Part shown: positions 1 through 35,288 of the stretch, piece by piece
How positions within the stretch are numbered: the stretch's first letter is position 1
Layout of the letters: every line of letters starts with the position of its first letter
Virus genome (UHGV): UHGV-0246164
DNA length: 35,288 nt
Strand: one strand, 5' to 3'
Source of the DNA: a virus
Made by a program: the position numbers and the translations under genes
The notes under the pieces: model-generated
Database searches by the model: none
What the model was told of the DNA's origin: nothing
Seen by the model: only the letters and a program-made list of their open reading frames with translations

Positions 1-182
1 CCGATCCACAGACCGAGGATGTCGAGCTGCACACCGACCGCCGTATCGATATCGAAGGCTGTTACAAGCCCTGACATAGTGCTGGACACATCAATCAGCG
101 GGCGGGTGCTCAGATCTATATGGTCAAAAAAGAGTGGCTTGGTAGCATGGTAGTTAGTGATCAGTTCGGTGTATTTGCTCAT
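1..182 (-). CDS. Tail/baseplate protein, N-terminal part (ORF runs off the window start); possibly gpI/DUF2313-like
   Basis: Minus-strand ATG at 182-180 (MSKYTELITNYHATKPLFFDHIDL...), stop-free to position 1. ATGA overlap with the stop of the upstream baseplate J-like gene. Product inferred from position only. Confidence 0.45.
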   Translation of the reverse strand, partial: MSKYTELITNYHATKPLFFDHIDLSTRPLIDVSSTMSGLVTAFDIDTAVGVQLDILGLWI

Positions 183-1378
183 GAGGTCACCGTGATAGTG
201 ACGTGACTCGCAACGCATGACGCAGATTCGTCATAAGCAATATCGATATTTCCGCTTGCGACTGAGTCAGAGGATTTGCCGATGAGCAGCTCCTGAATGT
301 CGTAATAGCGAGCACTGCCTCCGCTTACCACGCCAAGGTTTGCCGGGGAATAAATACGACTCAGCAGAACGTCATCGCCAATTGCCAGGCCATTTATATA
401 ATCGGCAACAGCCTGTTTTATCTGCTCGCCGATTTGAGATGTATACCCGGTAAAAACTTTCAGGGTAATGGCTACGAAAATTGGCACATCGGTAGAGCGC
501 GAAAAACTGATGACGTGTGGATTACCGTAAGTATCCGGCACCGTGACAGAAGTTTTACCGTAAGTTGCGGTTCCCTGCCCTTTACTCCCCCGGATTGTTT
601 GGGCTATCTCGGTAACATCCCCTCCATCGACGATGGCGGAAATAGAGTGTGGCGGCAGCCCGTTGCTGTCGGTTGCCCCAGTGTCGTTCTCATATAGTTT
701 GTGACGTGTCACGCCAGCAACATTAGCGATAGCACCGTCGACACCTTCAAACGGTGTGATCGATGGTAGCGCGACGCTTTGCCCCTGCCGAATGCGCAGC
801 TCTGCGTCGGTTTCGGCTGGTGAACCGACAGTAGCCGCAACTGGATTGGTTACCGACACCCAACCTCGGGTCGGGGTGTTGATAGTGGTAATAGTCCCGG
901 CCAGCGCCGCAACCGAACCGCTATTCGCACATGTGGCCGTCACCAGCACAGTACCATCAACGCCGATCGCCACACTCGCTGGAAAATTCCAGATAATGCC
1001 GTTTTTATCCCGTGCGGAGCCATTCGTGATAGTCGTGCCTGCCGTACCGGTTAACAGAAGGTCAGCAGTAGATTTTGTCGCTACTTTTCGCGTGATCCCG
1101 TTAATTTTTACATTGTTGCTAAGCGCTGCGGCCTGCGCTGTCGTCGGTGAAAAAGAGTTGTAGATCCCGATAGCGGTGTTGTTAGCGTCATGCACGGCAA
1201 GAGCCACCAGCGCGACCATCTGCCCGTCTTTGCTGTCTGGTTCGAGGTAGGCATCACTACCGTAAATCTGCCTGAAATAGCTGGTCAGTGTATCTAGGAT
1301 TGTCTGGTAATCAGGCGCACTAATCCCCTGGGCGGTTACCGTTGCCGATAGCCCCAGCGTGTCGAGGTTCAAAGCCAT
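179..1378 (-). CDS. Baseplate J-like protein (P2 gpJ / Mu gp47 family)
   Basis: 399 aa ORF. Size, composition and position after a gpW-like gene fit the baseplate J family. Tightly packed with neighbours. Confidence 0.65.
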   Translation of the reverse strand: MALNLDTLGLSATVTAQGISAPDYQTILDTLTSYFRQIYGSDAYLEPDSKDGQMVALVALAVHDANNTAIGIYNSFSPTTAQAAALSNNVKINGITRKVATKSTADLLLTGTAGTTITNGSARDKNGIIWNFPASVAIGVDGTVLVTATCANSGSVAALAGTITTINTPTRGWVSVTNPVAATVGSPAETDAELRIRQGQSVALPSITPFEGVDGAIANVAGVTRHKLYENDTGATDSNGLPPHSISAIVDGGDVTEIAQTIRGSKGQGTATYGKTSVTVPDTYGNPHVISFSRSTDVPIFVAITLKVFTGYTSQIGEQIKQAVADYINGLAIGDDVLLSRIYSPANLGVVSGGSARYYDIQELLIGKSSDSVASGNIDIAYDESASCVASHVTITVTS

Positions 1379-1732
1379 TTATGCCTCGCTTGTTACAGTC
1401 GTCTGGCCGTAGATTGTGTCAATGGAGGAAGTGAAAGTGACGCGGCGGCTGGTGCCGTCATAATTGGTATCGAAGGAAAGAATCGACAGAACGCCCGGCG
1501 TGTCCTGAATGCGTTCGCGTATAGCCAGGATGTAGACGTCTGACCGCTGTTTCCCAAGCACTGACTGAACATACGGCGTGCCTTCCGTCAGATCGAGAAA
1601 CCACTGACCGCGCCACAGTTCGAAACGGGTTTTTACGGCCTGGGCGACACATTCCGGACTGTCGATAAGGAAGGTGTCATCACCCTGCCCGAAAGTGTAA
1701 TCGCCTTCAGTATCTTCGCGACGGTATCGCAT
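1379..1732 (-). CDS. Baseplate wedge protein, gpW / Mu gp46-like
   Basis: 117 aa ORF immediately between the spike-like and J-like genes, with 1-nt gene junctions. Assignment by size and synteny. Confidence 0.5.
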   Translation of the reverse strand: MRYRREDTEGDYTFGQGDDTFLIDSPECVAQAVKTRFELWRGQWFLDLTEGTPYVQSVLGKQRSDVYILAIRERIQDTPGVLSILSFDTNYDGTSRRVTFTSSIDTIYGQTTVTSEA

Positions 1733-2472
1733 TATTGCGGCCCTCCGGTAGTTCCCCCGCCAGTCTGTACTCCGCCATGTTTATGCGTGGCGACACTGAT
1801 ACCAGAAGCTGTTACGTCATTCGTTACCGTCACCGGCCCAAGCATCGTCGCAGTACCGCCGCTTTCGCCCATTCCCTGAGACAGATTGCCATTAATCGTT
1901 ACGTTGCCGTTCAGCGTGATAGTCGGGGATGTGATTGTCGTTCCACCTTCAGCCGTAGCCGTGAGCTGGCCCGGTGTTTGAACGGTGATGTTATGTCCTG
2001 CGGCAACCTCTACGAACGCCGCACCATCATCGGTTCGCAGCTGCGCGGCGCTGGTACTGATACCGCTGATTTTCTGTGCTTGCGACTGCGGGCCAACGAT
2101 GGCGAACGCATCAGATAAGTCATGCTGTCGCGGATCGACGGTCTCCTGAACGCCGCCGCTCTGCCACCAGAAATCGATGCAACGGTCGGCAAAGATCAGT
2201 AGGCACTCGTCGCCTTCTTTTACCGGAAAGGTCAGCGTGCAACCGCCGCCGCGCGGGAAGATAACCGGCACATCCACCAGCGGTTTTAATTCGGTAGAGC
2301 CATCGCCAACAATACCGCGAAGCGCTACCTCTACTGTGCAGGTAACAGTGTCAGGATCGAACGACTGAATGATGCCTGGCATCGCTACGCGCATCTGGGT
2401 AGACACCGAATCGGCTATGGCCTGCGCGGTCTGCTGCTCGCCGCCGATCTGTGATTGAGTTGGAATTGGCAT
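1732..2472 (-). CDS. Baseplate central spike protein (gpV / Mu gp45-like) with Gly/Thr-rich C-terminus
   Basis: 246 aa ORF with a Gly/Thr-rich tail (...TGGGTTGGPQ). GGAG Shine-Dalgarno 7 nt upstream of ATG at 2472. Position in the baseplate cluster. Confidence 0.5.
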   Translation of the reverse strand: MPIPTQSQIGGEQQTAQAIADSVSTQMRVAMPGIIQSFDPDTVTCTVEVALRGIVGDGSTELKPLVDVPVIFPRGGGCTLTFPVKEGDECLLIFADRCIDFWWQSGGVQETVDPRQHDLSDAFAIVGPQSQAQKISGISTSAAQLRTDDGAAFVEVAAGHNITVQTPGQLTATAEGGTTITSPTITLNGNVTINGNLSQGMGESGGTATMLGPVTVTNDVTASGISVATHKHGGVQTGGGTTGGPQ

Positions 2473-2483
2473 AAAAACTCCAT

Positions 2484-2508
2484 AAAAAAACCCGCTCGGC
2501 GGCGGGTT
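2484..2508 (-). terminator. Intrinsic terminator closing the Phd-like/Doc moron
   Basis: On the minus strand: AACCCGC-cgccga-GCGGGTT followed by TTTTTTTATGGAGTTTTTAT. Lies between the doc stop (2531) and the spike gene start (2472). Confidence 0.6.
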
Positions 2509-2530
2509 GTGTACAATTTACTTTTTGCTA

Positions 2531-2938
2531 TCAGTAGCCAGTTATCGTATCTGCCAGCAGCTCATTCTTATAATCTGACAAAAGTTTAAGCGCCAAAGCA
2601 GTGTTATCGCAGTCGGCCTCTCCCGTAGCAGCAAAGATGGTCAGCTTGACTAACTCCATTGAGGTATTCAGTTCATAGCCATTCAAAAGCAAAAACACGC
2701 TGGCGGCCTGGAAAGCCGTTCGCTTATTGGCGTCATTAAAAGCGTGAGACTTCGCTATCGCAACCATGTACATAGCTGCAAATTTAAATAAATCCTCACA
2801 TCCTTCATACATGCGTAAGTTATCGACGCGATTGAGGGCACCTTCGAGTTTTCCCCGGTCTGGTTGTCCGCTATTTGGCAATGTGCTCTTCTGAATAGCG
2901 ATGACCTCATCTACCGAAAGGAATGTAATCTCAGTCAT
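2531..2938 (-). CDS. doc: Doc (death-on-curing) family toxin, Fic/Doc fold
   Basis: 135 aa ORF containing the Doc signature H-x-F-x-D-A-N-K-R (HAFNDANKRTAF). TAATG one-nucleotide overlap with the upstream antitoxin-like ORF. Confidence 0.8.
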   Translation of the reverse strand: MTEITFLSVDEVIAIQKSTLPNSGQPDRGKLEGALNRVDNLRMYEGCEDLFKFAAMYMVAIAKSHAFNDANKRTAFQAASVFLLLNGYELNTSMELVKLTIFAATGEADCDNTALALKLLSDYKNELLADTITGY

Positions 2939-3351
2939 TACTTATCTTCCAGTTTTTTTATGATGTCCGCATGCTTGGTCTGAGTATGTTGCAGAGCTTT
3001 GATAAATGACTCAGACACGCCCTGCAAAGCAACTGCTGCATTAGTGGCCTTCATCATAGTCTGGCGAGCCTCATCAGACTGAAGAAGGGCATCCAATTGC
3101 TTAGTAAGCTTCATGACACCCTCCGTTATCTGTGGTGACAAATTCGATGCAATTAATTGCGCAAGATGCGTGTCTATTGTTTTCGCAGATGTTTTTACCT
3201 CATCTGCGGAAGCGATTTCATCAACTGATTTTGCACTGATGACAAGGTCGGGCTTTCCGCGCTGCGTAACTGTGACGCTTTCACCAGAGCGTAAACAGTC
3301 CAGCGTTGCAGATAAATCCGATCGCATTTGCGTGTAAGTAATGATTTTCAT
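2938..3351 (-). CDS. Phd/YefM-like antitoxin with a long C-terminal extension
   Basis: N-terminus MKIITYTQMRSDLSATL...VTQRGKPDLVISA resembles the Phd/YefM fold. Preferred start is ATG at 3351 with a GAGGG Shine-Dalgarno (the track ORF begins at 3369). About 137 aa against roughly 73 for canonical Phd. Confidence 0.6.
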   Translation of the reverse strand: MKIITYTQMRSDLSATLDCLRSGESVTVTQRGKPDLVISAKSVDEIASADEVKTSAKTIDTHLAQLIASNLSPQITEGVMKLTKQLDALLQSDEARQTMMKATNAAVALQGVSESFIKALQHTQTKHADIIKKLEDK

Positions 3352-3362
3352 GGCACCCTCTC

Positions 3363-3374
3363 TGTACATGTACA
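3363..3374 (-). promoter_or_regulatory. Perfect 12-bp palindrome TGTACATGTACA upstream of the Phd-like start; candidate autoregulatory operator
   Basis: Palindrome read directly from the sequence, about 12 nt upstream of ATG 3351 in an AT-rich stretch. Phd-type antitoxins are known to bind palindromic operators. Confidence 0.4.
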
Positions 3375-3433
3375 GATTAGTGCATAATAAAAACGCGAGA
3401 TCAACGATTATTGATGTTTAAGGATGCGGATCA

Positions 3434-3784
3434 TCATTTCACCTTCACGCAGTCGTATGTTGCATACTGACGCGGCGCATCCATGCTGGCTTGCAACCAC
3501 TGTGCGTTGAGAATGGCTTTGCCGTTGCGCTTGATGTACTCAAGCCCAACCCAGCGGCCGGGTTGGTCGGTTGCAACCATCCATTCTGCTTTCATGTTTT
3601 GGTAGTCATCTTTAGACTTGAGAAAAGACATTTTTTGCGTTTCAGGTTTTACCCCGTTAATAAGCATTAGTCCTTCTTTGCCCGCAGTGAGGCGATACGG
3701 CCCGCACTGAGTATCAGCTAAGGCCTCTGACGTGCCGACAACTGATAAAAGAACACCACAAATTAGAAGTTTGGCCTTACCCAT
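3434..3784 (-). CDS. Small secreted (periplasmic) protein of unknown function
   Basis: 116 aa ORF with an N-terminal signal peptide (MGKAKLLICGVLLSVVGTSEALA then DTQCG) and a second Cys near the C-terminus. Overlaps the hub gene stop by 22 nt. Looks lower in GC than the flanks by eye. Confidence 0.55.
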   Translation of the reverse strand: MGKAKLLICGVLLSVVGTSEALADTQCGPYRLTAGKEGLMLINGVKPETQKMSFLKSKDDYQNMKAEWMVATDQPGRWVGLEYIKRNGKAILNAQWLQASMDAPRQYATYDCVKVK

Positions 3785-4851
3785 CTTATACCTGCCATTT
3801 TTTTAAGCGTGTCCTGACTAACCATGTCACGAGCACCACGCGCAAAACACATCAAATCCATGTACCACGCCTGACCTCTGGTGTCGCCAGTATAGTCGAT
3901 AGCTTTGACGATATAAACGCCATCTGTCGCAATGCTGGCAGCCTGTGACGTTGTGCCGGTCAGTACGCGGTTGCCGTTCTCTTCCGTTTCAGTGATACGC
4001 CCGGGCGACTGTGCGATTTCGCTATTGCCGAGCGCGGCGCGGTACACCGAAGCCTGATCGAGCTGGATAAGACCATTAATGCGGATGTTTGGGTTTATCA
4101 GGCACCGCACGTTTACGCCGCCGCCCATTGTCTGTTGCGGCATACCGATCAGGCCAGTATTGGCATTCAACACAATGGCTTCGTGAATATATTTATCCTC
4201 CGGCACCATCTGGACCTGACCATCCACCAGTTGCCATGTCGCTTTGCACTGCGCAGCAATATTATCCATCACGTTGCGGCTGGATGAGTAAATCGCGCGG
4301 CCACGAGGAAACACGGTATCAGGAAAATCGCCGGTAATGCCCTGTGTCACGCCGAACGCGTTGAAATCCTGCATCGTCGCCCGGTGCAGATCCGCAACGG
4401 TATAGCCAGCGGCAAGCGTGGTGATGGTGGTCGCATAGAGGAACGCTTCGTGATCACCAATGGCCTGAATCAACACCCAGGAATCCGTAATGTTGTCCTT
4501 CCCGGTGACGGTGAAGCGAATATCACCGTCAAAAATCAGGCCGTAGTTCTGACCGTTCACCTGCCCTATCTGGTCTGGTGAAATCTCCCGGGACACACCA
4601 ACCTGGCTCGCATCAACATCCGGCGCTATACCGTCATACCCGGCAATGATGCGAATTTTGGCAAACTCCTGCCCAAGTATCTTGTTCGTGGTATCGGTCG
4701 AAAGGTTGTAAATTTTCACGTTCGCCACGCGCGGCCAGCTTGTGTCTGCCCACTCGATCTGGAACGTGACCTTAAAATCAGACAGGGAAACGCCCTGCCC
4801 GTTCTGGTCCAACAGTTGCAGCTCAAAATGGCGCATCCAGTTAAGAGACAT
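3763..4851 (-). CDS. Baseplate hub protein (P2 gpD / Mu gp44-like)
   Basis: 362 aa ORF downstream of the tape measure and two small tail genes. Assignment by synteny in a myovirus-type tail module. Confidence 0.5.
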   Translation of the reverse strand: MSLNWMRHFELQLLDQNGQGVSLSDFKVTFQIEWADTSWPRVANVKIYNLSTDTTNKILGQEFAKIRIIAGYDGIAPDVDASQVGVSREISPDQIGQVNGQNYGLIFDGDIRFTVTGKDNITDSWVLIQAIGDHEAFLYATTITTLAAGYTVADLHRATMQDFNAFGVTQGITGDFPDTVFPRGRAIYSSSRNVMDNIAAQCKATWQLVDGQVQMVPEDKYIHEAIVLNANTGLIGMPQQTMGGGVNVRCLINPNIRINGLIQLDQASVYRAALGNSEIAQSPGRITETEENGNRVLTGTTSQAASIATDGVYIVKAIDYTGDTRGQAWYMDLMCFARGARDMVSQDTLKKMAGIRWVRPNF

Positions 4852-4853
4852 TT

Positions 4854-5159
4854 CTACTCCTGTACGAAAATGAGGTGGCTGTATGTGCCGAGGTTGGTTT
4901 TGGTGGGCTCGTCCGGTGCGCCTACATCGCAGCCAACGAGCAGCGCCCCGTTAATACCTAGTTGAGGATATTGCTCAAGAAGATTTACACCGGTTACCAG
5001 CGGCACGCCAGAAAGAAGCGGTTCGCCACTGCTATCTTGTACATCCAGAATCCAGCCAGCAGAATCACGCCAAATGACTCTCAGCGTGTATGTTGTCTCT
5101 GCTAACTGAATGCGAAATAGCTGGTTATCCGGCGATAAAGGGATTTCAGTTACATTCAT
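4854..5159 (-). CDS. Tail/baseplate assembly protein (putative)
   Basis: 101 aa ORF packed between the tail genes, ending 3 nt before the hub start. Confidence 0.4.
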   Translation of the reverse strand: MNVTEIPLSPDNQLFRIQLAETTYTLRVIWRDSAGWILDVQDSSGEPLLSGVPLVTGVNLLEQYPQLGINGALLVGCDVGAPDEPTKTNLGTYSHLIFVQE

Positions 5160-5193
5160 TGGATACCTATAGAGTTACCAAGACTGGTTCCTT

Positions 5194-5781
5194 TTAGTCC
5201 ATCAAACCACTTGTTGACTTAATTACCGATTCATTTACTGGGGTGGTGGATTTAGTCCCGGAATTCTGCACCGCAGATGTACTAACCCCGTCCTGCATAT
5301 CGGATTTATCAGCAACGGTGACATTTTTTGTATGCGTTATGATGACTTCACGCAGGGTAAGCGTGCAGTTCAGCACGTTCTCGCTGGTTTTATCGGTCGT
5401 CACCTCAATGGCTCGCACCAGCATATTGGTGTACACCCTCTTCCCGGTAACCACATCGAACGGTACGCGCTCAAGCTGCATATCCAGCAGCTTTTGGTAT
5501 GTCTCCTTTGGGCTAAGCCCAGCGCTAAGACCGATTGAAGATGTATCAATGAAATCCAGCAACGAACCGCCACCAGCGAAGCCGCATTCCATTGTGACTT
5601 CGCTGGGACGCTTATACGCATGATCGGCGATGAAACCCGACGCGCTATTCGTTGTTGGTTTTTCCACCGGGTGCTCAGTAATTTCGAGCGCATCAGAATG
5701 CTTTTCAGAAACAACCACGCTGGGAATTAATATGCCAATTCGCCGGGATTGCCGGCGAAAAATAGCGGAGAGAATATCCAT
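5194..5781 (-). CDS. Tail protein (putative; Mu gp43 position)
   Basis: 195 aa ORF whose start overlaps the tape measure stop (TAATG). Confidence 0.4.
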   Translation of the reverse strand: MDILSAIFRRQSRRIGILIPSVVVSEKHSDALEITEHPVEKPTTNSASGFIADHAYKRPSEVTMECGFAGGGSLLDFIDTSSIGLSAGLSPKETYQKLLDMQLERVPFDVVTGKRVYTNMLVRAIEVTTDKTSENVLNCTLTLREVIITHTKNVTVADKSDMQDGVSTSAVQNSGTKSTTPVNESVIKSTSGLMD

Positions 5782-7784
5782 TAGCTCGGCACCGTTCGAA
5801 GTTGTTGAGTTAGTTGTGAATTAACGTTCTTCTGCCGCTCAACTGTGATATTGGCAGCCTCACGTGGATCAGATACACCGTGAATATTAATAACCGTTTC
5901 TTGCTGTATGTTTTGTGAAGCACCGCCACCAGCGGCCATACGAACCAATTCACTTGGGTAAGGGTTTCTCCCGTTCTCATGATGGATAATTCCATTCATC
6001 AGAGAGGACATTACCTGCGGATCTTTAAGGTTGAGAATGGCATCAGGAGCCACACCCATCATTTTCGATAACTGAGCAATGTAAGCACCGGTATTATTTT
6101 CATTCCCCGGTGCCCACGTAGAGATTATATCGTTAAGGGTTTGCAGCGGCTTGCCTGTCGTCTTACCTTCAAAGTAGCGCATTAATTGTCGGGAAAGCGC
6201 TTTCAGGCCATCATAGGCAGTTTCAAACCGGGCGAACCTGCCGCCAGGCCTTTCGAGCGTCGCCCCAGATTGCCCACGAAAGTCGATATTACCGGGGTTA
6301 TTATTTCTAATACCTCGTGGAGCTTTAGCAGACTGGGCATGTTGGTCAGGCTCATCATCACCGAACCAGCCGCGCACCGTTCGGCCCACGCTGCGAGGAT
6401 CGAATCCCCAGTGCTCTTTAATCCAGTCGGCGGTACCGTTGGCGCTGTCTGTTACCATCGGCATCGCTGACGGATTTTCGCTGCCCTGATTAAGCATCTG
6501 TTTGCCGATGCTGGCGGCATCAGCCCAGCGGCCATCTTTAATGGCGTTGAGCAGGTCGGCGATCATGTTCAGCATTTTGCTGAACTCACCCATCTGGTCA
6601 ATGAAGTTGCTAAAATCCCACTTTAGGGACCATGACTTGGGGTCAATACCGAGCAACTTAGCCAGCGCTTTTGTCAGGTCCGTAACAGTCTTTTTCAGGT
6701 CACCAATCATTTTGACGGCCTGATCAATTTCAGTCTTCCATTTCCCCCAGTCAATCAGGCTTTTGCCACCTTCTTTCCACGTCTGGTAATCATCCAAGAG
6801 CAGACCAAGTGCAATAATAAGCGTCGTTATCATGCCCAAGGGTGATGACATGAAAGCGGTATTTAGCAGCCGCCATGCAACCAACAGCCCACTGAACAAT
6901 GCGATAAGCTGCTGCGTGGCTGGGTTCAGCTTTTTGAACCAGGCGATCACACCCTCAACAGCTTGCCCAGTTCGCCATAACACGCGGGTAATCGCGTCAC
7001 CTGCCCAGAGAATTCCTTTGATGATCTTCGTGATGACCGCTTCAATCTTCGGCCAGTTGTCGAGTATCTGCCTGCGGAAGTTATCAATACTGCCAGCAAG
7101 GCCACCAGCTAGGTTAGAGCCAATCTTGTCTTTCGCCTGTCCAAGCGTCATCGTCAGATTACGCATGGAGGTCATGAAAATATTGGACTGTTTAGCCGCT
7201 GACTCAGCATTAAAACCAATACGCTTTGCCGTCAACGCGTACTCAGAACTGAGCTGCCCCATCCCTCTGCGCATCGCCATCAGCGTGTTTTCATCGATGC
7301 CGAGCATCTGCGCGTATTGTTTCGCGCGGTAATACGGCATGTTGTTGAGCTTTTGCCCAACGCCAGTAAAGATGGCCGCAGTATCACGCATCTTTCCGCT
7401 GGCATCGCGAGTCTGTACGCCCAGACGGTTCAGGAACCCTTCCGCCCCCGGATTGCTACGCATGAAGCCAGCCAGCCCTTCTAGGGAAGACATAGCCGAC
7501 TCAGCGCTGGCACCGGTTTGCGATGCGGCATAGCCCAGCGCTTTGATGCCCTGGACGCTGGCCCCCGTCCGCTGGGATGCCCAGTAAATTTTATCCAGAC
7601 CATTCGCAATCTGGGTGGTAAATCCGACAATGCTCAGCGCTGCGCCTTCCACCACCGCGCCGACCTTCAGAACGTTCGCGGTAACGCCTTTCAGCACAGC
7701 TTCGAACTTATTAGCGCCAGCCTGATCGATATCGAACCCCAGCGAAACAAGGAAGTCTTTAATCGTATCTGCGTTACCGCTCAT
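5781..7784 (-). CDS. Tail tape measure protein
   Basis: 667 aa ORF with Ala/Gly-rich helical composition and a hydrophobic central segment. Sits directly downstream of the frameshifted chaperone pair. Confidence 0.7.
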   Translation of the reverse strand: MSGNADTIKDFLVSLGFDIDQAGANKFEAVLKGVTANVLKVGAVVEGAALSIVGFTTQIANGLDKIYWASQRTGASVQGIKALGYAASQTGASAESAMSSLEGLAGFMRSNPGAEGFLNRLGVQTRDASGKMRDTAAIFTGVGQKLNNMPYYRAKQYAQMLGIDENTLMAMRRGMGQLSSEYALTAKRIGFNAESAAKQSNIFMTSMRNLTMTLGQAKDKIGSNLAGGLAGSIDNFRRQILDNWPKIEAVITKIIKGILWAGDAITRVLWRTGQAVEGVIAWFKKLNPATQQLIALFSGLLVAWRLLNTAFMSSPLGMITTLIIALGLLLDDYQTWKEGGKSLIDWGKWKTEIDQAVKMIGDLKKTVTDLTKALAKLLGIDPKSWSLKWDFSNFIDQMGEFSKMLNMIADLLNAIKDGRWADAASIGKQMLNQGSENPSAMPMVTDSANGTADWIKEHWGFDPRSVGRTVRGWFGDDEPDQHAQSAKAPRGIRNNNPGNIDFRGQSGATLERPGGRFARFETAYDGLKALSRQLMRYFEGKTTGKPLQTLNDIISTWAPGNENNTGAYIAQLSKMMGVAPDAILNLKDPQVMSSLMNGIIHHENGRNPYPSELVRMAAGGGASQNIQQETVINIHGVSDPREAANITVERQKNVNSQLTQQLRTVPS

Positions 7785-8387
7785 TGGCCGCTCTCCATTT
7801 ATCTACCCGGGCGTCGTTATCCTCGCGCATGTCGAGGTAGTCATTGAGAAGCGCGATGCGGCAAAGGTCTACCGCACCGCTGTTAAGGTCTTTCTGGTCA
7901 ATATGGAAGGCAATCGCCGGACGAAGAATAAAATCTTCACCGCCCGGCAGGCTGTTGAAGGTTATTCCGCTGGCGGGGTGGGCGTCTCGCTGGTAGGGAG
8001 TCCTTGCAAAAAATTTCCCAGCGAGTCGGCGACCACCCGCGCCACCAGTTGCAGCATGGTCAGCAGGTCGATATCGTCAAACGCCATTTCGCCATGCTGG
8101 CATACCGGCACCCAGCCTTTCATGTGCTCGCGTGAAACAACGGAAAGGCAGGGGAACAGGATAGCGTCCACATCGCCATCACTCAGATCGGACACAGCAT
8201 TAGCAATTTTGGGCAGGATAGTAGCCATCGCGCCTTCGGTGTCTTTGCTGCTGATCTTCTCCTGAACGCTCCGGAAGTCAGAAACCATCCCGGCCAGCAC
8301 CGGCAACAGCTTTCGGGACACCTTCAGCTGTTCGAAAACGCTGAGCTTTGCAGTGCGATATTTCACGCCTTTAATTTCGAATTCCAT
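7774..8387 (-). CDS. Tail assembly chaperone, -1 frameshift-extended form (G-T-like)
   Basis: From the heptamer at 8013-8007 the -1 frame is open for about 78 codons (...HPASGITFNSLPGGEDF...VDKWRAANER). It stops at TAA 7776-7774, overlapping the tape measure start. Confidence 0.5.
7962..8387 (-). CDS. Tail assembly chaperone (short form, G-like)
   Basis: 141 aa ORF between the tube and tape measure genes. Contains the slippery heptamer T-TTT-TTG (8013-8007) about 45 nt before its stop. Confidence 0.6.
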   Translation of the reverse strand: MEFEIKGVKYRTAKLSVFEQLKVSRKLLPVLAGMVSDFRSVQEKISSKDTEGAMATILPKIANAVSDLSDGDVDAILFPCLSVVSREHMKGWVPVCQHGEMAFDDIDLLTMLQLVARVVADSLGNFLQGLPTSETPTPPAE

Positions 8388-8390
8388 GCG

Positions 8391-8831
8391 TTAAAACTCC
8401 CCGAGCAGCTGGTCAATCTTGCCGCAGTCGAACACCCAGGCAACAGTCCCGCCCTCTTTGGCGTTATTGAAATCAGGCTGTTTCTGGAATGCACACGAAC
8501 GCGCAGTAGAAATATCACCCGATGCCGTGTTGCGAATGACGATCACGTTATTGCCCCAGGTGGCAGAGGACTGGCTTTGCGCGTTATACGCCAGAGACAG
8601 CTTCTTGTTCACGGGGGAGGTTTTCAGCAGCGTCACCGTAATGGTGCCTGACTTATCGGCGTGCAGGCTGTGCATCACTTCGCCATCGGCACCGATGGTC
8701 ATGGTGTTCTTGTTGCCGCCCATGGTCTGGGTGATACCTTCCTCAGAGTTCGCAGAACCCTGACCAAGATCGATAACGCCGGTCGGCCCGGTGAGCGACG
8801 CGGTTACATCGAGAAAAGAATAAGTTGCCAT
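8391..8831 (-). CDS. Tail tube protein
   Basis: 146 aa ORF immediately downstream of the sheath-like gene, typical size and position. Confidence 0.6.
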   Translation of the reverse strand: MATYSFLDVTASLTGPTGVIDLGQGSANSEEGITQTMGGNKNTMTIGADGEVMHSLHADKSGTITVTLLKTSPVNKKLSLAYNAQSQSSATWGNNVIVIRNTASGDISTARSCAFQKQPDFNNAKEGGTVAWVFDCGKIDQLLGEF

Positions 8832-8841
8832 TTATCGCTCC

Positions 8842-10002
8842 TTAGCGAACCACGTTGATCTGCACATCGGCATAATGAACTGCGCCAGCCAGCTTACAGG
8901 CCACCTCGATTAACGGTGCTTTGCGCGCTTCGCGGTCGGCCTGCGCCTGTTCGGACAGCGGTTGCGCATACACGTAATAGCCTTTGGTCAGCGTATCGCC
9001 GGAATTCAGCTGTCCGATAGGGCCACCATTCCACACGCCAGCCGCTACCAGACCGTTCGTGACGGACTGATCCATGGACTGTTCAACGTTGGAAAGCAGA
9101 CGGGTCACACCGGCATCAGTCTGCGGAATTTTGGTGGTGCTGGTGTAAAGCAGGTTATAGAGGTTGGTCTGAACGTAGTTCTGCAACCAGTCGAGCCCGT
9201 GGCGCTCGTCGAAGAAGTCACCGTTCGCCATGACACCCTGTTGCAGGATCGCCGTGTCGTTGGCGTAGTACACGAACACGTTCGCATTCTTCGCATCCAC
9301 AGCCGCCGCCTGTCCTACCGTCAGCGTTTCGTAGGTTACGCTCGGTTCCTGTTTGAATTTCAGGGTAATGGTGGTATTGCTGCCGTTGAAATTGACAGTA
9401 AACGCGCGACCGAAAGCTGAAACCGCCGCATAAGGGCTGCTGGTGGAATATTGAATAAAGGTACGGGAATACTTACCGGCCTTTAATTTAGACGCAACAT
9501 CGGTCGTCGAAGTCGTGCTGATGATCTCAGCGTCGGCTGACGTTACCCCGAAAATGCGGCTCAGGCTGGACGCTTCGATGAGTTTAGCAACCTCAATCAC
9601 GTCGTCAGCATCAAGCACATCATCGCCATCAGCAACATCATCAGCGACAACCAGCCCATACCAGTTGGTATACTGCAGGCAGGCATTAACAGCTTGCACG
9701 ATGGTTTCCACGCTTCCACCTTCGGAAGAGGTCAGCGTCTTCGCCCAGCGACCAACATAAACCTGTGTCGGCTTCGGTGACTGGCTGAAGAAAACCTGCG
9801 CTGCTTTATATTCCGGGCTGTCGACACCGAAGTCTTCGCCAATGTCCTCAACGGAAGCATATAGGCGAGTACGTTCTGTCACCGGAATGACAGTGGAAGA
9901 GCCAAGTATTAGCAATGCGCCGAAGTTACGACCAGTAGCCGCTTTCGGCGAGATGATCACATCAACGTTTACAACGTTGGATACAGGTAAGCCCTGCGTC
10001 AT
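8842..10002 (-). CDS. Tail sheath-like protein (DUF3383-type)
   Basis: 386 aa ORF followed by tube, chaperone and tape measure genes, the contractile-tail gene order. Confidence 0.55.
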
Positions 10003-10005
10003 AGT

Positions 10006-10611
10006 TTATTCTCCAAAAAAGGTGACTGGCGCTTCCACCAGCGATTTGATGCCATACTCGCGGACAACCTTCCGGCGCAGTCGCACCGTCATGTCGTAAC
10101 GGCGAACCCATTGCTGGTTGATAAGTTCGGGGAAAGGGGTCAGAGCGGTATAGTCGCCAAGGGATAAACCAAGCGCGTTCAGCTCAGCATTGTTTTGCGG
10201 GACAGATATACCATCGCGAAAACGGGACGCATAAGACATACCAGCCGGGCCGTAGAACGACGCCATGCACTCGAACGCTTCATGCCGCCAGAGCTGAGCG
10301 CCCTCTTCAGTCTGCCCGGTGAATGCAGGGTTGTTATCAATGAGCAACCCGGTAACGCCAAACGCGCACCAGTTCGTTTCAACGGGTGGCAGTGGCGGCT
10401 GATTTTTCTGCCAGCGCGGACGAACCATTCCAGACGGCAAGCCGGAAACATTGCGCATCCACTGGCTTAGCAGCCTGTCGAGCGCTTCGTCATAAGCCGG
10501 ATCTCCGCCGGTGGGTGTCAGCCATCCGAGCTCTGTACTGGTGTTATTGCTCAACGGGAGTTCCCCCATCAAACGGCAGTAATTCACAATGCGCCTGGAC
10601 AAAGCCAGCAC
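10006..10611 (-). CDS. Neck / tail-completion protein (putative)
   Basis: 201 aa ORF between head genes and sheath. Start uncertain because it overlaps the upstream ORF. Confidence 0.35.
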   Translation of the reverse strand: MLALSRRIVNYCRLMGELPLSNNTSTELGWLTPTGGDPAYDEALDRLLSQWMRNVSGLPSGMVRPRWQKNQPPLPPVETNWCAFGVTGLLIDNNPAFTGQTEEGAQLWRHEAFECMASFYGPAGMSYASRFRDGISVPQNNAELNALGLSLGDYTALTPFPELINQQWVRRYDMTVRLRRKVVREYGIKSLVEAPVTFFGE

Positions 10612-10933
10612 CGTAAGCTGTGTACGGGTCGACGAATGTCACACGATAATCACGGCTCTGGTACGTCACGATATCGGCATCACGGCCAGCCTGCCCCTGC
10701 GTCAGCCTCTCAGTCGTCACGATGAGAATCGCGCCACTGATAACCTGCCCGGCCTGCATGCGGCGGTTTTCCAGAGAGCGGTCAACAGTAACAACCCCGG
10801 CAAACTGCGTTTTAACTTCGCTGTCGCTGCCGATCCCGTCATCGTCCACCGTTTGCGCGCGACGCGTTACCCACAAATTGAAGTCGCAAAAATCGGGGTC
10901 AAAAAGCACGTCTGTTACATCAAGACTCGGCAT
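10544..10933 (-). CDS. Head-tail connector protein (putative)
   Basis: 129 aa ORF in the head-tail joining block. Start uncertain. Confidence 0.35.
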   Translation of the reverse strand: MPSLDVTDVLFDPDFCDFNLWVTRRAQTVDDDGIGSDSEVKTQFAGVVTVDRSLENRRMQAGQVISGAILIVTTERLTQGQAGRDADIVTYQSRDYRVTFVDPYTAYGAGFVQAHCELLPFDGGTPVEQ

Positions 10934-11474
10934 CTTTATCCCTCACAATATGGGTAATAGCTCTGCGATATTGCCCGGTGTCGATTAGCGGTTTCACCAG
11001 ATCGGTTCCAGGAGACTCACCAGCAGCGCGCCGCGCAAGTTCCTCTTTTGCCCCTTTGCGCCCACGGCGTGCGCGTGCTTCAACGGTGCTATCAGCAAGC
11101 GGTGTAAAGCCGGTAATGGTCATGTAACGCCTGACGCCATTCGCGGCCAGCGTTCCGGCGCGGTTAAGCGCTCTTTCCGCACCCGCCGCATTTCCATCAA
11201 GCGCAGCCTGCGCCGCTGCTTTGAGCTGCGGCACCGTCTGTTCCTCTACGGATTTAACGCCGGGGATCAGGTGCGGGCGTGGGGGTATGTTTTGCGCTGG
11301 TGAGCCGTATTCGTTGACGTAACCGATCCCGGCATTACCAAACGGAACATCCTCACGCTCGCTGTCTTCTTCCGGGATGCCCACCAGCACATCCTTTTTG
11401 GTTAGCGACCGGAGCGCATCCAGAATGGCCTGAGCGTTATCAACCCTCGTTGTTACACCACTTTTGAAACTCAT
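10920..11474 (-). CDS. Head-tail joining / head completion protein (putative)
   Basis: 184 aa ORF with 4-nt overlap with the upstream gene. Confidence 0.35.
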
Positions 11475-11878
11475 AGCTGGCGACCGCCCGCACCGAACAT
11501 CGTGATCAGCTGATAAAATTCAGCGCCATATCGGGTGTTATTCCAGAAGCCTGCGTCAGGGTTTAGCGTCGCGCTGGTGTCATAGCTGACGCTTACCTTG
11601 TCAACGGACTTGGAGGACTGAACACCATTGGTTGAGCCACCCGAGCCGCCGACGAGCATTGCCCGGCTATCTGCCGCCCAGAGCGTCATGTAGTGAGCCA
11701 CGAACAACTCGACAAAGTACGGAAACAACTCTTTGCCGGTGACGTTTTCGCTCAGCAGCACATCAGCCAGATTCAGACGAAACTGGATTTGTGCTTCGGG
11801 ATATTTGGCAGGGTCAGCAAACTGTGGAAAGTCGCGCCGAAAATCACTTACTGTTGGCAGGCTTTGATTCTTTGGCAT
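11471..11878 (-). CDS. Head-tail adaptor protein (putative)
   Basis: Track ORF begins at 11977. An internal ATG at 11878 (MPKNQSL...) shortens the overlap with the upstream gene from about 134 nt to about 35 nt. Confidence 0.35.
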
Positions 11879-12233
11879 CTTTCGCCCCATTACCGCCAGT
11901 CTGGGCGGCAGCAATCTGCGCTTGCAGGCTGTCGTTCTGCTCTTGCAGCTTGAGCAGCGCTTCTCGCAGATCGGCAATCAACTGATCTTTATCGATAATC
12001 TGCTTATCTTTGTCGGCAATCTGAGCTTGCAGGCTGTCGATAATGGGTTGCAGATCATCGGTGTCGCTAATCACGCTTTCGGAAAGCTCGGAGTGCGCCT
12101 GGGTGAACCAGTGCGACGCGACCTCTTCCGGTACGTTATGCCGTCCCCGGCCAAACTCCCTTTTTGACTGATCGCCGAGCGTCAGCGTAAACGGGGTGTG
12201 AACATGGATGGTAACCAGCTTTTCTTTCGCCAT
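11844..12233 (-). CDS. Coiled-coil structural protein (putative)
   Basis: 129 aa ORF downstream of the major capsid gene with a heptad-like Gln/Ala/Leu-rich C-terminus. Confidence 0.35.
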
Positions 12234-12274
12234 TTTCAGTTCCCTTCTGGCCCCTTTCGGGGCCGTTCTGGTTA

Positions 12275-13216
12275 TCAGATACCGTCCACGTAGGACAGGG
12301 TTTCTTTGTACACTGGCTCAACCGCACCGAGCTTGCCGTAGTAGGTCGCAATCTGATACAGACCGCGATACTGGACAGGAACGCTCTGCAACGGCACCAG
12401 CGGATAGCGCACGTATTTCTTGTCGTTGGTGTAGGCGATCATACGGTCTTTACCGCCAACCCCACGCCCTTTCAGCCATTTGACCGCTTTGATTTCAAGC
12501 GGAACGCCGTTCTGGTGGAAAGCGATAGTGTTCACAGCCAGATAGGTCAGCAGTGACTGGTTACCCGCTTCGGAAACCTTACGGCTCGCCAGCAGTGAAT
12601 ACTGCTCTGGCGGAATGCGCAGATCAGAAGGCACGATGGAATAACCGGATGCTGCCCAGGCATTAGACAGAATGCTGTTCACGCTATCGAGGATCTCGTC
12701 GTTGGTTGAGTTCGCCCAGATCTTCGGCGCGTTGTTCAGCGTCACACCGACGAGGTTTGCCAGACCTTTCAGGCCGAGTGCGTCATCGCCGATGTAAACC
12801 TGCTCGTCGTTGTCCATCTGCCATTTGAGCTGCATCCCGTCGTACTTCTGGGTATCAATCGGGCGACCTACCTGCTGAGCTGCTGCCAGCTCTACAACGG
12901 TCCAGCCCAGTTCCATGCCCCAGAGGTTCAGTGGATTGCCGTCTTTGCTGATATCCACGTTCACGCCAGCAATAGCGGTGGAGTCTTTGCCTACCCAGTT
13001 TTTACCATTCGGATTTGCGCCAGTACCAGCAGCGCCAAAACTGGTGTTAGTCCAGCTGGAAATGTCATCTGCGATAGAAACGTCTTCACGCAGCTGAATA
13101 TCGCGGGTCCAGGTGTAACCCACCAGCGGCAGGTTCAGCGTCTGGTCGAGTCGCTCCAGCTCCCCGATGAGAAAGGCACCAGAGCTATCAACGGTTGCCT
13201 GATCAAAAGTAATCAT
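12275..13216 (-). CDS. Major capsid protein
   Basis: 313 aa ORF in the canonical position after portal, protease/scaffold and a small decoration-like gene. Confidence 0.6.
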   Translation of the reverse strand: MITFDQATVDSSGAFLIGELERLDQTLNLPLVGYTWTRDIQLREDVSIADDISSWTNTSFGAAGTGANPNGKNWVGKDSTAIAGVNVDISKDGNPLNLWGMELGWTVVELAAAQQVGRPIDTQKYDGMQLKWQMDNDEQVYIGDDALGLKGLANLVGVTLNNAPKIWANSTNDEILDSVNSILSNAWAASGYSIVPSDLRIPPEQYSLLASRKVSEAGNQSLLTYLAVNTIAFHQNGVPLEIKAVKWLKGRGVGGKDRMIAYTNDKKYVRYPLVPLQSVPVQYRGLYQIATYYGKLGAVEPVYKETLSYVDGI

Positions 13217-13227
13217 TCGTCTGTTCC

Positions 13228-13731
13228 TTAAATCTTCCAGGAGATTTCTGCATTGCCGTTAGCGTCACCGGCCCCTGTGAATTCGGCGTTGGTCAGCGCC
13301 ACGTTTTTGCCACTGACGGACGTGGACATGAAGCCGCCCAGCGGCACTTTGATGGATTCATCAGTGGAGACGACAACGTATACCGGGTCGCCTTTTTTGA
13401 TGGTGCTGGCATCAAAATCAGAACCGAGATTAACGGTCATGTAGCCACGCTTCATGGCGTCACCCGGGAAGTTCTTATCCGTCCCCACCTGGCGAACCAT
13501 GTCTGGCTGCGATGTGGTCGGATACGGACGAACGTAGATCCCCTTCACCTTGTCGGCGGTGTCACCGTCCGCCAGCGGCACGAAAAAGCCGTCAGCGTCA
13601 TATTTGCCAGCCAGACCATAGGCAGCGAAGGCGTTAGCGGATTTAAGGATCACCGGTTCGACGGTTAAGTCCTGCGGGCGAGAGATAGCCCCGCCAATGC
13701 CAACAGGCATCCGGAACAGATATGCAGTCAT
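13228..13731 (-). CDS. Head decoration / structural protein (putative)
   Basis: 167 aa ORF between the scaffold/protease and major capsid genes. Confidence 0.4.
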   Translation of the reverse strand: MTAYLFRMPVGIGGAISRPQDLTVEPVILKSANAFAAYGLAGKYDADGFFVPLADGDTADKVKGIYVRPYPTTSQPDMVRQVGTDKNFPGDAMKRGYMTVNLGSDFDASTIKKGDPVYVVVSTDESIKVPLGGFMSTSVSGKNVALTNAEFTGAGDANGNAEISWKI

Positions 13732-13735
13732 TGGA

Positions 13736-14956
13736 TTATCCTTTGCGGTTAGACCAGAAGTCGGCGTTTTGTTTGTTCAGGGAAGCGATGCTGGTCATGC
13801 CCATATTTGGACGTTGTGCATCGCCCGTGGTGCTGCGGGTGTTTCGCCCTTTGGCAATCTCTGACACGGCGTTAAACGCCATATCTACCGATTGCTTGGG
13901 CAATTTGCGGATATCCGCATCACCGACAACCTGGCGAACCAGTGTTTTGTCAGCGGCAGCCAGCACATCACGTTTGAACGCGGTCGGTTTCACCTTACGG
14001 CTCAGATCGATACCCGGGACGATAACTTCGGCACGATAAGCAGCGTCACCAGTAATCGTGGTTTCTTCTTCATCGTCCTCGCCGTCACCGGTCGGATTAT
14101 CGTCAGGCTTATTGTCGTTATCGCCCGTCGCAGTTCCTTCGAGCTTAGCCAGCAGGGCTTTGAGCAAGGTTTTGATATCGTCCTCGCCGTCGCCGGTTGG
14201 CTCTCCGCCCATTTCCGGCTTTTTGTCCGGCAATGGTTGCTGCGGTGAAAGGTTAATGTTGAGGTTAACGCCGCTCGGCAGATCCCCTTCGTCACCCGTT
14301 ACCGCCGCTGGCGCAGAGTCCAGCAGTTCGTTCATGGTGTCAGCGTCACCCGTTTTGATGGCCGTGCGCATGCGGGTCCACCAGCTTTTCTTTTGATTTG
14401 CCATTGTGTCTCTGTCTCCAATTGCACAACGATTTCCGGCTCTGCCTTTAGGGACAAGAGCCACATGGTTTCCGGTAATATCGACCTGCTCGGCTTTACC
14501 TGGCTCGGTCTGCTCGTACTCCGCGTCATAGCCGCACGACACTTCGCGCAGACCATCTTCGATAAGCTGAATGGCGCTTTCGTCTTTGACGATAAGGTCT
14601 GCCAGCATCAAATCAGACTGATCACCAGTCCCGCGCCGGACATTCTGGAGGTGCCCGACAGCAAACTCTTTCCAGTTCTCGGGATTTACCAGCCGCACAT
14701 TCCCGTTTTCATCTTCAGGATGCAGGATCGTGATGCTCATCCCTTCGAATGAGGCGAGCGTGGCCGGATGGAATACCTGCTCAGGAGAACGCGTGACGAC
14801 TATTTCACCGAACTTATCGGGTTTCAGTTTTGGCAGGTCATCAGCACCATAGAGCTGCTTACCTGTTCGTCCTATCGGCACGTCTTTGCACAGCAGCGAG
14901 CCGTCAGCCAGCTGATAACGGGTTTCCCCCAGCCGGGTATTGAAAAAATATTTCAT
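13736..14956 (-). CDS. Prohead protease / scaffolding protein (DUF2213-like) with acidic repeat region
   Basis: 406 aa ORF with an acidic low-complexity central segment (TGDGEDD repeated). Lies between the minor head and capsid genes. Confidence 0.5.
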
Positions 14957-14970
14957 GGTTTACCTGCGAT

Positions 14971-15744
14971 TCAGGCGAGATAAGAATGAGGGTTGGGGAA
15001 GACGATTTCTTTGTAACAGCGGCAGTTCGGGAGCTCGCCAGCGTGACCGGTCATGCCGTCAAGCGTTGGAGGTCGGCCCCATTCGACAAACTTCCCTTCC
15101 ATCTCTCGATGAGAATGCCGGACGTCGCCATCTTCGGCTGTACGCCAGATATAACCATTCGAGCCGATTGACAGCGCACGCGCCTGATCCAGTGCACCGG
15201 TTGCGCGCCCAAGCTCAGTCCGGGCGATAAGGTTCGCTCGTGAGCGTGACACGTCACCGGAAGCAGCTATCTCTTTCGCGAATGGCTCAGCGCGGCCACC
15301 AGTCACAACAGCCTCGATGGCTTTGTTCTGAATGTCATACACCCGATCGGCGGCCTCAAGAGGCAGCGATTTAATGTACTTAATTTGCTCGGCAACGATG
15401 GATTTCATCACCTGGCCTACCGGGGCGCGGTCAACCATGTTGCGCAGCTCTGCGCTGATGTTCCGGCTGTGCTGACGCCACTGCTTTTCATTCTGGCGCG
15501 CTATGTCTGCGGTGAAGTTCTCAGCAACCTTCGTCGCCCAGGGGGTGATGATTTCGCTGTAGCGCTCCAGCGCATCCATTATTTCGGTGACGCTATCGTT
15601 TGAACCATCGTAGCGCCCATTTACGATATCCCCGACCGCCCGCGCTATCTGCCGTAGGCTCGTTCGATATCGGATCTCCGCCTGGCGACTCTGGCGGTTT
15701 GTCGCCAAGTTCGCCGATGCCTGGCGGCGCTTCGTCTTCGGCAT
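14971..15744 (-). CDS. Phage head morphogenesis protein (SPP1 gp7 / Mu F-like)
   Basis: 257 aa ORF. GAGGA Shine-Dalgarno 9 nt before ATG 15744. Overlaps the portal 3' end by 152 nt in another frame. Confidence 0.6.
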   Translation of the reverse strand: MPKTKRRQASANLATNRQSRQAEIRYRTSLRQIARAVGDIVNGRYDGSNDSVTEIMDALERYSEIITPWATKVAENFTADIARQNEKQWRQHSRNISAELRNMVDRAPVGQVMKSIVAEQIKYIKSLPLEAADRVYDIQNKAIEAVVTGGRAEPFAKEIAASGDVSRSRANLIARTELGRATGALDQARALSIGSNGYIWRTAEDGDVRHSHREMEGKFVEWGRPPTLDGMTGHAGELPNCRCYKEIVFPNPHSYLA

Positions 15745-17062
15745 TCTCGATATCCTCGTCGGTAATGGATGCCCCGATGCCGGTGACGTCAGAGTTTTCG
15801 CGCAGGTCGGTCATCGCCGCCTTACGCGTCATCAATCCGTCGCCCAGCGCGGTACTGATCGCGTTGGTGGTGTTTACGGCCACCGTTGATCGGTCAACGT
15901 CTGACATTTGCCATAGCGGGTTAAACTCAAACGTGAAATCGTCCGGCAGCGGCTTTCCGAGTTCCGAGCGGTGCATAATGTCCAGTATCCGGCGCATCGG
16001 CAGCCGTAAGCGGCGCTCCTGCAATGAGCTCACCCGGTCGTAATAGTTGGCGAGGTCTGCATCACCAGTAGAGAAGCCTTTCGGGGATTGACCGAACAGG
16101 CGTACCAGCGGGATACCAACGGCACCGCTGATCTGCTCAGCGAACTGCGAAAGAATGTCATCCAGACCACTGAAGCTGTACTGGTGGGTTTCGAACTTGT
16201 CCCGCGAGTCCATGAGCGTCATGCCTTCATTACTCTGGAACTGGCGGATCAGGTCGATGTTCTTCAGCAGCGCCTCGAACGCCGGGCCACCAAGCGCGAT
16301 AAGCTCGCGCAGCTTCTCCACGCTGTAGGTGCGCAGATGCGCTTTGTAGACCAGTTGCGCCGCGCCGACAGTGGCGCTATCGAACGCAGTAAGCCGATCC
16401 CAGATACGCTCTACAACCGACATTCCCCATTCGTTTTCGGTCATCTTCTGCTGGAATGGCAGCGTGACGCCATCAAAGCGGATCAGGCGGCTGTGATGGA
16501 TGCGCCAGGCCGGAATGCCCGTTGCGGTGGTCACCACGTCGTAAAACTCAGGCTTGCCGAGGTCCGGCCCCATCTCTTTAATGCGGCGTGTCAGCACCGG
16601 GTTAATCATCCAGCGGTCGAGCGGGAGAATGCCCTTAAACTTGCCCTCGCCAATGGTTTCGAGTCGCAGCGGGGTCATTGGTGCTTGCCCCTCGATCATG
16701 ATGAAGCCGACCGCGCCGCCGTAGAGGCGCGACCATTTCAGCACGTCGTTCAGCGCATCCCAGATCTGCAACTCATCCAGTTGCGCTTCGAGGGTGCCAC
16801 GGTCTTTGGCGTCAATCTCCGAAGTGATGCGAATGCCCTTTCGGGTCATATCGTCCGGGATAGCGTCGACCGCTTCACCGATAACCCACGAACCGCGATA
16901 TGACCATTCCACCAGCATGCGGTTGCGGCTGGTGAAGTTCGCCCGGTAGGTCGATGCTGAATGCTGGTTAGGCGTCTGCATCCCAACGCGGGCGAAGAAG
17001 TTCTCGTAGCCGTCAGCGGTGGCCTGTGCCGTTCGCTGAGAGGATTGCTTGTTTCGTGCCAT
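15593..17062 (-). CDS. Portal protein
   Basis: 489 aa ORF immediately downstream of the large terminase gene, with 1-nt overlap. Confidence 0.7.
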   Translation of the reverse strand: MARNKQSSQRTAQATADGYENFFARVGMQTPNQHSASTYRANFTSRNRMLVEWSYRGSWVIGEAVDAIPDDMTRKGIRITSEIDAKDRGTLEAQLDELQIWDALNDVLKWSRLYGGAVGFIMIEGQAPMTPLRLETIGEGKFKGILPLDRWMINPVLTRRIKEMGPDLGKPEFYDVVTTATGIPAWRIHHSRLIRFDGVTLPFQQKMTENEWGMSVVERIWDRLTAFDSATVGAAQLVYKAHLRTYSVEKLRELIALGGPAFEALLKNIDLIRQFQSNEGMTLMDSRDKFETHQYSFSGLDDILSQFAEQISGAVGIPLVRLFGQSPKGFSTGDADLANYYDRVSSLQERRLRLPMRRILDIMHRSELGKPLPDDFTFEFNPLWQMSDVDRSTVAVNTTNAISTALGDGLMTRKAAMTDLRENSDVTGIGASITDEDIENAEDEAPPGIGELGDKPPESPGGDPISNEPTADSAGGRGYRKWALRWFKR

Positions 17063-18690
17063 CAGGCCTGTCTCCCTAGCAGCTCCCAGATGTTCAGGGC
17101 TGAATTCATTGGCGCGTAGCTGATCATCACCGAGTCGGCGAGGTTCGGCGACTTGGTGCCATCAGGCTGTTTATCAACAACGATTTTCCCCACGCCATTA
17201 ATGGAGTAGGTCGGCTGCGACAGCTCGATGATGAGTTTGTCTTTGCTCGCCATGGCGCTGCTGATTGAGATGATTTCGTCCGGGTTGTAGGCCATGCCCT
17301 CAACCACGGCGCGATAGGTGTTCTGGAAAAGCTTGCGTAGCCACCACCAGCTCTGGGCCTTGGCGTTGGCGAAGAAGTCCTTGTTCAGGCGTGCGGCCTG
17401 TCCGTTGTCCCCGCGCACCGCTTCATCGTCCGGATCAAATACCGCGCCGCTACCACGAAACGGTGTGGCGAGTATTGACGGTCGGCGCGCAGCGTTACGC
17501 AGTTCGTTGATGGCGCGTGCATCGCCGCGAACGCCAGCGCCCAGGCCGTCCTCGTCGAAGCGAAATTCTTCGAGGTTGTCCTGTTCGCAAAAGCCGAAGA
17601 CCTTCTCAACGGACTGGTAAATGTCGCTGCCCACGCCGGACCATTCACGCACGTTCTCCAGAAGGAAGCCGTGACGGGTCGAAAAGGCATTTTTGTCCCG
17701 GCCTTCGTCGGCGACGTCCATCGCGCCCAGTCGCTTGCCCGTTGGCTGAATACCAAGTTTGATATGCGCGTCGACGGCAGCCTGTACCCAGTCGGACGGG
17801 ATCAGGACGCCTTCCGCAGATGCGCTGTAGTTCAGGTCAAGTTCCTGCGCCACCACCACCGGATTGTCGATTTTCTCGCACTCCCTGCGATACCACTCTT
17901 CATCCTTGCGAGGATCATCCCGCCAGTGGAATGTGAATACCGGTATCTTCCCGCCGTGACGCTTCTGCGCGAACGGGTTCGCCATGCCATTAACCGAGCT
18001 CAGGTCAATACGGCAACGGGTGGTTTGCGACAGCGCCGCATCAATCAACAGAGGACGCTGGAGGAATGCAGCTTCATCCACCAGGTAGAGCGTGGTACGG
18101 TCACCACGACCGATATTGTCGCCAGCCTCGCCTTTGATGACCGCGCCAGTATCGGGAAACTCAACGCGCATATACGGCGCATGCTTCTTCTCGTCCCACG
18201 AACCACGAAACTCGATGGGCAGTGTTTCCACGAACTTTCGCGCCTTCCAGAACAGCGCCTTCGGGTCACCGGTGCTGTCGACGTATTCCTCTTTACGGGA
18301 GCCGAAACCGATAACCATTTCTTTGTTGAAGAGACAAAGCGAGCAGGCCAGCCCGATCGCGGTCCAACTGAGCCCCATTTCGCGGCTCTTTTCGGTGATG
18401 CCGTTCTCCAGTCGTTCGCGCCGCTCCATGATCCAGTGAATCCACTCTTCCTGTTTCGGGAACAGCAGAAAAGGGATGGTGACCGGCAGGCCATAATCGA
18501 TGTTACGCGGGTCAGTAGTCATACCCCAGTCGATGATGAACTGTGCCGGGTTGGTGCGATAAAACTGCTTTAGCGCTGGCAGCATTTCAGGGTTCTGGCG
18601 AATGCGCTGTAAGCGCTCCATCCGCCATTCAAAAACCATCTGGTAATCAGGGTTTCTGAAATCGAATTCAAACGGGAGAGGCATGATCAC
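17062..18690 (-). CDS. Terminase large subunit
   Basis: 542 aa ORF. Has a candidate Walker-A-like segment (FGSRKEE) and acidic nuclease-type motifs. Overlaps the small subunit gene by 4 nt. Confidence 0.8.
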
Positions 18691-19160
18691 CCCATCATCT
18701 TGCGGTAAATCTCTGCGGCCTGATCTGCGGTGAGGTTGGTCGTCTCGGTCTTGATCGGGCCGCCATCCTTGCCAGTGCTCTCAACCTTCAGCTTATTGGT
18801 GTAAGCGTCGCCAACCTCTTTCGCGGCCTGTTCGATAAGCTGCGCCGTCAGGGAGAAGTTTTTCATCCCCTCGGTTTTGGTTGCCATGCGGTCAAGCACG
18901 CGGAGGCGATAGGATTTGTTCGCTATCGGAATGTCGCTGGTTTCGGTCAGGAACCGTTCGCGCGTCGCGTGGAACATCTCGATCCACTTTTTGGCGAGCG
19001 TCTTACCGCTGGCCTTCGTGGGGTCGTGAGATTCAGCCTGCTGGCGGGTGATCCTGATCCCGAATTCTTTTTGGACAGCCTCGACCACCTGCGATGGCGT
19101 GTCATAGCACGCAAGCGACTGAATGATGAAGGCTTTCACATCAGGTTTTAATGCAGCCAT
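18687..19160 (-). CDS. Terminase small subunit (DUF2280-like)
   Basis: 157 aa ORF immediately upstream of and overlapping the large terminase gene. Confidence 0.55.
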
Positions 19161-19191
19161 AAATCACCATTCGTCTTATACAGTCCAGTAT

Positions 19192-19830
19192 TTAAGCCAG
19201 TCGCAGCATGCACGTCCCGCACGCTCTGGCGATGTTAAGTTTTGCCACCTCTGCAGGTTGATTGGCTGCGTCCACCAGCTCTTGCACGTCAGTGCTCGCC
19301 CCGTATCGACGTACTACACCGACAAACTCTTCGACATCGTGGCCGCGCAATGTGAGAACTGGCTGCCCGGTCTCTTTGTTGAACTTAGGTGCGCCGAAAT
19401 CATCGGTGGCCTGGGCAATGTGGTAAAGCTCATGCTCTACCAGGGCGCAGAATTCAAGGTCGCTGCATTGTGAGCAGTAGTCGGCTGCCAGCGTGATGAT
19501 GAACTTCGGGATGCGTCCGAACCATTCATACATCTGCTGTTCCATTCTGGCTTTCTGCCAACCACCTGCGCGGAGCATTACCTGTTCGGCCTGTCCGAGA
19601 ACGTAGCGCCCTTTCTTCGCGAATGAGTCAGAAGCCCACATAAAACACAAATCAGCTTCCATTAAATGGGCGTGGTCTGGGTTATGGATGCTTCCGCTAT
19701 CGCTGAGGATTTGATGGCTTATCCAGTCATGCACTTCATTGGCGGGAATCAATCTGGTGTAGGGCTGCCAGTTATCAGGGCCAATGAAATTAACTGGTGG
19801 AAGTGGCCTGCGCTCGTCTTCGTTCACCAT
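19192..19830 (-). CDS. HExxH-motif protein, putative zinc metallopeptidase
   Basis: 212 aa ORF containing HELYH within VEHELYHIAQATDD, plus several Cys (CSQCSD, CGTC). Confidence 0.5.
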   Translation of the reverse strand: MVNEDERRPLPPVNFIGPDNWQPYTRLIPANEVHDWISHQILSDSGSIHNPDHAHLMEADLCFMWASDSFAKKGRYVLGQAEQVMLRAGGWQKARMEQQMYEWFGRIPKFIITLAADYCSQCSDLEFCALVEHELYHIAQATDDFGAPKFNKETGQPVLTLRGHDVEEFVGVVRRYGASTDVQELVDAANQPAEVAKLNIARACGTCMLRLA

Positions 19831-19833
19831 GAG

Positions 19834-20205
19834 TTAATCCTGTTTTATATACGGCAAAAATGCCGAAAACATTCTGTCGAGCAGATAGCAGTAGGTTTCG
19901 TTTGCGTCTTCCGGCTTGGTCGTTACGCCCACATCAGAGCAGACGTAAAAACATACGTGAGCGCATTCGTGAACGAGAGTTGATATCTGCTGATCGAATA
20001 CTCCAATCAGGTAAACTCGCTCTCCCGTATCGGTGTTTTCATAGTTGTTTGCCAGTCCACAGTTGAATGGCCTTTCCTCTCCGCTACCACCAAGGAATTT
20101 ATCAGCGTGCTGAAACTGTTCTCTGGTTGTTGCGAGGTAGACGTGTGCACTTTGAAACAGCGGAATGGTGAACGCCGGGAGTTTGTGCCATTTGGCCTTA
20201 GCCAT
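19834..20205 (-). CDS. Small HExxH-motif protein, putative metallopeptidase-like
   Basis: 123 aa ORF containing HECAH within LVHECAHVCFY. Ends 4 nt before the next HExxH gene. Confidence 0.45.
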   Translation of the reverse strand: MAKAKWHKLPAFTIPLFQSAHVYLATTREQFQHADKFLGGSGEERPFNCGLANNYENTDTGERVYLIGVFDQQISTLVHECAHVCFYVCSDVGVTTKPEDANETYCYLLDRMFSAFLPYIKQD

Positions 20206-20206
20206 A

Positions 20207-20449
20207 TCACACTCCAGCGGTGAACAGGTCTAACGCTTCCCTCGATTTACGCACCGCTTCGATAGTTCGGGTCGTGATATCTGAATTAGCGCCACCTGAC
20301 TGGAAGTGAATTTTAAATAGCTCAAGCTTCAGTTCGTCAGTGCCAATGAATTGAAATGCTTCTTCTGCGGCTGCGTTCTGGTTCATGACCAGCTTGTAAA
20401 TCTCTAACTGGAATTTCTGTTCTTCAGTCATGGGAATAATCTCTGCCAT
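20207..20449 (-). CDS. Hypothetical small protein
   Basis: 80 aa ORF ending 2 nt before the HExxH gene start. First gene after the lysis cassette terminator. Confidence 0.4.
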   Translation of the reverse strand: MAEIIPMTEEQKFQLEIYKLVMNQNAAAEEAFQFIGTDELKLELFKIHFQSGGANSDITTRTIEAVRKSREALDLFTAGV

Positions 20450-20553
20450 TGTTGGCTACGTTTATCCGTTAAAAGGGATATCAGTTAAGTTATCCCGTGT
20501 AGGGTATAAGCCATTATCAAAGCCACTCTGTAGGAAGTGGCTTTTGTAATGGC

Positions 20554-20580
20554 AATAAAAAGCCCCGCGAATGCGAGGCT
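20554..20580 (-). terminator. Intrinsic terminator downstream of Rz
   Basis: Minus strand: GCCTCGC-ATTC-GCGGGGC (one G-U pair) followed by TTTTTATT. Confidence 0.5.
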
Positions 20581-20753
20581 AAATCCTGGTATTTGTAATG
20601 ACTGGCTCTTATCTCAACGCAGCCCCTTACCGCGCGCAAAATGCTCAATATCAAGCATCAGCAATGAGATGTTTAATCTGGATTCACTCCAGAAGTGAGC
20701 ACCACCCTGTCTACAGAGCCAGATGTGAAGGATGATGAGTAAAATTATCGCTA

Positions 20754-21221
20754 TCATCGAAGGCATTGCGTCCTGATGTATTCCTGAAGCGTTCTCAGTG
20801 CTGTTTGGTCGCGGATAATTCCGTCCCGGATACCGAGAACGTTTCGTCCAGCAACTGGAGAGAGTTCGACGGTGGCATCATTGCCCATGCCGGAGGCGCT
20901 GGAGGTTTCGGCTGAGGATGGCACAGGGCATTTTCCTTTGACGAGCACCCGACCACCATTATCAAGCTTGCGCCGAAGAGCATCATTTTCAGCTTTCGCA
21001 TCAGCTAACTCCTTCGTGTATTTATCATCGAGTGCATCAGCATCACGCTGGCGCTGCTGCATGTCAGTAATGGTGGCGTTCGCCTTCTCCAGTTCACTGG
21101 CCTTGTTATCGCGCTGTTCTTTGTAGGCGATTGCATTATCACGGTAATGATTAACAGCCCATGACAGGCAGACGATGATGCAGATAACCAGAGCGGAGAT
21201 AATCGCGGTTACTCTGCTCAT
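20754..21221 (-). CDS. Rz: i-spanin Rz
   Basis: 155 aa ORF with an N-terminal transmembrane segment and coiled-coil periplasmic domain. Contains an embedded +1-frame lipoprotein ORF. Closely resembles lambda Rz (from memory). Confidence 0.8.
20795..21001 (-). CDS. Rz1: o-spanin Rz1 (lipoprotein embedded in Rz)
   Basis: ORF wholly inside Rz in another frame. Has a lipobox (LIMVVGCSS) and a Pro-rich mature part ([11 protein letters not shown]). Confidence 0.75.
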
Positions 21222-21694
21222 ACCTCAATCTCTCTGACCGTTCCGCCTGCTTCTTTGAATTTTGCAATCAGGCTGTCAGCCTTATGCTCGAACTGTCCAT
21301 AACCAGCCCCGGGCAACGAAGCCCAGATATTGCTGCAACGGTCGATTGCCTGACGGATATCACCGCGATCAATCATCGGCAAAGCGCCACGCTCTTTAAT
21401 CTGTTGCAGTGCCACAGCGTCCTGGCTTTTCGGAGAGAAGTCTTTCAGGCCAAGCTGCTTACGGTAGGCATCCCACCAACGGGAAAGAAGCTGGTAACGT
21501 CCGGCGGCTGTTGATTTGAGTTTGGGGTTTAGCGTGACAAGTTTGCGAGGGTGATCGGAGTAATCAGTGAATAGCTCTCCACCTACAATGACGTCATAAC
21601 CATGATTTCTGGTTTTCTGACGTCCGTTATCTGTTCCCTCTGACCACGCCAGCATATCGAGGAACGCCTTACGTTGATTATTGATTTCCACCAT
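21218..21694 (-). CDS. R: Endolysin R (lambda-type lytic transglycosylase)
   Basis: 158 aa, [39 protein letters not shown]... Essentially matches lambda R as I recall it. Confidence 0.9.
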
Positions 21695-22001
21695 CTTCTA
21701 CTCCGGCTTTTTTAGCAGCGAAGCGTTTGATAAGCGAACCAATCGAGTCAGTACCGATGTAGCCGATGAACACGCTCGTTATATAAGCGAGATTGCTACT
21801 TAGTCCGGCGAGGTCGAGAAGATCACGAATGAACCAGGCGATAATGGCGCACATCGTTGCGTCGATTACTGTTTTTGTAAACGCACCGCCATTATATCTG
21901 CCGCGAAGGTACGCCATTGCAAACGCAAGGATTGCCCCGATGCCTTGTTCCTTTGCCGCGAGAATGGCGGCTAACAGGTCATGTTTTTCTGGCATCTTCA
22001 T
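21678..22001 (-). CDS. S: Holin S with dual-start motif (S107 antiholin / S105 holin)
   Basis: 107 aa, starts [22 protein letters not shown]... The Met-Lys-Met dual start and three-TMD layout match lambda S. Confidence 0.9.
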
Positions 22002-22538
22002 GTCTTACCCCCAATAAGGGGATTTGCTCTATTTAATTAGGAATAAGGTCGATTACTGATAGAACAAATCCAGGCTACTGTGTTTAGTAATCAGATTTGT
22101 TCGTGACCGATATGCACGGGCAAAACGGCATGAGGTTGTTAGCGCAACCTCATGCCGCCCGCTTTCACGAAGGTCATGTGTAGAAGGCCGCAGCATAACT
22201 ATCACTGATGAATTCAGGATAGCCAGTGGCTACGGCTCAGGTTGGGTTGTGGCGGTCGGTGCTGAACTCCGACTTAATGACGATAGGCGTGTACCGACGC
22301 CTCGTTTTACTTCCTCCGCTTTCACGGCTTCACCCTAGACCAGCTTTACGAAATCCTCGTAAACCTAACCGCGGCAGATATGACCGGCACGGTGTGCCAT
22401 ATCACGGACCGGCGGGTGTCTCGTTCACCTGATTAACGCATCAGCCTGCGTATTCACCACAACGATAAGAGTACTGCGCGGCACCTTTCACCAATTCCGC
22501 GAGGTCTGCGGGTTCAATGCTCTTACCTGTTGTGCAAA

Positions 22539-22580
22539 CAAAAAAGCCACCGTTGCAACTTAAGAGTCACTAACGGCAGC
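22539..22580 (-). terminator. Intrinsic terminator at the edge of the lambda-like leader (candidate tR')
   Basis: Minus strand: GCUGCCGUU...AACGGUGGC stem with two G-U pairs, then TTTTTTGTTT. The sequence after the T-run (GCACAACAGGTAAGAGCATTGA) matches what follows tR' in lambda (from memory). Confidence 0.45.
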
Positions 22581-22584
22581 TTAT

Positions 22585-22620
22585 GCGAATAGTGTTGCTC
22601 ATTTGCTCAATGATGTCAAC
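22585..22620 (-). promoter_or_regulatory. Candidate late promoter pR' with Q-utilisation region
   Basis: Minus-strand TTGACA (22619-22614) with possible -10 hexamers 17-19 nt downstream. Sits directly after the Q gene stop. Confidence 0.3.
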
Positions 22621-22625
22621 ACGTT

Positions 22626-23114
22626 CTATGCTACATGTTTAATTTTCTCTACACGTTTCCGATTTTTAAACGCACTATCCAGAACCGGGTAAATCATAAA
22701 CAACGAGGCATTGAGGATTTCGTCAACTTCCCGTCGACAGGTTGCGAGCGATGGTTTTTGAATGCGCCCGCCGCCCCGGCATAACATCTTGCGAGGTCTT
22801 GCGACGCGATGATAGTAAGATGCAATGGCATGCTTGGAAGATCCATGAGCGTAGTAGCTGAGGAGGATGCCAAAGGCTTTCTTGTCAATGTACATGACGG
22901 AATCGACGACCTGAGAAATCAACATTCCATCATCATCATTACACATTGGCCTTGTCATAACTCTTCCCGGCTCTACGCTCTCCATGAACTTCGCTATTAC
23001 GCTGCTCATGCGCTTTTCCAGACGACCTGAATAAACCCATGCGCCCCACAGTTCAAGCCAGCCATTCAGCCAATCGTGCTGTTCTTTGGTGAGGTTTAGT
23101 TCTCTTATGCTCAT
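22626..23114 (-). CDS. Q: Late antiterminator Q (Phage_antitermQ family, phage 21/82-type, not lambda-type)
   Basis: 162 aa with WLELWGAW and RPMCNDDDGMLIS motifs characteristic of this Q family. Lies directly upstream of the late promoter region and lysis genes. Confidence 0.7.
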   Translation of the reverse strand: MSIRELNLTKEQHDWLNGWLELWGAWVYSGRLEKRMSSVIAKFMESVEPGRVMTRPMCNDDDGMLISQVVDSVMYIDKKAFGILLSYYAHGSSKHAIASYYHRVARPRKMLCRGGGRIQKPSLATCRREVDEILNASLFMIYPVLDSAFKNRKRVEKIKHVA

Positions 23115-23299
23115 CGTCTTCCCCTCTTGCCATGTTTGACCATCAGGACGCCGTTAACTATTACATGACGCTCACCTTTGCTGTCTCGGTTGTACTTGAG
23201 CACTGTTCCTCTTGCGCAGGAAAGCATCCTCGCCACTTCGGTCTGATTTCCTCGTGTCTGGATAAGAAGCTCTGGTATCGTTTGAATTGTGGCGTTCAT
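23111..23299 (-). CDS. Small HTH-like protein (unknown function)
   Basis: 62 aa with an HTH-like segment (QTEVARMLSCARGTVLKY). 4-nt overlaps with both rusA and Q. Confidence 0.4.
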   Translation of the reverse strand: MNATIQTIPELLIQTRGNQTEVARMLSCARGTVLKYNRDSKGERHVIVNGVLMVKHGKRGRR

Positions 23300-23658
23300 A
23301 CGCTCTCCAGTTCGGTGATTTTTATTCCAAGCATTCCGCCTGGTACTTTCACGCCACGAATTACGCGAATGTCATCGAATTGCTCGTCGTCTTCCGCAAA
23401 TCCTGCGTGGATAAGGGAATCGAGTAAACCTTTCAGGATGTTATCGAGGTCGCGGCGGCGGGAGTCTGGAACGTCTGCGATTACTTTGATGCGGAGTCGT
23501 GATTTGGTGAAAATGTCTAACTTGAGTTGGCGGATGATTTGCTGAACGTCTTTTCGGTATTTCTGGCCTTTATCGCTGATGTAGTATTGGCTTCCCCGTC
23601 TTCGCCAGTAGGTGTTCACCGACGGCGGGTAAGGAAGCACAAACTGATATTCGTTCAT
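23296..23658 (-). CDS. rusA: Holliday junction resolvase RusA
   Basis: 120 aa, with PDSRRRDLDNILKGLLDSLIHAGF matching the RusA catalytic core (compare E. coli RusA PDRRRRDLDN). Confidence 0.85.
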   Translation of the reverse strand: MNEYQFVLPYPPSVNTYWRRRGSQYYISDKGQKYRKDVQQIIRQLKLDIFTKSRLRIKVIADVPDSRRRDLDNILKGLLDSLIHAGFAEDDEQFDDIRVIRGVKVPGGMLGIKITELESV

Positions 23659-23945
23659 GGCTTAATCTTCCCCTCCTTCAGCAGGATCGCCTGCGTCCTG
23701 ATCACGCCTTCGAGGTGATAAAGTCTGGCGTCTTTGTTGTCGAGGTTATGGGTGCGTCGGTCGATCTCCGCGTGGCAGTCACTACAAGCCCATGCGCCGA
23801 TCAGGTCGTCAGGCTTCATTCCCGTTCCGCAAATTCCAGCCATCCGGTAATGTGCCAGAACTGTAGTTTCAGGATTGCCATTGCATACGCCGTAAATACG
23901 TACCTGGCATTCTCTGCCACGTGCTTCTTTGCGTAGATTAGCCAT
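23655..23945 (-). CDS. DUF1364-like protein (YbcO-like, Cys/His-rich)
   Basis: 96 aa, MANLRKEARGRECQVRIYGVCNGNPETTVLAHYR... with conserved Cys/His. Position upstream of rusA is as in DLP12-type nin regions. Confidence 0.55.
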   Translation of the reverse strand: MANLRKEARGRECQVRIYGVCNGNPETTVLAHYRMAGICGTGMKPDDLIGAWACSDCHAEIDRRTHNLDNKDARLYHLEGVIRTQAILLKEGKIKP

Positions 23946-24150
23946 TTACCTTCCCTCGCAATTGAAGAATTGACTGAAGGTCTTTTTTAATAAATATGCG
24001 AGTGCGAATTGAGCAGTAGTTTTCCTTCATTCTGGCGTAGTAATAGTCCTTTCTTTGCTTAAGTTTGTTGGCATCCGCTGTCATCCAGTCTTTTACAGCA
24101 AACTTAATTAACCAGCGGTAACAGAGATACCATTTCAGGTAATCACTCAT
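23938..24150 (-). CDS. Hypothetical small basic protein (weak call)
   Basis: 70 aa AT-rich ORF next to the HNH insertion. No recognisable motif. Confidence 0.3.
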   Translation of the reverse strand: MSDYLKWYLCYRWLIKFAVKDWMTADANKLKQRKDYYYARMKENYCSIRTRIFIKKDLQSILQLRGKVNG

Positions 24151-24203
24151 CGTCTTCTTCCTCGTACATTGAGCTATTCGGATCGCTCATCAGTTCTGCA
24201 CAG

Positions 24204-24710
24204 TTATGGTCTGCCATGGTTTTCATGAAAACCCAGTTCTTTTTCTGCCCTCTTCCTTTCTGCAATAGCGTCAATGATGCTAGCAAATATTCCAAGATAT
24301 TTGGTGCGCCCATCTACGCATATATTCGCAATCCACTTGCATCTCTCTTTATTGAAATATACTCCAGTCACTCCTGACGAATTGGTTATTTTTCTCTTTT
24401 GGTTCTGTGCATTCTGTTGGTGTGTAACCAATCGAAGATTAGATAGCCTATTATCTGACCTTACTCCATTTATATGATCAATTTTATACCCTAATGGAAT
24501 CTCACCATTATTTATCATCCATATAACGTGGTGAGCATAAGTAATTACACCATCGATAGTTAACATCCTATAACCATCACTCCTAATGTAACCAGCAACA
24601 CTGCCAACCTTAACATTATTAGAAGGAGACACTTTCCATCTAAGCACACCTAAAACATCATCATATGATAATTTATTTCTTAATTCGTCTATGTTGCTTA
24701 TATTTCTCAT
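24204..24710 (-). CDS. HNH homing-type endonuclease with C-terminal AP2 domain
   Basis: 168 aa with an HNH motif (IDHINGVRSDNRLSNLRLVTHQQNAQN) and AP2-like segment (VTGVYFNKERCKWIANICVDGRTKYLGIF). Strongly AT-rich. Confidence 0.75.
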   Translation of the reverse strand: MRNISNIDELRNKLSYDDVLGVLRWKVSPSNNVKVGSVAGYIRSDGYRMLTIDGVITYAHHVIWMINNGEIPLGYKIDHINGVRSDNRLSNLRLVTHQQNAQNQKRKITNSSGVTGVYFNKERCKWIANICVDGRTKYLGIFASIIDAIAERKRAEKELGFHENHGRP

Positions 24711-24848
24711 TATGTTCCACCATATTTAAGCATTCATATATACAACGCTCACACACGTGAACTTCCAGCACATGCAGCTTCTGACCGCAGTTAGCGCACG
24801 TTAAAGCTCGCTCGACACTTCCTTGTTCGTAACTTCGATTTTGGTCAA

Positions 24849-25031
24849 TCACCTTGTTTTCCTCGCACGTTCTCTAAGCCACCGGATATCCCACAGGTGA
24901 GCCGTGTAGTTGAAGGTTTTTACGTCAGATTCTTTTGGGATTGGCTTGCATTTATTCCTGGAGCGCTTCGTTGGAAGGTATTTGCAGTTTTCGCAGATGA
25001 TGTCGGTGATACTTCGTCGCTGTCGTCTCAT
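24849..25031 (-). CDS. NinE-like small protein
   Basis: Preferred start [18 protein letters not shown]... at 25031, forming an ATGA overlap with the ninB stop (the track ORF begins at 25076). Resembles NinE as I recall it. Confidence 0.45.
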
Positions 25032-25450
25032 TCGTACCTCCTGTCGGTAAATCTGACACCCTGACCAATAGCCCATGCTGTCGTGTACTCAATCAGGCTT
25101 GCCATGCGCTTCACGCTCATCTGCGCGCTACTTTCGCGAATGTTGACGTATTCGCCTTCAAGCCCGGGCAAAACATCAGCTTCCTGCTTTGTTGCCACTG
25201 CATGACCGCTTATCAACAAAACCTTCCATTGTTCTGGTTTTAACCATTTGCCGCACCATTGAACCTGACTTGCGATATCCGCCAGCATCGCGTGAAATTT
25301 TGCGTTCTGGTCAAGGTTGCGCTTGTAGTCAGTAATGCGGATGGTAACTGGCTTGTCTTTATCGAGTGGTGTTGCGAGGATGGCGGTGATTGCGGCTTGC
25401 TGTTGTTGCTTACTCCTGAGGAAAATTGTCTGTTTCATGGAATTCCTCAA
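25028..25450 (-). CDS. ninB: NinB (Orf-family recombination mediator)
   Basis: 140 aa with [27 protein letters not shown], similar to lambda NinB (RSLDQNRKLWACLGDVSRQVEWHGRWL, from memory). Confidence 0.7.
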
Positions 25451-25659
25451 TATGTGTAAAGGCTATATCCGTTTTTATTTGTCCTGGTGCCATAGCCATA
25501 TAGGCTCCAGTCATCCTGTTTTCTCTCACCAAAAATATGCTTGCGGTATTCTTCCTGCTGGCGTCTCCATATTTCCATCATGTCTGGCTGGTTCTTTTCT
25601 CGCATTTTTCGAATCTGCTCAAGGATGAACTCTATTTGCTGCTGATTTGTCATGCTCAC
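25447..25659 (-). CDS. Hypothetical small protein
   Basis: 70 aa ORF with 4-nt overlap with ninB. Confidence 0.4.
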   Translation of the reverse strand: MSMTNQQQIEFILEQIRKMREKNQPDMMEIWRRQQEEYRKHIFGERKQDDWSLYGYGTRTNKNGYSLYTY

Positions 25660-25663
25660 TCCT

Positions 25664-25879
25664 TTACTTTAAATCCAGACTCCGAATAATTCTGTTGCGC
25701 TGAAACTCATTGTTGAGTTTGGACAACCGTCGAAGAACACGGTCACGCGGATAGCGTCGTGCAGCAGGTGAATGCTCATACAACTCATCAATCGGCAAAC
25801 TGGACGATGAACGATACCGATACCAACGCACCAACTCTTCACGAAAATTAGCCCTGACAAGCTCAGCTATCGTACTCAT
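25664..25879 (-). CDS. Hypothetical small protein
   Basis: 71 aa Arg-rich ORF ending 5 nt before the next gene start. Confidence 0.4.
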   Translation of the reverse strand: MSTIAELVRANFREELVRWYRYRSSSSLPIDELYEHSPAARRYPRDRVLRRLSKLNNEFQRNRIIRSLDLK

Positions 25880-25965
25880 TTCTTAAAGCCTCCAATTCCC
25901 TCTCCCCCAAATAAAAAGGCCTGCGATTACCAGCAGGCCTGTTATTAGCTCAGTGATGTAGATGG

Positions 25966-26256
25966 TCATTGCCTTACCTCCATAAGCGCCCTATTAATAA
26001 ACGCCGTCATTGGATTTGCACATCCCCACCCCGTACCATCTGGATTTCTTTTAATTGGCTCCTTCTTCACTTTGCGCTTTGCATAAATAACCATCTTCCA
26101 CTTACGCTCAACAACACTCAAATGCCCTTGTTTCACCATATGCCTTGCTGCTTGAGCGATTCTGTTATTTGGTATTCCGGTGATCAGAGCTAATTCATGT
26201 GGGGAGAATTGTTCATGAGTTTTTAGATATTCCAGGATGATTTCTTTTCCAGTCAC
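25966..26256 (-). CDS. Small winged-helix/HTH-like protein
   Basis: 96 aa with HTH-like ELALITGIPNNRIAQAARHM. ATGA overlap with the DnaC-like stop. Confidence 0.45.
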   Translation of the reverse strand: MTGKEIILEYLKTHEQFSPHELALITGIPNNRIAQAARHMVKQGHLSVVERKWKMVIYAKRKVKKEPIKRNPDGTGWGCANPMTAFINRALMEVRQ

Positions 26257-27146
26257 GATCTGCTCCTGTAACTATCCCATGTAAACGCAAGAGTGCACCC
26301 TCCGCCATCATTCATCCTGTCAATAACACGCTCACCAATGAATGCCGAAAGTTCATCTTTGCTCTGATTACTAATCAGGATTGTTGGCTTCATGTATTCA
26401 TATCTGGTGTTGATAATTTCGAACATGATTAGCTTTTCAGCATCACTGCCGAACTGCACGCCAACCTCATCGATTATTAACAAGTCAGGATGCGTAAATT
26501 GCCTAATGACTTCTTCTTCAGTTCTGGTTGCGGCCTTAGACCATGTTGATTTGTACTCTCTGGCAATTTTCAACGCAGTGGTAAATATCACAGAGCTTTG
26601 ATGCTCGATAATGGCGTGCCTAGCGATAGCCAGTGCAAGGTGGTTCTTTCCAGTTCCAGGCTTACCACACATGACCAGTCCGCCACCTTTTTGAAGGCGT
26701 TCAGGCCACTTACTGGCATATGCCTGGCATACCTTAAGAACTCGCTTTGCATCATCGTTAACAGGCTCATAATTCTGAAGAGTGCAATTTTTGAACCTCT
26801 CTGGAATATTGAGAGAATTCAACAAATATTCAATTTTTGATTGTCTTGCTCTTTGTTCTGCCTGCTCACGTTCAATCTCTTTCTTACGAATTTTCTCCTC
26901 AAGGCACTGTGGGCACTCAGATTTACTTGAAGTAATTCTTTTTCCTGAGATGGTCAGATATTTCTCATAGGAAGTATATTTACCGTGTTTCTCGCACTCT
27001 TCCACTGTGCTGGTAACTGACATTCCATCTGATACTGATCCAATTTTGCTAAACTCAAGTTTCTGTTTCAGATCAGAAATGTCATTGATTTTTGAGTCTA
27101 CAAGTTGCCTTTGCAGTGCCAGATTGTAACCATTTGTCGTATTCAT
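26253..27146 (-). CDS. DnaC-like helicase loader (IstB-like AAA+ ATPase) with N-terminal Cys/His cluster
   Basis: Walker A GKPGTGKNHLA and Walker B LLIIDEVG. Preferred start ATG 27146 with AGGAG 6 nt upstream, 2 nt after the O stop. Confidence 0.8.
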   Translation of the reverse strand: MNTTNGYNLALQRQLVDSKINDISDLKQKLEFSKIGSVSDGMSVTSTVEECEKHGKYTSYEKYLTISGKRITSSKSECPQCLEEKIRKKEIEREQAEQRARQSKIEYLLNSLNIPERFKNCTLQNYEPVNDDAKRVLKVCQAYASKWPERLQKGGGLVMCGKPGTGKNHLALAIARHAIIEHQSSVIFTTALKIAREYKSTWSKAATRTEEEVIRQFTHPDLLIIDEVGVQFGSDAEKLIMFEIINTRYEYMKPTILISNQSKDELSAFIGERVIDRMNDGGGCTLAFTWDSYRSRS

Positions 27147-27148
27147 AT

Positions 27149-27994
27149 TCACTCCTGCGCCCATGAAGGCATTTCAGTTTGCCCGTAATCTTTGGCGGCA
27201 AAGTTTTCCTGCATAGCTCGCTGCTGCGGCCTCGGTTGAGATTTCCCCTTTGGAGTCTTGGGTTCAAAAATCCCCTGCCAACCACTGGCGATGCTCTGGT
27301 TTATAATTTCTTCAGGTGTATATCCCTTCTCCAGACTTCTGCTTAGAACGTTGATAGCCTGAGTGACGCTTTGCTTAGACTTGATCGACTTACCTATCTC
27401 CTTGCGATAGGTAACCCACGACAACCATGTTTCTGCCGATAACCAATCAGGCAACTCTGTTTCTAGCGGGTCGAACTTCTGAGAAATTTTTTTGGGGGAT
27501 ATAGGGGGTTTATTAATATTTTCTTTTGTCTTTAAAGAATGTCTTTTGTGTGTCTCTAACTTCGAGACATTGAGTGTCTCTAATTTGGAGACATTTTTTG
27601 TCTCTAACTTCGAGACAAAGTTGCTAACTTGGAGACACTTGCTGAATTGCCACGCAGATACCTCCCTGTTTACACCGATTTGATTTCCATCCATAAACAG
27701 GCAATTCATTGAAATCAGTTCTTTTTTAGCCTTGTTAACATTCTGCCTTGATAGTCCTGTTAACTGAGCAATTTGCTCATCGGCTATTCGATCTGTTTTC
27801 TTATTGAATCCATATGTTTTCCGGACGTAGGCCAGCATAACTTTCAACTGGCGAGCGGTTAAATCGGCACTTGCGATAGCTTCCAGCAGCTCGTTAGCGA
27901 ATCTGGTGTAACCATCATCGATATCAGCCACTCTTAGCTCCTGTTCGGCAAAGTTACCTCTGCCGAAGTTGAGTATTTTTGCTGTATTTGTCAT
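27149..27994 (-). CDS. O: Replication initiator O-like protein (lambda O-type N-terminal domain)
   Basis: MTNTAKILNFGRGNFAEQELRVADIDDGY... resembles the lambda O N-terminus. The gene contains four iterons translated as VSKLET repeats. The C-terminal part differs from lambda O. Confidence 0.75.
   Translation of the reverse strand: MTNTAKILNFGRGNFAEQELRVADIDDGYTRFANELLEAIASADLTARQLKVMLAYVRKTYGFNKKTDRIADEQIAQLTGLSRQNVNKAKKELISMNCLFMDGNQIGVNREVSAWQFSKCLQVSNFVSKLETKNVSKLETLNVSKLETHKRHSLKTKENINKPPISPKKISQKFDPLETELPDWLSAETWLSWVTYRKEIGKSIKSKQSVTQAINVLSRSLEKGYTPEEIINQSIASGWQGIFEPKTPKGKSQPRPQQRAMQENFAAKDYGQTEMPSWAQE
27551..27636. repeat. Origin of replication iterons (4 x 18 bp) inside the O gene
   Basis: GTCTCTAACTTCGAGACA at 27551 and 27599, GTCTCTAATTTGGAGACA at 27575, GTTGCTAACTTGGAGACA at 27619. 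Each has internal dyad symmetry. An AT-rich tract lies at 27480-27550. Confidence 0.7.
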
Positions 27995-28026
27995 AATGAC
28001 TCCTGTGGATTGATCCAGTAATGACC

Positions 28027-28320
28027 TCAGAATTCCATCTGGATTTGTTCAGAACGCTCGGTTGCCGCCGGGCGTTTTTTATTGGTGAGAATCGAAGCAA
28101 CTTGTCGTGCCAATCGAGCCATGTCGTCGTCGACGACACCCCATTCAAGAACAGCAAGCAGCATTGAGAACTTTGGAATCCAATCCCTCTTCCACCTGCT
28201 GATCTGCGACTTATCAACTCCCACAGCTTCCGCTGTCTTCTCAGTTCCAAGCATTGCGATTTTGTTAAGCAACGCACTCTCGATTCGTAGAGCCTCGTTG
28301 CGTTTGTTTGCACGAACCAT
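28027..28320 (-). CDS. cII: CII transcriptional activator (lambda-type)
   Basis: From ATG 28320: MVRANKRNEALRIESALLNKIAMLGTEKTAEAVGVDKSQISRWKRDWIPKF..., essentially lambda CII as I recall it. Upstream RBS TAAGGAAATACTTACAT also as in lambda. Confidence 0.9.
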   Translation of the reverse strand: MVRANKRNEALRIESALLNKIAMLGTEKTAEAVGVDKSQISRWKRDWIPKFSMLLAVLEWGVVDDDMARLARQVASILTNKKRPAATERSEQIQMEF

Positions 28321-28399
28321 ATGTAAGTATTTCCTTAGATAACAATTGATTGAATGTATGCAAATAAATGCATACACCACAGGTGTGGTTTAATTTGAT

Positions 28400-28431
28400 G
28401 CCCTTTTTCAGGGCTGGAATGTGTAAGAGCG
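28400..28431 (-). promoter_or_regulatory. nutR (boxA + boxB) N-utilisation site
   Basis: Minus strand reads CGCTCTTACACATTCCAGCCCTGAAAAAGGGC, matching lambda nutR boxA/boxB (from memory). Lies between cro and cII. Confidence 0.8.
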
Positions 28432-28439
28432 TTGATAAC

Positions 28440-28670
28440 TTAAGCAGCCATTAATTCAGGCCAGATGCTTTCCCAATCAACCGGATGAAGGTCTTTGCGA
28501 GTCACTTCACCATTGCTGAACTTCTCAATCAGAACACAAAGTGCTGCGCCCAATTCATGATTACGGCTAAGTGCTTTCCTCAAATAGCCGATAGAAGTTC
28601 CGCACTTGGTGGCAAATTCTCTCTGCTCTTCCAGTGAAAGGGAGTTCAGATACAAGCGGAGTTCTTCCAT
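28440..28670 (-). CDS. cro: Cro-like HTH repressor (not lambda Cro)
   Basis: 76 aa with HTH-like segment (EFATKCGTSIGYLRKAL). Divergent from cI across the operator region. AGGAG Shine-Dalgarno upstream. Confidence 0.6.
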   Translation of the reverse strand: MEELRLYLNSLSLEEQREFATKCGTSIGYLRKALSRNHELGAALCVLIEKFSNGEVTRKDLHPVDWESIWPELMAA

Positions 28671-28702
28671 TTGCTATCTCCTTCCCGTTGTTGAATAAGG
28701 TG

Positions 28703-28772
28703 AGTTTACCTGCAGGTAAAAAACAAATCAATACCCACAGGTTATTTACCGATAGGTAATCAAAGATAGAAT
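28703..28772. promoter_or_regulatory. OR region: three operator-like sites with divergent pR and pRM
   Basis: Sites TACCTGCAGGTA (28707-28718), TACCCACAGGTTA (28732-28744), TTACCGATAGGTAA (28746-28759). Candidate pR on minus: TTGATT, 17 nt, TAAACT. Candidate pRM on plus: -10 TAGAAT at 28767-28772, 6 nt before the cI ATG (leaderless). Confidence 0.55.
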
Positions 28773-28778
28773 TAAATC

Positions 28779-29465
28779 ATGGATAAATACGAACAAAGAC
28801 GACTAAGGCTGATAGAGATAAGAGACCGATTCTGTAATGGAAAGGCCTCAGAGTTGGCTCGTCGAATAGAAAGGGAACCATCATACGTTTCCAGAATGCT
28901 GTATCCGGAAGGAAAAAGCGGAAAAAAACGCATTGCTGACGATATGATGGAACTAATTGAAAAATCTTTTAATCTCCCACGCGGATGGATGGACATGCTT
29001 GCAGATAGCAAAGTTGGATCTGCAGACCATCTTGAGTTTGCGGGTAACGTTCGTGCGGGTTTTGTTCCGGTAATTGGTGAAGCCGTTTTGGGAGTTGATG
29101 GCTCAGTGGATATGATTGAATTCAGATCCGGTTGGTTAAGCATCTACAGTGGCGATAAAGATGCTTACGGTCTGAAGGTTAAGGGTGACAGCATGTGGCC
29201 AAGGATTCAGTCAGGAGAATATGTTGTTATTGAACCAAATACGCCAGTACATCCAGGTGATGAAGTCTTTGTAAGGACCAAAGATGGTCATAACATGATA
29301 AAGATCATGAACAAAACAAGAGACGGAGACTATCAGTTTAGTAGTATAAACAGCGATCACCGTCCAATCACTCTTCCTGTTGAAGAAGTTGATAAAATGC
29401 ATTTTGTTTCAGCTATTGTGAAACACACTAGGTACGTAGACCAGGACGATCTGCCAAAATTTTGA
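28779..29465 (+). CDS. cI: CI-type prophage repressor (HTH plus S24 LexA-like autopeptidase domain)
   Basis: 228 aa with a candidate Ala-Gly cleavage site (NVRAGF), catalytic Ser in GDSMWP and a downstream Lys (RTKDG). Divergent from cro. Not lambda cI. Confidence 0.8.
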   Translation: MDKYEQRRLRLIEIRDRFCNGKASELARRIEREPSYVSRMLYPEGKSGKKRIADDMMELIEKSFNLPRGWMDMLADSKVGSADHLEFAGNVRAGFVPVIGEAVLGVDGSVDMIEFRSGWLSIYSGDKDAYGLKVKGDSMWPRIQSGEYVVIEPNTPVHPGDEVFVRTKDGHNMIKIMNKTRDGDYQFSSINSDHRPITLPVEEVDKMHFVSAIVKHTRYVDQDDLPKF

Positions 29466-29479
29466 GGATAAAGCAGCAA

Positions 29480-29776
29480 ATGTTTATACCAGGTATAGTG
29501 GTCGCTGTTGTAATCATCTGCTTCATATGGGCAAAGTTATCTCCTGTAAGCTCTAAGCATACAGCTGAACTCATGAAGAAGAAGCATCTTATACATGAGG
29601 CAGAAACGATAATTAAGAAGTTCAAAGGCATGTCATATGACGACATGTCATCAGATCAGATTGCTATGTATAAATGCGCCATTGAGCGTCTTGACTACTT
29701 AAACGGACTCAAACCCAAACACACCCCGGTAGAATCAAAATTGCCGCAATGGCCAAGCAATCCAAATAGCTTCTGA
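29480..29776 (+). CDS. Single-pass membrane protein co-transcribed with cI (rexAB position)
   Basis: ATG 29480 with GAGGA 11 nt upstream (an in-frame TTG at 29462 overlaps the cI stop). N-terminal hydrophobic segment FIPGIVVAVVIICFIWA, then an 80 aa charged domain. Terminator follows. Confidence 0.55.
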   Translation: MFIPGIVVAVVIICFIWAKLSPVSSKHTAELMKKKHLIHEAETIIKKFKGMSYDDMSSDQIAMYKCAIERLDYLNGLKPKHTPVESKLPQWPSNPNSF

Positions 29777-29787
29777 CATCTCCTTTC

Positions 29788-29810
29788 AGCCCGCAAAGCG
29801 GGCTTTTTTA
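29788..29810 (+). terminator. Intrinsic terminator ending the cI operon
   Basis: AGCCCGC-AAA-GCGGGCT followed by TTTTTTAT, 12 nt after the membrane protein stop. Confidence 0.75.
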
Positions 29811-29830
29811 TATCAATCCAAAAAATTAAT

Positions 29831-29914
29831 TACCTGAAAATTCAAACAGGTAAACTCTCACACCAATTTTATTTACCTGCAGGTATAGACAACAGTTTTA
29901 CCTGTAGGTATATT
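29831..29914 (+). promoter_or_regulatory. OL operators and candidate pL promoter
   Basis: TACCTG-n10-CAGGTA (29831-29852), TACCTGCAGGTA (29874-29885), TACCTGTAGGTA (29899-29910). Candidate -35 TAGACA (29886-29891), 17 nt, -10 TATATT (29909-29914). Confidence 0.55.
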
Positions 29915-29954
29915 TTAAGCCATCAGCAGGACGCACTAACCACCATGAAGGTGA

Positions 29955-29985
29955 GGCTCTTAAAAATTAAGCCCTGAAGAAGGGC
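29955..29985 (+). promoter_or_regulatory. nutL (boxA + boxB)
   Basis: GGCTCTTAAAAATTAA followed by GCCCTGAAGAAGGGC, matching lambda nutL (from memory). Confidence 0.8.
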
Positions 29986-30253
29986 AGCATTCAAAGCAGA
30001 AGGCTTTGGGGTGTGGTGAAGCCAGCTAGTCACTGGCAAGTGCTTACCTACTGTTGAGCGGTGAAGCGCTCCCAACGCTAGCAATAGCGTGGACGAGATG
30101 GGGAGCCGCGGGCGATAAGGCCGCCATAACGCGCACGTTGTCGCATGGAAAAATCGCTGGGGTGCCGGTTATACCCCTCCGAATGAGACTCAACAAGCTG
30201 GAGCTAGACTACCAGCCACCACACCACCAAAGCTAACTGACAGGAGAATCCAG

Positions 30254-30586
30254 ATGGATGCACAAACACGCCGCCGCGAACGTCGCGCAGAGAAACAGGC
30301 TCAATGGAAAGCAGCAAATCCCCTGTTGGTTGGGGTAAGCGCAAAACCAGTTAACCGCCCTATTCTCTCGCTGAATCGCAAACCGAAATCACGAGTAGAA
30401 AGCGCACTGAATCCAATAGACCTTACAGTGCTGGCTGAATACCACGAACAGATTGAAAGCAACCTGCAACGTATTGAGCGCAAGAATCAGCGCACATGGT
30501 ACAGCAAGCCACGCAGTGAAATGGGGGTGACTTGTGTTGGTCGCCAGAAAATGAAATTAGGCAGTAAGCTACTGTATGAGGGGTGA
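30254..30586 (+). CDS. N: Antiterminator N (lambda-type)
   Basis: MDAQTRRRERRAEKQAQWKAANPLLVGVSAKPVNRPILSLNRKPKSRVESALNPIDLTVLAEYH..., near-identical to lambda N as I recall it, including the Arg-rich boxB-binding motif. AGGAG Shine-Dalgarno. Confidence 0.9.
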   Translation: MDAQTRRRERRAEKQAQWKAANPLLVGVSAKPVNRPILSLNRKPKSRVESALNPIDLTVLAEYHEQIESNLQRIERKNQRTWYSKPRSEMGVTCVGRQKMKLGSKLLYEG

Positions 30587-30589
30587 GAT

Positions 30590-30778
30590 ATGCATAAATG
30601 TCAGTTCTGTGGATACATGTTTGAATCAAATGAAATGCAACGTATTTCGTTAAACCTTATCGGTAGGCCATACAACATTTGCCTAGGATGTAGCGAGAAA
30701 TACAAAAACAAAGACATGTGGGACGACAATAAAAACGATATCGACTGGAATAAAGTGCCATGTATTGATGATAGTTAA
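30590..30778 (+). CDS. Small zinc-ribbon-like protein (CxxC...CxxC) in the ral position
   Basis: 62 aa with C4/C7 and C31/C34 pairs. AT-rich. Begins 4 nt after the N stop. Confidence 0.45.
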   Translation: MHKCQFCGYMFESNEMQRISLNLIGRPYNICLGCSEKYKNKDMWDDNKNDIDWNKVPCIDDS

Positions 30779-30826
30779 AAATAATTATGCCGCATAGTCG
30801 GCCTTCTTTTGGCATAAACAACAGAG

Positions 30827-31111
30827 GTGGATATGAAAGAGTTTAAGGGTACGCCTGGTAAATGGAAGTACACGGTTAGAAACGTCAACGAGATGATGAC
30901 TACGTTCCATGGTGTGACGATTGGTGACACATACATTGAAGCAGCAACAAGAAATGAAAGGGAGGATGCGCTACTGATAGCAGCAGCTCCTTATTTGCTT
31001 GAAGCACTGCAAGAGCTTGTCTTCCTTTACGAGCATGACGAAGGGTGCAGAGAGTTAACCGAATACAAACGAGCCAAGGCAGCCATCAGCAAGGCCCTGG
31101 GGGAAGAATGA
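30827..31111 (+). CDS. Hypothetical protein
   Basis: 94 aa ORF. Its TGA stop overlaps the start of the next ORF (ATGATGA). Confidence 0.45.
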   Translation: MDMKEFKGTPGKWKYTVRNVNEMMTTFHGVTIGDTYIEAATRNEREDALLIAAAPYLLEALQELVFLYEHDEGCRELTEYKRAKAAISKALGEE

Positions 31112-31269
31112 TGAATAAGAAATACATTGTTGAAGTTATAGAGCGAGAAACGAAAGAAGTAATTAAACATTTCGAATTTGATAATTATAGAAAAGCTGAC
31201 CGCGTAGAAGAGGGATTGTTGCGACAAAGTAATCTCGAAAAATTTGATGTTGTCATGCGATGCGAATAA
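31108..31269 (+). CDS. Hypothetical small protein
   Basis: Preferred start MMNKKYIVEV at 31108 (the track ORF begins at 31045). GGGGA upstream. Translationally coupled to the preceding gene. Confidence 0.4.
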   Translation: MMNKKYIVEVIERETKEVIKHFEFDNYRKADRVEEGLLRQSNLEKFDVVMRCE

Positions 31270-31362
31270 GCACCTATAGCAGATTTGCGAGTCTGCTATG
31301 TGAGCAATGTCGCTCGTAACTAAACAGGAGCCGACTTGTTCTGATTATTGGAAATCTTCTTT

Positions 31363-31388
31363 GCCCTCCAATGTGAGGGCCTTTTTAT
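31363..31388 (+). terminator. Intrinsic terminator within the early-left operon
   Basis: GCCCTC-CAATGT-GAGGGC followed by CTTTTTATAT. Confidence 0.55.
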
Positions 31389-31452
31389 ATGCATACCAAT
31401 AACGCTTCACTCGAGGCGTTTTCGTTATGCAATCAAACAGAAGGAGCATCCT

Positions 31453-31623
31453 ATGCAACAGTTCGCTATTGCAGGGGCGGCATCGGTTCGCCCTTTCAAC
31501 CCGATTTTATCGGTACAGCATTCACGAAAAAATATTTTAACCGGAGCAGACTTTAAACAACCAAGAATGAAAAGTTTGCTCGAAAAGCTTTGGGATATTT
31601 TGAAACAACAAGGCCGTCCATGA
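31453..31623 (+). CDS. CIII-like small protein (candidate FtsH inhibitor)
   Basis: Preferred start ATG 31453 with AAGGAG 6 nt upstream. MQQFAIAG...LLEKLWDILKQQGRP parallels lambda CIII (MQYAIAGW...LIDILNQPG, from memory). Confidence 0.5.
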   Translation: MQQFAIAGAASVRPFNPILSVQHSRKNILTGADFKQPRMKSLLEKLWDILKQQGRP

Positions 31624-31704
31624 GTTTTACAGATAACTGGTCAGACGAAGAATTCATTCGTCAGATGAACAAAATGCTCAATCAGCACAAAGAACAGGAG
31701 AAAG

Positions 31705-32016
31705 ATGATGATTCTGACTCTGAATGATAAGCGTGAAATATCGCAAATAATCGCAAGTTTTACTGATGAAGATTACGAACGAATCAACAGTGAAGTTGAT
31801 CGCCTCTGCAAACGTTGCGACCCAATAAGCGAAATGCTTCGCTCATATAAACCAGATGAACACACTAAGGACGCTATCGACTGGCTGGAAGATGATGACT
31901 GTAACTATCAGGAAAAAGCCGCTGAATGGTTCTGGGATGCAATAACCGAAAGAGTTAAGGCTGAATATGCTTTCGCAATATTCAAACGCAGACACATTTA
32001 TGGAGAAGCAGCATGA
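31705..32016 (+). CDS. Hypothetical acidic protein upstream of recT
   Basis: 103 aa, AGGAG 5 nt upstream. 4-nt overlap with the recT start. Confidence 0.5.
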   Translation: MMILTLNDKREISQIIASFTDEDYERINSEVDRLCKRCDPISEMLRSYKPDEHTKDAIDWLEDDDCNYQEKAAEWFWDAITERVKAEYAFAIFKRRHIYGEAA

Positions 32017-32924
32017 GCAATATCGTTGAATTCGTTAAACAGCAAGAGCAGTTATTCTGCGGAGCATTGACTGAACAGACGGTGACATGGGCTAAGGAAA
32101 GCCAGTTTGCAATTCAGTATTTCCAGAAAAACGATTACCTGGCTAAAACAGCACTGGCAAATCCAACAAGCGCACAGAACGCCATCATCAATGTTGCGGC
32201 GATCGGCATCACCTTAAACCCGGCTAGCAAACTGGCTTATCTGGTTCCGCGCGACGGCATGGTATGCCTTGATATCAGTTACATGGGATTGCTCCATATT
32301 GCAATGGAGTCTGGTGTTATCTCATGGGGTCAGGCAAAACTTGTTCATGCTAACGATACCTATGAGTCAAACGGGCTTGATAAAGCACCAACCCATAAAT
32401 ACAAAGCCTTCGGTGACCGTGGTGATATCGTTGGCGTTTACTGCACAGTTAAGACGCCAGCAGGTGATTATCTAACGGAAGAGATGAGTCTGGCTGAAAT
32501 TGAGGCTGTAAGGAAAACAAGCAAGGCAGCATTCAGCGATAAAGGACCATGGGTAAATCACTGGAATGAGATGGCGCGAAAGACGGTCGTAAAGCGTGCA
32601 AGCAAGTATTGGCCTAAGGCATCACGTCTTGATAGTGCTATTCACGTACTAAACGAAGAAGAAGGTGTATGGACTGAACCAGTTATGCCGCACAAATCAG
32701 AGGAAGATATCCGCGAAGATGAACGGAAACGCCAGCAGGAAATAACGGATAAAGCACAACTTCTTTGTGATGAAATGGCTCAGGCTGAAAACATGGATGA
32801 TTTGAAGAGATATTTTGCAGAAGCATATCGCCTGACATCTGGAATGAAATTGCAGCAGAACGTACAAGCCATTTACATAGAATGCAAAGCGAAACTGGAG
32901 GTTGCCAGTGAGCAAACTGTATGA
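32013..32924 (+). CDS. recT: RecT-family single-strand annealing recombinase
   Basis: 303 aa. GPWVNHWNEMARKTVVKRASKYWP matches the RecT motif (Rac RecT GPWVTHWEEMAKKTAIRRLFKYLP, from memory). Confidence 0.8.
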   Translation: MSNIVEFVKQQEQLFCGALTEQTVTWAKESQFAIQYFQKNDYLAKTALANPTSAQNAIINVAAIGITLNPASKLAYLVPRDGMVCLDISYMGLLHIAMESGVISWGQAKLVHANDTYESNGLDKAPTHKYKAFGDRGDIVGVYCTVKTPAGDYLTEEMSLAEIEAVRKTSKAAFSDKGPWVNHWNEMARKTVVKRASKYWPKASRLDSAIHVLNEEEGVWTEPVMPHKSEEDIREDERKRQQEITDKAQLLCDEMAQAENMDDLKRYFAEAYRLTSGMKLQQNVQAIYIECKAKLEVASEQTV

Positions 32925-33390
32925 AATTGCCAATGAATATGCAAAATTGATGGATTCAGATTTAGAACCAGAGATGATTGCTGACACAATAGAAGGAATG
33001 GAAGGAGAATTTACCGATAAAATAGAGCAACTTCTCGCCATTATTAAAAATGAATCTGGTTATGCTGAACGCCTCAAGGACGAGGCAAAGTCACTGAATG
33101 AACGAGCCGCAGTAATTCAAAATAAGATTGACAGCATTATGGCGTATATAGCGTCATCGCTTGAAATGGTTGGCAAGAAAAAGATTCGAGCAGGTATTCA
33201 CCAGGTAACAATCCGCAAACCGTCAGAAACTGTAGAAATCATCGACTCAAGCGCCCTTCCTCCTGAATACGTTGAGTTTGAAACGACAATTAAAGCCGAC
33301 AAACTGGCAATCAAACACCAACTAAAAGCAGGAATAAATATCCCCGGCGCTCAACTCAAAGTTGGGAAACCTTCACTTCTTATCAAATAA
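32908..33390 (+). CDS. Recombination-module protein (possibly Gp157-like)
   Basis: Preferred start GTG 32908 with GGAGG upstream (the track ORF begins at TTG 32902). 160 aa, coiled-coil-rich, overlapping the recT 3' end. Confidence 0.45.
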   Translation: MSKLYEIANEYAKLMDSDLEPEMIADTIEGMEGEFTDKIEQLLAIIKNESGYAERLKDEAKSLNERAAVIQNKIDSIMAYIASSLEMVGKKKIRAGIHQVTIRKPSETVEIIDSSALPPEYVEFETTIKADKLAIKHQLKAGINIPGAQLKVGKPSLLIK

Positions 33391-33716
33391 TGGTATCGCC
33401 TATGAAAAAGACTCCATGGGAGAAATGGGAAGTCGATTTCTTGCGCGAAGTAGCGGCGACAATGCCAGTTGAAGTTATCGCTGAAAAACTGGAAAGGACT
33501 GAAAAAGCAGTAATGGCGAAAGCAACAAGGATTGGCGCTGACATTGTTAGCCGACTTCGTGGAAGACGCTGGACAAGAGCCGAAGTATCACTTTTCGGTA
33601 AGTTCTCCGCAGAAGAAATAGCAATTGCAACCTGCCGCTCAATTTATTCAGTAAGAGCTATGCGATACAAGCTAAAAAAACTCGATGAAGAAAGAGCAGG
33701 CATACGAATAAATTAA
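33390..33716 (+). CDS. Hypothetical protein with two Trp-containing helix repeats
   Basis: 108 aa with internal repeat [14 protein letters not shown] / [14 protein letters not shown]. Overlaps the upstream stop. Confidence 0.45.
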
Positions 33717-33732
33717 CAAAGAGGAATTTACC

Positions 33733-33897
33733 ATGAGAGGACTTGCATACAATCCCGGCATTCTTCCGGCAGAAATGATTATTCGCCAACGCGTAAAGCC
33801 AATGCCATCGAGAGAGGAATTGCTTAAGAGAAAGAGTTTCGGTTCTGTTAATGACAACAAATATCTGAATGCGATGTGGCGGAGTGGGAAGAAATGA
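33733..33897 (+). CDS. Small ORF (54 aa) translationally coupled to the HNH gene
   Basis: ATG 33733 with GAGGA 8 nt upstream. Stop TGA 33895-33897 overlaps ATG 33894 of the HNH gene (ATGA). Below the ORF-track size cutoff. Confidence 0.35.
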
Positions 33898-34853
33898 AAC
33901 AAATGTCACTAATTGAGATGGATGGTTTTCTGAAAGGTAAATGCATCCCATGTGATTTAAAGGTTAACGAAACAAACGCTGAATATCTGGTGCGTAAATT
34001 TGCTGAAGCGGAGGCCAAGTGCGCGGCGCTGGCTGCGGAGAATGCGGGGCTGAAAGACACTCTATCAGCAGTGATTGACCGCAGTAACGAGCCTGATTAT
34101 CAAAGCATCGGAATGGGCTGTGGTGTTGAGGATAACGGTCTTCAGACTGACGGTTATAACGCCTGTGAATATGGATGGCGCGAAGCAATGGATCGCATTT
34201 ACTCAGAAGTTATTCCAGACACTATTCCTGAAACCCCGGCGACAGACGCCTTCCTGGCTGAAGTTAGGCGTGAGGCATCTGAACCACTCCAGAAGGAAAT
34301 TGAAATCCTTAATAAGAATCTGCTCATGTCTGTTGGCGATATCAGAGACCTTATTGACTACAACCCTGAAACTGGAGTTCTTACCGCGAAAGTCAACTTT
34401 GCAGGTCGTCAGGAAGGAGCAATTATTGGCTCTCAAACTTGGCAGGGCTATTACGCCTTTTCGCTGTTTGGCAAGAAGTGCTTTGCTCACCGTCTAGCAT
34501 GGCTTCTACATTACGGAGAATGGCCTTCCCAGCCTATCGACCATATCAATGGCATCAAGAAAGACAACAGCATAAGAAACCTGCGCCTTTGCTCTCTATC
34601 GCAGAATCAATTCAACAAACCAACCCAGAAAAATAACACCACTGGTGTCAAGGGGGTCTATTGGAATAAGCGCGATAAGCGATATGTAGCAAGCGTTCAA
34701 TTTAACGGGAAGAAGTACAGCGCAGGGCACCATAAGGATATCGAAAGCGCAAAGGAAGCCGTTATGAAGCTAAGAGAAAAACTTGCAGGCGAATTTACTA
34801 ACCATGGTGAATTCGAACTCGCCGACCAGTTACGACAGGGAGCAGCGCTATGA
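33894..34853 (+). CDS. HNH endonuclease with AP2 domain and an N-terminal domain of unknown function
   Basis: C-terminal HNH ([28 protein letters not shown]) and AP2 ([28 protein letters not shown]) parallel the HNH gene at 24204-24710. N-terminal 180 aa unassigned. Start ATG 33894 (track GTG 33876). Confidence 0.7.
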
Positions 34854-35122
34854 GAAAATCATACATCGTTATTCAGCAGTACTGGTGGTGCAACGAGAAA
34901 GGCCATGGAGTTGAATACACGACAGACGGCGTTGACTTCGATAAGCGCGATAAGGCAATCAAGCATGGTCTGAAAACACAAGGTAGTGATGATTTCAACA
35001 TCGGCGTTATCGAAGGCGGTAAGCTTGTTTCCTTCGACTGGATGAATGAGCCAGTGGGTGAAAGTGCAGAGACACTTGCTGAAATTGCAGAAGCCATCGG
35101 TTACGAAGGAACCGCCCAATGA
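34850..35122 (+). CDS. Hypothetical protein
   Basis: 90 aa ORF with ATGA overlaps at both ends. Confidence 0.45.
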   Translation: MRKSYIVIQQYWWCNEKGHGVEYTTDGVDFDKRDKAIKHGLKTQGSDDFNIGVIEGGKLVSFDWMNEPVGESAETLAEIAEAIGYEGTAQ

Positions 35123-35288
35123 GCAACATAGACAAACAGGCCATACAAGCAGTTGCTGATTTAAAGGCGGGCTACACCCTTGGTAGAACTGACGTTGCGA
35201 TTCTGAATGAGCTGGTGCGTATCGCGCTGGGGCTGCTGGATGAGCTGGAAGCCGCAGAGAAGCGTATTGCTGAACTGGAAGCGCGTGC
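35119..35288 (+). CDS. Hypothetical protein, N-terminal part (runs off the window end)
   Basis: ATG 35119 (MSNIDKQAIQAVADLKAGYTLGRTDV...), open to the end of the window. Confidence 0.4.
   Translation, partial: MSNIDKQAIQAVADLKAGYTLGRTDVAILNELVRIALGLLDELEAAEKRIAELEAR

What the first reader, a model, noticed from the sequence alone, without database searches (positions are those of the whole stretch)
2473..3790. Low-GC moron inside the baseplate gene cluster: secreted protein plus Phd-like/Doc pair with its own operator and terminator
Seen in sequence: between the hub gene (3763-4851) and the spike gene (1732-2472) sits a three-gene block on the late strand: a signal-peptide protein, a Phd-like antitoxin and a Doc toxin with an intact HxFxDANKR motif. 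A perfect palindrome TGTACATGTACA lies just upstream of the antitoxin start, and a strong intrinsic terminator sits between doc and the spike gene. By eye the block is AT-richer than the tail genes. Established knowledge: Phd/Doc is a type II toxin-antitoxin pair from P1, and morons with their own promoter and terminator often carry lysogen-benefit or defence functions. Inference: an autonomous cassette expressed in the lysogen, possibly an abortive-infection or prophage-stabilisation module.
Basis: partly seen in the sequence, partly recalled or inferred. Interest (0 to 1): 0.65.

Follow-up and report, generated by a model that had tools for sequence, protein, structure and literature searches.

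The report
Phd-Doc toxin-antitoxin cargo in prophage baseplate
A two-gene toxin-antitoxin pair of the well-known Phd/Doc kind sits as swappable cargo in a variable slot between two baseplate genes of a lambda-like prophage; the parts are real and neatly organised, but it is an ordinary member of a known class and its benefit to the host is untested.

Summary
The sequence features are real. On the minus strand lie a signal-peptide ORF (3434-3784), a 137-aa Phd-like antitoxin (2938-3351) and a 135-aa Doc toxin (2531-2938, motif HAFNDANKR). A perfect palindrome precedes the antitoxin and a hairpin plus T-run follows doc. The pair is 44% GC against 54% for the tail genes.

Comparison with relatives changes the picture in three ways.
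- Only the 925-nt phd-doc unit (2509-3433) is the variable insert. The secreted protein is a conserved gene of this tail module.
- The terminator belongs to the slot, not to the cassette. It was found in 76 of 77 related loci, including one with an empty slot.
- The slot is a cargo hotspot with at least 24 alternative low-GC contents, among them a second, unrelated Phd-Doc pair.

The palindrome is invariant upstream of every full-length homologue, down to 33% antitoxin identity, and shares the TGTACA core of the phage P1 phd operator. That makes it a credible autoregulatory operator. Doc is under strong purifying selection (dN/dS 0.02-0.05).

Verdict: a functional-looking, self-regulated Phd/Doc module carried as a moron, already named as such in RefSeq. 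Lysogen expression and a defence or addiction role remain inference. Interest is modest.

The parts
2509..3433 (-). The exchangeable cassette proper: promoter/operator region, antitoxin gene, doc gene and 3' untranslated stretch.
   Evidence: Homology to relatives with other cargo is lost at about 3436 and regained at 2495-2508. GC is 44.3% against 54.2 +/- 3.1% in the structural region. The cassette is 100% identical in E. coli ABWA45, although ORF A differs there.
3399..3404 (-). Putative -35 element, TTGATC.
   Evidence: A TTGnnn-17 nt-nCTAAT geometry is kept in the window and five diverged cassette lineages although the spacers differ. The strict consensus scan did not call it. This is inference.
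3376..3381 (-). Putative -10 element, ACTAAT, abutting the operator.
   Evidence: Same as for the -35 element. It lacks the consensus A at position 2, so it is a weak promoter. Inference.
3361..3376 (.). Operator: the perfect 16-nt palindrome TCTGTACATGTACAGA (core TGTACATGTACA at 3363-3374).
   Evidence: Unique in the window, with 0.04 expected. Invariant, 15-20 nt (palindrome end to start codon) upstream of the antitoxin ATG in every locus with a full-length antitoxin, down to 33% identity and in unrelated contexts. Absent where the antitoxin lacks the Phd N-domain. Shares the TGTACA core of the P1 phd operator TGTGTACACA.
2938..3351 (-). Long Phd-type antitoxin, 137 aa. Residues 1-39 form a Phd/YefM-like DNA-binding domain. 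About 40-113 is a variable, partly disordered, helical middle. Residues 114-137 form a nearly invariant C-terminal helix (SFxKALQHTQTKHADIIKKLEDK).
   Evidence: Pfam PF02604 28.3 bits (gathering score 29.8). hhalign to P1 Phd residues 1-45 gives 92.6% probability. AlphaFold2 model. Family alignments A1/A2. dN/dS 0.12-0.17.
2531..2938 (-). Doc toxin, 135 aa (Fic fold). The catalytic motif H65-AFNDANK-R73 is encoded at 2720-2746.
   Evidence: TIGR01550 81.3 bits, Pfam Fic 45.4 bits, phrog_577 E 1.5e-33. P1 Doc structure 3K33 at E 7e-20. dN/dS 0.02-0.05.
2484..2508 (-). Intrinsic terminator: 7-bp stem, 6-nt loop and T7 run, directly before the spike ribosome-binding site (GGAG, 2478-2481).
   Evidence: An equivalent hairpin plus T-run is present in 76 of 77 related loci, with 18 different hairpin sequences and also in an empty slot. 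It is therefore a feature of the slot.
3434..3784 (-). ORF A, a conserved secreted small beta-barrel protein. It is a neighbour of the cassette, not part of it. Its conserved 3' half forms the left edge of the slot.
22626..23114 (-). Q-family antiterminator gene, upstream on the same strand. It would let late transcription read through the slot terminator.
   Evidence: PF06530 E 1e-24. The holin gene at 21678-22001 is on the same strand. Read-through itself is inferred from lambda biology.

Best explanation
Window 2509-3433 is a bicistronic, self-regulated type II toxin-antitoxin operon of the Phd/Doc kind. It is carried as exchangeable cargo (a moron) in a terminator-bounded hotspot between a conserved secreted-protein gene and the baseplate spike gene of a lambdoid-regulated, contractile-tailed prophage.

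Proposed working
- A weak sigma-70 promoter (TTGATC-17-ACTAAT) is overlapped at its start site by a 16-bp palindrome.
- Antitoxin dimers bind the palindrome through their N-terminal Phd/YefM-like domain and repress the operon.
- The antitoxin's nearly invariant C-terminal helix holds Doc inactive.
- When the antitoxin is no longer replenished, free Doc phosphorylates EF-Tu and stops translation.
- In the lysogen the cassette transcript ends at the slot terminator. During lytic growth, Q-modified polymerase reads through it.

Shown here: gene content, family membership of Doc, homology of the N-domain to Phd, conservation of the operator, the cassette boundaries, variability of the slot, and purifying selection.

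Inferred: DNA binding, neutralisation by the C-terminus, the kinase target, lysogen expression, and the benefit. I cannot discriminate between abortive infection against superinfecting phages and retention of the prophage or cassette.
For: - Doc: it scores above the curated cutoffs, carries the motif HAFNDANKR, and aligns to solved P1 Doc at E 7e-20.
- Coupling: the stop and start codons overlap as TAATG.
- Operator: the palindrome is unique in the window. It is invariant in all 12 distinct full-length homologous cassettes, down to 33% antitoxin identity, including sites after a Q-like antiterminator gene. It is lost exactly where the N-domain is lost. P1's phd operator sits in the same place (-10, palindromes, SD) with the same TGTACA core.
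- C-terminal motif: it is the only antitoxin part kept next to Doc in every lineage, including short Xenorhabdus antitoxins.
- Selection: dN/dS is 0.02-0.05 for doc and 0.12-0.17 for phd. Synonymous divergence is lower than in every flanking tail gene, so the cassette was exchanged between diverged tail modules.
- Hotspot: at least 24 cargo classes in 77 loci, one empty slot, and the terminator in 76 of 77.
- Late operon: Q antiterminator and holin lie on the same strand.
- Doc as an EF-Tu kinase and Phd-C as the neutralising element: PMC10440598.
Against: - No experiment or transcript data were available. Toxicity, neutralisation, DNA binding and lysogen expression are all unmeasured.
- The promoter is weak and the strict consensus scan did not call it.
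- The antitoxin N-domain falls just under Pfam and TIGRFAM cutoffs.
- Its C-terminus shows no detectable homology to the Doc-binding helix of P1 Phd.
- A complex model could not be run.
- The two TGTACA cores abut (6 bp apart) instead of lying 13 bp apart as in P1, so the binding stoichiometry may differ.
- No established defence system model matches; there are only weak hits to candidate systems.
- One assembly carries a truncated 125-aa Doc.
Confidence: 0.75

Rival explanations
1. One reading: all three genes (secreted protein, antitoxin, Doc) form one autonomous moron that brought its own terminator.
For: The three genes are contiguous on one strand between the hub and spike genes. ORF A is somewhat lower in GC (49%) than the tail genes.
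Against: ORF A is present next to the hub gene in relatives carrying quite different cargo. Homology breaks at its stop codon. The ORF A family has 91 clusters, all of the same size. The terminator is present with every cargo and in the empty slot. The cassette is 100% identical in ABWA45, while the 5' half of ORF A differs there.
Confidence: 0.07
2. Role A: the cassette is an abortive-infection defence. A superinfecting phage shuts off host transcription or degrades the antitoxin, Doc is freed, translation stops and the invader fails, which protects the lysogen population.
For: It lies in a cargo hotspot of a prophage late operon with several other two-gene and small-protein cargoes. Two independent Phd-Doc lineages occupy the same slot. 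The antitoxin middle region is hypervariable, as might be expected of a sensing surface. Doc gives weak hits to candidate defence families (PDC-M59B, E 1.9e-6). Toxin-antitoxin systems are increasingly found in phage defence (PMC10440598).
Against: There is no match to an established defence system. The literature searches retrieved no demonstration of Phd/Doc-based defence. There are no phage-challenge data.
Confidence: 0.35
3. Role B: the cassette is an addiction module, as in P1. It penalises loss of itself, or of the prophage region, by excision, deletion or replacement of the slot cargo. It persists for that reason without benefit to the host.
For: Phd/Doc is the classical P1 addiction module, and this pair has the same architecture and operator core. 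Doc is highly conserved while the surrounding genes are mosaic. The identical antitoxin is indexed in 944 blocks of the public collection, and all eight places shown (from 24 contigs read) lie in this slot.
Against: The prophage is chromosomal, so segregational loss is rare. Only 6 of 5426 complete E. coli genomes carry a cassette of this family, while 56 carry the tail module, so it does not dominate the slot.
Confidence: 0.3
4. The pair is a decaying or inert passenger: Doc is inactive, or the operon is silent.
For: The promoter is weak. One assembly has a truncated Doc.
Against: The catalytic motif is intact and the genes are full length. dN/dS is 0.02-0.05 over dS of 0.6-1.5. Operator, SD and overlapping stop/start are invariant across lineages.
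Confidence: 0.07

Closest known systems
Phd/Doc addiction module of bacteriophage P1 (Doc = Fic-fold kinase of EF-Tu; Phd = Phd/YefM antitoxin)
   Same: The gene order is antitoxin then toxin, with an overlapping stop and start. Doc is 41% identical over 114 residues and carries the same FNDANKRTA motif. The antitoxin N-domain is homologous to Phd residues 1-45. The operator lies between the -10 and the SD and contains the same TGTACA core. Both are phage-borne.
   Different: The antitoxin is 137 aa rather than 73. It has a variable insert of about 70 residues and a C-terminal helix with no detectable similarity to Phd 52-73. The operator is one 16-bp palindrome made of two abutting TGTACA hexamers, not two sites 13 bp apart. 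It sits in an integrated prophage's baseplate operon rather than on a plasmid prophage.
Morons of lambdoid phages (extra genes in the late operon with their own promoter and terminator; Juhala/Hendrix concept, cited in bioRxiv 10.1101/2024.10.15.618418)
   Same: It is present in some close relatives and absent in others. Its base composition deviates from the flanks. It lies in the late operon and ends at an intrinsic terminator. A Q antiterminator is encoded upstream.
   Different: The terminator is a constant of the slot and is present without cargo. The promoter is inferred only.
Cargo or defence hotspots in prophage tail regions, such as the P2 Z/fun hotspot next to a baseplate gene (Rousset et al.; described in 10.1101/2024.10.15.618418)
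   Same: A fixed position between conserved tail genes holds many alternative accessory genes (at least 24 classes).
   Different: The phage group and position differ (hub/ORF A to spike). None of the cargo sampled here matches an established defence system.
Modular antitoxins with a 'Phd-C' neutralising element joined to other domains (PanA-Phd-C:Doc of Corynebacterium doosanense, PMC10440598)
   Same: A short C-terminal helical element is the constant partner of Doc, while the rest of the antitoxin varies or is missing.
   Different: Here the partner domain is a Phd/YefM DNA-binding domain plus a variable middle, not Panacea. Neutralisation by the C-terminus is not demonstrated.

Membership tests
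Doc toxin (TIGR01550 DOC_P1; Fic/DOC PF02661) | Profile match above the curated cutoff | tested here: met
   TIGR01550 scores 81.3 bits against 38.65. PF02661 scores 45.4 against 24. phrog_577 'Doc-like toxin' has E 1.5e-33.
Doc toxin (TIGR01550 DOC_P1; Fic/DOC PF02661) | Doc-type active-site motif H-x-F-x-[DN]-[AG]-N-K-R (as opposed to the Fic AMPylase motif HxFx[DE]GNGRxxR) | tested here: met
   H65-A-F-N-D-A-N-K-R73. It aligns column for column with P1 Doc H66-R74 and is invariant in 11 homologues.
Doc toxin (TIGR01550 DOC_P1; Fic/DOC PF02661) | Full-length similarity to an experimentally solved Doc | tested here: met
   3K33, 3DD7 and 3KH2 (P1 Doc) at E 7e-20 to 1e-18 over residues 7-120.
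Doc toxin (TIGR01550 DOC_P1; Fic/DOC PF02661) | Toxicity through phosphorylation of EF-Tu | not testable with these tools
   This needs expression and phosphoprotein assays. Strong purifying selection (dN/dS 0.02-0.05) argues only that the protein is functional.
Phd/YefM antitoxin (PF02604, TIGR01552) | N-terminal Phd/YefM domain | tested here: inconclusive
   PF02604 scores 28.3 bits, just under the gathering score of 29.8. TIGR01552 scores 20.0 against 20.8. However, hhalign of the family to P1 Phd residues 1-45 gives 92.6% probability, and the model has the beta-alpha-alpha-beta-beta layout. It is probably a divergent member.
Phd/YefM antitoxin (PF02604, TIGR01552) | C-terminal toxin-binding segment homologous to Phd 52-73 | tested here: not met
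   hhalign aligns only residues 1-45. MAFFT places F116 under Phd F56, but that is not significant. A Phd-C-like role is inferred from the conserved helix and its constant pairing with Doc.
Phd/YefM antitoxin (PF02604, TIGR01552) | Gene directly upstream of, and coupled to, its toxin, with a palindromic operator at its promoter | tested here: met
   TAATG overlap. The 16-bp palindrome is conserved in all full-length homologues and shares its core with the P1 operator. Binding itself was not tested.
Moron (autonomous extra gene unit in a phage late operon) | Present in some close relatives and absent from others at the same position | tested here: met
   The tail module is in 56 E. coli genomes; only 2 of them carry this cassette in near-identical form, and 6 genomes in all carry a cassette of this family. 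There are at least 24 alternative cargoes and one empty slot.
Moron (autonomous extra gene unit in a phage late operon) | Base composition different from the flanking genes | tested here: met
   44.3% against 54.2 +/- 3.1% GC; it is the lowest 925-nt window in positions 1-20000.
Moron (autonomous extra gene unit in a phage late operon) | Own promoter and own terminator; expressed from the repressed prophage | tested here: inconclusive
   There is only a weak promoter, though its geometry is conserved. A terminator is present but belongs to the slot. Expression cannot be tested here.
Known anti-phage defence systems (PADLOC-DB 2.0) | Match to a model of an established defence system | tested here: not met
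   The antitoxin has no hit. Doc has only weak hits to candidate families PDC-M59B (E 1.9e-6), PDC-S23 and PDC-S04.

The most novel reading that the evidence does not exclude
The gap between ORF A and the spike gene is a dedicated, terminator-bounded cargo hotspot of a widespread Enterobacterales prophage tail module. On this reading its contents are lysogen-expressed anti-phage or exclusion functions: two Phd-Doc lineages, HEPN-like pairs, EACC1-like and DUF4236 genes, and secreted proteins. In the long Phd-Doc pair the hypervariable middle of the antitoxin would be the sensor that releases Doc on infection. The orphan 'Phd-C only' ORFs found without a Doc in other phages (L046, L030, L033) would be phage-borne anti-Doc counter-defences.
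Probability: 0.12. Interest if true: 0.6.

Novelty: new member of a known kind. Interest (0 to 1): 0.3.

Why it matters
If confirmed experimentally, this would be a second phage-borne Phd/Doc system with a different antitoxin build: a DNA-binding domain, a variable insert and a neutralising helix. Its operator is a compact 16-bp site. That would be useful for comparing how this toxin-antitoxin family regulates itself.

The more general point concerns the slot. One fixed, terminator-marked position inside a baseplate operon carries at least two dozen alternative small cargoes, most of unknown function. It is a convenient place to look for lysogen-benefit or defence genes in Enterobacterales prophages.

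The pair itself is already annotated correctly by RefSeq and is not surprising.

Tried and rejected
Only the antitoxin alone could be modelled, and its quality was moderate (pLDDT 68).
- The strict sigma-70 scan found no promoter upstream of the antitoxin. The promoter I propose rests on conserved geometry only.
- A MAFFT alignment of the terminators (A3) was not in structural register, so no formal covariation count was made. Hairpins were instead folded one by one and counted.
- Rfam gave only a sub-threshold Trp_leader hit (28.4 bits against a gathering score of 41) on the terminator. I read it as generic hairpin/U-run resemblance.
- No direct or inverted repeats flank the cassette. I therefore rejected transposition in favour of exchange by recombination in the conserved flanks.
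- PADLOC gave no established defence hit for the pair or for alternative cargoes.
- Literature searches for the RefSeq accessions and for Phd-Doc as prophage defence found nothing specific.
- The whole-region fold z-score around the terminator was unremarkable (-0.56). The terminator call rests on its canonical form and its conservation.
- I considered and rejected the idea that the cassette is a fixed structural part of the tail module.
Full report
**1. What is in the sequence**

On the minus strand the order is hub gene, ORF A, antitoxin, Doc, spike gene.
- Hub: 3763-4851, phrog_196 baseplate hub, E 6.7e-84.
- ORF A: 3434-3784, 116 aa.
- Antitoxin: 2938-3351, 137 aa.
- Doc: 2531-2938, 135 aa.
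- Spike: 1732-2472, gpV-type N-domain E 8e-42 plus Apex motif.

Doc is unambiguous. TIGR01550 DOC_P1 scores 81.3 bits against a cutoff of 38.65, Pfam Fic 45.4 bits, and phrog_577 'Doc-like toxin' has E 1.5e-33. It aligns to the solved P1 Doc (3K33) at E 7e-20, with HAFNDANKRTA against P1's HIFNDANKRTA.

The antitoxin's mechanical ORF starts at 3369. The real start is ATG 3351, behind the SD GAGGG, as in every homologue and in RefSeq. Its stop overlaps the doc start (TAATG). Its first 45 residues resemble P1 Phd: phmmer gives E 0.015 and hhalign of the family gives 92.6% probability. Pfam and TIGRFAM scores fall just under their cutoffs.

The palindrome TGTACATGTACA (3363-3374) occurs once in the window, where 0.04 are expected. 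It extends to a perfect 16-mer at 3361-3376. A 7-bp hairpin with a T7 run lies at 2484-2508 and folds at about -11 kcal/mol.

The 925-nt stretch 2509-3433 has 44.3% GC. Windows of equal size across the structural region average 54.2 +/- 3.1%, and none is as low. ORF A has 49%.

**2. What relatives show about the boundaries**

The same tail module is present in 56 of 5426 complete E. coli genomes, always chromosomal. Only two of them (ECONIH5, ABWA45) carry this cassette in near-identical form. In the annotated relatives examined, the space between ORF A and the spike holds different genes:
- a DUF4236 gene on the opposite strand;
- an EACC1-like ORF on the opposite strand;
- a 210-aa protein;
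- a 128-aa signal-peptide protein (in Citrobacter phage Omnitron).

In one further genome (AR_0118) a 374-aa lipoprotein takes the place of ORF A as well.

Homology to the window is lost at about 3436, the ORF A stop, and regained at 2495-2508, inside the terminator. The variable unit is therefore phd-doc alone.

**3. The slot is a hotspot and the terminator belongs to it**

In 77 IMG/VR loci that carry ORF A and a spike gene, the intervening DNA falls into at least 24 classes. Lengths run from 65 nt (empty, L099) to 1717 nt, and all classes are low in GC (0.34-0.46). Cargo includes:
- DUF4236 (17 loci);
- EACC1-like ORFs;
- several small secreted proteins;
- a membrane protein;
- two-gene units with a weak HEPN resemblance;
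- a P22-type antirepressor;
- a second, unrelated Phd-Doc pair, with a classical 74-82-aa Phd scoring 47.7 bits and a 124-aa Doc.

A hairpin plus T-run lies directly before the spike ribosome-binding site in 76 of the 77 loci, and the 77th has a shorter stem. There are 18 different hairpin sequences, some with compensatory stem changes, and the hairpin is present even in the empty slot.

The window also encodes a Q-family antiterminator (22626-23114) and a holin on the same strand, and a CI-like repressor on the other. The standard lambdoid reading is that Q-modified polymerase ignores this terminator during late transcription. That is inference from established lambda biology.

**4. The cassette as a family**

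The exact antitoxin sequence is indexed in 944 blocks of the public collection. All eight places shown (from 24 contigs read) are this slot, with mosaic neighbours.

Homologues at 83% and 72% identity (E. coli, Serratia, Klebsiella) sit in the same slot of much more diverged tail modules. For example, Doc is 94% identical where hub and spike are about 52-55%. Synonymous divergence of phd and doc (0.5-1.5) is lower than in all flanking genes, which are saturated or above 2. The cassette was therefore exchanged between diverged phages. Selection is strongly purifying: dN/dS is 0.02-0.05 for doc and 0.12-0.17 for phd.

More distant pairs (33-64% antitoxin identity) lie elsewhere, in two lineages just downstream of a Q-like antiterminator gene. 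No repeats flank the cassette, so exchange by recombination in the conserved flanks (the ORF A 3' half and the spike 5' end) is the likely route.

**5. Operator and antitoxin architecture**

In every locus with a full-length antitoxin, TGTACATGTACA lies 15-20 nt (palindrome end to start codon) upstream of the antitoxin ATG, although the surrounding sequence differs. It is absent from Xenorhabdus loci, where the antitoxin lacks the Phd N-domain.

The P1 phd promoter has the same layout: TATAAT, then TGTGTACACA, TAAC, GAGTACAC, then SD. It contains the same TGTACA core. This comparative evidence supports the palindrome as the operator of the N-terminal domain. The difference from P1 is that two TGTACA cores abut here, whereas in P1 the sites are 13 bp apart. 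PMC13034048 contrasts the dual-site P1 arrangement with a single-palindrome arrangement in Enterococcus.

A TTGnnn-17-nCTAAT arrangement just upstream is kept in the window and five related cassette lineages. It is weak, and the strict scan missed it.

The antitoxin family (A1/A2) has three parts:
- a conserved N-domain;
- a hypervariable middle that differs completely between subfamilies;
- a nearly invariant C-terminal helix, SFxKALQHTQTKHADIIKKLEDK.

The C-terminal helix is the only part always found next to Doc. It shows no detectable homology to Phd 52-73, so a Phd-C-like neutralising role is inference by analogy with PMC10440598. The middle-plus-C-terminal region matches only 10 representative clusters among 1.84 billion proteins.

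**6. Function and verdict**

The molecular reading, an autoregulated Phd/Doc toxin-antitoxin operon, is well supported by sequence and comparison. All biochemical steps remain untested. Whether it serves abortive infection, retention of the prophage or cassette, or nothing for the host cannot be decided here. PADLOC gives no established system, and the searchable literature holds nothing on these proteins or on Doc-based defence.

RefSeq already names both genes correctly. This is a new member of a known kind, in a known kind of place: a moron hotspot comparable to the P2 Z/fun region. The insertion, the operator and the low GC are. Interest is modest. The slot census and the orphan Phd-C ORFs are the more useful leads.

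Noticed in passing
window 3763-3810: The hub gene 3' end has one extra T relative to E. coli ECONIH5 (AAAAAAATGGC against AAAAAAAGGC). The hub C-terminus changes from ...KKRQV* to ...KKMAGIRWVRPNF*, and the hub then overlaps ORF A by 22 nt. The last ~60 nt of the hub gene are variable among relatives anyway. This could be real variation or a sequencing indel.
   Followed up: partly
[not shown]
   Followed up: partly
L099 4331-4395 and 76 of 77 loci among L057-L135: An intrinsic terminator sits directly before the spike gene inside the baseplate operon in essentially all relatives, even when the slot is empty (65 nt). Why a late structural operon keeps a terminator there is unexplained. It may terminate lysogen transcripts of ORF A or of the cargo.
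   Followed up: partly
L072 4334-5105 (also L073, L076, L084, L085, L087, L118): A second, unrelated Phd-Doc pair occupies the same slot: a short classical Phd of 74-82 aa and a 124-aa Doc with HGFNDANKR. Two Doc lineages have therefore been recruited to one hotspot.
   Followed up: partly
L046 5839-6078; L030 5929-6156; L033 5923-6159: Short ORFs end in the invariant antitoxin C-terminus (SEAFxKALLHTQxK[HY]ADIIKALEDK) but have no Doc gene downstream. In L046 the ORF lies between the plug and hub genes of a related tail module. They may be orphan neutralisers, possibly anti-Doc.
   Followed up: no
L096 4349-5535, L078 4337-5644, L133 4331-5762; L004/L005/L007 slots; L111 4349-6065: Other cargoes of the slot include a two-gene unit (258-261 aa plus 123-131 aa) with a weak HEPN_IX resemblance. 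There is also a reverse-strand ORF matching EACC1 exactly at the Pfam cutoff (23.6 bits). A P22-type antirepressor occurs together with an Arc-like ORF.
   Followed up: partly
window 2482-2565: There is a sub-threshold Rfam hit to Trp_leader (28.4 bits against a gathering score of 41, E 0.0034) over the doc 3' end and the terminator. It probably reflects only the hairpin and U-run.
   Followed up: no
L051 4414-4791: One E. coli assembly (GCA_017159875.1) carries the identical antitoxin but a truncated 125-aa Doc.
   Followed up: no
L012 about 22300-35700 (E. coli ECONIH5): In ECONIH5 the related prophage is interrupted between head genes. The insert holds an IS5 and a block with two integrases, a TOPRIM/DUF927 primase, and Icd-like and ash-family genes. 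It looks like a P4-like satellite inserted into the prophage.
   Followed up: no
window 2511-2517: A further TGTACA core (TTGTACAC) lies between the doc stop and the terminator in the window type. It is not conserved in the 83% homologue, so it is probably chance.
   Followed up: partly

Follow-up and report, generated by a model that had tools for sequence, protein, structure and literature searches.

Phd-Doc is the textbook model of conditional cooperativity, in which an intrinsically disordered antitoxin tail links neutralisation of the toxin with binding to the operator, and a toxin-binding tail is present in every Phd/YefM antitoxin. In phage P1 (PDB 3K33, 3HRY, 4ZM0) the antitoxin counts 73 aa, as verified on its sequence, and the literature describes an operator of two adjacent palindromic sites and a Doc toxin with two Phd-binding interfaces. 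In P1, Salmonella and Enterococcus faecalis, binding and inhibition of Doc require no more than a helical peptide from the antitoxin C-terminus (PMC9207808 and PMC13034048 for the latter two). For Salmonella Typhimurium a peptide of 22 residues suffices, with mapped hot spots at F56, I59, M60, H63, L67 and L70, i.e. a spacing of 0/3/4/7/11/14 (PMC9207808). The E. faecalis pair (PDB 9VZC, PMC13034048) is modular: the antitoxin enters Doc with a bent helix at its C-terminus (52-79), and the DNA-binding head can be of another type, which recognises a single palindrome. In the E. coli YefM-YoeB system the operator core of YefM has been experimentally defined as TGTACA (PMC1802561).

Here we describe a Phd-Doc pair found on the minus strand of the window (the whole stretch of DNA analysed, 35,288 nucleotides). 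Several properties are shared with P1: the antitoxin gene lies upstream of doc and overlaps it, the pair is borne by a temperate phage, P1 Phd is a top Foldseek match for the N-terminal fold, the homologous Doc carries the HxFx(D/N)(A/G)NKR motif and the C-terminal helix is expected to act as the neutralising element. The differences concern the antitoxin length (73 aa in P1), the distance between the head and the key phenylalanine (14 residues in P1, 74 here), a tail sequence that is not detectably related and the use of a single 14-bp palindrome instead of two sites.

The other systems each share a part of this organisation. Salmonella Typhimurium Phd-Doc has the same spacing of tail positions, but its antitoxin has the canonical 73 aa, the residues at these positions are different and the genes are chromosomal rather than prophage cargo. 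YefM-YoeB likewise employs a Phd/YefM head that recognises TGTACA-core palindromes overlapping the promoter (a putative operator in our locus), whereas its cores are 12 bp apart from centre to centre, compared to abutting cores at 6 bp here, and its toxin is YoeB instead of Doc. The modular E. faecalis antitoxin differs by an AbrB/MazE-like head, a length of 79 aa without a long insert, and a neutralisation that goes together with Doc dimerisation. Finally, the N-domain of Mycobacterium tuberculosis VapB46 (PDB 6JQY) is the closest structural match to the head (TM 0.86, rmsd 1.1 over 42 residues), although it pairs with a VapC toxin of the PIN-domain type and has an unrelated C-terminal part.

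The cassette and its control region

The features of the locus are as follows (coordinates refer to the window):

2489-2508, minus strand: intrinsic terminator-like hairpin plus T-run downstream of doc; part of the conserved flank and common to the TA-less prophage L003
2509-3437, minus strand: cargo cassette (putative promoter/operator, antitoxin, doc), delimited by the break points against the TA-less E. coli prophage L003
2531-2938, minus strand: doc toxin gene, 135 aa, Fic-fold kinase with intact HAFNDANKR motif (profiles and P1 Doc structures)
2938-3351, minus strand: antitoxin gene, 137 aa plus stop (ORF list, RefSeq and lengths of the relatives)
3356-3361, minus strand: Shine-Dalgarno sequence AGAGGG, 5-10 nt upstream of the ATG at 3351
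3362-3375, no strand: putative operator, a perfect 14-bp palindrome CTGTACATGTACAG with two abutting TGTACA cores (cross-locus conservation)
3376-3381, minus strand: -10-like hexamer ACTAAT (GCTAAT in relatives), preceded by TG-n as in an extended -10 (cross-locus block)
3399-3404, minus strand: -35-like hexamer TTGATC (TTGCTC or TTGACT in relatives), read by eye, 17 nt upstream of the -10-like hexamer

The window represents a lambdoid-type prophage with a contractile-tail module. It encodes a portal, a major capsid protein, a DUF3383 sheath-like protein, Rz, replication protein O, a DnaC-like protein and an S24 repressor, and no tRNA genes are found in it. Near the early/integration end lies a 325-aa ORF (33876-34850, plus strand) with an HNH_3 endonuclease domain and a sub-threshold AP2 match.

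The TA pair is bordered on one side by the baseplate spike/V gene and on the other by the gene of a small secreted-looking protein. Prophage L003, which is without the pair, is 97% identical up to position 2508 and its homology returns at 3438. Because homology breaks at both slot edges and other cargo occurs in between, the pair can be regarded as swappable cargo: it is a discrete insertion in a slot that accepts alternative contents, as is typical of prophage accessory genes (morons), and it carries a putative promoter. The slot (2509-3437) is a cargo hotspot, holding DUF4236 or small hypothetical genes in related E. coli prophages (L003:2110-2681). The neighbouring 116-aa protein (3434-3784, minus strand; phrog_3443) adjoins the cassette and has a signal-peptide-like N-terminus; its gene is conserved together with the baseplate module, also where a prophage has no TA pair. 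The cassette is rare and present in 6 out of 5,426 complete E. coli genomes. No match was obtained among 50,697 sequenced phage records, and a plasmid search yielded two distant matches.

The toxin is readily recognised. Doc scores 81.3 bits against TIGR01550, well above the cut-off of 38.65, and it also matches Pfam Fic and phrog_577 as well as the P1 Doc structures (E=7e-20). Together with the HxFx(D/N)(A/G)NKR motif, this score identifies it as a Doc toxin. In PADLOC it weakly matches candidate defence models (PDC-M59B, E=1.9e-6); the same search gave no match for the antitoxin.

The antitoxin gene is the minus-strand ORF 2938-3351, which runs from the ATG at 3351 to the TAA stop at 2940-2938 and encodes 137 aa. 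Its N-terminus reads MKIITYTQMRSDLSATL...VTQRGKPDLVISA. The gene lies immediately upstream of doc, the order expected of a Phd/YefM antitoxin, and its stop codon shares a single base with the doc start at 2938 (TAATG). RefSeq lists the identical 137-aa ORF (WP_001515093.1) under the name Phd/YefM family antitoxin in E. coli prophages, so the protein is already labelled as such in databases. In the alignment of all relatives conservation begins exactly at M1. Whole-gene dN/dS amounts to 0.07-0.19, and one frame is retained at 128-157 aa across genera. A preliminary description of the locus, made from the bare sequence, had put the antitoxin at about 137 aa, coupled to doc by TAATG and with a Phd/YefM-like N-terminus; the ORF and the profiles bear out all three points. 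The same description left room for a true start much further downstream. This is excluded by the RefSeq call, the conservation from M1 onwards and the palindrome at the alternative ATG. That alternative codon (3367-3369, minus strand) is located upstream, coincides with the CATG centre of the palindrome and gives rise to database records of 143 aa (e.g. P0002). The 143-aa form, starting from the ATG at 3369, is likely a recurrent mis-call of the start site.

A block TG-C-[AG]CTAAT is found directly 5' of the palindrome in all loci that retain the N-domain, and the spacing between the -35-like and -10-like hexamers is unchanged in related loci. From this conservation across loci, read by eye, we infer a promoter at this position; a strict consensus scan called none. 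The palindrome itself escaped the inverted-repeat tool, probably since its arms abut, and was verified directly in the sequence. Its core TGTACATGTACA is invariant upstream of every locus with a head, though the flanks diverge, and the outer bases differ in four loci (L005, L006, L008 and L021). Most likely the head forms a dimer that binds CTGTACATGTACAG, a site overlapping the -10/+1 region, and thereby represses the promoter of its own gene. The pair would in that way be autoregulated through the putative operator.

Anatomy of the antitoxin

The antitoxin can be divided into four stretches, the middle two of which make up the insert:

3229-3351, minus strand: residues 1-41, predicted minimal Phd/YefM DNA-binding and dimerisation domain (partial Pfam/NCBIfam matches, Foldseek, dN/dS 0.04-0.10)
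3157-3228, minus strand: residues 42-65, variable, indel-rich and mostly disordered linker (alignment indels, pLDDT, dN/dS)
3016-3156, minus strand: residues 66-112, two predicted amphipathic helices, lineage-specific insert (predicted helices, dN/dS, motif)
2941-3015, minus strand: residues 113-137, nearly invariant C-terminal helix SESFIKALQHTQTKHADIIKKLEDK, putative Doc-neutralising element (invariance, dN/dS, pLDDT, mini-forms)

By curated cut-offs the protein marginally misses membership of the Phd/YefM profiles. It scores 28.5 against PF02604 (cut-off 29.8) and 20.2 against TIGR01552 (cut-off 20.8), and the match is confined to residues 1-38/42. In the precomputed Pfam field, the identical protein and almost every relative are assigned to PF02604. 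Also the alignment to P1 Phd is limited to residues 2-46 (E=0.015). The AF2 model of the head consists of a strand (2-5), two helices (6-11 and 13-21) and two further strands (25-30 and 33-39) at a pLDDT of 81-88, and a Foldseek search with residues 1-41 returns P1 Phd, the VapB46 N-domain and YefM as top matches. The predicted head thus has the Phd/YefM fold. It is nearly invariant as well, with a dN/dS of 0.04-0.10 based on five gapless orthologues. What sets the protein apart is its size, since Phd/YefM antitoxins usually have about 70-95 aa with the tail directly following the head, against 137 aa here.

The part beyond the head had previously been described as an extension of about 70 helical residues. 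An extension is indeed present, with a disordered stretch (45-59) followed by predicted helices, but its length is closer to 95 residues. The linker shows a pLDDT below 50 at residues 45-59 and a dN/dS of about 0.5 in the five gapless orthologues. The helices in 66-112 are moderately conserved (dN/dS 0.11-0.36 in the same five orthologues) and contain the motif SP[QE]..EG.....KQL..L..S.E, which is common to relatives down to about 40% identity. AF2 places helices at 56-70, 73-91, 93-109 and 114-136. When the C-terminal part is modelled alone, the pTM is 0.27 and a confident globular packing does not emerge.

We searched for residues 43-137 in isolation, as had been proposed for the C-terminal part. 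This retrieved the members of the family plus three spurious long repeat proteins: a profile of 43-137 against 1.84 billion representatives gave no homologue of the middle beyond the family. The C-terminal profile found nothing significant among the PDB sequences and no Phd match, and the only Foldseek match of the C-terminal model has an E-value of 7.6, which amounts to no fold match. Weak Pfam matches (HTH_40, Ribophorin_II and others) were dismissed as noise. As far as these searches and predictions reach, a known domain in the approximately 70 extra residues is excluded, and residues 42-112 are a genuine family-specific insertion that accounts for the doubled length. We also considered whether the middle helices are duplicates of the tail helix. 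The hhalign similarities (51% for B versus C, 12% for C versus D) are suggestive only, and the signal for an internal repeat lacks significance.

The last 25 residues behave differently. Their consensus reads SESF.KAL.HTQTKHA.IIK.LEDK, or F..AL..T...HA.II..LEDK when reduced further, with invariant columns at F116, A119, L120, T123, H127, A128, I130, I131, L134, E135, D136 and K137. The dN/dS is 0.03-0.08 in the five gapless orthologues, and the pLDDT of this helix (81-90) is the highest in the model of the C-terminal part alone. Judged from the comparison of loci, the helix is very probably the Doc-neutralising element, because it is the sole part of the antitoxin that always accompanies Doc.

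Its relation to the tail of P1 Phd is less evident. We slid the P1 peptide (51-73) along the antitoxin using BLOSUM62: the register that places F56 on F116 scores 10 and ranks third, and 34% of the shuffles reach the top score. Homology to the P1 tail is not claimed on such a non-significant alignment; the tail would be an analogue of the Phd tail or else a strongly diverged form of it. Residues F116, A119, L120, T123, H127 and I130 do have the 0/3/4/7/11/14 spacing of the Salmonella hot spots, but given that the P1 peptide fails to align significantly, the shared spacing appears to be a generic amphipathic pattern only.

Natural variants of the family

Comparison of about 90 relatives shows an antitoxin with a three-part anatomy and a constant Doc partnership, along with truncated and replaced variants and a conserved palindrome. 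The word-indexed search produced 68 clusters, all of 128-157 aa and nearly all from Enterobacterales. The exhaustive profile search (residues 43-137 alone against 1.84 billion proteins) added up to 36 representatives of 50% identity clusters, three of which are spurious: P0076, P0075 and P0086 are long repeat proteins, as read for P0076 and deduced for the other two from their length and multiple matched stretches. A literature search on the long antitoxin form found nothing. One 98%-identical copy (P0015) is labelled Pseudomonas donghuensis in a family that otherwise belongs to the Enterobacterales; this label may reflect contamination or recent transfer.

In every long-form locus examined doc is located immediately downstream. 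Doc is 65-94% identical throughout, whereas the antitoxins outside the tail drop to about 26-45% identity or are replaced altogether. The contexts are prophages in all cases but one: most copies occupy the same baseplate slot and others adjoin antiterminator Q and lysis genes. The exception is Morganella (L005), where the neighbours are not phage-related (an aminotransferase-type regulator and an Lrp-like gene).

The middle is variable and spans 31-151 aa across the family, with P0080 (31 aa) and P0082 (151 aa, a repeat middle) at the extremes. In Enterobacter mori and Lelliottia head and tail are kept, while the middle is unrelated and beta-looking. A sister group (L006:4001-4369, L008:4001-4342, P0089, P0090, P0092 and P0094) has the same head and tail with an unrelated middle that resembles beta strands, e.g. 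TIIEVVRDAHGQAYYVKKAPNGEIITKV. Apparently the middle has been swapped here as a module. P0082, with a total of 214 aa, reaches its 151-residue middle through a unit like ELQKKLEATGVARELVEQMRKSGVF that is repeated about three times in tandem, which suggests growth of the spacer by tandem duplication.

The shortest forms occur in Xenorhabdus prophages. Four mini-antitoxins of 56-57 aa (L010:3983-4153, L011:706-876, L013:3965-4138 and L014:3965-4138) consist of a short leader and the LEDK tail helix, without head and middle, and directly precede an intact doc. The tail helix is therefore the only part of the antitoxin that is kept in these forms, although the viability of their hosts is only indirect evidence that the tail alone suffices. 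At these head-less loci the palindrome is degenerate (L013 and L014, CTGTACACATACAG) or absent (L010 and L011). Two other tail-helix ORFs (L012:3929-4156 and L015:3923-4159) have no doc-like sequence within about 4 kb, and the one in L015 comes after a HicB/HicA-like pair. These could be orphan anti-Doc immunity genes or remnants.

Decaying copies are observed as well. Doc carries an internal deletion in L007 (4198-4358) and a frameshift in L020 (3471-3831). On a Pantoea plasmid (L009:4001-4222 and 4949-5062) a head-only remnant of the antitoxin and C-terminal fragments of Doc lie among duplicated toxin-like genes.

Role of the insert

Overall, we consider it reasonably probable that the protein is a type II antitoxin of three modules, namely the head, a lineage-specific insert acting as a tether or accessory arm, and the Doc-neutralising tail. 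That the head binds DNA and the tail binds Doc, like any function of the insert, is assigned here by analogy and comparison, and should be read accordingly as a prediction. As an amphipathic helix, residues 113-137 would bind the Doc kinase and neutralise it, the role played in P1 by Phd residues 52-73. Between head and tail, residues 42-112 would provide a linker that is disordered and almost free of constraint, and then two helices under moderate constraint. Such an insert could determine how far Doc can be reached from the dimer on the DNA and in what stoichiometry the two combine, and so tune corepression; weak additional contacts, or an influence on the susceptibility of the antitoxin to proteases, are conceivable as well. 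We infer that the insert is dispensable for Doc neutralisation, because it is absent or unrelated in natural variants with an intact doc. On the other hand, the helices in 66-112 are under purifying selection and therefore likely have some function; judged by this selection, neutral junk is excluded. A long tether or accessory arm is our best guess, yet a pure tether model leaves the specific role indicated by the conserved motif and the selection on 66-112 unexplained.

An alternative is an enlarged neutralisation domain. Helices 66-112 and the tail would then wrap Doc together in a sub-lineage-specific manner, for instance in the high-affinity groove and at the second Phd site at once, and full inhibition or a fixed 1:1 complex would depend on them. 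The purifying selection on 66-112 (dN/dS 0.11-0.36) and the persistence of SP[QE]..EG.....KQL to about 40% identity agree with this, as do the S-x-E/Q cap with which all three helices open in the same register, their weak hhalign similarity (51% for B versus C) and the two Phd-binding interfaces of P1 Doc. The absence of confident intramolecular packing (pTM 0.27) would be expected for segments that fold on a partner. Nonetheless, Docs of 65-76% identity pair with antitoxins that lack these helices or have an unrelated middle, and the internal repeat is not significant, which makes us regard the enlarged domain as rather unlikely. A modified Doc-neutralising region had been among the earlier suggestions: the last 25 residues do behave as a neutralising tail, but the approximately 70 residues of 42-112 form a separate insertion. 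That the extension is just the normal Doc-binding tail of a divergent Phd subfamily is half true. The 25 near-invariant residues that stay with Doc fit that description, but they are only 25 out of the 95 extra ones and have no detectable sequence similarity to the tail of P1 Phd.

An added regulatory or sensor domain had also been put forward, and for this we find no support: homologues outside the family, matches to PDB sequences or folds and confident globular packing (pTM 0.27) are all lacking. In its most explicit version the middle (42-112) would be a specificity or sensing surface that couples Doc release to an infection signal, i.e. it senses a protein of an infecting phage or a protease and frees Doc, making the cassette a Doc-based anti-phage module for defence or superinfection exclusion. 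The position of the cassette as cargo in a variable prophage slot with accessory genes adjoining, the fast evolution and varying type of the middle, as for an arms-race surface, and the weak PADLOC matches of Doc (PDC-M59B, E=1.9e-6) are in line with such a role. However, the middle contains no recognisable domain, its fast-evolving part (42-65) looks disordered, unlike a binding domain, the antitoxin has no PADLOC match and the literature search on the long form found nothing. Both the sensing function and the anti-phage module are in our opinion improbable. Much less credible still is an annotation artefact, in which a wrong start, two fused ORFs or a decaying gene would hide a real antitoxin of normal length. 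Some records do call the 143-aa form from the upstream ATG, and at other loci the system is degraded (L007, L009 and L020). Against this, different genera share the frame at a length of 128-157 aa with a dN/dS of 0.07-0.19, the Shine-Dalgarno sequence and the start of conservation both point to M1, the upstream ATG falls at the centre of the palindrome and doc is intact with its catalytic motif. A wrong start or fused ORFs are ruled out by the Shine-Dalgarno sequence, the conservation from M1, the RefSeq ORF and the dN/dS.

Summarizing, the three-module antitoxin represents an unusual variant of a well-known system that would work like Phd-Doc, and the understanding of Phd-Doc itself is unchanged. 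New is a small, prophage-borne subfamily with a tripartite and plastic architecture and, as we read it, a portable invariant anti-Doc helix. If the improbable sensing surface were true, the LEDK tail would be a portable anti-Doc peptide exchanged by phages and prophages, and the Doc-less Xenorhabdus orphans could be immunity or anti-addiction genes. The variants form a natural series: head and tail stay the same, the distance between them ranges from 31 to 151 residues, and the tail sometimes stands alone. This series is well suited for testing how the length and content of a tether affect neutralisation, corepression and antitoxin turnover. In addition, the 25-residue invariant helix may serve as a second template, with an unrelated sequence, for peptides that inhibit enterobacterial Doc toxins.

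Follow-up and report, generated by a model that had tools for sequence, protein, structure and literature searches.

What does a small, apparently exported protein do when its gene lies in a phage tail module, between the genes for the baseplate hub and the membrane-puncturing spike? This question is raised by ORF116, a gene in what we call the window, the whole stretch of 35,288 nucleotides analysed here (UHGV virus genome UHGV-0246164). The initial annotation of the locus had described a signal-peptide protein encoded within the tail module, immediately upstream of a Phd-like/Doc pair, and had suggested that it is a periplasmic moron, possibly a receptor-blocking or serum-resistance-type factor. 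Its placement beside the toxin-antitoxin pair is borne out by profile matches of the two downstream genes (TIGR01552, TIGR01550, and PF02661), and the ORF itself is confirmed by the ORF listing, a PHROG profile match, 91 homologues, purifying selection, and a confident structure prediction. The positions of ORF116, its parts, and its neighbours are given in Table 1.

Table 1. Positions of ORF116, its parts, and neighbouring features in the window
Feature	Position	Strand	Description and evidence
ORF116, 116 aa	3434..3784	minus	ATG start, TGA stop; phrog_3443 / "STY1065/STY2022 family phage-derived protein" family
Signal peptide of ORF116, aa 1-23, MGKAKLLICGVLLSVVGTSEALA	3716..3784	minus	Hydropathy and A-x-A analysis; predicted SPase I cleavage after A23
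Mature domain of ORF116, aa 24-116	3437..3715	minus	Predicted eight-stranded up-and-down beta-barrel
Single extra base	3797..3797	minus	T on the coding strand, following an A7 run; absent from ECONIH5 and other relatives (DNA alignment)
Candidate sigma-70-like promoter	3889..3917	minus	TTTATA-17-TATACT; within the hub 3′ end, ~105 nt upstream of the ORF116 ATG
Baseplate hub gene (Pam3 gp19 / E217 gp41 type), 362 aa	3763..4851	minus	phrog_196 (E 6.7e-84), PF22759; immediately upstream of ORF116
Perfect 14-bp palindrome CTGTACATGTACAG	3362..3375		Just upstream of phd; read directly from the sequence
Phd/YefM-like antitoxin	2938..3351	minus	PF02604, TIGR01552 N-terminal match; 137 aa in the ECONIH5 annotation
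Doc (Fic-fold) toxin	2531..2938	minus	TIGR01550 (E 6.2e-23), PF02661, phrog_577
Intrinsic terminator	2489..2508	minus	AACCCGC-CGCCGA-GCGGGTT + T5; closes the slot just before gpV
gpV-type membrane-puncturing spike	1732..2472	minus	PF18352 (spike N-terminal domain), PF18946 (Apex), TIGR01644; conserved right border of the slot
Tape measure protein	5781-7784	minus	C-terminal endolysin-like domain, aa 487-613
Conserved tape measure motif	6747-6803	minus	aa 328-346 of the tape measure protein

The family to which ORF116 belongs is already catalogued and is functionally uncharacterised. ORF116 gives a significant full-length match to PHROG 3443 (E 3e-46 in a PHROG profile search, with residues 6-116 aligned to profile positions 5-114 of 115), while an E. 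coli homologue at 77-78% identity carries the RefSeq name listed in Table 1, a name that was not reproduced here since NCBIfam release 20.0 holds no model matching ORF116. ORF116 agrees with the family in size, in its signal peptide and cysteine pair, and in lying after the hub; there is no difference of substance, and it is a member. Homologues in a large protein collection number 91, all of them "hypothetical" where named, and are found in E. coli, Salmonella, Klebsiella, Citrobacter, Enterobacter, Serratia, Yersinia, and their allies. The family is nonetheless narrow, because an exhaustive profile search over 1.84 billion representatives returned only 59 clusters; within E. coli, relatives are present in 40 of 5426 genomes. 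Searches of the Pfam, NCBIfam, and PADLOC profile libraries gave no match to a functional family, and no paper was found on the family when the literature was searched for STY1065, STY2022, SEN34, and periplasmic exclusion together with the tape measure.

ORF116 is a real gene under purifying selection on its mature part. When dN/dS was calculated by region, synonymous sites in the family proved mostly saturated, and wherever dS is unsaturated the ratio for the mature part lies well below 1 (for 873.10 against AF20, e.g. 0.05/1.03 and 0.05/1.10), with no sign of diversifying selection. The base composition of the gene is no mark of foreign origin, as its GC content of 0.490 compares with 0.502 for the window, 0.533 for the hub gene, and 0.574 for gpV, and only phd and doc (0.45) stand out.

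The N-terminus of ORF116, MGKAKLLICGVLLSVVGTSEALA followed by DTQCG, has the build of a Sec signal peptide. Two lysines (K3 and K5) give a charged n-region, the hydrophobic core L6-V16 exceeds the roughly 10 residues expected of an h-region and reaches a Kyte-Doolittle mean of up to 3.05 over 11 residues, and A21-L22-A23 places small residues at positions -3 and -1, with cleavage by signal peptidase I predicted between A23 and D24. This three-part design of charge, hydrophobic core, and A-x-A is kept in all 40 of the 40 homologues examined while the sequence itself drifts, and dN is far higher in the signal peptide than in the mature part of the family. The typical Sec signal peptide and the cleavage after A-L-A that had been described from the first reading are thus upheld by sequence analysis, and ORF116 is probably a Sec-exported, periplasmic protein.

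The two cysteines that had been noted in the mature part are likewise present, C27 (3704-3706) and C112 (3449-3451), near the two ends of the domain; there are exactly two, both are invariant across the family, even in relatives at 25-30% identity, and they probably form a disulfide. A third cysteine, C9, falls within the signal peptide. The AlphaFold (AF2) model of ORF116 is an eight-stranded up-and-down beta-barrel (pLDDT 83.8), whose closest structural matches are avidins, FABP/lipocalins, and the Cap15 barrel. The likeness to avidin/streptavidin-type (calycin-like) barrels is one of fold class and topology only, at 7-10% identity. No HMM relationship to avidin was found, a sequence profile search of the PDB returning only noise (avidin at E 0.18, and IscB), and nothing points to biotin binding.

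The 22-nt overlap between the hub gene and ORF116 that had also been reported (3763-3784) exists in the window, but as a trait of this sequence and not of the locus. The ECONIH5 prophage, at 99% identity, and other relatives have a single nucleotide between the hub stop codon and the ORF116 ATG, with junctions reading TAAgATG, TGAtATG, and TAAcATG, and the ECONIH5 annotation accordingly ends the hub before the ORF116 homologue. The overlap in the window arises because of one extra base (Table 1), which shifts the reading frame at the hub end, so that the last residues become KKMAGIRWVRPNF instead of KKRQV and the hub gains 8 aa. Either a true variant or a sequencing error in the homopolymer could account for this base.

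The interval between hub and spike is a cassette, composed of a conserved first gene (ORF116), variable cargo, and a conserved terminator. In annotated SEN34-like temperate myophages of Enterobacterales, the ORF116 homologue is always found after the hub and before gpV; it directly follows the hub in ST340-VIM1phi10.1, vB_EcoM-683R1, SEN34, Mulock, ECONIH5, 873.10, AF20, Omnitron, and one further locus, L011. The gene downstream of it, in contrast, is different in almost every relative. Phd/Doc is the cargo in this window and in ECONIH5, while other hub-gpV intervals hold a DUF4236 gene on the opposite strand, a multi-pass membrane protein (phrog_23273), an HExxH protein (phrog_36675), phrog_19013, and several other exported proteins. 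As a cargo hotspot, the slot corresponds to positions 2473-3784 of the window and to the equivalent hub-to-gpV intervals in loci L001-L009, L011, and L014. Whatever the function of ORF116, it is a compact and well-delimited cargo site that could be mined for toxin-antitoxin and defence genes.

Transcription of this cassette could take two forms. A Shine-Dalgarno sequence precedes the ORF116 homologue at every locus, and ORF116 is probably read as part of the late tail transcript, given that only 1 nt normally separates its ATG from the hub stop codon. There is no terminator directly after ORF116, only the strong slot-closing one at 2508-2489, and equivalents of the latter precede gpV in Omnitron, AF20, and SEN34 despite their different cargo. 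Pre-gpV terminators in relatives were located at 4834-4852 of L014, 2590-2607 of L007, and 4770-4789 of L003; in several phages the intrinsic terminator is followed by TTTTTATGG, whatever the cargo. As this terminator stands immediately upstream of gpV, late tail transcription must read through it, which would presumably need antitermination, while lysogenic transcription of the slot, if any, would be insulated from the tail genes. In the lysogen, a weak promoter within the 3′-terminal part of the hub gene may drive ORF116 as well. The candidate site has a consensus score of 9/12, in a scan that was not above shuffled expectation, and it is also present in L014 and L007. Its -10 element ends in a T that belongs to a Thr codon, ACT, and this codon is invariant in 12 of 12 usable loci, whereas every other four-fold site nearby varies, a pattern suggestive of a promoter within the hub 3′ end.

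A functional link between ORF116 and the adjacent toxin-antitoxin pair, a question that the initial annotation had raised, is contradicted by the distribution of the genes. A relative of ORF116 is joined to this Phd/Doc in only 2 E. coli genomes, against the 40 that carry any relative. Other E. coli genomes match a Phd/Doc pair at 82% identity, and these matches stop short of ORF116. The pair also has its own Shine-Dalgarno sequence, its own upstream palindrome, and a lower GC content. From the variability of the cargo, the co-occurrence counts, and these signals of phd-doc, it follows that ORF116 and Phd/Doc are neighbours, not partners. A three-gene unit of ORF116, Phd, and Doc was rejected on co-occurrence, the phages examined carrying other cargo. 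The palindrome is a candidate operator of a separate phd-doc promoter. The likely start of phd is the ATG at 3351, as annotated in ECONIH5, which is preceded by GAGAGGG; the longest ORF (143 aa) starts at 3369, inside the palindrome. The Phd-like protein is about twice the usual length, and its Phd/YefM match is limited to the N-terminal ~45 residues. In E. coli ABWA45 (NZ_CP022154.1; hits H26 and H107), Phd/Doc and gpV are ~99% identical to the window, while ORF116 is matched only from nucleotide 136 onwards, at 83%. This partial match places a recombination breakpoint inside ORF116, and the conserved 3′ two-thirds of the gene may serve as a crossover site.

Whether ORF116 is a part of the tail was examined by synteny. 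The tail module of the window is of the Pam3/E217 type, in which the tube initiator (Dit-like), plug (Pam3_gp18), hub, spike, sheath initiator, and baseplate J are all assigned to ORFs other than ORF116. The solved Pam3 virion has a complete baseplate of six components, with spike gp20 coming directly after hub gp19 (PMC9942802). Three phages whose hubs are closely related to that of the window do without the gene: in Hafnia phage yong1 and phage EKP1 the homologue is absent and other small genes take its place, and in Providencia phage PSTCR3 the hub abuts gpV, with the whole slot absent. Where the gene is present, it is always more diverged than its flanks (65-78% against 96-99% identity). 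Omnitron is 96% identical to the window in the hub, 65% in ORF116, and 98% in gpV, and the corresponding values for 873.10 are 97%, 78%, and 99%; hubs 96-98% identical to that of the window are found in Omnitron, 873.10, AF20, and ECONIH5. The ORF116 allele has been exchanged independently of the flanking genes. With regard to EKP1, the record OM284015.1 (L009, "Elizabethkingia phage EKP1") has 76% nucleotide identity with the baseplate J region of the window and a whole enterobacterial-type tail module, and its recorded attribution to a Bacteroidota host looks doubtful.

Divergent relatives of ORF116 (29-37% identity, with the same cysteine pair) occur as lone chromosomal genes, many of them in species of Pantoea and Erwinia, and genes for a hub, spike, J, or tape measure protein are absent within 6 kb of them. 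One lies after fliE in P. agglomerans, one at a second locus between cls-yciY and yciI, and one at a third locus near tsx. For the genome scan that covered these stand-alone homologues a narrower alignment was used, as the broad family alignments have no stretch that is conserved enough. The individual genes, from Erwiniaceae and others, lie at 6001-6345 of L021 (Pantoea agglomerans), 5001-5357 of L019, 5001-5339 of L015, and 5001-5342 of L018, and one of their neighbours is an Hcp gene.

Because relatives lack the gene, the Pam3 baseplate is complete without it, and homologues stand alone on chromosomes, ORF116 is best regarded as an accessory envelope protein and not as a tail part. No homology to a baseplate component was found, nor any clear match to a tail structural component of the kind that would speak against an accessory role. 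We are fairly confident that ORF116 is an exported periplasmic accessory protein that has no part in the virion and is not tied to Phd/Doc. The suggestion that it is a moron-like, non-structural gene thereby gains support from its absence in yong1, EKP1, and PSTCR3, its faster divergence, its chromosomal homologues, and the terminator of the slot. Set against the Juhala/Hendrix definition of a moron, as restated in PMC3594210, ORF116 is variably present among close relatives (yong1, EKP1, and PSTCR3, together with the independent exchange of its allele), while a deviant base composition is not found.

How such a protein might act is approached through the tape measure protein and a pair of unusual relatives. 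The C-terminal domain of the window tape measure protein matches PDB 7q47_A (E 6.5e-19) and phrog_7182, "tail injection transglycosylase", while the Pfam model for an SLT domain does not reach E 0.01. Upstream of this domain, following hydrophobic segments, lies the most conserved motif of the protein, WK[NE]GGKSLI[ND]W, which is conserved in nine loci. Two distant relatives of ORF116, P0093 (L011 6001-6879) and P0114, are lipoprotein fusions, one of them located in the same post-hub slot, with a lipobox LSGC and a ~175-aa N-domain ahead of the barrel. Both carry a near copy of the tape measure motif (LASDDCNTWKNGGKSLINW in the fusions, LLLDDYQTWKEGGKSLIDW in the tape measure protein; BLASTP E 3e-5 and 8e-4), located in the extra N-domain and absent from ORF116 itself. 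The N-domain has no match in Pfam or in the phage collection. The motif in the fusions could be a decoy or a captured fragment; since it resides in an extra domain of relatives, it bears on ORF116 through guilt by association only.

These observations can be drawn together in a tentative explanation, which we hold with somewhat less than even confidence as a whole: ORF116 would be an exported cassette protein that protects the envelope against incoming phages. The pre-protein would be exported by the Sec pathway and cut by signal peptidase I after A23, and the mature protein would reside in the periplasm as a soluble eight-stranded beta-barrel, probably clamped by the C27-C112 disulfide. As the conserved first gene of the swappable hub-gpV cassette in SEN34-like temperate myophages, ORF116 would protect the lysogen or the infected cell at the envelope. 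The more specific proposal, that it excludes incoming phage at the penetration or injection step, is possible and somewhat doubtful. Here, ORF116 would interfere with an incoming contractile-tail phage after adsorption, as the tail tip and the tape measure protein with its peptidoglycan hydrolase cross the periplasm, and superinfection exclusion would resemble that by HK97 gp15, P1 Sim, or T4 Spackle.

Hints in favour of exclusion come from the location of the gene, which is fixed beside tail-tip genes and not fibre genes and has typical lysogen cargo as its slot neighbours, and from the tape measure protein, whose endolysin-like domain must work in the periplasm and whose motif is copied by the lipoprotein fusions; HK97 gp15 provides a precedent. 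Against it, the chromosomal homologues beside flagellar and housekeeping genes would fit a role in host physiology equally well, neither diversifying selection nor a foreign base composition is seen, and the candidate promoter for expression in the lysogen is a weak consensus site inside coding sequence that does not rise above chance. The boldest form of the proposal, which we rate as distinctly unlikely, would make the ORF116 family a new class of periplasmic superinfection-exclusion factor that intercepts the tape measure protein or the tail-tip complex, with the lipoprotein variants acting as WKEGGKSLIDW decoys and ORF116 marking the entry to an undescribed hub-spike hotspot for defence and cargo. 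Were exclusion true, prophages of E. coli, Salmonella, Klebsiella, and related hosts would have a new means of shutting out related myophages, with relevance to host range in phage therapy, and a handle would be gained on the periplasmic role of the tape measure protein. Were it false, ORF116 would be one more uncharacterised, already catalogued exported prophage protein. The leads with most promise are the cargo slot between hub and spike and the presence of the tape-measure motif in lipoprotein variants.

Among the alternatives, the one that survives best, while still unlikely, is that ORF116 is a periplasmic binding protein serving host physiology, in which a small calycin/avidin-like barrel would hold a lipid, metal, cofactor, peptidoglycan fragment, or other small molecule or constituent of the envelope and benefit the lysogen in a manner unrelated to exclusion. 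Its best structural matches are indeed ligand-binding barrels, Pantoea and Erwinia carry divergent homologues as ordinary genes of the chromosome, and the mature part is under purifying instead of diversifying selection. Against such a role stand the locking of the phage gene to one position beside tail-tip genes and the tape-measure motif of the fusion relatives. Moreover, no ligand-binding residues can be transferred at 7-10% identity, and a mature domain of ~93 residues would leave little room for a cavity, as estimated from its length.

Improbable, too, is the original suggestion, a Cor/Llp/Bor/Lom-type factor by which the outer surface would be changed or a phage receptor plugged. An exported protein in a tail module recalls cor, llp, lom, and bor (PMC3594210), lipoprotein-anchored variants occupy the same slot, and a soluble protein in the periplasm might in principle attach to an outer-membrane receptor from the inner side. 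The particular analogies fail on the protein itself. A Bor/Cor/Llp-type lipoprotein was rejected, as no lipobox ([LVI][ASTVI][GAS]C) is present in ORF116: C9 is preceded by L-L-I, which puts Ile at -1, with the hydrophobic core still to come, and the cleavage motif is the SPase I site A-L-A followed by D. An outer-membrane barrel of the Lom/Ail/OmpX kind was rejected as well, the protein being too short and too polar, with no C-terminal aromatic residue, and Pfam gave no match to the Lom/Ail or Bor families. ORF116 also adjoins hub and spike, not the genes for receptor-binding fibres. Of the envelope moron proposed in the initial annotation, the exported and moron-like character stands, while its analogies to Lom, Bor, and Cor do not; nothing points to a serum-resistance-type factor.

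About equally improbable is that ORF116 is a periplasmic inhibitor or immunity protein directed against peptidoglycan hydrolases, be it the lysin of an incoming tail (as for Spackle), T6SS effectors, or lysozymes. This alternative overlaps the envelope-protection reading and specifies enzyme inhibition as the mechanism, and the endolysin-like domain of the tape measure protein would be one conceivable target. In a separate comparison, assignment of ORF116 to the PliC/MliC family or to other periplasmic lysozyme inhibitors was dropped, with no profile match or close structural match.

Slightly less probable again is a late lytic helper, made only with the tail genes, that would modify the envelope of the dying cell, for example by stopping progeny from injecting into debris or infected cells. 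T5 Llp is known to stop progeny phage in this way, preventing injection into debris or already infected cells. An ATG 1 nt after the hub stop in relatives and a Shine-Dalgarno sequence at every locus make translation coupled to the late operon likely, and no convincing private promoter was found. Against this, a conserved terminator closes the slot, whose remaining genes are cargo of the kind typically expressed in lysogens, the nucleotide-level constraint on the candidate -10 speaks for an internal promoter, and the chromosomal homologues work without any phage. Last, and very improbably, ORF116 might help to build the tail, as a minor constituent of the baseplate or as a chaperone, with a hydrophobic N-terminus that is no signal peptide. 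The fixed position between hub and spike and the tight coupling to the hub gene speak for such a role, which was nevertheless rejected on synteny. Functional relatives lack the gene, and solved baseplates of Pam3 type contain nothing like its product; the N-terminus shows the evolution of a signal peptide, and a pair of invariant cysteines suits an oxidising compartment. There are, in addition, homologues outside any phage, and lipoprotein versions occur.

Protection of the envelope by an exported accessory protein thus remains the reading that we tentatively favour, and it can be set beside three groups of known phage proteins. Like ORF116, Cor, T5 Llp, and lambda Bor (lipoproteins) and lambda Lom (an outer-membrane barrel) are envelope proteins encoded among or beside the tail genes of temperate or virulent coliphages. 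ORF116 itself adjoins the hub and spike and not the genes for receptor-binding proteins. HK97 gp15, a moron of the tail operon, has homologues on chromosomes and prevents the genome from being injected (PMC3594210). Similar to gp15, which is related to YebO, ORF116 is a small envelope protein in a tail operon, patchily distributed among related phages and with chromosomal homologues outside prophages. The two are non-homologous, gp15 being an inner-membrane protein and ORF116 a predicted cleaved, soluble beta-barrel. The promoter, terminator, and phenotype of gp15 have been demonstrated, whereas those of ORF116 are at most predicted, and the genome entry of incoming tails, on which gp15 acts, is for ORF116 only a proposed point of action.

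A further parallel to the proposed mechanism is offered by T4 Spackle and P1 Sim, which are Sec-exported periplasmic superinfection-exclusion proteins that act after adsorption. Neither has a sequence or fold relationship to ORF116, as searches of the PDB and BFVD gave no such match. The target of T4 Spackle is the tail-tip lysozyme, and the tape measure protein of the window likewise carries a lysin domain.

Follow-up and report, generated by a model that had tools for sequence, protein, structure and literature searches.

A lambdoid prophage region that is very probably an immunity module of the mEp043 type, and its predicted TTACC-N4-GGTAA operators

Coliphage mEp043, isolated in the 1990s, is assigned an immunity group of its own in the passage of PMC3442831 that cites Kameyama 1999. 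Lambda operators are 17 bp long (TATCACCGC type), with site spacings of 24 and 23 bp. Those of 933W are 15 bp long (CGTAC-N5-GTACG type, e.g. CGTACTTTCAGTACG). The 933W repressor and operators were studied in the Koudelka laboratory, and a passage of this work reports that the repressor does not bind adjacent sites cooperatively (PMC3317979). The OR of SfV carries GTACC-N5-GGTAC. The Rep repressor of Salmonella phage SPC32H carries a C-terminal domain for tetramerisation and antirepressor binding, and it is Ant, not S24 self-cleavage, that inactivates it (PMC9638917, PMC9986798).

The window is the whole stretch of DNA that was analysed (35,288 nt). Its region 28400-29985 is very probably the immunity (lysis-lysogeny) module of a lambdoid prophage and belongs to the mEp043 immunity type. 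It aligns with mEp043 DNA at 97% identity across the full 1586 bp. The mEp043 records are JQ182734, NC_019706 and PV340537 (genus Aguilavirus). At the same identity, mEp043 and the window are collinear over about 28400-30590 (cro, OR, cI, downstream ORF, terminator, OL, pL, nutL, N leader and N). Cro is 100% identical to that of the mEp043 contig (L036). CI residues 1-76 are identical; the five amino-acid differences (residues 77, 79, 81, 82 and 228) fall in the linker and C-terminus, none in the DNA-binding domain. All operator arms are identical and in the same positions, whereas the central 4 bp of OR1, OR2, OR3 and OL2 and bases between sites differ. As it shares its operator arms, its Cro and its CI DNA-binding domain with mEp043, the prophage should be homoimmune with that phage; heteroimmunity is expected towards lambda, 434, 933W and others. 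A match to a well-known immunity type was named in the original prediction as a result that would refute it. This applies in part: the cI/cro pair and operators match an already defined and sequenced type, so that by this comparison the specificity is not new, though mEp043 is not a well-studied model. Its operator sites were apparently undescribed before: a literature search for mEp043 operators found no paper describing them, and one with the dyad sequences returned unrelated primer matches only. Two mEp043 records, in which the c-1 clear-plaque mutation was sought, are identical over the 9.6 kb compared.

Table 1. Features of the immunity region and its flanks. Positions are those of the window. 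Promoters, operators and the CII site are candidates.
Feature	Positions	Strand	Description and evidence
cII	28027..28320	-	Lambda type, right-hand flank of the cassette; Pfam Phage_CII E 1.7e-48; 96/97 aa identical to lambda cII
pRE CII site	28298..28311	+	TTGC-N6-TTGC, toward cI; pattern match, function inferred from lambda
nutR	28400..28431	-	Right-hand recombination junction; boxB GCCCTGAAAAAGGGC 28400-28414; boxA CGCTCTTA 28424-28431
cro	28440..28670	-	76 aa, YdaS-like HTH protein; phrog_35; Pfam YdaS_toxin weak, below curated cut-off
pR	28703..28731	-	TTGATT-17-TAAACT; pattern match, 8/12, below scan cut-off
OR1	28705..28720		TTTACCTGCAGGTAAA, perfect 16-bp palindrome over pR spacer and -10; arms at least 95% conserved in 52 OR variants
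OR2	28730..28745		AATACCCACAGGTTAT, degenerate right arm; abuts pR -35, centre at -41.5 of pRM
pRM	28745..28772	+	TTTACC-16-TAGAAT; promoter scan, 9/12; -10 ends 6 nt before cI ATG
OR3	28745..28760		TTTACCGATAGGTAAT, covers pRM -35 and spacer; pattern and conservation
cI	28779..29465	+	Repressor, 228 aa; HTH N-terminal domain (1-76), linker, S24 autocleavage domain; Pfam Peptidase_S24 E 1.4e-17
98-aa ORF	29480..29776	+	Downstream of cI; N-terminal hydrophobic segment; phrog_10450 E 1.3e-55 (unknown function)
Intrinsic terminator	29788..29810	+	End of cI operon; terminator prediction
Long palindrome	29830..29853		TTACCTGAAAATTCAAACAGGTAA, TTACC-N14-GGTAA; operator-type arms, N14 instead of N4 between TACC and GGTA
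OL2	29874..29885		TACCTGCAGGTA, directly upstream of pL -35; pattern and conservation
pL	29886..29914	+	TAGACA-17-TATATT; promoter scan, 10/12
OL1	29899..29910		TACCTGTAGGTA, over pL spacer and -10; pattern and conservation
pL transcript start with nutL	29921..30015	+	Lambda-like, 98% lambda; boxA GGCTCTTA 29955-29962; boxB 29971-29985
N-leader segment	30016..30206	+	Replaces lambda's; alignment
N antiterminator	30254..30586	+	Lambda type; Pfam N36 E 1.7e-26; 94/101 aa (93%) identical to lambda N

The region resembles lambda in gene order, divergent cI/cro, a tripartite OR, operators overlapping pR, pRM and pL, a presumably leaderless cI mRNA, gene(s) co-transcribed with cI, and near-identical nutR-cII and nutL-N flanks. 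It differs in the DNA-binding parts of CI and Cro, which are unrelated to lambda's, in its operators (12-16 bp, TTACC-N4-GGTAA), in its site spacings (25 and 15 bp), in having only two canonical OL sites plus an N14 element, and in its replaced N leader. DNA matching lambda covers 27801-28431 (91% overall, 97-100% from about 27940), 29921-30015 (98%) and 30207-30555 (93%). The non-lambda cassette, with the divergent cro/cI pair, spans 28433-29920 and has no DNA homology to lambda. The right break of homology (about 28431-28433) lies inside the shared nutR (28398-28432), nine bases past the cro stop; the left break (29920/29921) lies at about pL +1. Alignment thus places the sharp breaks expected around cro and cI at about 28432/28433 and 29920/29921. 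The proteins between them are, as had been claimed, unrelated to lambda's: CI has only a faint similarity in the S24 domain (E 4e-5) and Cro none. The original prediction of a heteroimmune lambdoid with its own operator family agrees with this cassette and its dyads, heteroimmunity being expected. Its description of nutR, cII, nutL and N as lambda-identical is right for the boxB sequences of nutR and nutL and nearly so for cII and N (Table 1), but the N leader and the boxA of nutL (GGCTCTTA, not CGCTCTTA) are not lambda's. The N-leader allele is common to Sf6, HK446, HK544, HK633, mEp213 and mEp043. Antitermination of the lambda N/nut type is indicated by boxA and boxB in both nutR and nutL and by the N36 match of N.

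The boxA/boxB segment of nutR is identical in lambda, mEp043 and the window; the window follows lambda leftward of it and mEp043 rightward. On the cII side of nutR the window has lambda cII, but mEp043 carries a cII of the P22-C1/ST64T type and its replication genes are different. A counterpart of the CII site is annotated in mEp043. In the ECONIH4 E. coli prophage the cassette is 100% identical and the flanking replication genes are different, and in other E. coli prophages the same cassette is joined to different right-hand neighbours. The exact cII-cro junction of the window occurs in only 4 of 5426 genomes. An Rfam scan of the whole window gave no family at the gathering threshold.

CI combines an N-terminal HTH with a C-terminal S24 domain that has a GDSM motif (residues 136-139, Ser138), Lys175 and candidate Ala-Gly cleavage sites at 88/89 and 93/94. 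The AlphaFold2 model of the N-terminal domain (pLDDT 91) places the HTH at residues 23-40. Its best match among solved folds is SPC32H Rep (PDB 5d50/5d4z; query-normalised TM 0.81, 24% identity), followed by XRE-type C proteins; SPC32H Rep lacks the S24 domain of the window CI. The C-terminal region (about 85-221, linker end and S24) is about 65% identical to 933W-type CI by alignment inspection, the whole alignment is 49% identical, and the N-terminal domain is unrelated. By these alignments CI is a domain chimera of a family-specific HTH domain and a 933W-like S24 domain. The window and 933W also share the number of canonical OL sites (two). Their operators differ, and the relationship to 933W immunity is confined to the C-terminal domain. 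The CI of SfV, cdtI and Stx2c phages is 39% identical to the window CI in its N-terminal domain. The TACC/GGTA half-site core is common to SfV and the window, but the SfV spacing is N5, not N4, flanking bases differ, and the recognition helix of these repressors differs (PTQTSRFM versus PSYVSRML in the window). SfV-type immunity is expected to be different. By its homologues, the CI N-terminal domain is one of a widespread family of HTH domains not covered by Pfam; C-terminal domains of at least three kinds are found attached to it, and short (about 137 aa) S24-less relatives exist. Cro matches the PDB Cro chains 8c7k/8co2 (E about 3e-10), an entry for which a literature search found no paper. 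The 98-aa ORF occupies the position of lambda rexAB, is also found in mEp043 and has no Pfam, NCBIfam or PADLOC match. NCBIfam and PADLOC were uninformative for CI, Cro and the small ORFs.

The dyads proposed originally for OR and OL are all present at or near the places given for them: TACCTGCAGGTA at 28707-28718 and 29874-29885, TACCGATAGGTA at 28747-28758 and TACCTGTAGGTA at 29899-29910. A degenerate fifth dyad, TACCCACAGGTT (28732-28743), had been missed. The strict 13-mer TTACCNNNNGGTA (TTACC-N4-GGTA) has six strand matches corresponding to four sites, all in OR or OL. Shuffles give 0.11 +/- 0.40 expected matches, and none of 100 reaches six. Across the window, the looser TACCN4GGTA shows no enrichment when one mismatch is allowed (12 matches, 5.8 expected). 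Significance is reached by the stricter pattern and by the clustering only. Cro and cI are divergent and separated by 108 bp, which holds three dyads overlapping candidate pR and pRM; two dyads 25 bp apart lie over pL (29874-29914), with nutL and N downstream.

Relatives of the CI N-terminal domain number 307 in viral contigs (IMG/VR), and the loci of 80 of them were fetched. In the 52 distinct OR variants (median identity 59%) the arms of the three OR sites are kept while centres and spacers vary. The site logos are partly motif-selected. An unsupervised alignment of these variants, which addresses this, places almost all columns that are at least 95% conserved in the arms; the others are single positions near pR/pRM and the ATG. 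The sites lie at -73, -48 and -33 from the cI ATG, and the weak right arm of OR2 is a feature of the whole family. The OL pair is 25-26 bp apart in 51 of 52 variants. The sites recur at unchanged offsets in prophages of Paraburkholderia and Stenotrophomonas, whose CI N-terminal domains are 61% and 40% identical. TTACC-N4-GGTAA sites are missing where the repressor combines a 933W-like C-terminal domain with another N-terminal domain. Across these loci, the predicted operator specificity tracks the CI N-terminal domain. The predicted operator code is TTACC-YRYR-GGTAA, with three sites in OR and two in OL.

The dyads overlap hexamers of pR, pRM and pL, as had been claimed; pL and pRM were retrieved by the promoter scan and pR by pattern only (Table 1). 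Across the family, the CAA of the pR -35 and the TA of its -10 are conserved. pL is annotated as putative PL in mEp043, and the loci of Paraburkholderia and Stenotrophomonas share its layout. In 41 of 52 variants a TAnnnT hexamer is found 6-7 nt ahead of the cI ATG, and 1 of 52 has an SD-like 4-mer before cI, which supports the leaderless cI mRNA of the original prediction.

From identities, junctions, site statistics, conservation pattern and domain architecture, all read from the sequence, we infer binding, occupancy order, activation at OR2, leaderless initiation and cross-immunity. A CI dimer would bind the 14-16 bp dyads (TTACC-YRYR-GGTAA) through its HTH N-terminal domain. OR1 would cover the pR -10 and spacer, OR2 would abut the pR -35 and OR3 would cover the pRM -35 and spacer; the OL dyads, 25 bp apart, would bracket the pL -35 and overlap its -10. 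CI on OR1/OR2 and OL1/OL2 would shut off pR and pL. At OR2 it probably stimulates pRM, and at OR3 it would repress it. The centres of OR2 and OR3 are separated by 15 bp, and as 16-mers the two sites share one base, so their simultaneous occupancy is uncertain. The predicted pRM transcript is a leaderless cI mRNA that includes the 98-aa ORF. Cro, a small and unrelated HTH protein, presumably binds the same sites. RecA-stimulated self-cleavage of CI (LexA/S24-type C-terminal domain) would induce the prophage. The lambda-like logic (cooperativity, OR2 activation) is an analogy.

Other readings of the cassette have to be weighed. A specificity carried by no described phage could be suggested by operator sequences absent from the searchable literature and by a CI N-terminal domain that has no match in Pfam or NCBIfam and nothing significant in a PDB sequence search. 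It is highly improbable: the whole region is 97% identical to a phage that forms an immunity group of its own, Cro and the DNA-binding domain of CI are the same in both, and the region is carried by 52 of 5426 complete E. coli genomes (about 1%) and by many IMG/VR contigs. Neither is it at all likely that the TTACC/GGTAA blocks are promoter elements or recombination scars. TTTACC is indeed the pRM -35, and the TA of a GGTA arm forms the start of the -10 in both pR and pL, but conservation extends to both arms of every dyad, even where an arm lies outside any hexamer (OL2 right with OL1 left, OR3 right). Strict two-fold symmetry and fixed N4 spacing are not promoter properties, and the same motif occurs five times in two regions 1.2 kb apart. 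CI binding and Cro binding cannot be separated by conservation, since nearly all loci have cro linked to the CI N-terminal domain. The co-occurrence of cro with the dyads, as tight as that of the CI N-terminal domain, would suit a reading in which Cro (or Cro and another factor) binds the dyads and CI recognises something else in the region. We consider this very unlikely, since locus L101 has the CI N-terminal domain and canonical dyads without a detectable Cro homologue, a Proteus locus with a 42% Cro homologue and a different CI N-terminal domain has an OR without dyads, and OR has no other conserved dyad. To our knowledge, CI and Cro share operators in all lambdoid switches studied. Binding of the dyads by CI is preferred.

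The long palindrome upstream of OL2 is a separate question. Compared with the five canonical operators, its half-sites are separated by an extra helical turn. Of 69 distinct OL variants, 47 have it, in every case 21 nt upstream of OL2; the subfamily whose OL spacing is 26 bp lacks it, as do the loci of Paraburkholderia and Stenotrophomonas. The chances are about even that it is one of three things: a third left operator of extended geometry, an upstream promoter of pL2 type under repressor control, or a site for a host factor. The operator-type arms and the fixed position favour such readings, and the layout parallels pRM, where hexamers coincide with operator arms. The loci that lack the element count against them. 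A LexA (SOS) box, CTGT-N8-ACAG at 29834-29849, was considered and rejected: the right CAG is CGG or GGG in many relatives, so that CTG-N10-CAG is not conserved, while the TTACC/GGTAA arms stay conserved where CAG is lost. As an IHF site the element has the exact consensus in none of the 47 variants, though it may have near-consensus matches. As a pL2-type promoter it would read ATTACC-16-TAAACT with an A-rich UP-like tract, the repressor acting through the arms, but the -35 candidate is poor. As an operator it meets the objection that half-sites 19 bp apart should be out of reach of a compact HTH dimer. An extended third left operator could be bound by one flexible dimer or by subunits that belong to two dimers. 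That the palindrome is either such an operator or an upstream promoter with its -35 and -10 on repressor half-sites is a tentative and rather doubtful proposal. If true, either would add a previously undescribed type of operator to the lambdoid switches.

By these alignments the region is ordinary lambdoid mosaicism, in which an immunity cassette has been swapped by way of linker sequences conserved at nut and pL. The chimeric structure of CI matters for induction behaviour, its cleavage domain being 933W-like. The long N14 element is conserved, newly pointed out and cheap to test. The operator family of the mEp043 group is now defined by comparative evidence as TTACC-N4-GGTAA, and relatives reach the Burkholderiales and Xanthomonadales.

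The region belongs to an immunity group defined before and sits in a slightly different lambdoid backbone. Coliphage mEp043, one of the Mexican E. coli phages (Kameyama et al. 1999), represents its own immunity group (PMC3442831; PMC9836094). Along all its 1586 bp, the immunity stretch matches mEp043 (three records) at 97% identity; the mEp043 annotation of the stretch lists Cro, cI/prophage repressor, a hypothetical protein and a putative PL. Collinear identity runs from about 28400 to 30590, cro through N. Cro is identical in both; the CI proteins differ only at residues 77, 79, 81, 82 and 228, none in the DNA-binding domain. The immunity specificity is therefore not new and, judging from these sequences, the prophage should be homoimmune with mEp043. 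The original prediction, a heteroimmune lambdoid, was right in its description and in its mechanistic reading; the cassette is that of the mEp043 group.

Features of the immunity region and its flanks (the standard lambda map is reversed relative to the window orientation).
Feature	Coordinates	Strand	Remarks
O-type replication gene	27149-27994	minus	putative 24-bp iterons
cII	28027-28320	minus	
nutR	boxB 28400-28414; boxA 28424-28431		
cro	28440-28670	minus	
cro-cI intergenic region			108 bp
OR1	28705-28720		perfect 16-bp palindrome; over pR spacer and -10
OR2	28730-28745		adjoins pR -35; centre 41.5 bp upstream of proposed pRM start
OR3	28745-28760		over pRM -35 (TTTACC = OR3 left arm) and spacer
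cI	28779-29465	plus	
98-aa ORF	29480-29776	plus	
Intrinsic terminator	29788-29810		
AT-rich region	29830-29914		bears further dyads and pL
OL2			directly upstream of pL -35
OL1			overlaps pL spacer and -10
nutL	29955-29985		
N-leader segment	30016-30206		191 nt, between nutL and N
N	30254-30586		

BLAST against lambda (J02459) gives three blocks, 27801-28431, 29921-30015 (98%) and 30207-30555 (93%), and no match between 28432 and 29921. Identity in the right-hand block, taken in 30-bp bins, stays at 93-100% between about 27940 and 28419. In a three-way alignment the boxB-boxA segment (28398-28432) is identical in lambda, mEp043 and the window; to its left the window tracks lambda, to its right mEp043. 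The right junction is thus inside nutR, and the left one falls in the first bases of the pL transcript. Short conserved linkers are known recombination places of lambdoid modules, and the sharp homology breaks expected on either side of cro and cI lie in such linkers. The cII of mEp043 is of the P22-C1 type, whereas that of the window is of the lambda type, and the exact cII-cro junction of the window is common to only 4 E. coli genomes. In other E. coli genomes, cII-cro homology breaks recurrently at about 28318 (cII start/pRE region) and about 28398 (nutR boxB), a pattern suggesting that recombination on the cassette's right side prefers two points.

The flanks had been called lambda-identical. 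This holds closely for the proteins (cII, 96 of 97 aa; N, 94 of 101) but not for the N leader, which is different, nor for the first base of nutL boxA, G in the window and C in lambda. This base is the sole variable position among otherwise near-identical nutL regions (boxA 29955-29962: GGCTCTTA in the window, TGCTCTTA in mEp043, CGCTCTTA in lambda). The N leader, from nutL to the N ribosome-binding site, has 191 nt versus about 100 nt in lambda, and 19 phage records contain this allele at 100% identity, among them Sf6, Sf101, HK446, HK544, HK633, mEp213 and mEp043. Its flanking sequences, GGCUUUGGGGUGUG and CACACCACCAAAGCU, also occur in lambda; they pair with each other in the predicted fold (z = -3.8), closing the insert. 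In lambda, the corresponding region presumably holds the RNase III-sensitive leader hairpin. The segment has no match in Rfam.

At least 80% of the region is carried by 52 of 5426 complete E. coli genomes, and the same cassette is found with differing neighbours in different prophages. In E. coli ECONIH4 (NZ_CP026399.1 5270150-5276735), a cassette 100% identical to that of the window is flanked by replication genes unlike the window's, among them a DnaB-like helicase gene. The cassette is thus found in a second, different backbone, possibly a decayed one. An ISSpu7-family transposase lies about 1.5 kb beyond N.

All predicted dyads are present in OR (between cro and cI) and OL (at pL): TACCTGCAGGTA at 28707 and 29874, TACCGATAGGTA at 28747 and TACCTGTAGGTA at 29899. 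A fifth, degenerate dyad missed by the prediction, TACCCACAGGTT, is added at 28732. A loose 12-mer with one mismatch shows no window-wide enrichment (12 matches, 5.8 expected). The 13-mer TTACCNNNNGGTA has 6 strand matches at 4 sites (0.11 expected; no shuffle reaches 6), all in the two control regions. An independent promoter scan gives pL (TAGACA-17-TATATT, 10/12) and pRM (TTTACC-16-TAGAAT, 9/12); pR (TTGATT-17-TAAACT, minus strand, 8/12) was found by pattern and conservation. In all three, an operator arm forms a hexamer. Lambda CI activates pRM from a site centred like OR2. By analogy with lambda, pR and pL would be repressed via the operators, pRM would be activated from OR2, and cI would be autorepressed at OR3. 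Joint occupancy of OR2 and OR3 is uncertain since their centres are only 15 bp apart. The pRM -10 stops 6 nt short of the cI ATG. Of 52 OR variants, 41 have a TAnnnT hexamer 6-7 nt before this ATG and only one has an SD-like motif, which supports the proposed leaderless cI mRNA.

Several lines of comparative evidence argue that the dyads are operators. Between the window and mEp043, OR/OL substitutions fall in the central four bases of dyads or between sites, never in arms. GTDB genomes searched with CI yielded 23 loci. TACC-N4-GGTA is absent upstream of the repressor in those sharing the C-terminal domain only (Citrobacter, Erwinia, Pantoea, Photorhabdus, Proteus, others). Two distant loci with the N-terminal domain do have it, one in Paraburkholderia xenovorans (identity 61%) and one in a Stenotrophomonas (40%), at -72/-74, -47/-49 and -32/-34 from the ATG; in both loci two downstream dyads, 25 bp apart, enclose a TTGAC -35. 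An IMG/VR scan with the N-terminal-domain alignment gave 307 relatives, of which 80 were fetched. The comparison set comprises 52 distinct OR sequences with a median identity to the window of 59%. Their dyads cluster at -73, -48 and -33 from the cI ATG; the downstream pair is 25-26 bp apart in 51 of 52 variants, the exception being a truncated contig. In a motif-blind OR alignment, columns at least 95% conserved lie almost all on OR1 TTACC/GGTAA, OR2 CAATACC..GG and OR3 ATTTACC..GGTA; the few remaining ones are isolated positions close to the ATG and to pR/pRM. Pooled, the sites give the consensus T-T-A-C-C-Y-R-Y-R-G-G-T-A-A. The OR2 right arm is degenerate family-wide, and the OR3 centre is atypical, purine-rich.

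Of 92 loci examined, 80 have a divergently linked Cro homologue, which nearly all loci with another N-terminal domain lack. In locus L101 the N-terminal domain and the dyads are retained with no detectable Cro; in one Proteus locus, a distantly related Cro homologue occurs with neither an mEp043-type N-terminal domain nor OR dyads. Together, these two loci weakly favour CI as the determinant.

A Peptidase S24 match (E 1.4e-17), GDSM (Ser138) and Lys175 mark the cleavage domain of CI, which also has two candidate Ala-Gly sites. Its stretch of about residues 85-221 is roughly 65% identical, in an alignment inspected by eye, to 933W-type CI, whose N-terminal 80 residues are unrelated and whose operators are different 15-bp sites. 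Conversely, relatives whose N-terminal domain shares 72-83% identity with that of the window have C-terminal domains with an identity of only 20-35%, or are short (about 137 aa) and lack S24. The repressor is therefore a domain mosaic. Many relatives are of the short type (L022, i.e. Paraburkholderia xenovorans LB400 chromosome 1, locus 2151-3470; L079; P0005-P0014); their OR and OL dyad architecture is that of the window. They would be non-cleavable repressors, possibly under antirepressor control as in SPC32H. The CI N-terminal domain has no sequence match in Pfam, NCBIfam or PDB; it matches phrog_5736 and phrog_27486. Its AlphaFold2 model (pLDDT 91; 28 sequences in the alignment) has predicted helices at 3-18, 23-29, 34-40 and 54-63; among solved structures, the SPC32H Rep repressor matches the model best (TM 0.81) and XRE-type controller proteins come next. 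The Cro protein, YdaS-like with an HTH, is related to two solved 'phage antirepressor Cro' chains (8c7k, 8co2; E about 3e-10). SfV-type CI has an N-terminal domain 39% identical to the window's, and the annotated SfV operator region contains GTACC-N5-GGTAC; the TACC core is therefore common to a wider superfamily.

A long palindrome, the N14 element (29830-29853, TTACCTGAAAATTCAAACAGGTAA), has operator arms, but its TACC and GGTA are separated by 14 bases instead of 4. Of 69 distinct OL variants, 47 conserve it (arms, internal TGAAAwTTCAA, upstream A-tract, downstream GGTAAACTTTT), invariably 21 nt upstream of OL2; all these loci have 25-bp OL2-OL1 spacing. It could be an extended-geometry operator or an upstream pL2-type promoter: its plus strand, after an A-rich tract, reads ATTACC-16-TAAACT, a design that the window's pRM shares. 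It could also be a host-factor site; a LexA-like CTG-N10-CAG is not conserved among OL variants, and the element contains no exact IHF consensus.

The 98-aa ORF, straight after cI and ahead of the terminator, takes the place of lambda rexAB. It has a hydrophobic N-terminal segment (MFIPGIVVAVVIICFIWAKL), matches phrog_10450 (function unknown) and has no match in Pfam, NCBIfam or PADLOC. It is a candidate membrane protein expressed in the lysogen, with a possible role in exclusion or defence. The O-type gene contains three 24-bp tandem repeats (TTGTGTGTCTCTAACTTCGAGACA; 27546-27617), encoding a repeated VSKLET motif, which are probably origin iterons as in lambda ori.

The region is a textbook mosaic, not a new system. 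What is new is modest: the comparative definition of an operator family and its architecture, the repressor domain chimera and the conserved N14 element.

Follow-up and report, generated by a model that had tools for sequence, protein, structure and literature searches.

A candidate superinfection-exclusion gene behind the cI repressor of a lambdoid phage encodes a small, predicted inner-membrane protein

What is the role of a gene that lies directly behind the repressor of a lambdoid phage? In lambda this place is taken by rexA and rexB, which are co-transcribed with cI from pRM and act in abortive infection. In the viral genome UHGV-0246164, of which we analysed a single stretch of 35,288 nucleotides (referred to here as the window), a first-pass annotation placed a small open reading frame at this position, and proposed that it encodes a lysogen-expressed superinfection-exclusion or abortive-infection protein. 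More generally, the interval between cI and N is a hotspot with rexAB and bstA, sharing the highly transcribed repressor promoter (PMC8585504). The sequence features described for the locus are all present where that annotation had placed them, and comparison with related loci makes an exclusion or defence function plausible, and better supported than before.

The cI transcript and its second cistron

The first cistron is the cI repressor gene (28779..29465, + strand), which encodes 228 amino acids with an S24 autocleavage domain and matches both Pfam Peptidase_S24 (E 1.4e-17) and the PHROGs transcriptional repressor family phrog_4 (E 2e-32); its counterpart in mEp043 is annotated as cI / prophage repressor. 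A promoter scan identified a pRM-like promoter, TTTACC-16-TAGAAT, within OR (28745..28772, + strand), with 6 nt between its end and the cI ATG; the analogy with lambda pRM leads us to infer that this would be the source of a transcript carrying cI and the following gene in the lysogen. Operators of the form TACCTnnAGGTA are confined to OR (TACCTGCAGGTA at 28707 and TACCGATAGGTA at 28747) and to OL (29874 and 29899), and a total of four matches was reached by none of the shuffled sequences (0/100). The OL operators and a pL-like promoter (29830..29914, + strand) form the downstream boundary of the slot; they comprise a split palindrome, TTACCTG-N10-CAGGTAA (29830-29853), a further copy of TACCTGCAGGTA (29874-29885), TACCTGTAGGTA (29899-29910), and the promoter itself (29886-29914; score 10/12), at the same place as a putative PL annotated in JQ182734. 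A lambda-type nutL boxB (29971-29985) lies downstream of OL/pL and is followed by the N gene (30254-30586); an Rfam search of positions 28000-31000 gave a single sub-threshold chance match.

A 98-aa open reading frame stands alone between cI and an intrinsic terminator, AGCCCGCAAAGCGGGCT followed by T6 (29788..29809, + strand). Hairpin folding gives seven pairs, six of them G-C, with an energy of -12.6 kcal/mol and z = -3.5 relative to shuffles, and the terminator is indeed a strong one lying just before OL/pL, as had been described. It is the counterpart of lambda tIMM, closing the cI-ORF transcript before OL/pL; it is kept in mEp043, a different hairpin and T-run are found at that place in locus L008, and no terminator was found at the corresponding place in locus L007. 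A terminator scan found none between cI and the 98-aa gene, and the two are co-oriented, so that the gene does lie in the rexAB position. The likeness to lambda rexA-rexB at this level is a positional feature only, that is, a location behind cI, on the same strand, and ended before OL/pL; because the slot is of this kind, the gene would be expected to be expressed in the lysogen.

The open reading frame is a genuine gene at 29480..29776 (+ strand), equivalent to mEp043_049 and belonging to phrog_10450, as supported by a PHROGs profile match, a conserved alignment, and purifying selection. Its coordinates are those first reported, and it has its own ribosome-binding site, a GAGGA Shine-Dalgarno sequence read off the sequence at 29464..29468, which overlaps the cI stop codon and is separated from the ATG at 29480 by an 11 nt spacer. 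The gap between the cI stop codon (TGA, 29463-29465) and this ATG is 14 nt and not 15 nt, a discrepancy of one at most, and with such a gap and a separate Shine-Dalgarno sequence the description of the gene as 'translationally linked' to cI was overstated; the arrangement points to co-transcription with cI and shows an independent ribosome-binding site. Shine-Dalgarno sequences lie upstream of almost all family members, with GAGGA or AGGAG equivalents at other loci. At 29480, 26 copies have ATG and eight have GTG, and the family N-terminal pattern, M/V-[YF]-I-[PS], aligns there. A TTG at 29462, which would give a 104 aa product (29462-29776) as in PV340537, lacks a Shine-Dalgarno sequence and is probably not the true start, because the family N-terminus and the Shine-Dalgarno sequence both point to 29480. 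Compared with a moron of the Hendrix type, the terminator is present, the GC content (40.7%) is similar to that of cI (42.2%; 50.2% for the whole window), and there is no convincing promoter belonging to the gene itself; the sole candidate for an internal promoter inside cI scores 9/12, which is the chance frequency, and was rejected.

The encoded protein starts with a hydrophobic segment, FIPGIVVAVVIICFIWA (residues 2-18; codons at 29483..29533, + strand), recognized by hydropathy, the best 17-residue window being residues 1-17 with a mean Kyte-Doolittle value of 2.84. The 81 residues beyond the helix include 13 K/R and nine D/E, which agrees with the earlier description of one N-terminal transmembrane helix plus a charged domain. 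The helix is preceded by no K/R residues and followed by five in the next 20 residues, and this distribution extends across the family; the cores of 16 of the 17 members have no K/R before the helix and there are 2–7 in the following 20 residues, the one exception being extended at its N-terminus by an acidic stretch (1 K, 4 D/E). Because K/R residues are absent before the helix and present after it family-wide, an N-out/C-in topology is predicted. A cleavable signal peptide or lipoprotein was considered and rejected, since the sequence lacks a basic n-region, a conserved AXA site and a lipobox of the Cor / Llp type ([LVI][ASTVI][GAS]C); the cysteine near the N-terminus follows I-I (VIIC) here and F-I in proteins of the N7 clade described below, and is missing in some members.

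The remainder of the protein is a domain of ~75 aa, a helical hairpin with conserved K..LI.EA, Y.CA..RL..L and WP motifs. An AlphaFold2 model has a mean pLDDT of 77.5 with helices at residues 4-47 and 58-76, and the block-mean pLDDT is 86-92 over residues 31-70, as modelled from 10 sequences only. The model and the charge distribution are consistent with the conserved hairpin and its C-terminal WP motif lying at the inner membrane on its cytoplasmic side. We consider it very probable that this is a real gene, that it forms the second cistron behind cI, and that its product has one N-terminal transmembrane helix.

A small family with two genomic locations

The protein matches phrog_10450, a family of unknown function, over its full length (residues 1-98 on profile positions 1-98; E 1e-55), as do all 18 aligned relatives. 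The mEp043_049 product (AFM76460.1, 'hypothetical protein') is the same protein, with 95.9% identity, and homologues at 25-42% identity have the same length, transmembrane helix, motifs and architecture. An exhaustive profile search of 1.84 billion representatives yielded 15 clusters at E <= 0.001, of which 13 are credible; the score of P0027, a leucine-rich-repeat protein, adds up over its repeats, the match to P0031 spans 19 residues only, and neither was accepted as a relative. Beyond phrog_10450 itself, the PHROGs matches are weak and are to families of unknown or regulatory annotation, among them the 'transcriptional regulator' phrog_1077 (E 0.0032), which was set aside as it is shown by only one of the 18 members. 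The first-pass annotation did not recognize the protein as Rex, SieB or a member of another characterised family, and neither do Pfam (two chance-level matches at E <= 1, TTC3 and Chromo_MIT1), PHROGs, NCBIfam (no match), PADLOC (0 matches), PDB sequences (an uninformative profile search), or an hhalign comparison of the family profile with P22 SieA (probability 0.4%). With Foldseek matches to PDB and BFVD all at E > 1, profile searches and structure prediction have thus provided no characterised homologue and no informative fold, and we found no characterisation of mEp043_049 or its relatives in the literature on mEp phages, genes downstream of cI, and small membrane exclusion proteins.

The family is very small, and at the loci examined its members come from lambdoid and P22-like prophages of enterobacteria, or from remnants of these; the prophages carrying it are in E. 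coli, Shigella and Salmonella. Among complete E. coli genomes 52 of 5426 (about 1%) carry the gene, and RefSeq/PGAP leaves it unannotated in nearly all of these. Only two locations were found, one directly behind this type of cI and the other between mnt and gene 16 in P22-like prophages. At the first of these the gene order is cro, cI, ORF, N in all 29 of the cI-linked IMG/VR viral contigs (29/29), and there are cI-linked copies also in the window, in mEp043, and at loci L007 and L008. The cI-ORF cassette is independent of virion type, occurring in the myovirus-type lambdoid genome of the window, in mEp043, and in a P22-like contig. At the second location the gene is downstream of and co-oriented with the mnt/Arc repressor gene and convergent on the ejection-protein gene 16; this clade is represented by N7, by L004, L005, L009, L011/12 and L013, and by 24/24 IMG/VR loci. 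N7 has a Pmnt-like promoter, and there is no terminator between mnt and the family gene. On the P22 map it is sieA that occupies exactly this slot, and no P22-type sieA is present in any second-clade locus examined; sieA is present in only 22 of 66 P22-like phages (PMC10883804). We note that both slots also carry genes with non-defence or unknown roles, including a Rap1a-family gene and holin-like genes, and that both paralogs of the family are kept in one prophage (L026 and L052).

Comparison of 34 close copies of the gene reveals no internal stops, a mean dN/dS of about 0.17, and 5/2/12 polymorphic sites at the first, second and third codon positions respectively; selection among close alleles is purifying, not positive. 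Across the same loci, cro is 89-92% identical, cI 84%, and the ORF 40-42%, and within the mnt-gene 16 clade the protein is 65-66% identical as compared with 85-87% for the adjoining gp16, the protein changing much faster than cI, cro and cII. Such fast divergence need not mean an arms race, since relaxed constraint could also produce it in a small helical protein. The interpretation of the gene as a lysogen-expressed accessory function is strengthened both because the other clade sits at the sieA slot, co-oriented with mnt, and because the evolutionary rate of the protein is several times that of the repressor ahead of it.

Exclusion and its alternatives

We tentatively propose, giving it a little under an even chance, that the protein works at the inner membrane to shield the lysogen from superinfecting phages. 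Judging by position, pRM would drive steady synthesis of the protein in the lysogen, with pRE contributing while lysogeny is being established; the protein would then insert N-out/C-in into the inner membrane with the helical hairpin facing the cytoplasm, and its likeliest mechanism would be interference with genome entry, involving either the ejection-protein or tape-measure conduit, or an inner-membrane host factor that is used. Within this protective interpretation a block to entry is favoured over abortive infection. P22 SieA, T4 Imm and HK97 gp15 are all proteins that act at the genome-entry step; the protein has no similarity to known exclusion or defence proteins, and therefore a mechanism is not transferable by homology. 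Its position in a slot used by morons counts as circumstantial for a protective function.

One parallel in position is P22 SieA, which sits in the inner membrane and stops P22-like phages from injecting their DNA. It is 162-164 aa long and has the conserved sequence FxRYPxEAxxFNK and three predicted transmembrane segments; SieA types A-C have three to four predicted transmembrane segments in about 160-200 aa (PMC10883804). Members of phrog_10450 are likewise predicted to be small inner-membrane proteins, and the genes of the N7-type clade occupy the sieA slot, which has gene 16 on one side and gene 9 / mnt on the other, and converge on gene 16. The 98-aa protein differs from SieA, however, in having one hydrophobic segment, FxRYPxEAxxFNK is absent from the family alignment, and the copy here belongs to a cI operon, in a lambdoid genome that is of myovirus type and not P22-like. 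The anatomy of the protein is shared with HK97 gp15 and T4 Imm and Sp, which are small phage proteins with N-terminal membrane anchors that block genome entry, although no Pfam or PHROG family match was found to SieB, T4 Imm, or YebO / HK97 gp15-like proteins (for gp15, by profile comparison only). HK97 gp15 is a prophage-expressed moron, but it is encoded among the tail genes rather than in the repressor operon, and the Sp domain is periplasmic whereas a cytoplasmic location is predicted for that of the 98-aa protein. For gp15, PMC11436027 cites Cumby et al. 2012. It is less obvious how a domain on the cytoplasmic side, rather than the periplasmic one, would stop injection, and this weighs against an entry block.

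In its most specific form the proposal would be that phrog_10450 is a new bitopic inner-membrane superinfection-exclusion family, which replaces RexAB behind cI and SieA beside gene 16, acts from the cytoplasmic face on the delivery conduit of the incoming phage, and has paralogues with different target specificities. We regard this as possible but doubtful; differing specificities would account for the two paralogs in one prophage and for the fast evolution.

Alternatively, the gene could be a lysogenic-conversion moron, of which lambda bor and lom are examples, whose product alters host physiology unrelated to phages, such as envelope stress tolerance, transport, colonisation or virulence. 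Constitutive co-expression with repressors in E. coli, Shigella and Salmonella prophages, as suggested by position, would be consistent with this, as are the non-defence cargo of both slots (the Rap1a-family gene, for example) and the lack of homology to defence proteins in PADLOC. We nonetheless consider it unlikely, given that the family at the loci examined is only within lambdoid/P22-like prophages or remnants, that it positionally replaces sieA, and that its divergence, far above that of its neighbours, suits a phage-facing interface over a host housekeeping target.

It is rather improbable that the protein is a single-gene abortive-infection effector, which would oligomerise or open the membrane on sensing superinfection and collapse the potential as RexB does. 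The protein is, like RexB, predicted to be membrane-located, its transmembrane helix and helical hairpin could oligomerise, and its fast divergence would fit; but RexB has four transmembrane helices as opposed to one, and lambda Rex is the product of two genes, whereas here there is one gene, alone between cI and the terminator, with no RexA-like cytoplasmic sensor as partner. A 17-residue helix lacking a polar face would be a poor channel former, and Pfam, PHROGs and PADLOC reveal no similarity to RexA or RexB, at permissive thresholds, nor to small toxins or holins. The slot behind cI is shared with two abortive-infection systems, rexAB and bstA (PMC8585504), although the slot occupied in P22-like phages belongs to the entry blocker SieA and not to sieB. 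BstA, of the Salmonella prophage BTP1, is encoded immediately downstream of the repressor with a presumably shared promoter, an arrangement conserved across its homologues, and it acts at sites of phage DNA replication with self-immunity provided by the aba DNA element (PMC8585504). The 98-aa gene has this placement directly behind a prophage repressor in common with bstA. BstA is not a small membrane protein, and PADLOC, Pfam and PHROGs provide no link between the two.

A role in the phage's own lysis-lysogeny switch, as a membrane-tethered modulator of FtsH/HflKC (and hence of cII/cIII stability) or of induction, is quite improbable. By position the gene would share its pRE and pRM transcripts with cI, the predicted cytoplasmic domain would be at the membrane, where FtsH acts, and one cI/cro type has been co-inherited over deep divergence; lambda RexA is also reported to influence the switch, with a role in prophage induction for which PMC12315714 cites Thomason et al. 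2021. The second clade, however, is behind a wholly different repressor (Mnt, of the ribbon-helix-helix type) in immI, far from cII/cIII. With the clades located behind such unlike repressors, the common denominator is therefore expression in the lysogen and not a particular switch. The presence of both paralogs in one prophage, and a rate of protein change well above those of cI, cro and cII, also argue against such a regulator.

That the open reading frame arose by chance between cI and the terminator, as its omission by PGAP from nearly all of the 52 E. coli carriers might suggest, is extremely improbable, and the comparative data refute it: at 25-42% identity the length, transmembrane helix and motifs are all retained, Shine-Dalgarno sequences recur across the family, the 34 copies lack stops and show third-position bias with a dN/dS of 0.17, and the AlphaFold2 block-mean pLDDT from 10 sequences is 86-92 over residues 31-70.

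If the gene confers phage resistance, it would add a compact single-gene exclusion family, and one that is missed by defence finders, there being no PADLOC match and no RefSeq annotation in nearly all carriers; if there is no phage phenotype, it is an ordinary prophage accessory gene. From the distribution between two habitats it can be predicted that members of this family may stand in for SieA in the majority of P22-like phages, which lack sieA, and if such a replacement is true, the family would offer a second, unrelated probe of ejection-protein passage across the inner membrane.

The immunity region and the gene behind cI

The window contains a lambdoid immunity region that is oriented right to left relative to the lambda map. 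Replication genes (26253-27994), a lambda-type cII (28027-28320) and cro (28440-28670) lie on the minus strand, and cI (28779-29465; Peptidase_S24 domain, E 1.4e-17) follows OR on the plus strand. The cI stop codon TGA (29463-29465) is overlapped by a GAGGA sequence (29464-29468) ahead of the ATG at 29480 of a small open reading frame of 98 residues (29480-29776), which is followed by a terminator consisting of the hairpin AGCCCGCAAAGCGGGCT and six T residues (29788-29809; 7 pairs, -12.6 kcal/mol, z = -3.5). The operator motif TACCTnnAGGTA is present at 28707 and 28747 in OR and at 29874 and 29899 in OL; there are four copies in 35 kb, a count reached in none of 100 shuffles. The best promoter match of the region (10/12) is at 29886-29914, and beyond it are a lambda-type nutL boxB (29971-29985) and N (30254-30586). 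What the first-pass annotation had described of the small gene is correct in every particular except that the gap between the cI stop and the ATG is 14 nt rather than 15 nt.

Six nucleotides separate the end of a pRM-like promoter, TTTACC-16-TAGAAT (28745-28772), from the start codon of cI, which suggests that the cI message may be leaderless or nearly so, as in lambda. For the N-terminal 78 residues of cI (28779-29012) the only matches are the PHROG families phrog_5736 and phrog_27486, with no helix-turn-helix model from Pfam; the resemblance of Cro to YdaS proteins is below the Pfam threshold (26 bits, where 30 are required). We also note a third OL site (29830-29853) that is a split palindrome, TTACCTG-N10-CAGGTAA, while the other operators are compact palindromes of 12-14 bp; the split form recurs in L007, a locus carrying a relative of the small gene. 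In the N leader between nutL and N (30008-30235), an outer long-range stem (GGCTTTGGGGTGTGGTG...CCACCACACCACCAAAGC) resembles that of the lambda N leader, which is an RNase III site, but the interior differs, and Rfam gave no match to this leader. Related loci differ in the distance that separates N from the small gene (N starting at 3617-3775).

The immunity region of phage mEp043 is 97.5% identical to that of the window, and its copy of the gene is annotated as a hypothetical protein (mEp043_049, AFM76460.1). The product is a full-length member of phrog_10450 (E 1e-55), a family with no assigned function. Searches of the available literature turned up no paper on the gene. Thirty-four close copies, drawn from phage, E. 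coli and IMG/VR records, represent 12 nucleotide alleles, all free of internal stops; their polymorphic sites are distributed 5/2/12 by codon position, and mean pairwise dN/dS is 0.17 (0.10 in cI). Of these copies 26 begin with ATG and eight with GTG, nearly all family members have a Shine-Dalgarno sequence upstream, and position 29480 is where the N-terminus shared by the family (M/V-[YF]-I-[PS]) aligns; for these reasons the alternative TTG start at 29462, as in PV340537, is unlikely. The small gene is conserved and under purifying selection, and encodes a bitopic membrane protein. It is carried by 52 of 5426 complete E. coli genomes, and the RefSeq pipeline omits it in nearly all 52; in ECONIH4 (L014) and PA45B (L015), for example, cI ('S24 family peptidase') alone is listed under the match.

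The protein family and its predicted topology

A word-indexed search returned only near-identical proteins, and tblastn against phage genomes revealed a relative, 37% identical, in N7, a P22-like phage. We combined the two branches into one profile, and HMMER with this profile against 1.84 billion representatives yielded 15 clusters with E <= 0.001. Two of these are spurious: one is a eukaryotic protein of leucine-rich repeats that accumulates its score over the repeats, and in the other, a protein of 4419 residues, the match covers 19. Full-length members are 97-114 aa, two shorter sequences being fragments; common to them are a hydrophobic helix at the N-terminus and the conserved motifs K..LI.EA, Y.CA..RL..L and WP. 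Named sources are E. coli, Shigella, Salmonella and E. fergusonii, and in a one-genome-per-species scan the family was found in a single representative, an Escherichia sp.

Residues 2-18 of the small protein are FIPGIVVAVVIICFIWA (mean hydropathy 2.84 in the best 17-residue window, residues 1-17), and the remaining 81 residues include 13 K/R and 9 D/E. An AlphaFold2 model from a 10-sequence alignment (mean pLDDT 77.5, with ten-residue block means of 86-92 over residues 31-70) has a long helix (4-47) comprising the transmembrane segment and an extension, a second helix (58-76), and the WP motif in the C-terminal tail. The segment preceding the transmembrane helix lacks K/R in all but one of 17 members, the remaining one having an acidic N-terminal extension (1 K, 4 D/E), and the 20 residues following it contain 2-7 K/R. 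By the positive-inside rule this distribution predicts an N-out/C-in orientation, and the conserved domain would therefore be cytoplasmic. Neither a lipobox nor a conserved signal-peptidase site is present in the family sequences.

Genomic settings and divergence

Family members occur in two types of genomic context. In the window, mEp043, L007 and L008 the gene immediately follows a cI gene of the same type, with a gap of 3-4 nt in L007 and L008, and the order cro, cI, small gene, N is kept in all 29 cI-type IMG/VR loci. In P22-like prophages (N7, L004, L005, L009, L011/L012 and L013) it lies downstream of a co-directional repressor gene of the Mnt/Arc family and is convergent with the ejection-protein gene 16. 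All 24 N7-type IMG/VR loci converge on gene 16, most with an Mnt/Arc homologue 0.7-2.5 kb upstream; in N7 itself there is a promoter-like site ahead of mnt, and no terminator between mnt and the family gene. The exception is L010, a degraded P22-like prophage whose copy is next to remnants of gp7 and gp20. On the P22 reference map sieA occupies exactly this mnt-gene 16 slot; no SieA-like gene is among the neighbours in the mnt-gene 16 loci, and sieA is present in only 22 of 66 P22-like phages (PMC10883804). Both paralogues are present in one P22-like viral contig, IMGVR_UViG_2563366933_000009 (as L026 and L052), the cI-linked copy being 97% identical to the window protein and the sieA-slot copy, convergent on gene 16, 37% identical. 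In L011 (3641-3988) and L012 (971-1318) the mnt-gene 16 interval also contains a gene of the type VI secretion immunity family Rap1a, located after mnt and before the family member; in L004 (2554-2886) it contains a gene for a 110-aa protein with weak similarity to holin and hemolysin PHROGs.

Between the window and L007/L008, Cro is 89-92% and CI 84% identical, and the small protein 40-42%; in the N7-type clade it is 65-66% identical beside a gp16 that is 85-87% identical.

Candidate function and module exchange

No terminator lies between cI and the small gene, and one follows it before OL; we infer that it is probably expressed in the lysogen from pRM. In both settings a repressor gene that maintains lysogeny lies upstream in the same orientation, and the cI-side slot is that of rexAB in lambda and bstA in BTP1 (PMC8585504). 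Although the small gene is like rexAB, bstA and sieA in position and regulation, profile and pairwise tests failed to place it in any of these families; it lacks the transmembrane count and motif of SieA and the two-gene layout of Rex. The first-pass annotation did not recognise it as Rex, SieB or another characterised family, and profile searches gave phrog_10450 plus weak or chance-level hits. It appears to form a new family, without relation to the others, in the known class of accessory or exclusion genes carried in prophage repressor operons; such candidates are frequent, and this one is set apart by its link to the sieA slot and by the RefSeq annotation gap.

The best-supported reading, from position and sequence comparison, is that the small protein, made by the prophage, would serve to protect the lysogen at the inner membrane, because it shares the slots of rexAB/bstA and sieA, diverges rapidly, and is kept as two paralogues in one prophage. 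It may interfere with genome entry, as SieA, Imm and gp15 do. We favour this over Rex-like abortive infection, since no partner that could act as sensor is present and one apolar helix would form a channel poorly. Possible alternatives are a lysogenic-conversion role unrelated to phage and a part in the phage's own lysis-lysogeny control, the second being weakened by the other clade lying behind an unrelated repressor (Mnt) in a different genome region.

The cI and small-gene cassette is uniformly low in GC (42.2% and 40.7%, versus 50.2% for the window). The window late genes (1-21700) are of a myovirus-type lambdoid phage, 95.5% identical to Citrobacter phage Omnitron over 73% of the query and 86% to vB_EcoM phages, and the same cassette accompanies other virion modules in mEp043 and one P22-like contig; the gene therefore moves together with the immunity module and not with a particular virion. 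The combination of an mEp043-type immunity cassette and an Omnitron-like late region is a clear case of module mosaicism. In ECONIH4 an identical cassette adjoins different replication genes, encoding a DnaB-like helicase, where the window has a DnaC-like P.

Follow-up and report, generated by a model that had tools for sequence, protein, structure and literature searches.

A predicted zinc-ribbon gene and a two-gene cassette as swappable cargo of the N-to-tL2a region in a lambdoid phage genome

Introduction

Directly after the antiterminator gene N in the virus genome UHGV-0246164 lie three small open reading frames, ORF1, ORF2 and ORF3, that are genuine protein-coding genes, and the 680-bp block that they make up is swappable cargo of the known variable N-to-tL2a region of lambdoid phages. 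The DNA analysed here, which we call the window, is the whole stretch of 35,288 nucleotides. Comparison with relatives shows that the block is composite, with ORF1 (module A) and ORF2–ORF3 (module B) being separate mobile modules bounded by conserved junctions. The genes are not new sequences: all three are already in public records (as mEp213_050, mEp213_049 and mEp213_048, respectively), and both their families and the hotspot in which they sit are known. In other words, the finding is one of ordinary but uncharacterised cargo of a known hotspot and not of a new kind of system. Two points are nevertheless of note, namely that the halves of proteins of the widespread family PF27050, to which ORF2 belongs, reassort, and that ORF1 is persistently found beside unrelated antiterminators.

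Setting of the block in the early-left operon

The + strand of the window carries a lambdoid early-left operon, whose relevant features are as follows.

29886..29914, + strand: PL-like promoter, TAGACA-17-TATATT; the sole strong sigma-70-like match 5' of the block
29971..29985, + strand: nutL boxB hairpin GCCCTGAAGAAGGGC, read from the sequence letters
30254..30586, + strand: lambda-type antiterminator N, 110 aa, pI 10.5 (Pfam N36, E = 1.7e-26; phrog_271)
30590..30778, + strand: ORF1, module A, 62-aa acidic protein, predicted C4 zinc ribbon, coupled to N (phrog_19863)
30787..30825, + strand: junction element, hairpin GCCGcatagtCGGC plus T-run (degenerate here), then GGCATAAACAACAGA (alignment A4)
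30833..31111, + strand: ORF2, 92 aa, PF27050 Phage_P22_Y8K6 / P22 orf78 family (phrog_1273)
31108..31269, + strand: ORF3, 53 aa (52 aa from the second ATG), ATGA overlap with ORF2 (phrog_6949)
31274..31301, + strand: hairpin directly 3' of ORF3
31301..31388, + strand: right boundary, called bsq4 in the Sf6 annotation (alignment A3)

The promoter assignment agrees with the annotation of phage mEp043, in which PL stands at the position equivalent to 29886–29914. We take the hairpin at 29971–29985 to be the lambda boxB of nutL; the same hairpin was also caught by the antisense terminator scan. An Rfam search over 29400–32200 returned no RNA family above threshold. Both PL and nutL are upstream of the three-ORF block, and a promoter scan found no sigma-70-like promoter inside it, so the block depends on PL. 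ORF1, ORF2 and ORF3 are early PL accessory genes, and the first-pass annotation of this DNA, which had called them uncharacterised early accessory genes, holds up on this point: they have no internal promoter, depend on PL and fall into families of unknown function.

That annotation had also described three small ORFs directly after N, which the coordinates and the coding evidence given below bear out, and had judged the block to be AT-richer than N. With N at a GC fraction of 0.502, as is the window as a whole, the latter is true of ORF1 (0.354) and ORF3 (0.327) and marginal for ORF2 (0.473). The three proteins are computed to be small and acidic.

Coding evidence and family searches

Are ORFs this short real? 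For ORF1 and ORF3, the question could be put to relatives that encode 68–87% identical proteins, i.e. HK225, two metagenomic prophages, and Cronobacter and Atlantibacter prophages. Against these relatives, pS is 0.77–0.92 and thus saturated, pN is 0.08–0.21, and pN/pS is 0.11–0.25 (about 0.16–0.25 for ORF1 and 0.11–0.19 for ORF3), the pattern of purifying selection on both genes. Additionally, 26 positions of ORF3 are invariant among nine family members. The PGAP annotation leaves ORF1 out in all of the E. coli genomes among the matches listed (5/5).

We weighed whether the ORFs might be artefacts of annotation in an AT-rich spacer, or else filler that has no function. The missing PGAP calls for ORF1 would suit such a view, as would the very short length of all three ORFs and their lack of a family of known function; however, low pN/pS at saturated synonymous sites, conserved cysteine and motif patterns, Shine–Dalgarno sequences with coupled starts, and a confident AlphaFold2 model of ORF1 all speak against it, and we reject this reading as largely refuted.

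Family searches gave little functional information. Neither as single sequences nor as family profiles did ORF1–3 find anything significant in Pfam, NCBIfam, PADLOC or PDB sequence searches (in PADLOC, no family reached E <= 1 with any of the ORFs), and in PHROGs they match unknown-function families only. None of the three matches the Ral, SieB or Kil families in Pfam or PHROGs, nor, for SieB and Kil, in NCBIfam. A literature search on mEp213, XkdD, PF27050, orf78 and the motif peptides found no functional study. Fold searches, which had been proposed as a check, also ended without a significant match, the best E values being 0.077 for ORF1 against the PDB and 0.064 or higher for ORF2 against BFVD.

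Two modules in a variable interval

Phage mEp213 matches positions 30200–31369 of the window at 99.4% identity, and GenBank lists its counterparts of the three genes as hypothetical proteins. Most other lambdoid and P22-like phages among those listed match only N and the right boundary of about 100 bp, and what lies between differs from phage to phage: lambda has sieB and ral there, Sf6 has genes 36, 35 (ral) and 34, and P22 has sieB/esc, ral, orf78 and orf87. Gene content is, in other words, variable between conserved flanks, with N on the left and bsq4/tL2a on the right. The first-pass annotation had placed ORF1 in the ral position, and the block does occupy the interval that holds sieB/ral in lambda, ral in Sf6 and ral-orf78-orf87 in P22. 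Its further statement that the N-proximal stretch of lambda encodes Ral, SieB and Kil is right for sieB and ral and wrong for Kil, which lies beyond the right boundary, after cIII. The ral-containing stretch of lambdoid and P22-like phages has been termed an 'accessory region' (Silas et al., bioRxiv 10.1101/2023.04.06.535777).

The core of the right boundary is invariant among lambda, Sf6, mEp213, mEp043 and Dewey (A3), and the boundary ends in a tL2a-like intrinsic terminator (stem 31363–31380 plus T-run) in the terminator scan. Just before it, lambda, Sf6 and Dewey have a hairpin at the same site as 31274–31301 with a different stem sequence. A second conserved element separates ORF1 from ORF2, in the form GCCGcatagtCGGCC, a T-run and then GGCATAAACAACAGA. 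In lambda, the same junction stands directly 3' of ral and runs into the boundary hairpin (A4), and in Sf6 it follows gene 34; in the window its hairpin is weak, with a 4-bp stem and z = -1.5. With a junction element on either side, ORF2–ORF3 is thus an insert, and the slot from N to the first junction holds ORF1 only.

The distribution of the genes is consistent with two modules that travel separately. All three ORFs together occur in none of 5,426 complete E. coli genomes, among which ORF1 is found in 6, this ORF2 allele in 12 and ORF3 in 90, and 6 of the 331 matching phage records carry ORF1, those 6 coming from three phages. Louie and ECONIH4 carry ORF1 after N without ORF2 or ORF3; Dewey and ES3 carry a 97–99% identical ORF2 followed by an unrelated ORF of 67–70 aa. 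The first-pass annotation had named a lack of conservation in relatives as something that would refute it. By the sequence comparisons, the ORFs are conserved and under purifying selection, and their spread is patchy; their absence in most relatives suggests that they are dispensable for phage growth.

The parallel with the lambda Ral/SieB interval is close in its arrangement: the slot is the same, with N to the left and the same boundary and terminator to the right, orientation and PL dependence are shared, and in both cases the cargo consists of small, probably non-essential genes that vary between otherwise similar phages. The parallel does not extend to the proteins themselves, as ORF1 lacks sequence kinship to Ral and the family searches link none of the three ORFs to Ral, SieB or Kil. 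Could ORF1–3 nonetheless serve to shield the lysogen, through superinfection exclusion or abortive infection, as SieB and the nearby Rex do? The presence of sieB in the same interval in lambda and P22 speaks for the idea; however, the block has no internal promoter and is co-oriented with PL, which is repressed in the lysogen, PADLOC offers no match, and the small, acidic proteins have no obvious hydrophobic membrane segment in their sequences. We regard this reading as very unlikely.

ORF1, a predicted zinc ribbon next to N

As stated in the first-pass annotation, ORF1 encodes a 62-aa CxxC...CxxC protein that begins 4 nt after N: its ATG at 30590 is separated from the N stop by 3 intervening nt and is preceded by the Shine–Dalgarno sequence GAGGGGTGA. 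The cysteine pairs are C4/C7 and C31/C34, and all four cysteines, along with the block MQRISLN..GRPY.IC..C, are kept in all full-length homologues. An AlphaFold2 model (pLDDT 85.5) places two β strands and a helix on zinc knuckles, and ORF1 is thus predicted to be a ββα C4 zinc ribbon. When the model was compared with the PDB by Foldseek, generic zinc folds were returned, none of them significant; the best match was the HNH domain of Cap5, and other top matches were RING/FYVE fingers and ribosomal zinc ribbons. ORF1 resembles small zinc-ribbon, treble-clef and ββα-Me folds, among them phage zinc fingers such as lambda Orf73/TraR, in its CxxC...CxxC pattern and predicted β-β-α core, and differs from them in the lack of any significant match and in missing the catalytic His/Asn of HNH domains. 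In Pfam, it has no match to zf-dskA_traR, Ogr/Delta or HNH.

Several more specific identities were considered and set aside. An HNH or ββα-Me nuclease is rejected because the sole His of ORF1 is residue 2, the catalytic His/Asn are absent and no Pfam HNH match is found. Relatedness to lambda Ral is rejected on an hhalign probability of 0.2% between the ORF1 family profile and Ral, and homology to Sf6 gp36 and to the Cronobacter zinc-ribbon ORF upstream of ORF3 was likewise rejected on comparison.

The ORF1 family is tiny, with 8 clusters among 5.8 billion proteins; a profile search gave 10 matches among 1.84e9 representative proteins, several of which are repetitive zinc-finger proteins and likely spurious. 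The most consistent property of ORF1 is its position. Members of the family are always near the PL promoter. In the window, mEp213, Louie and ECONIH4, ORF1 begins 4 nt after a lambda-type N; at the locus L012, the spacing of 4 nt recurs between a PF25694 N and the homologue, behind which comes a clear hairpin and T-run; and at L014, the homologue is directly upstream of a PF26859 N and flanked by a 17-bp direct repeat. In HK225, the homologue is the second gene of the PL operon and its neighbour is a 70-aa protein without a match to an N family. From this position near the promoter and N genes, we infer that ORF1 is made as an immediate-early protein.

A functional tie of ORF1 to antitermination is possible. 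In its explicit form, ORF1 would be no anti-defence factor but an antitermination partner or regulator that, produced in stoichiometric amounts along with N, stabilises it (for example, against Lon), tunes its activity or guards against Nun-type exclusion. The adjacency of ORF1 homologues to three unrelated antiterminator families (lambda-type N, PF25694 and PF26859) speaks for this reading, and the contrast in charge between acidic ORF1 (pI 5.1) and basic N (pI 10.5) fits with it. Most phages with a lambda-type N, however, are without ORF1, as the counts among phage records (6/331) and E. coli genomes (6/5,426) attest, and N therefore does not need it; moreover, the HK225 homologue adjoins a protein that is no recognisable N, and adjacency to N would also be explained by a need for promoter proximity. 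We consider the partner role unlikely.

ORF2 and ORF3, a coupled pair with exchangeable parts

The second gene had been read as 94 aa, starting at GTG 30827, and that reading needs revision. The GTG sits within the Shine–Dalgarno sequence GAGGTGG, and the homologues and the mEp213 GenBank entry, which all begin MKEFKGTPG, begin at the equivalent of ATG 30833; read in this way, ORF2 encodes 92 aa and its stop codon is at 31109–31111. The translational coupling of ORF2 to ORF3 through ATGATGA is as had been described: the motif is present, ATG 31108 of ORF3 overlaps the ORF2 stop (ATGA), and ORF3 is 53 aa from this start.

ORF2 has 328 database homologues. A precomputed PF27050.1 match is attached to all 120 of the 120 homologues listed (of the 328), including the 98%-identical P0001; hmmscan of ORF2 itself gave no Pfam match in a Pfam set that lacks the PF27050 model. 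The family is named Phage_P22_Y8K6, and PGAP labels one member an 'XkdD/Y8K6 family phage-associated protein', XkdD being a Bacillus PBSX protein. Kinship is confirmed by alignment with P22 orf78 and ST104 ORF18, genes that lie between ral and gene 17. ORF2 and P22 orf78 share the motifs (F)KGTxGxW, LIAAAPxLLEAL and ARAAIxKALGxE (alignment A7; invariant positions W11, L48, A51, P53, L55-56, A58-L59, A83-84 and K87-G90) and the same position between ral and gene 17/cIII, and each is followed by an abutting small ORF, as in the orf78–orf87 pair of P22. The two proteins differ in that they are only 37% identical, with both the N-terminal module and the tip being different.

Members of PF27050 are encoded by both temperate and virulent phages, whose hosts are Klebsiella, Salmonella, Proteus, Vibrio, Xanthomonas, Pseudomonas and Rhizobium; among the virulent ones are many siphoviruses, with Klebsiella and Salmonella among their hosts. 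This breadth fits better with a general phage function than with a narrow anti-defence role; membership in the family explains nothing mechanistically.

In ORF2, an N-terminal β module leads into the motif LIAAAPxLLEALQ at the centre of the protein, after which come a helical-hairpin tip that varies (residues 61–82) and the constant tail AAISKALGEE. In the structural model, the N-terminal β hairpin is of low confidence and a helical hairpin over residues 42–88 is confident, and a fold search of the model against BFVD met uncharacterised phage proteins only. Among the best 120 of the 328 matches, a single N-terminal type is found fused to C-terminal segments of at least 20 unrelated kinds, each 16–36 aa long. 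This count is partly a matter of ascertainment, as the ranking was by likeness to the query, and 60 of the query's 92 residues belong to the N-terminal module. The exchanged segments fall between LIAAAPDLLEALQ and AAISKALGEE, and at the DNA level the breakpoints are at codons 59–60. The converse exchange is also seen, in that the LLLKQ... tip occurs on a different N-terminal module in mEp043 and APC_JM3.2. Taken together, these comparisons show that the halves of ORF2 reassort within the gene at the conserved motif LIAAAPxLLEALQ.

A diversity-generating retroelement was rejected as the source of the tips, which differ in length and as non-homologous blocks with sharp DNA breakpoints and not by adenine-specific substitutions. 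A supposed link of the LIAAAPELLEAL motif to Ead/Ea22 proteins found no support in the single Ead/Ea22-like fragment that was translated.

ORF3 falls into 13 database clusters, and its homologues are always within the same N-to-boundary interval. It is identical at 52 of 52 residues to ATN92755.1 of APC_JM3.2. In Cronobacter and Atlantibacter prophages, ORF3 stands 3' of unrelated ORFs, all of which close with ...A(L/I)GEE/A and run up to or into the start of ORF3. A toxin–antitoxin pair formed by ORF2 and ORF3 was rejected: the pair has no promoter of its own, 97–99% identical ORF2 genes are followed by unrelated ORFs, and ORF3 is preceded by unrelated ORFs.

What the cargo may do

The first-pass annotation had proposed anti-defence or host takeover as the role of these genes, and one screen bears on the matter. 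Silas et al. (bioRxiv 10.1101/2023.04.06.535777) screened a library of 200 genes for counter-defence and cell-death phenotypes, using E. coli reference strains against T-phages, P1 and lambda. The protein identical to ORF3, ATN92755.1, is UDP0149 (orf149) in Supplementary File 3 of that study, and the same file lists, as UDP0110 (orf110), an ORF2-family protein with about 40% identity, QBZ71465.1 of Salmonella phage Akira; ORF1 is absent from the library. Neither orf149 nor orf110 is among the counter-defence or conditional-lethal genes named in the main text and phenotype lists of the preprint, which is negative evidence of a weak kind and extends only to the hosts and phages in the screen. 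With this result and with no homology to Ral, SieB, Kil or PADLOC families, the anti-defence candidacy is unsupported, and in our analysis such a role for ORF1–3 is plausible but unsupported.

Might the genes instead modulate host physiology or the lysis–lysogeny decision, in the manner of the lambda exo–xis genes (Ea8.5, Orf63 and Orf73/TraR) or Kil? ORF1–3 are small early PL proteins without enzymatic motifs, as this idea would have it, and lambda provides precedents for zinc-binding early regulators. Ea8.5 of lambda has a zinc finger. Another zinc-binding early regulator is Orf73/TraR (PMC9239242). The silence of the screen on anti-defence phenotypes for orf149 and orf110 and the wide host range of PF27050 would both be at home in a physiological role. 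The same two genes, however, are also unnamed among the conditional-lethal genes of that screen, ORF1–3 have no homology to exo–xis proteins or Kil and no match to zf-dskA_traR or any other Pfam family, and a patchy, cassette-like spread is more typical of arms-race cargo. On balance, we think a role in physiology rather unlikely.

We favour the view that the block is swappable PL cargo in two modules that probably encode small binders acting in host takeover, counter-defence or inter-phage competition; we hold it as the better bet and not as a settled matter. Module A would be ORF1, with its translation coupled to N and its place upstream of the first terminator-like junction. Coupled in this way and so placed, ORF1 should be made with N, right after infection or induction. 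Module B would be ORF2 and the ATGA-coupled ORF3, an insert with the junction element on one side and the boundary hairpin on the other, and would be read by N-modified polymerase. The division into an immediate-early ORF1 and a delayed-early module B is one that we infer from this layout, with a junction hairpin that is weak in the window. As no enzymatic signature is seen in ORF1–3, the likeliest mode of action for these small proteins would be stoichiometric binding to proteins of the host or of rival phages, and the variable tip of ORF2 would most likely be the specificity surface.

A bolder version can be drawn, in which ORF2 is a modular binder, a conserved scaffold whose helical-hairpin tips are exchanged through recombination at the invariant anchors LIAAAPxLLEALQ and AAISKALGEE so as to track diversifying targets in host defence or rival phages, and in which ORF1 is an immediate-early zinc-ribbon factor that travels with unrelated antiterminators. 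We offer this version only tentatively and think it improbable as a whole.

Outlook

Textbook material though the PL operon of lambda-like phages is, its N-proximal hotspot still holds many genes without a function. This hotspot is one whose cargo includes the anti-restriction protein Ral and the triggers of abortive-infection systems. The module boundaries described here can be turned into concrete test constructs, as the genes are present in different combinations in the cultured phages mEp213, Louie and Dewey. If either ORF2 is a modular binder or ORF1 is a factor that travels with antiterminators, a very well-studied operon would yield a new class of early phage effector.

A hairpin beside the cargo block and a possible joint within it

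At the right end of the cargo block, a hairpin lies directly 3' of the last gene and just 5' of bsq4, the invariant right boundary sequence named after the Sf6 annotation:

Window 31274-31301: hairpin at the right end of the cargo (alignment A3)

When this region of the window is compared with lambda, Sf6 and Dewey (L004, L005 and L002 in alignment A3), two versions emerge; the window, mEp213 and mEp043 carry the stem CTATAGCAGA...TCTGCTATG, and lambda, Sf6 and Dewey carry GTGTATTCA...TGAATACAC. The stem sequences are entirely different, the loop part ...CGAG is common to both, and on these alignments the structure appears to have been kept without the sequence.

A possible joint lies inside the block, where CTGGGGGAAGAATGA (window 31097-31111) encodes KALGEE-stop, the conserved C-terminal tail of the PF27050 proteins, here ORF2 and its homologues, and doubles as a purine-rich ribosome-binding stretch and overlapping start for whichever small gene comes next. 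The AxGEE motif also ends unrelated ORFs upstream of ORF3, the 53-aa gene that follows ORF2. Because one stretch supplies both the ribosome-binding site and start, and because unrelated ORFs share this ending, the PF27050 tail may be under double constraint, as protein and as a joint for coupling and recombination. In a single database entry, P0003 (145 aa, from a Logan contig), ORF2 and ORF3 are fused in frame (...KALGGRMMNKKYIVEV...); the probable cause is a frameshift at the ATGATGA overlap, or else a mistake in assembly there.

ORF1 in E. coli genomes and in relatives

The DNA of ORF1, the gene of the 62-aa zinc-ribbon protein directly after N, is 99.5-100% conserved across six complete E. 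coli genomes in RefSeq, for example:

L019 (E. coli genome) 2501-2689: ORF1 copy

None of the five records listed (matches H139-H143) has a PGAP annotation for it.

In the metagenomic prophage L014 the ORF1 homologue lies upstream, not downstream, of the N-like gene, between copies of a 17-bp direct repeat (CCGCATCAGCGGGTAAC, 4095-4111 and 4316-4332), an arrangement that resembles the trace left when a module inserts. In the relative L012, a strong intrinsic-terminator-like hairpin (GGTCGCCcaGGCGGCC and TTTTTTATT, 4190-4215) stands immediately 3' of N and ORF1 and defines a putative two-gene immediate-early unit. Its counterpart in the window is degenerate.

Flanking regions and mosaicism

Beyond the cassette lie the following features:

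Window 29462-29776: 104-aa ORF, phrog_10450 (unknown function), directly after the cI-like repressor
Window 29788-29804: strong terminator-like hairpin after this ORF
mEp213 (L001) 4540-4812: second antiterminator gene, HK620 type, located ~470 bp 3' of the cassette

The phrog_10450 ORF (98 aa if read from an internal start) occupies the position of rexAB in lambda and has a hydrophobic stretch, IPGIVVAVVIICFIW, in its N-terminal part; its product is a candidate membrane protein expressed in the lysogen. Unlike mEp213, the window lacks the second antiterminator gene; in its stead comes a recombination module of RecT / Gp157 type, similar to the one in the ECONIH5 prophage. The window is thus a mosaic unlike any phage in the collection, where coverage of it reaches 48% at best.

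What the first reader, a model, noticed from the sequence alone, without database searches (positions are those of the whole stretch)
33733..34853. Second HNH-AP2 endonuclease, fused to a 180 aa N-terminal domain and coupled to a small upstream ORF
Seen in sequence: the C-terminal 140 aa parallel the nin-region HNH-AP2 protein motif for motif (IDHING...NLRL...QNQ, then V.GVY.NK...G.KY). The N-terminal 180 aa have no counterpart there. The gene is coupled by ATGA overlaps to a 54 aa ORF upstream and a 90 aa ORF downstream. Inference: either a homing endonuclease with an extra targeting domain or a domesticated nuclease working with its small neighbours. Two related endonucleases in one prophage is notable.
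Basis: partly seen in the sequence, partly recalled or inferred. Interest (0 to 1): 0.5.

Follow-up and report, generated by a model that had tools for sequence, protein, structure and literature searches.

The report
EaE gene fused to HNH-AP2 endonuclease
An accessory gene of a lambda/P22-like E. coli prophage has had its tail end replaced, in frame, by a complete homing-type DNA-cutting enzyme; the fusion is real and well conserved, but the same kind of fusion was described in Salmonella phage epsilon34 in 2008, so it is a fairly ordinary example of phage gene shuffling.

Summary
Window 33894-34853 (+) is one uninterrupted 319-aa ORF. It overlaps a DUF2737 ORF upstream and a 90-aa ORF downstream by ATGA. 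Its C-terminal part is an HNH_3 + AP2 endonuclease, 33% identical (E 4e-25) to the nin-region copy at 24204-24710 (-).

Corrections: the unmatched N-terminus is about 143 aa, not 180. That N-terminus does have relatives: it is the front of a P22 EaE-type early-left gene (phrog_614).

The gene is a four-part mosaic. Its joints are two short conserved motifs ([13 protein letters not shown] and [12 protein letters not shown]) and the Shine-Dalgarno/ATGA tail. A complete HEG-sized core (M145 to NHGE306) sits in frame between EaE sequence on both sides.

Relatives in Salmonella, Enterobacter, Citrobacter and E. coli are always fused, to at least eight different heads, with variable neighbours. The core is under very strong purifying selection (pN/pS about 0.03).

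HNH-less alleles occupy the same slot with 96-99% identical flanks. The neighbours are therefore not partners.

Most likely this is a homing-type nuclease embedded in, and expressed through, an EaE gene. Homing itself is inferred, not shown. Phage epsilon34 gene 31 is a published precedent with a different HNH lineage. Two HNH-AP2 genes in one phage is common.

The parts
33733..33897 (+). DUF2737 ORF (54 aa). It is the upstream neighbour, overlapping the target gene by ATGA. It is not specific to the nuclease.
   Evidence: Pfam DUF2737 E 5e-29. The same gene precedes HNH-less alleles in Dewey, WEM25 and CEA601S.
33894..34853 (+). The fusion gene, 319 aa: EaE-type front, then a complete HNH-AP2 endonuclease core, then an EaE-type tail.
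   Evidence: Continuous ORF. phrog_614 matches residues 1-133 and phrog_99 (HNH) matches 133-315. A 100% identical protein, P0001, is annotated 'HNH endonuclease [E. coli]'.
33894..34054 (+). Module 1: EaE-type head (residues 1-54) ending in the coiled-coil motif [13 protein letters not shown].
   Evidence: 94-98% nt identity to Dewey, Louie, WEM25, mEpX1, HK140 and Stx phages. 45% aa identity over 146 aa to phage Gally 'EaE, similar to P22 EaE', E 6e-29.
34014..34054 (+). Crossover motif 1 (codes for [14 protein letters not shown]). This is the overlap between the module 1 and module 2 homologies.
   Evidence: Dewey/Louie homology ends at 34048-34054. MB06022 homology starts at 34014. The motif is present at DNA level (83-95% identity) in all other contexts.
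34055..34230 (+). Module 2: variable middle segment (about residues 55-112).
   Evidence: 99.2% nt identity over 34014-34264 to an HNH-less gene of E. coli MB06022, which carries a different head.
34231..34264 (+). Crossover motif 2 (codes for [13 protein letters not shown]). It is shared by HNH-less and HNH-bearing alleles and marks the left edge of the nuclease module.
   Evidence: MB06022 homology ends at 34264. L006/L007 homology (99%) starts at 34231. Salmonella and Enterobacter module homology starts at 34228-34230.
34265..34325 (+). Linker helix (residues R125-L144, '[20 protein letters not shown]'). It is found only with the nuclease module.
   Evidence: Predicted helix 115-146. It is absent from free-standing relatives. 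pN/pS is 0.21 for the 32 codons T114-M145 (motif 2, linker and M145), so this stretch is translated in this frame.
34326..34811 (+). HEG-sized core, M145 to E306. It is co-linear from start to end with free-standing HNH-AP2 endonucleases.
   Evidence: Alignment with FelixO1 (174 aa), Klebsiella phage SCNJ1-C (188 aa) and the nin paralogue (168 aa). pN/pS is 0.027 with synonymous sites near saturation.
34482..34610 (+). HNH_3 catalytic motif (residues 197-239; D216 H217 N229 N238).
   Evidence: Pfam E 1.2e-15. D216, H217, N219, N225, N229, R231, N238 and N241 are invariant in 58 sequences. The model matches I-HmuI 1u3e, prob 0.97.
34641..34790 (+). AP2-type DNA-binding domain (residues 250-299).
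   Evidence: Pfam AP2 at 25 bits, below the gathering score. 52 of 74 family members match AP2. The model matches AtERF1 1gcc, prob 0.99, rmsd 1.7 A.
34812..34853 (+). EaE-type C-terminal tail ([13 protein letters not shown]). It carries the Shine-Dalgarno GGGAG and the ATGA overlap for the next gene.
   Evidence: It aligns with the C-termini of HNH-less alleles (...FREQIRKGAAL / ...AAQIRKGVQS). DNA identity with Louie and WEM25 resumes at 34839. Tail pN/pS is 0.46.
34850..35122 (+). 90-aa ORF (phrog_26897). It is the downstream neighbour and not specific to the nuclease.
   Evidence: It follows HNH-less alleles in Dewey, Louie, WEM25 and MB06022. It is replaced by unrelated ORFs after other fusion genes.
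24204..24710 (-). The nin-region HNH-AP2 paralogue (168 aa). It is a free-standing gene lying inside a 543-nt insertion (24204-24746) that splits ninF.
   Evidence: BLASTP 33% identity, E 4e-25 to the target. Insertion junctions were mapped against an intact ninF. Present in 5 of 5,426 complete E. coli genomes, against 2,228 that match part of the 23900-25100 query.

Best explanation
The gene is an EaE-family accessory gene of the early-left (pL) operon of a lambdoid/P22-like prophage. Its C-terminal domain has been replaced by a complete HNH-AP2 homing-type endonuclease, read in frame on both sides.

Shown:
- One ORF encodes, in order: an EaE head, a coiled-coil motif, a variable middle, the [12 protein letters not shown] motif, a 20-residue linker helix, an HEG-sized core (M145-E306, with HNH_3 catalytic residues and an AP2 DNA-binding domain), and an EaE tail that carries the ribosome-binding site and ATGA overlap of the next gene.
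- The gene was assembled by recombination at two short conserved motifs of 34-41 nt and at the gene-boundary sequence.
- The nuclease core is intact and under very strong purifying selection.
- This nuclease lineage was fused in all 17 loci whose DNA was checked.
- HNH-less alleles sit at the same slot with 96-99% identical flanks.

Inferred:
- It is made as the full-length fusion from the pL transcript by translational coupling. No promoter-like site, terminator-like site or good SD lies inside the gene.
- It nicks or cuts a specific DNA site, probably in HNH-less EaE-type alleles near the [12 protein letters not shown]-coding joint.
- Repair by the phage recombination functions encoded just upstream (RecT/Erf, Gam-like, anti-RecBCD) then copies the cassette and short flanks into the cut genome. 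This would be intron-less homing.
- The coiled-coil front is a passenger, or at most an oligomerisation device, rather than a targeting domain.
For: - ORF continuity and overlaps.
- Domains: Pfam HNH_3 E 1e-15 and AP2 25 bits. PHROG phrog_614 covers residues 1-133 and phrog_99 covers 133-315. The model matches I-HmuI and AtERF1.
- Paralogue similarity: E 4e-25.
- Mosaic breakpoints: Dewey/Louie/WEM25 homology runs to 34054; MB06022 covers 34014-34264; L006/L007 cover 34231-35141; Louie/WEM25 resume at 34839.
- HNH-less alleles at the same slot.
- Free-standing relatives are co-linear with M145-E306 only.
- The lineage is always fused: 18 full sequences and 8 IMG/VR loci with at least six head types. 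The one apparent free-standing 175-aa form is a start-codon miscall.
- Catalytic residues are invariant in 58 sequences.
- Selection: dN/dS 0.02-0.05 for the module; core 0.027, linker 0.21, tail 0.46.
- Occasional decayed copies, as expected for HEGs: a frameshift at the joint in L010 and frameshifts in the AP2 region of P0077.
- The cassette is absent from 5,426 complete E. coli genomes and 50,697 phage records, while the flanks occur in 1,400 genomes.
- In the same phage, the paralogue is a clean insertion that splits ninF.
- HNH-AP2 is recognised as a HEG family (PMC10448857).
- No intron, RNA family, promoter-like or terminator-like site lies inside the gene on the + strand.
Against: - No cleavage or homing has been measured, and the target site is unknown.
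- The difference between alleles is a replacement (about 585 nt for 162 nt), not a pure insertion.
- The joints coincide with generic lambdoid boundary and linker sequences. Ordinary homologous recombination explains the mosaic without any nuclease activity.
- Very low dN/dS with saturated synonymous sites, and the lack of any free-standing form, fit a nuclease kept for a phage function at least as well as a selfish element.
- The linker helix, absent from free-standing relatives, is itself conserved. This suggests the fusion context matters to function.
Confidence: 0.6

Rival explanations
1. It is a domesticated nuclease. The EaE::HNH-AP2 protein is kept because it does something useful for the phage, with the coiled-coil front needed for dimerisation or localisation, and it no longer homes. 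Possible uses include cutting competitor phage or host DNA, processing recombination or replication intermediates, or acting as a sequence-specific DNA binder.
For: - Core pN/pS is 0.027 with synonymous sites near saturation. The window versus L006 differ by 6 nt, all synonymous.
- This lineage was fused in all 17 loci whose DNA was checked.
- The linker helix, absent from free-standing relatives, is under purifying selection.
- The family is common in Salmonella: single protein sequences are seen on 561 and 405 contigs.
- It sits next to the phage recombination module.
Against: - It is an optional gene. It is absent from all 5,426 complete E. coli genomes and all 50,697 phage records at DNA level, and it is replaced by a 55-aa domain in near-isogenic prophages.
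- Frameshifted copies exist.
- Heads are freely interchangeable, which argues against a specific head-nuclease partnership.
- No match to defence-system models other than 'homing endonuclease'.
Confidence: 0.22
2. The N-terminal region is an added targeting domain that gives the endonuclease a new DNA or protein specificity.
For: Many homing endonucleases are modular, with separate DNA-binding modules. The N-terminus is translated and fused in all relatives.
Against: - The N-terminus has no DNA-binding domain hit in Pfam, NCBIfam or PHROGs.
- It is predicted to be long helices with low-confidence loops.
- It belongs to a family that exists without a nuclease.
- At least eight unrelated heads precede a 91-100% identical nuclease module. 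A targeting domain would be expected to co-vary with the enzyme.
- The AP2 domain already supplies DNA binding.
Confidence: 0.1
3. The nuclease works as a unit with its small, translationally coupled neighbours, for example as a toxin-immunity pair or a multi-subunit enzyme.
For: There are ATGA overlaps on both sides. A C-terminal nuclease behind variable N-termini, followed by a small ORF, superficially resembles polymorphic toxin loci.
Against: - The same DUF2737 and 90-aa genes flank HNH-less alleles.
- Downstream of the fusion, at least seven unrelated ORFs occur, with no BLASTP similarity among those tested.
- Upstream, the neighbour can be DUF2737, an EaE gene or replication-region genes.
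- ATGA coupling is universal in this operon.
Confidence: 0.03
4. The fusion is an artefact or pseudogene: two adjacent genes joined by loss of a stop codon or by a sequencing error, with the N-terminal part irrelevant or untranslated.
For: Some annotations start the protein at the internal Met: P0073 at 175 aa, and epsilon34 gene 31A. The free-standing relatives begin at the position of M145.
Against: - The same in-frame arrangement occurs in independent assemblies from four genera.
- The 32 codons T114-M145 leading into the core have pN/pS 0.21 in this frame.
- There is no good Shine-Dalgarno sequence before ATG 34326 in any of seven loci, unlike the nin paralogue, which has GGTGGA.
- No promoter-like site lies inside the gene.
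Confidence: 0.05

Closest known systems
Salmonella phage epsilon34 gene 31 (Villafane et al. 2008, PMC2629481)
   Same: It occupies the same slot, directly after the DUF2737 gene in the early-left operon of a P22-like phage. [quoted passage not shown] Its joint lies at the EaE coiled-coil motif (...EEKCAALA|).
   Different: It belongs to a different nuclease lineage: NUMOD4 + HNH_3 without AP2, only 33% identical over 58 aa. It is shorter (230 aa). Its joint is at motif 1 rather than at [12 protein letters not shown], and no EaE tail is retained. It is therefore an independent fusion event.
Free-standing HNH-AP2 homing endonucleases of phages (phrog_99; FelixO1 ORF106; the nin-region copy of this window; family defined by Magnani et al. 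2004, as cited in PMC10448857)
   Same: HNH_3 catalytic motif followed by an AP2 DNA-binding domain. They are co-linear with residues 145-306 at 33-41% identity. They show presence/absence polymorphism.
   Different: Those are separate genes of 168-188 aa with their own start, stop and ribosome-binding site. The target has lost both ends as gene boundaries and is embedded in another ORF, with an extra conserved linker helix.
P22 EaE and the Ead/Ea22-like proteins of lambdoid phages (function unknown)
   Same: Same operon position. The head is 45% identical to a P22-type EaE over 146 aa. It shares the [13 protein letters not shown] and (T)[10 protein letters not shown] motifs and the ...QLRKG tail. 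An HNH-less homologue matches Pfam Ead_Ea22.
   Different: The C-terminal domain of about 45-55 aa in EaE-type proteins is replaced by a nuclease core of about 160 aa plus a linker. The target protein itself does not reach any Ead_Ea22 Pfam hit.
ShiLan-type in-ORF HNH insertion elements in phage methylase genes (Arsenault et al. 2025, PMC11855218)
   Same: An HNH endonuclease nested within a host ORF, with no intein or intron, and with no stop codons in the host frame.
   Different: In ShiLan the HNH is read in a different frame from the host gene, and the insertion is thought to be a tolerated loop. Here the HNH is in the host frame and replaces the C-terminal domain.

Membership tests
HNH-AP2 homing endonucleases | HNH_3-type catalytic motif (DH...N...N) intact | tested here: met
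   Pfam HNH_3 E 1.2e-15. D216, H217, N229 and N238 are invariant in 58 sequences. The model matches I-HmuI 1u3e, prob 0.97.
HNH-AP2 homing endonucleases | C-terminal AP2 DNA-binding domain | tested here: met
   Pfam AP2 at 25 bits, below the 33.3-bit gathering score. 52 of 74 family members match. The model matches AtERF1 1gcc (prob 0.99, rmsd 1.7 A) and TEM1 AP2.
HNH-AP2 homing endonucleases | Free-standing gene with its own start, stop and ribosome-binding site | tested here: not met
   It is embedded in frame in an EaE-type ORF in all 17 loci whose DNA was checked (window, L006-L012, L014-L021, epsilon34 excluded). There is no good SD before M145.
HNH-AP2 homing endonucleases | Presence/absence polymorphism at a fixed site with conserved flanks | tested here: met
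   HNH-less alleles in WEM25, Louie, Dewey and MB06022 have 96-99% identical flanks. The cassette is in 0 of 5,426 complete E. coli genomes, while the flanks are in 1,400. It is a replacement, not a pure insertion.
HNH-AP2 homing endonucleases | Site-specific cleavage of the HEG-less allele and super-Mendelian inheritance | not testable with these tools
   Needs biochemistry and phage crosses.
EaE / Ead-Ea22-like lambdoid accessory proteins | Sequence similarity of the N-terminal part to P22-type EaE | tested here: met
   45% identity over 146 aa, E 6e-29, to phage Gally 'EaE, similar to P22 EaE'. phrog_614 E 2e-41.
EaE / Ead-Ea22-like lambdoid accessory proteins | Position in the early-left operon between the recombination genes and xis/int | tested here: met
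   The order is N-like, RecT, Gp157, a D5-like 108-aa ORF, DUF2737, the target, the 90-aa ORF, then an Ead/Ea22-like ORF at the window end. Relatives have the same order.
EaE / Ead-Ea22-like lambdoid accessory proteins | Match to Pfam Ead_Ea22 (PF13935) | tested here: not met
   No hit for the target. The Louie HNH-less homologue hits at E 1e-6 and one fusion relative, P0010, hits.
Intein or group I intron carrying a HEG | Hint/splicing domain or intron RNA structure around the HEG | tested here: not met
   No Hint or intein Pfam hit. No Rfam family in the window at gathering threshold.
Polymorphic toxin with cognate immunity gene | A conserved small immunity gene immediately downstream that co-varies with the C-terminal nuclease | tested here: not met
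   At least seven unrelated downstream ORFs follow the same nuclease module. The 90-aa ORF also follows HNH-less alleles.

The most novel reading that the evidence does not exclude
The EaE/Ead-Ea22 family may be a cassette system whose two conserved coding motifs act as docking sites, and this HNH-AP2 lineage may have become an obligate in-frame 'gene drive' of lambdoid prophages. In this reading it cuts the conserved motif DNA in any paralogous Ea-type gene of a co-resident or superinfecting phage. With the adjacent RecT/Erf functions, it then converts that gene to the nuclease-bearing form. This would explain the many heads, the sharp module edges and the unusually strong conservation. Alternatively, the fusion protein could be a selected weapon in phage-phage competition.
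Probability: 0.15. Interest if true: 0.55.

Novelty: new member of a known kind. Interest (0 to 1): 0.25.

Why it matters
It matters modestly, in four ways.

1. It gives a clean, base-resolved example of how lambdoid accessory genes are rebuilt. The crossovers occur at 34-41-nt conserved coding motifs and at the SD/ATGA boundary.

2. It shows that a whole homing-type endonuclease can persist as an in-frame domain of a host ORF under strong purifying selection, rather than decaying.

3. It exposes an annotation error. HNH-less EaE-type proteins are widely named 'hNH endonuclease', probably because of fusions like this one.

4. If the nuclease really targets Ea-family motifs, it would be a simple experimental system for intron-less homing and recombination hotspots in temperate phages.

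Tried and rejected
- Free-standing form of this lineage. P0073 (175 aa) looked free-standing. In L008 and L009 the ORF runs upstream in frame to a full head, and in L010 there is a frameshift at the joint. It is a start-codon miscall.
- Neighbour partnership or immunity gene. Rejected by variable neighbours.
- Intron or intein. No Rfam hit and no Hint domain.
- Internal promoter, terminator or SD for separate expression of the core. None convincing.
- Defence-system membership. PADLOC gives only a weak 'homing endonuclease' hit.
- NCBIfam gave nothing.
- A sequence search of the PDB gave nothing meaningful.
- Special DNA-level conservation of the [12 protein letters not shown]-coding segment, as a possible target site. 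Third-position identity there (0.65-0.70) is not above the module average.
- GTDB species-representative genomes hold no close relative of the module, only a 48% partial match in a Companilactobacillus. No taxonomic survey was possible from that scan.
- The AlphaFold model is only moderate (mean pLDDT 66, pTM 0.36). Nothing is claimed from the N-terminal fold beyond long helices.
- Literature searches for Ea22+HNH and eaE found no functional study of these fusions beyond the epsilon34 genome paper.
Full report
**1. What is in the sequence**

Window 33894-34853 (+) is a single open reading frame of 319 codons. The mechanical ORF list starts it at GTG 33876. Homologues start at ATG 33894.

The ATG lies in an ATGA overlap with the stop of the 54-aa ORF 33733-33897. 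That ORF is a DUF2737 protein (Pfam E 5e-29). The stop lies in an ATGA overlap with the start of a 90-aa ORF, 34850-35122, which belongs to phrog_26897.

Pfam places HNH_3 at residues 197-239 (E 1.2e-15). It places AP2 at residues 250-299 with 25 bits, below the gathering score.

An AlphaFold model built on 74 sequences is only moderate (mean pLDDT 66). Its C-terminal half matches I-HmuI (1u3e, prob 0.97) and plant AP2 domains (1gcc, prob 0.99, rmsd 1.7 A).

BLASTP gives 33% identity over 165 aa, E 4e-25, aligned to residues 144-306 of the target.

- The parallel is about 165 aa, not 140.
- The unmatched N-terminus is about 143 aa, not 180.

**2. The surroundings**

The window is a lambdoid/P22-like prophage. 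The pR operon runs on the minus strand: cro, cII, an O-like gene, a DnaC-like gene, the nin region, Q, lysis genes and the structural genes.

The pL operon runs on the plus strand, in this order: N-like, RecT (32013-32924), Gp157/Gam-like (32902-33390), a D5-like 108-aa ORF, DUF2737, the target, the 90-aa ORF, and an Ead/Ea22-like ORF that runs off the window end.

No promoter-like or terminator-like site lies inside the gene on the plus strand. No Rfam family or tRNA is present.

**3. The N-terminus is the front of an EaE-type gene**

PHROGs assigns residues 1-133 to phrog_614, a family of unknown function (E 2e-41).

In phages Dewey and Louie, and in E. coli WEM25 and CEA601S, the gene in exactly this slot is a 153-193-aa protein with no nuclease. 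In Dewey, Louie and WEM25 it lies between DUF2737 and the same 90-aa ORF.

In phage Gally the gene in this slot is annotated 'EaE, similar to P22 EaE'. It is 45% identical to the target over 146 aa (E 6e-29).

These HNH-less proteins share three features with the target:
- the head [19 protein letters not shown]...
- the motifs [13 protein letters not shown] and (E)[11 protein letters not shown]
- a C-terminal tail ...Q(I/L)RKG(AAL/VQS)

**4. The gene is a four-piece mosaic**

DNA comparisons give sharp breakpoints:
- 33392-34054 is 94-98% identical to Dewey, Louie and WEM25.
- 34014-34264 is 99.2% identical to an HNH-less gene of E. coli MB06022 that carries a different head.
- 34231-35141 is 99.1% identical to gut-metagenome P22-like contigs L006 and L007, where the same nuclease module is joined to an Ead/Ea22 head.
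- 34839-35141 is again 99% identical to Louie and WEM25.

The overlaps between successive homologies are 34014-34054 (coding [14 protein letters not shown]) and 34231-34264 (coding [13 protein letters not shown]). The third joint is the tail, which contains GGGAG and ATGA for the next gene.

All ea-region ORFs examined end in such a tail. This explains why ATGA coupling is generic here.

**5. A complete homing-endonuclease-sized unit is embedded in frame**

Free-standing relatives are the FelixO1 HNH (174 aa), a Klebsiella phage protein (188 aa) and the nin paralogue (168 aa). They align from their own start to their own end with residues ~145-306 only. M145 sits where their starts are, and ...NHGE306 sits where they stop.

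Upstream of M145 there is a 20-residue linker helix found only with this module. Downstream there are 13 residues of EaE-type tail.

**6. The fusion is the rule for this lineage**

The protein search returned 3,177 relatives. The best 83 carry HNH_3. They are 175-383 aa long and come from Salmonella, Enterobacter, Citrobacter and E. coli. Single Salmonella sequences are seen on 561 and 405 contigs.

Eighteen sequences read in full, and eight IMG/VR loci, show a 91-100% identical module ([12 protein letters not shown]...RKGxxx). It sits behind at least eight unrelated heads.

The one apparent free-standing form, P0073 (175 aa), is a start miscall. The ORF continues upstream in L008 and L009, and L010 has a frameshift at the joint.

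Upstream and downstream neighbours vary. At least seven unrelated downstream ORFs occur, with no BLASTP similarity among those tested.

**7. Selection**

Between the window and the Salmonella (L011) or Enterobacter (L008) modules, nucleotide identity is about 80% but amino-acid identity is 91%. The values are pS 0.70-0.72, pN 0.05-0.06 and dN/dS 0.02-0.03.

The window and L006 differ at 6 nt, all synonymous.

Split by segment and summed over 21 pairs, pN/pS is as follows:

| Segment | pN/pS |
|---|---|
| Core (S146-E307 as computed) | 0.027 |
| Motif 2 plus linker helix (T114-M145) | 0.21 |
| Tail | 0.46 |

The linker is therefore translated in this frame and the enzyme is strongly constrained. 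D216, H217, N229 and N238 are invariant in 58 sequences. Decayed copies do occur: L010 and P0077.

**8. Presence and absence**

The cassette 34265-34849 has no blastn match in 5,426 complete E. coli genomes or in 50,697 phage records. The flanks occur in 1,400 genomes. WEM25 is near-isogenic across RecT to Ead/Ea22, apart from 34008-34838.

The nin-region copy is in 5 of 5,426 genomes, against 2,228 that match part of the 23900-25100 query. Its gene lies in a clean 543-nt insertion (24204-24746) that replaces 4 nt inside ninF and splits that gene. This is a textbook free-standing HEG.

HNH-AP2 relatives are found in 3,477 phage records, with up to five places per record. Two copies in one phage is therefore ordinary.

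**9. Mechanism**

Shown: an intact, constrained HNH-AP2 enzyme is made as part of an EaE-type polypeptide within the pL operon, at a site where alleles with and without it alternate between near-identical flanks.

Inferred: it is a homing-type endonuclease that relies on the host ORF for translation. It would spread, with short flanks, by break-induced gene conversion, helped by the RecT/Erf and anti-RecBCD functions encoded just upstream.

Ordinary recombination at the conserved motifs explains the mosaic equally well. The very low dN/dS and the obligate fusion leave room for a domesticated function. I put homing at about 0.6, a domesticated function at about 0.2, and a head-as-targeting-domain role at about 0.1. 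Neighbour partnership and artefact are close to excluded.

**10. Comparison with the known**

I checked epsilon34 gp31. It is in the same slot after DUF2737. Its nuclease is NUMOD4 + HNH_3 without AP2, only 33% identical over 58 aa to the target, and it is joined at the first motif (...EEKCAALA|). This is an independent fusion of the same kind.

HNH-AP2 is a recognised HEG family (PMC10448857). ShiLan-type elements are HNH genes nested in a host ORF but read out of frame (PMC11855218).

The target's exact protein is already in NCBI as 'HNH endonuclease' (P0001).

**11. Verdict**

It is a new member of a known kind.

Points worth keeping:
- the base-level mosaic map
- the strong constraint on an embedded HEG
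- the recurrent, independent capture of HNH genes by EaE-type genes
- the misnaming of HNH-less EaE proteins as 'hNH endonuclease'

Interest is 0.25.

Noticed in passing
window 24143-24852 (- strand); insertion 24204-24746: The nin-region HNH-AP2 gene lies in a clean 543-nt insertion inside ninF. An intact ninF (E. coli Z1322HEC0006) aligns to 23902-24203 and 24747-24824, with only 4 nt replaced. This leaves a NinF N-part ORF with an altered end (24673-24852) and the NinF C-part inside ORF 24143-24313. PGAP annotates NinF twice in strain E200086. Only 5 of 5,426 complete E. coli genomes carry the insertion.
   Followed up: yes
L003:2342-2911, L004:2662-3180, L005:2662-3123; proteins P0086, P0092, P0102-P0120: RefSeq/PGAP names HNH-less EaE-type proteins 'hNH endonuclease', although they have no HNH or AP2 domain (Pfam '-') and align only to the non-nuclease front of the fusion. 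This is probably a name propagated from fusion proteins such as this one.
   Followed up: partly
window 34812-34853 and 35100-35122; L006-L021 gene ends: Every ea-region ORF examined ends with a similar short tail (...RKGAAL...RKGVQS...GTAQ...EAAQ). The tail encodes AAGGAG/GGGAG followed by an ATGA stop-start overlap. This conserved boundary sequence doubles as the recombination joint between modules.
   Followed up: partly
L026:10664-11356 (- strand; Salmonella phage epsilon34 gene 31): A different HNH lineage (NUMOD4 + HNH_3, no AP2) is fused in frame to an EaE head in the same slot, joined at the KCAALA motif. EaE-type genes have therefore captured HNH endonucleases at least twice, independently.
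   Followed up: partly
window 27546-27617 (inside the O-like replication gene 27149-27994, - strand): Three tandem 24-nt repeats, seen in the protein as VSKLET x3. They look like origin iterons inside the initiator gene, as in lambda O.
   Followed up: no
window 33390-33716 (+): The 108-aa ORF between Gp157 and DUF2737 is annotated in relatives in three ways: 'transcriptional regulator, D5-like', 'Anti-RecBCD protein 1 (Abc1-like)' and 'hypothetical'. Only weak HTH-like Pfam evidence was found.
   Followed up: no
window 35119-35288 (+): An Ead/Ea22-like ORF (MSNIDKQAIQAVADLKAG...) starts in an ATGA overlap with the 90-aa ORF and runs off the end of the window. It is another member of the same mosaic coiled-coil family.
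   Followed up: no
L010:3560-4060 and protein P0077: These are decayed copies of the fusion gene. L010 has a frameshift exactly in the TDAF motif at the head-module joint. P0077 has frameshifts within the AP2 region.
   Followed up: partly
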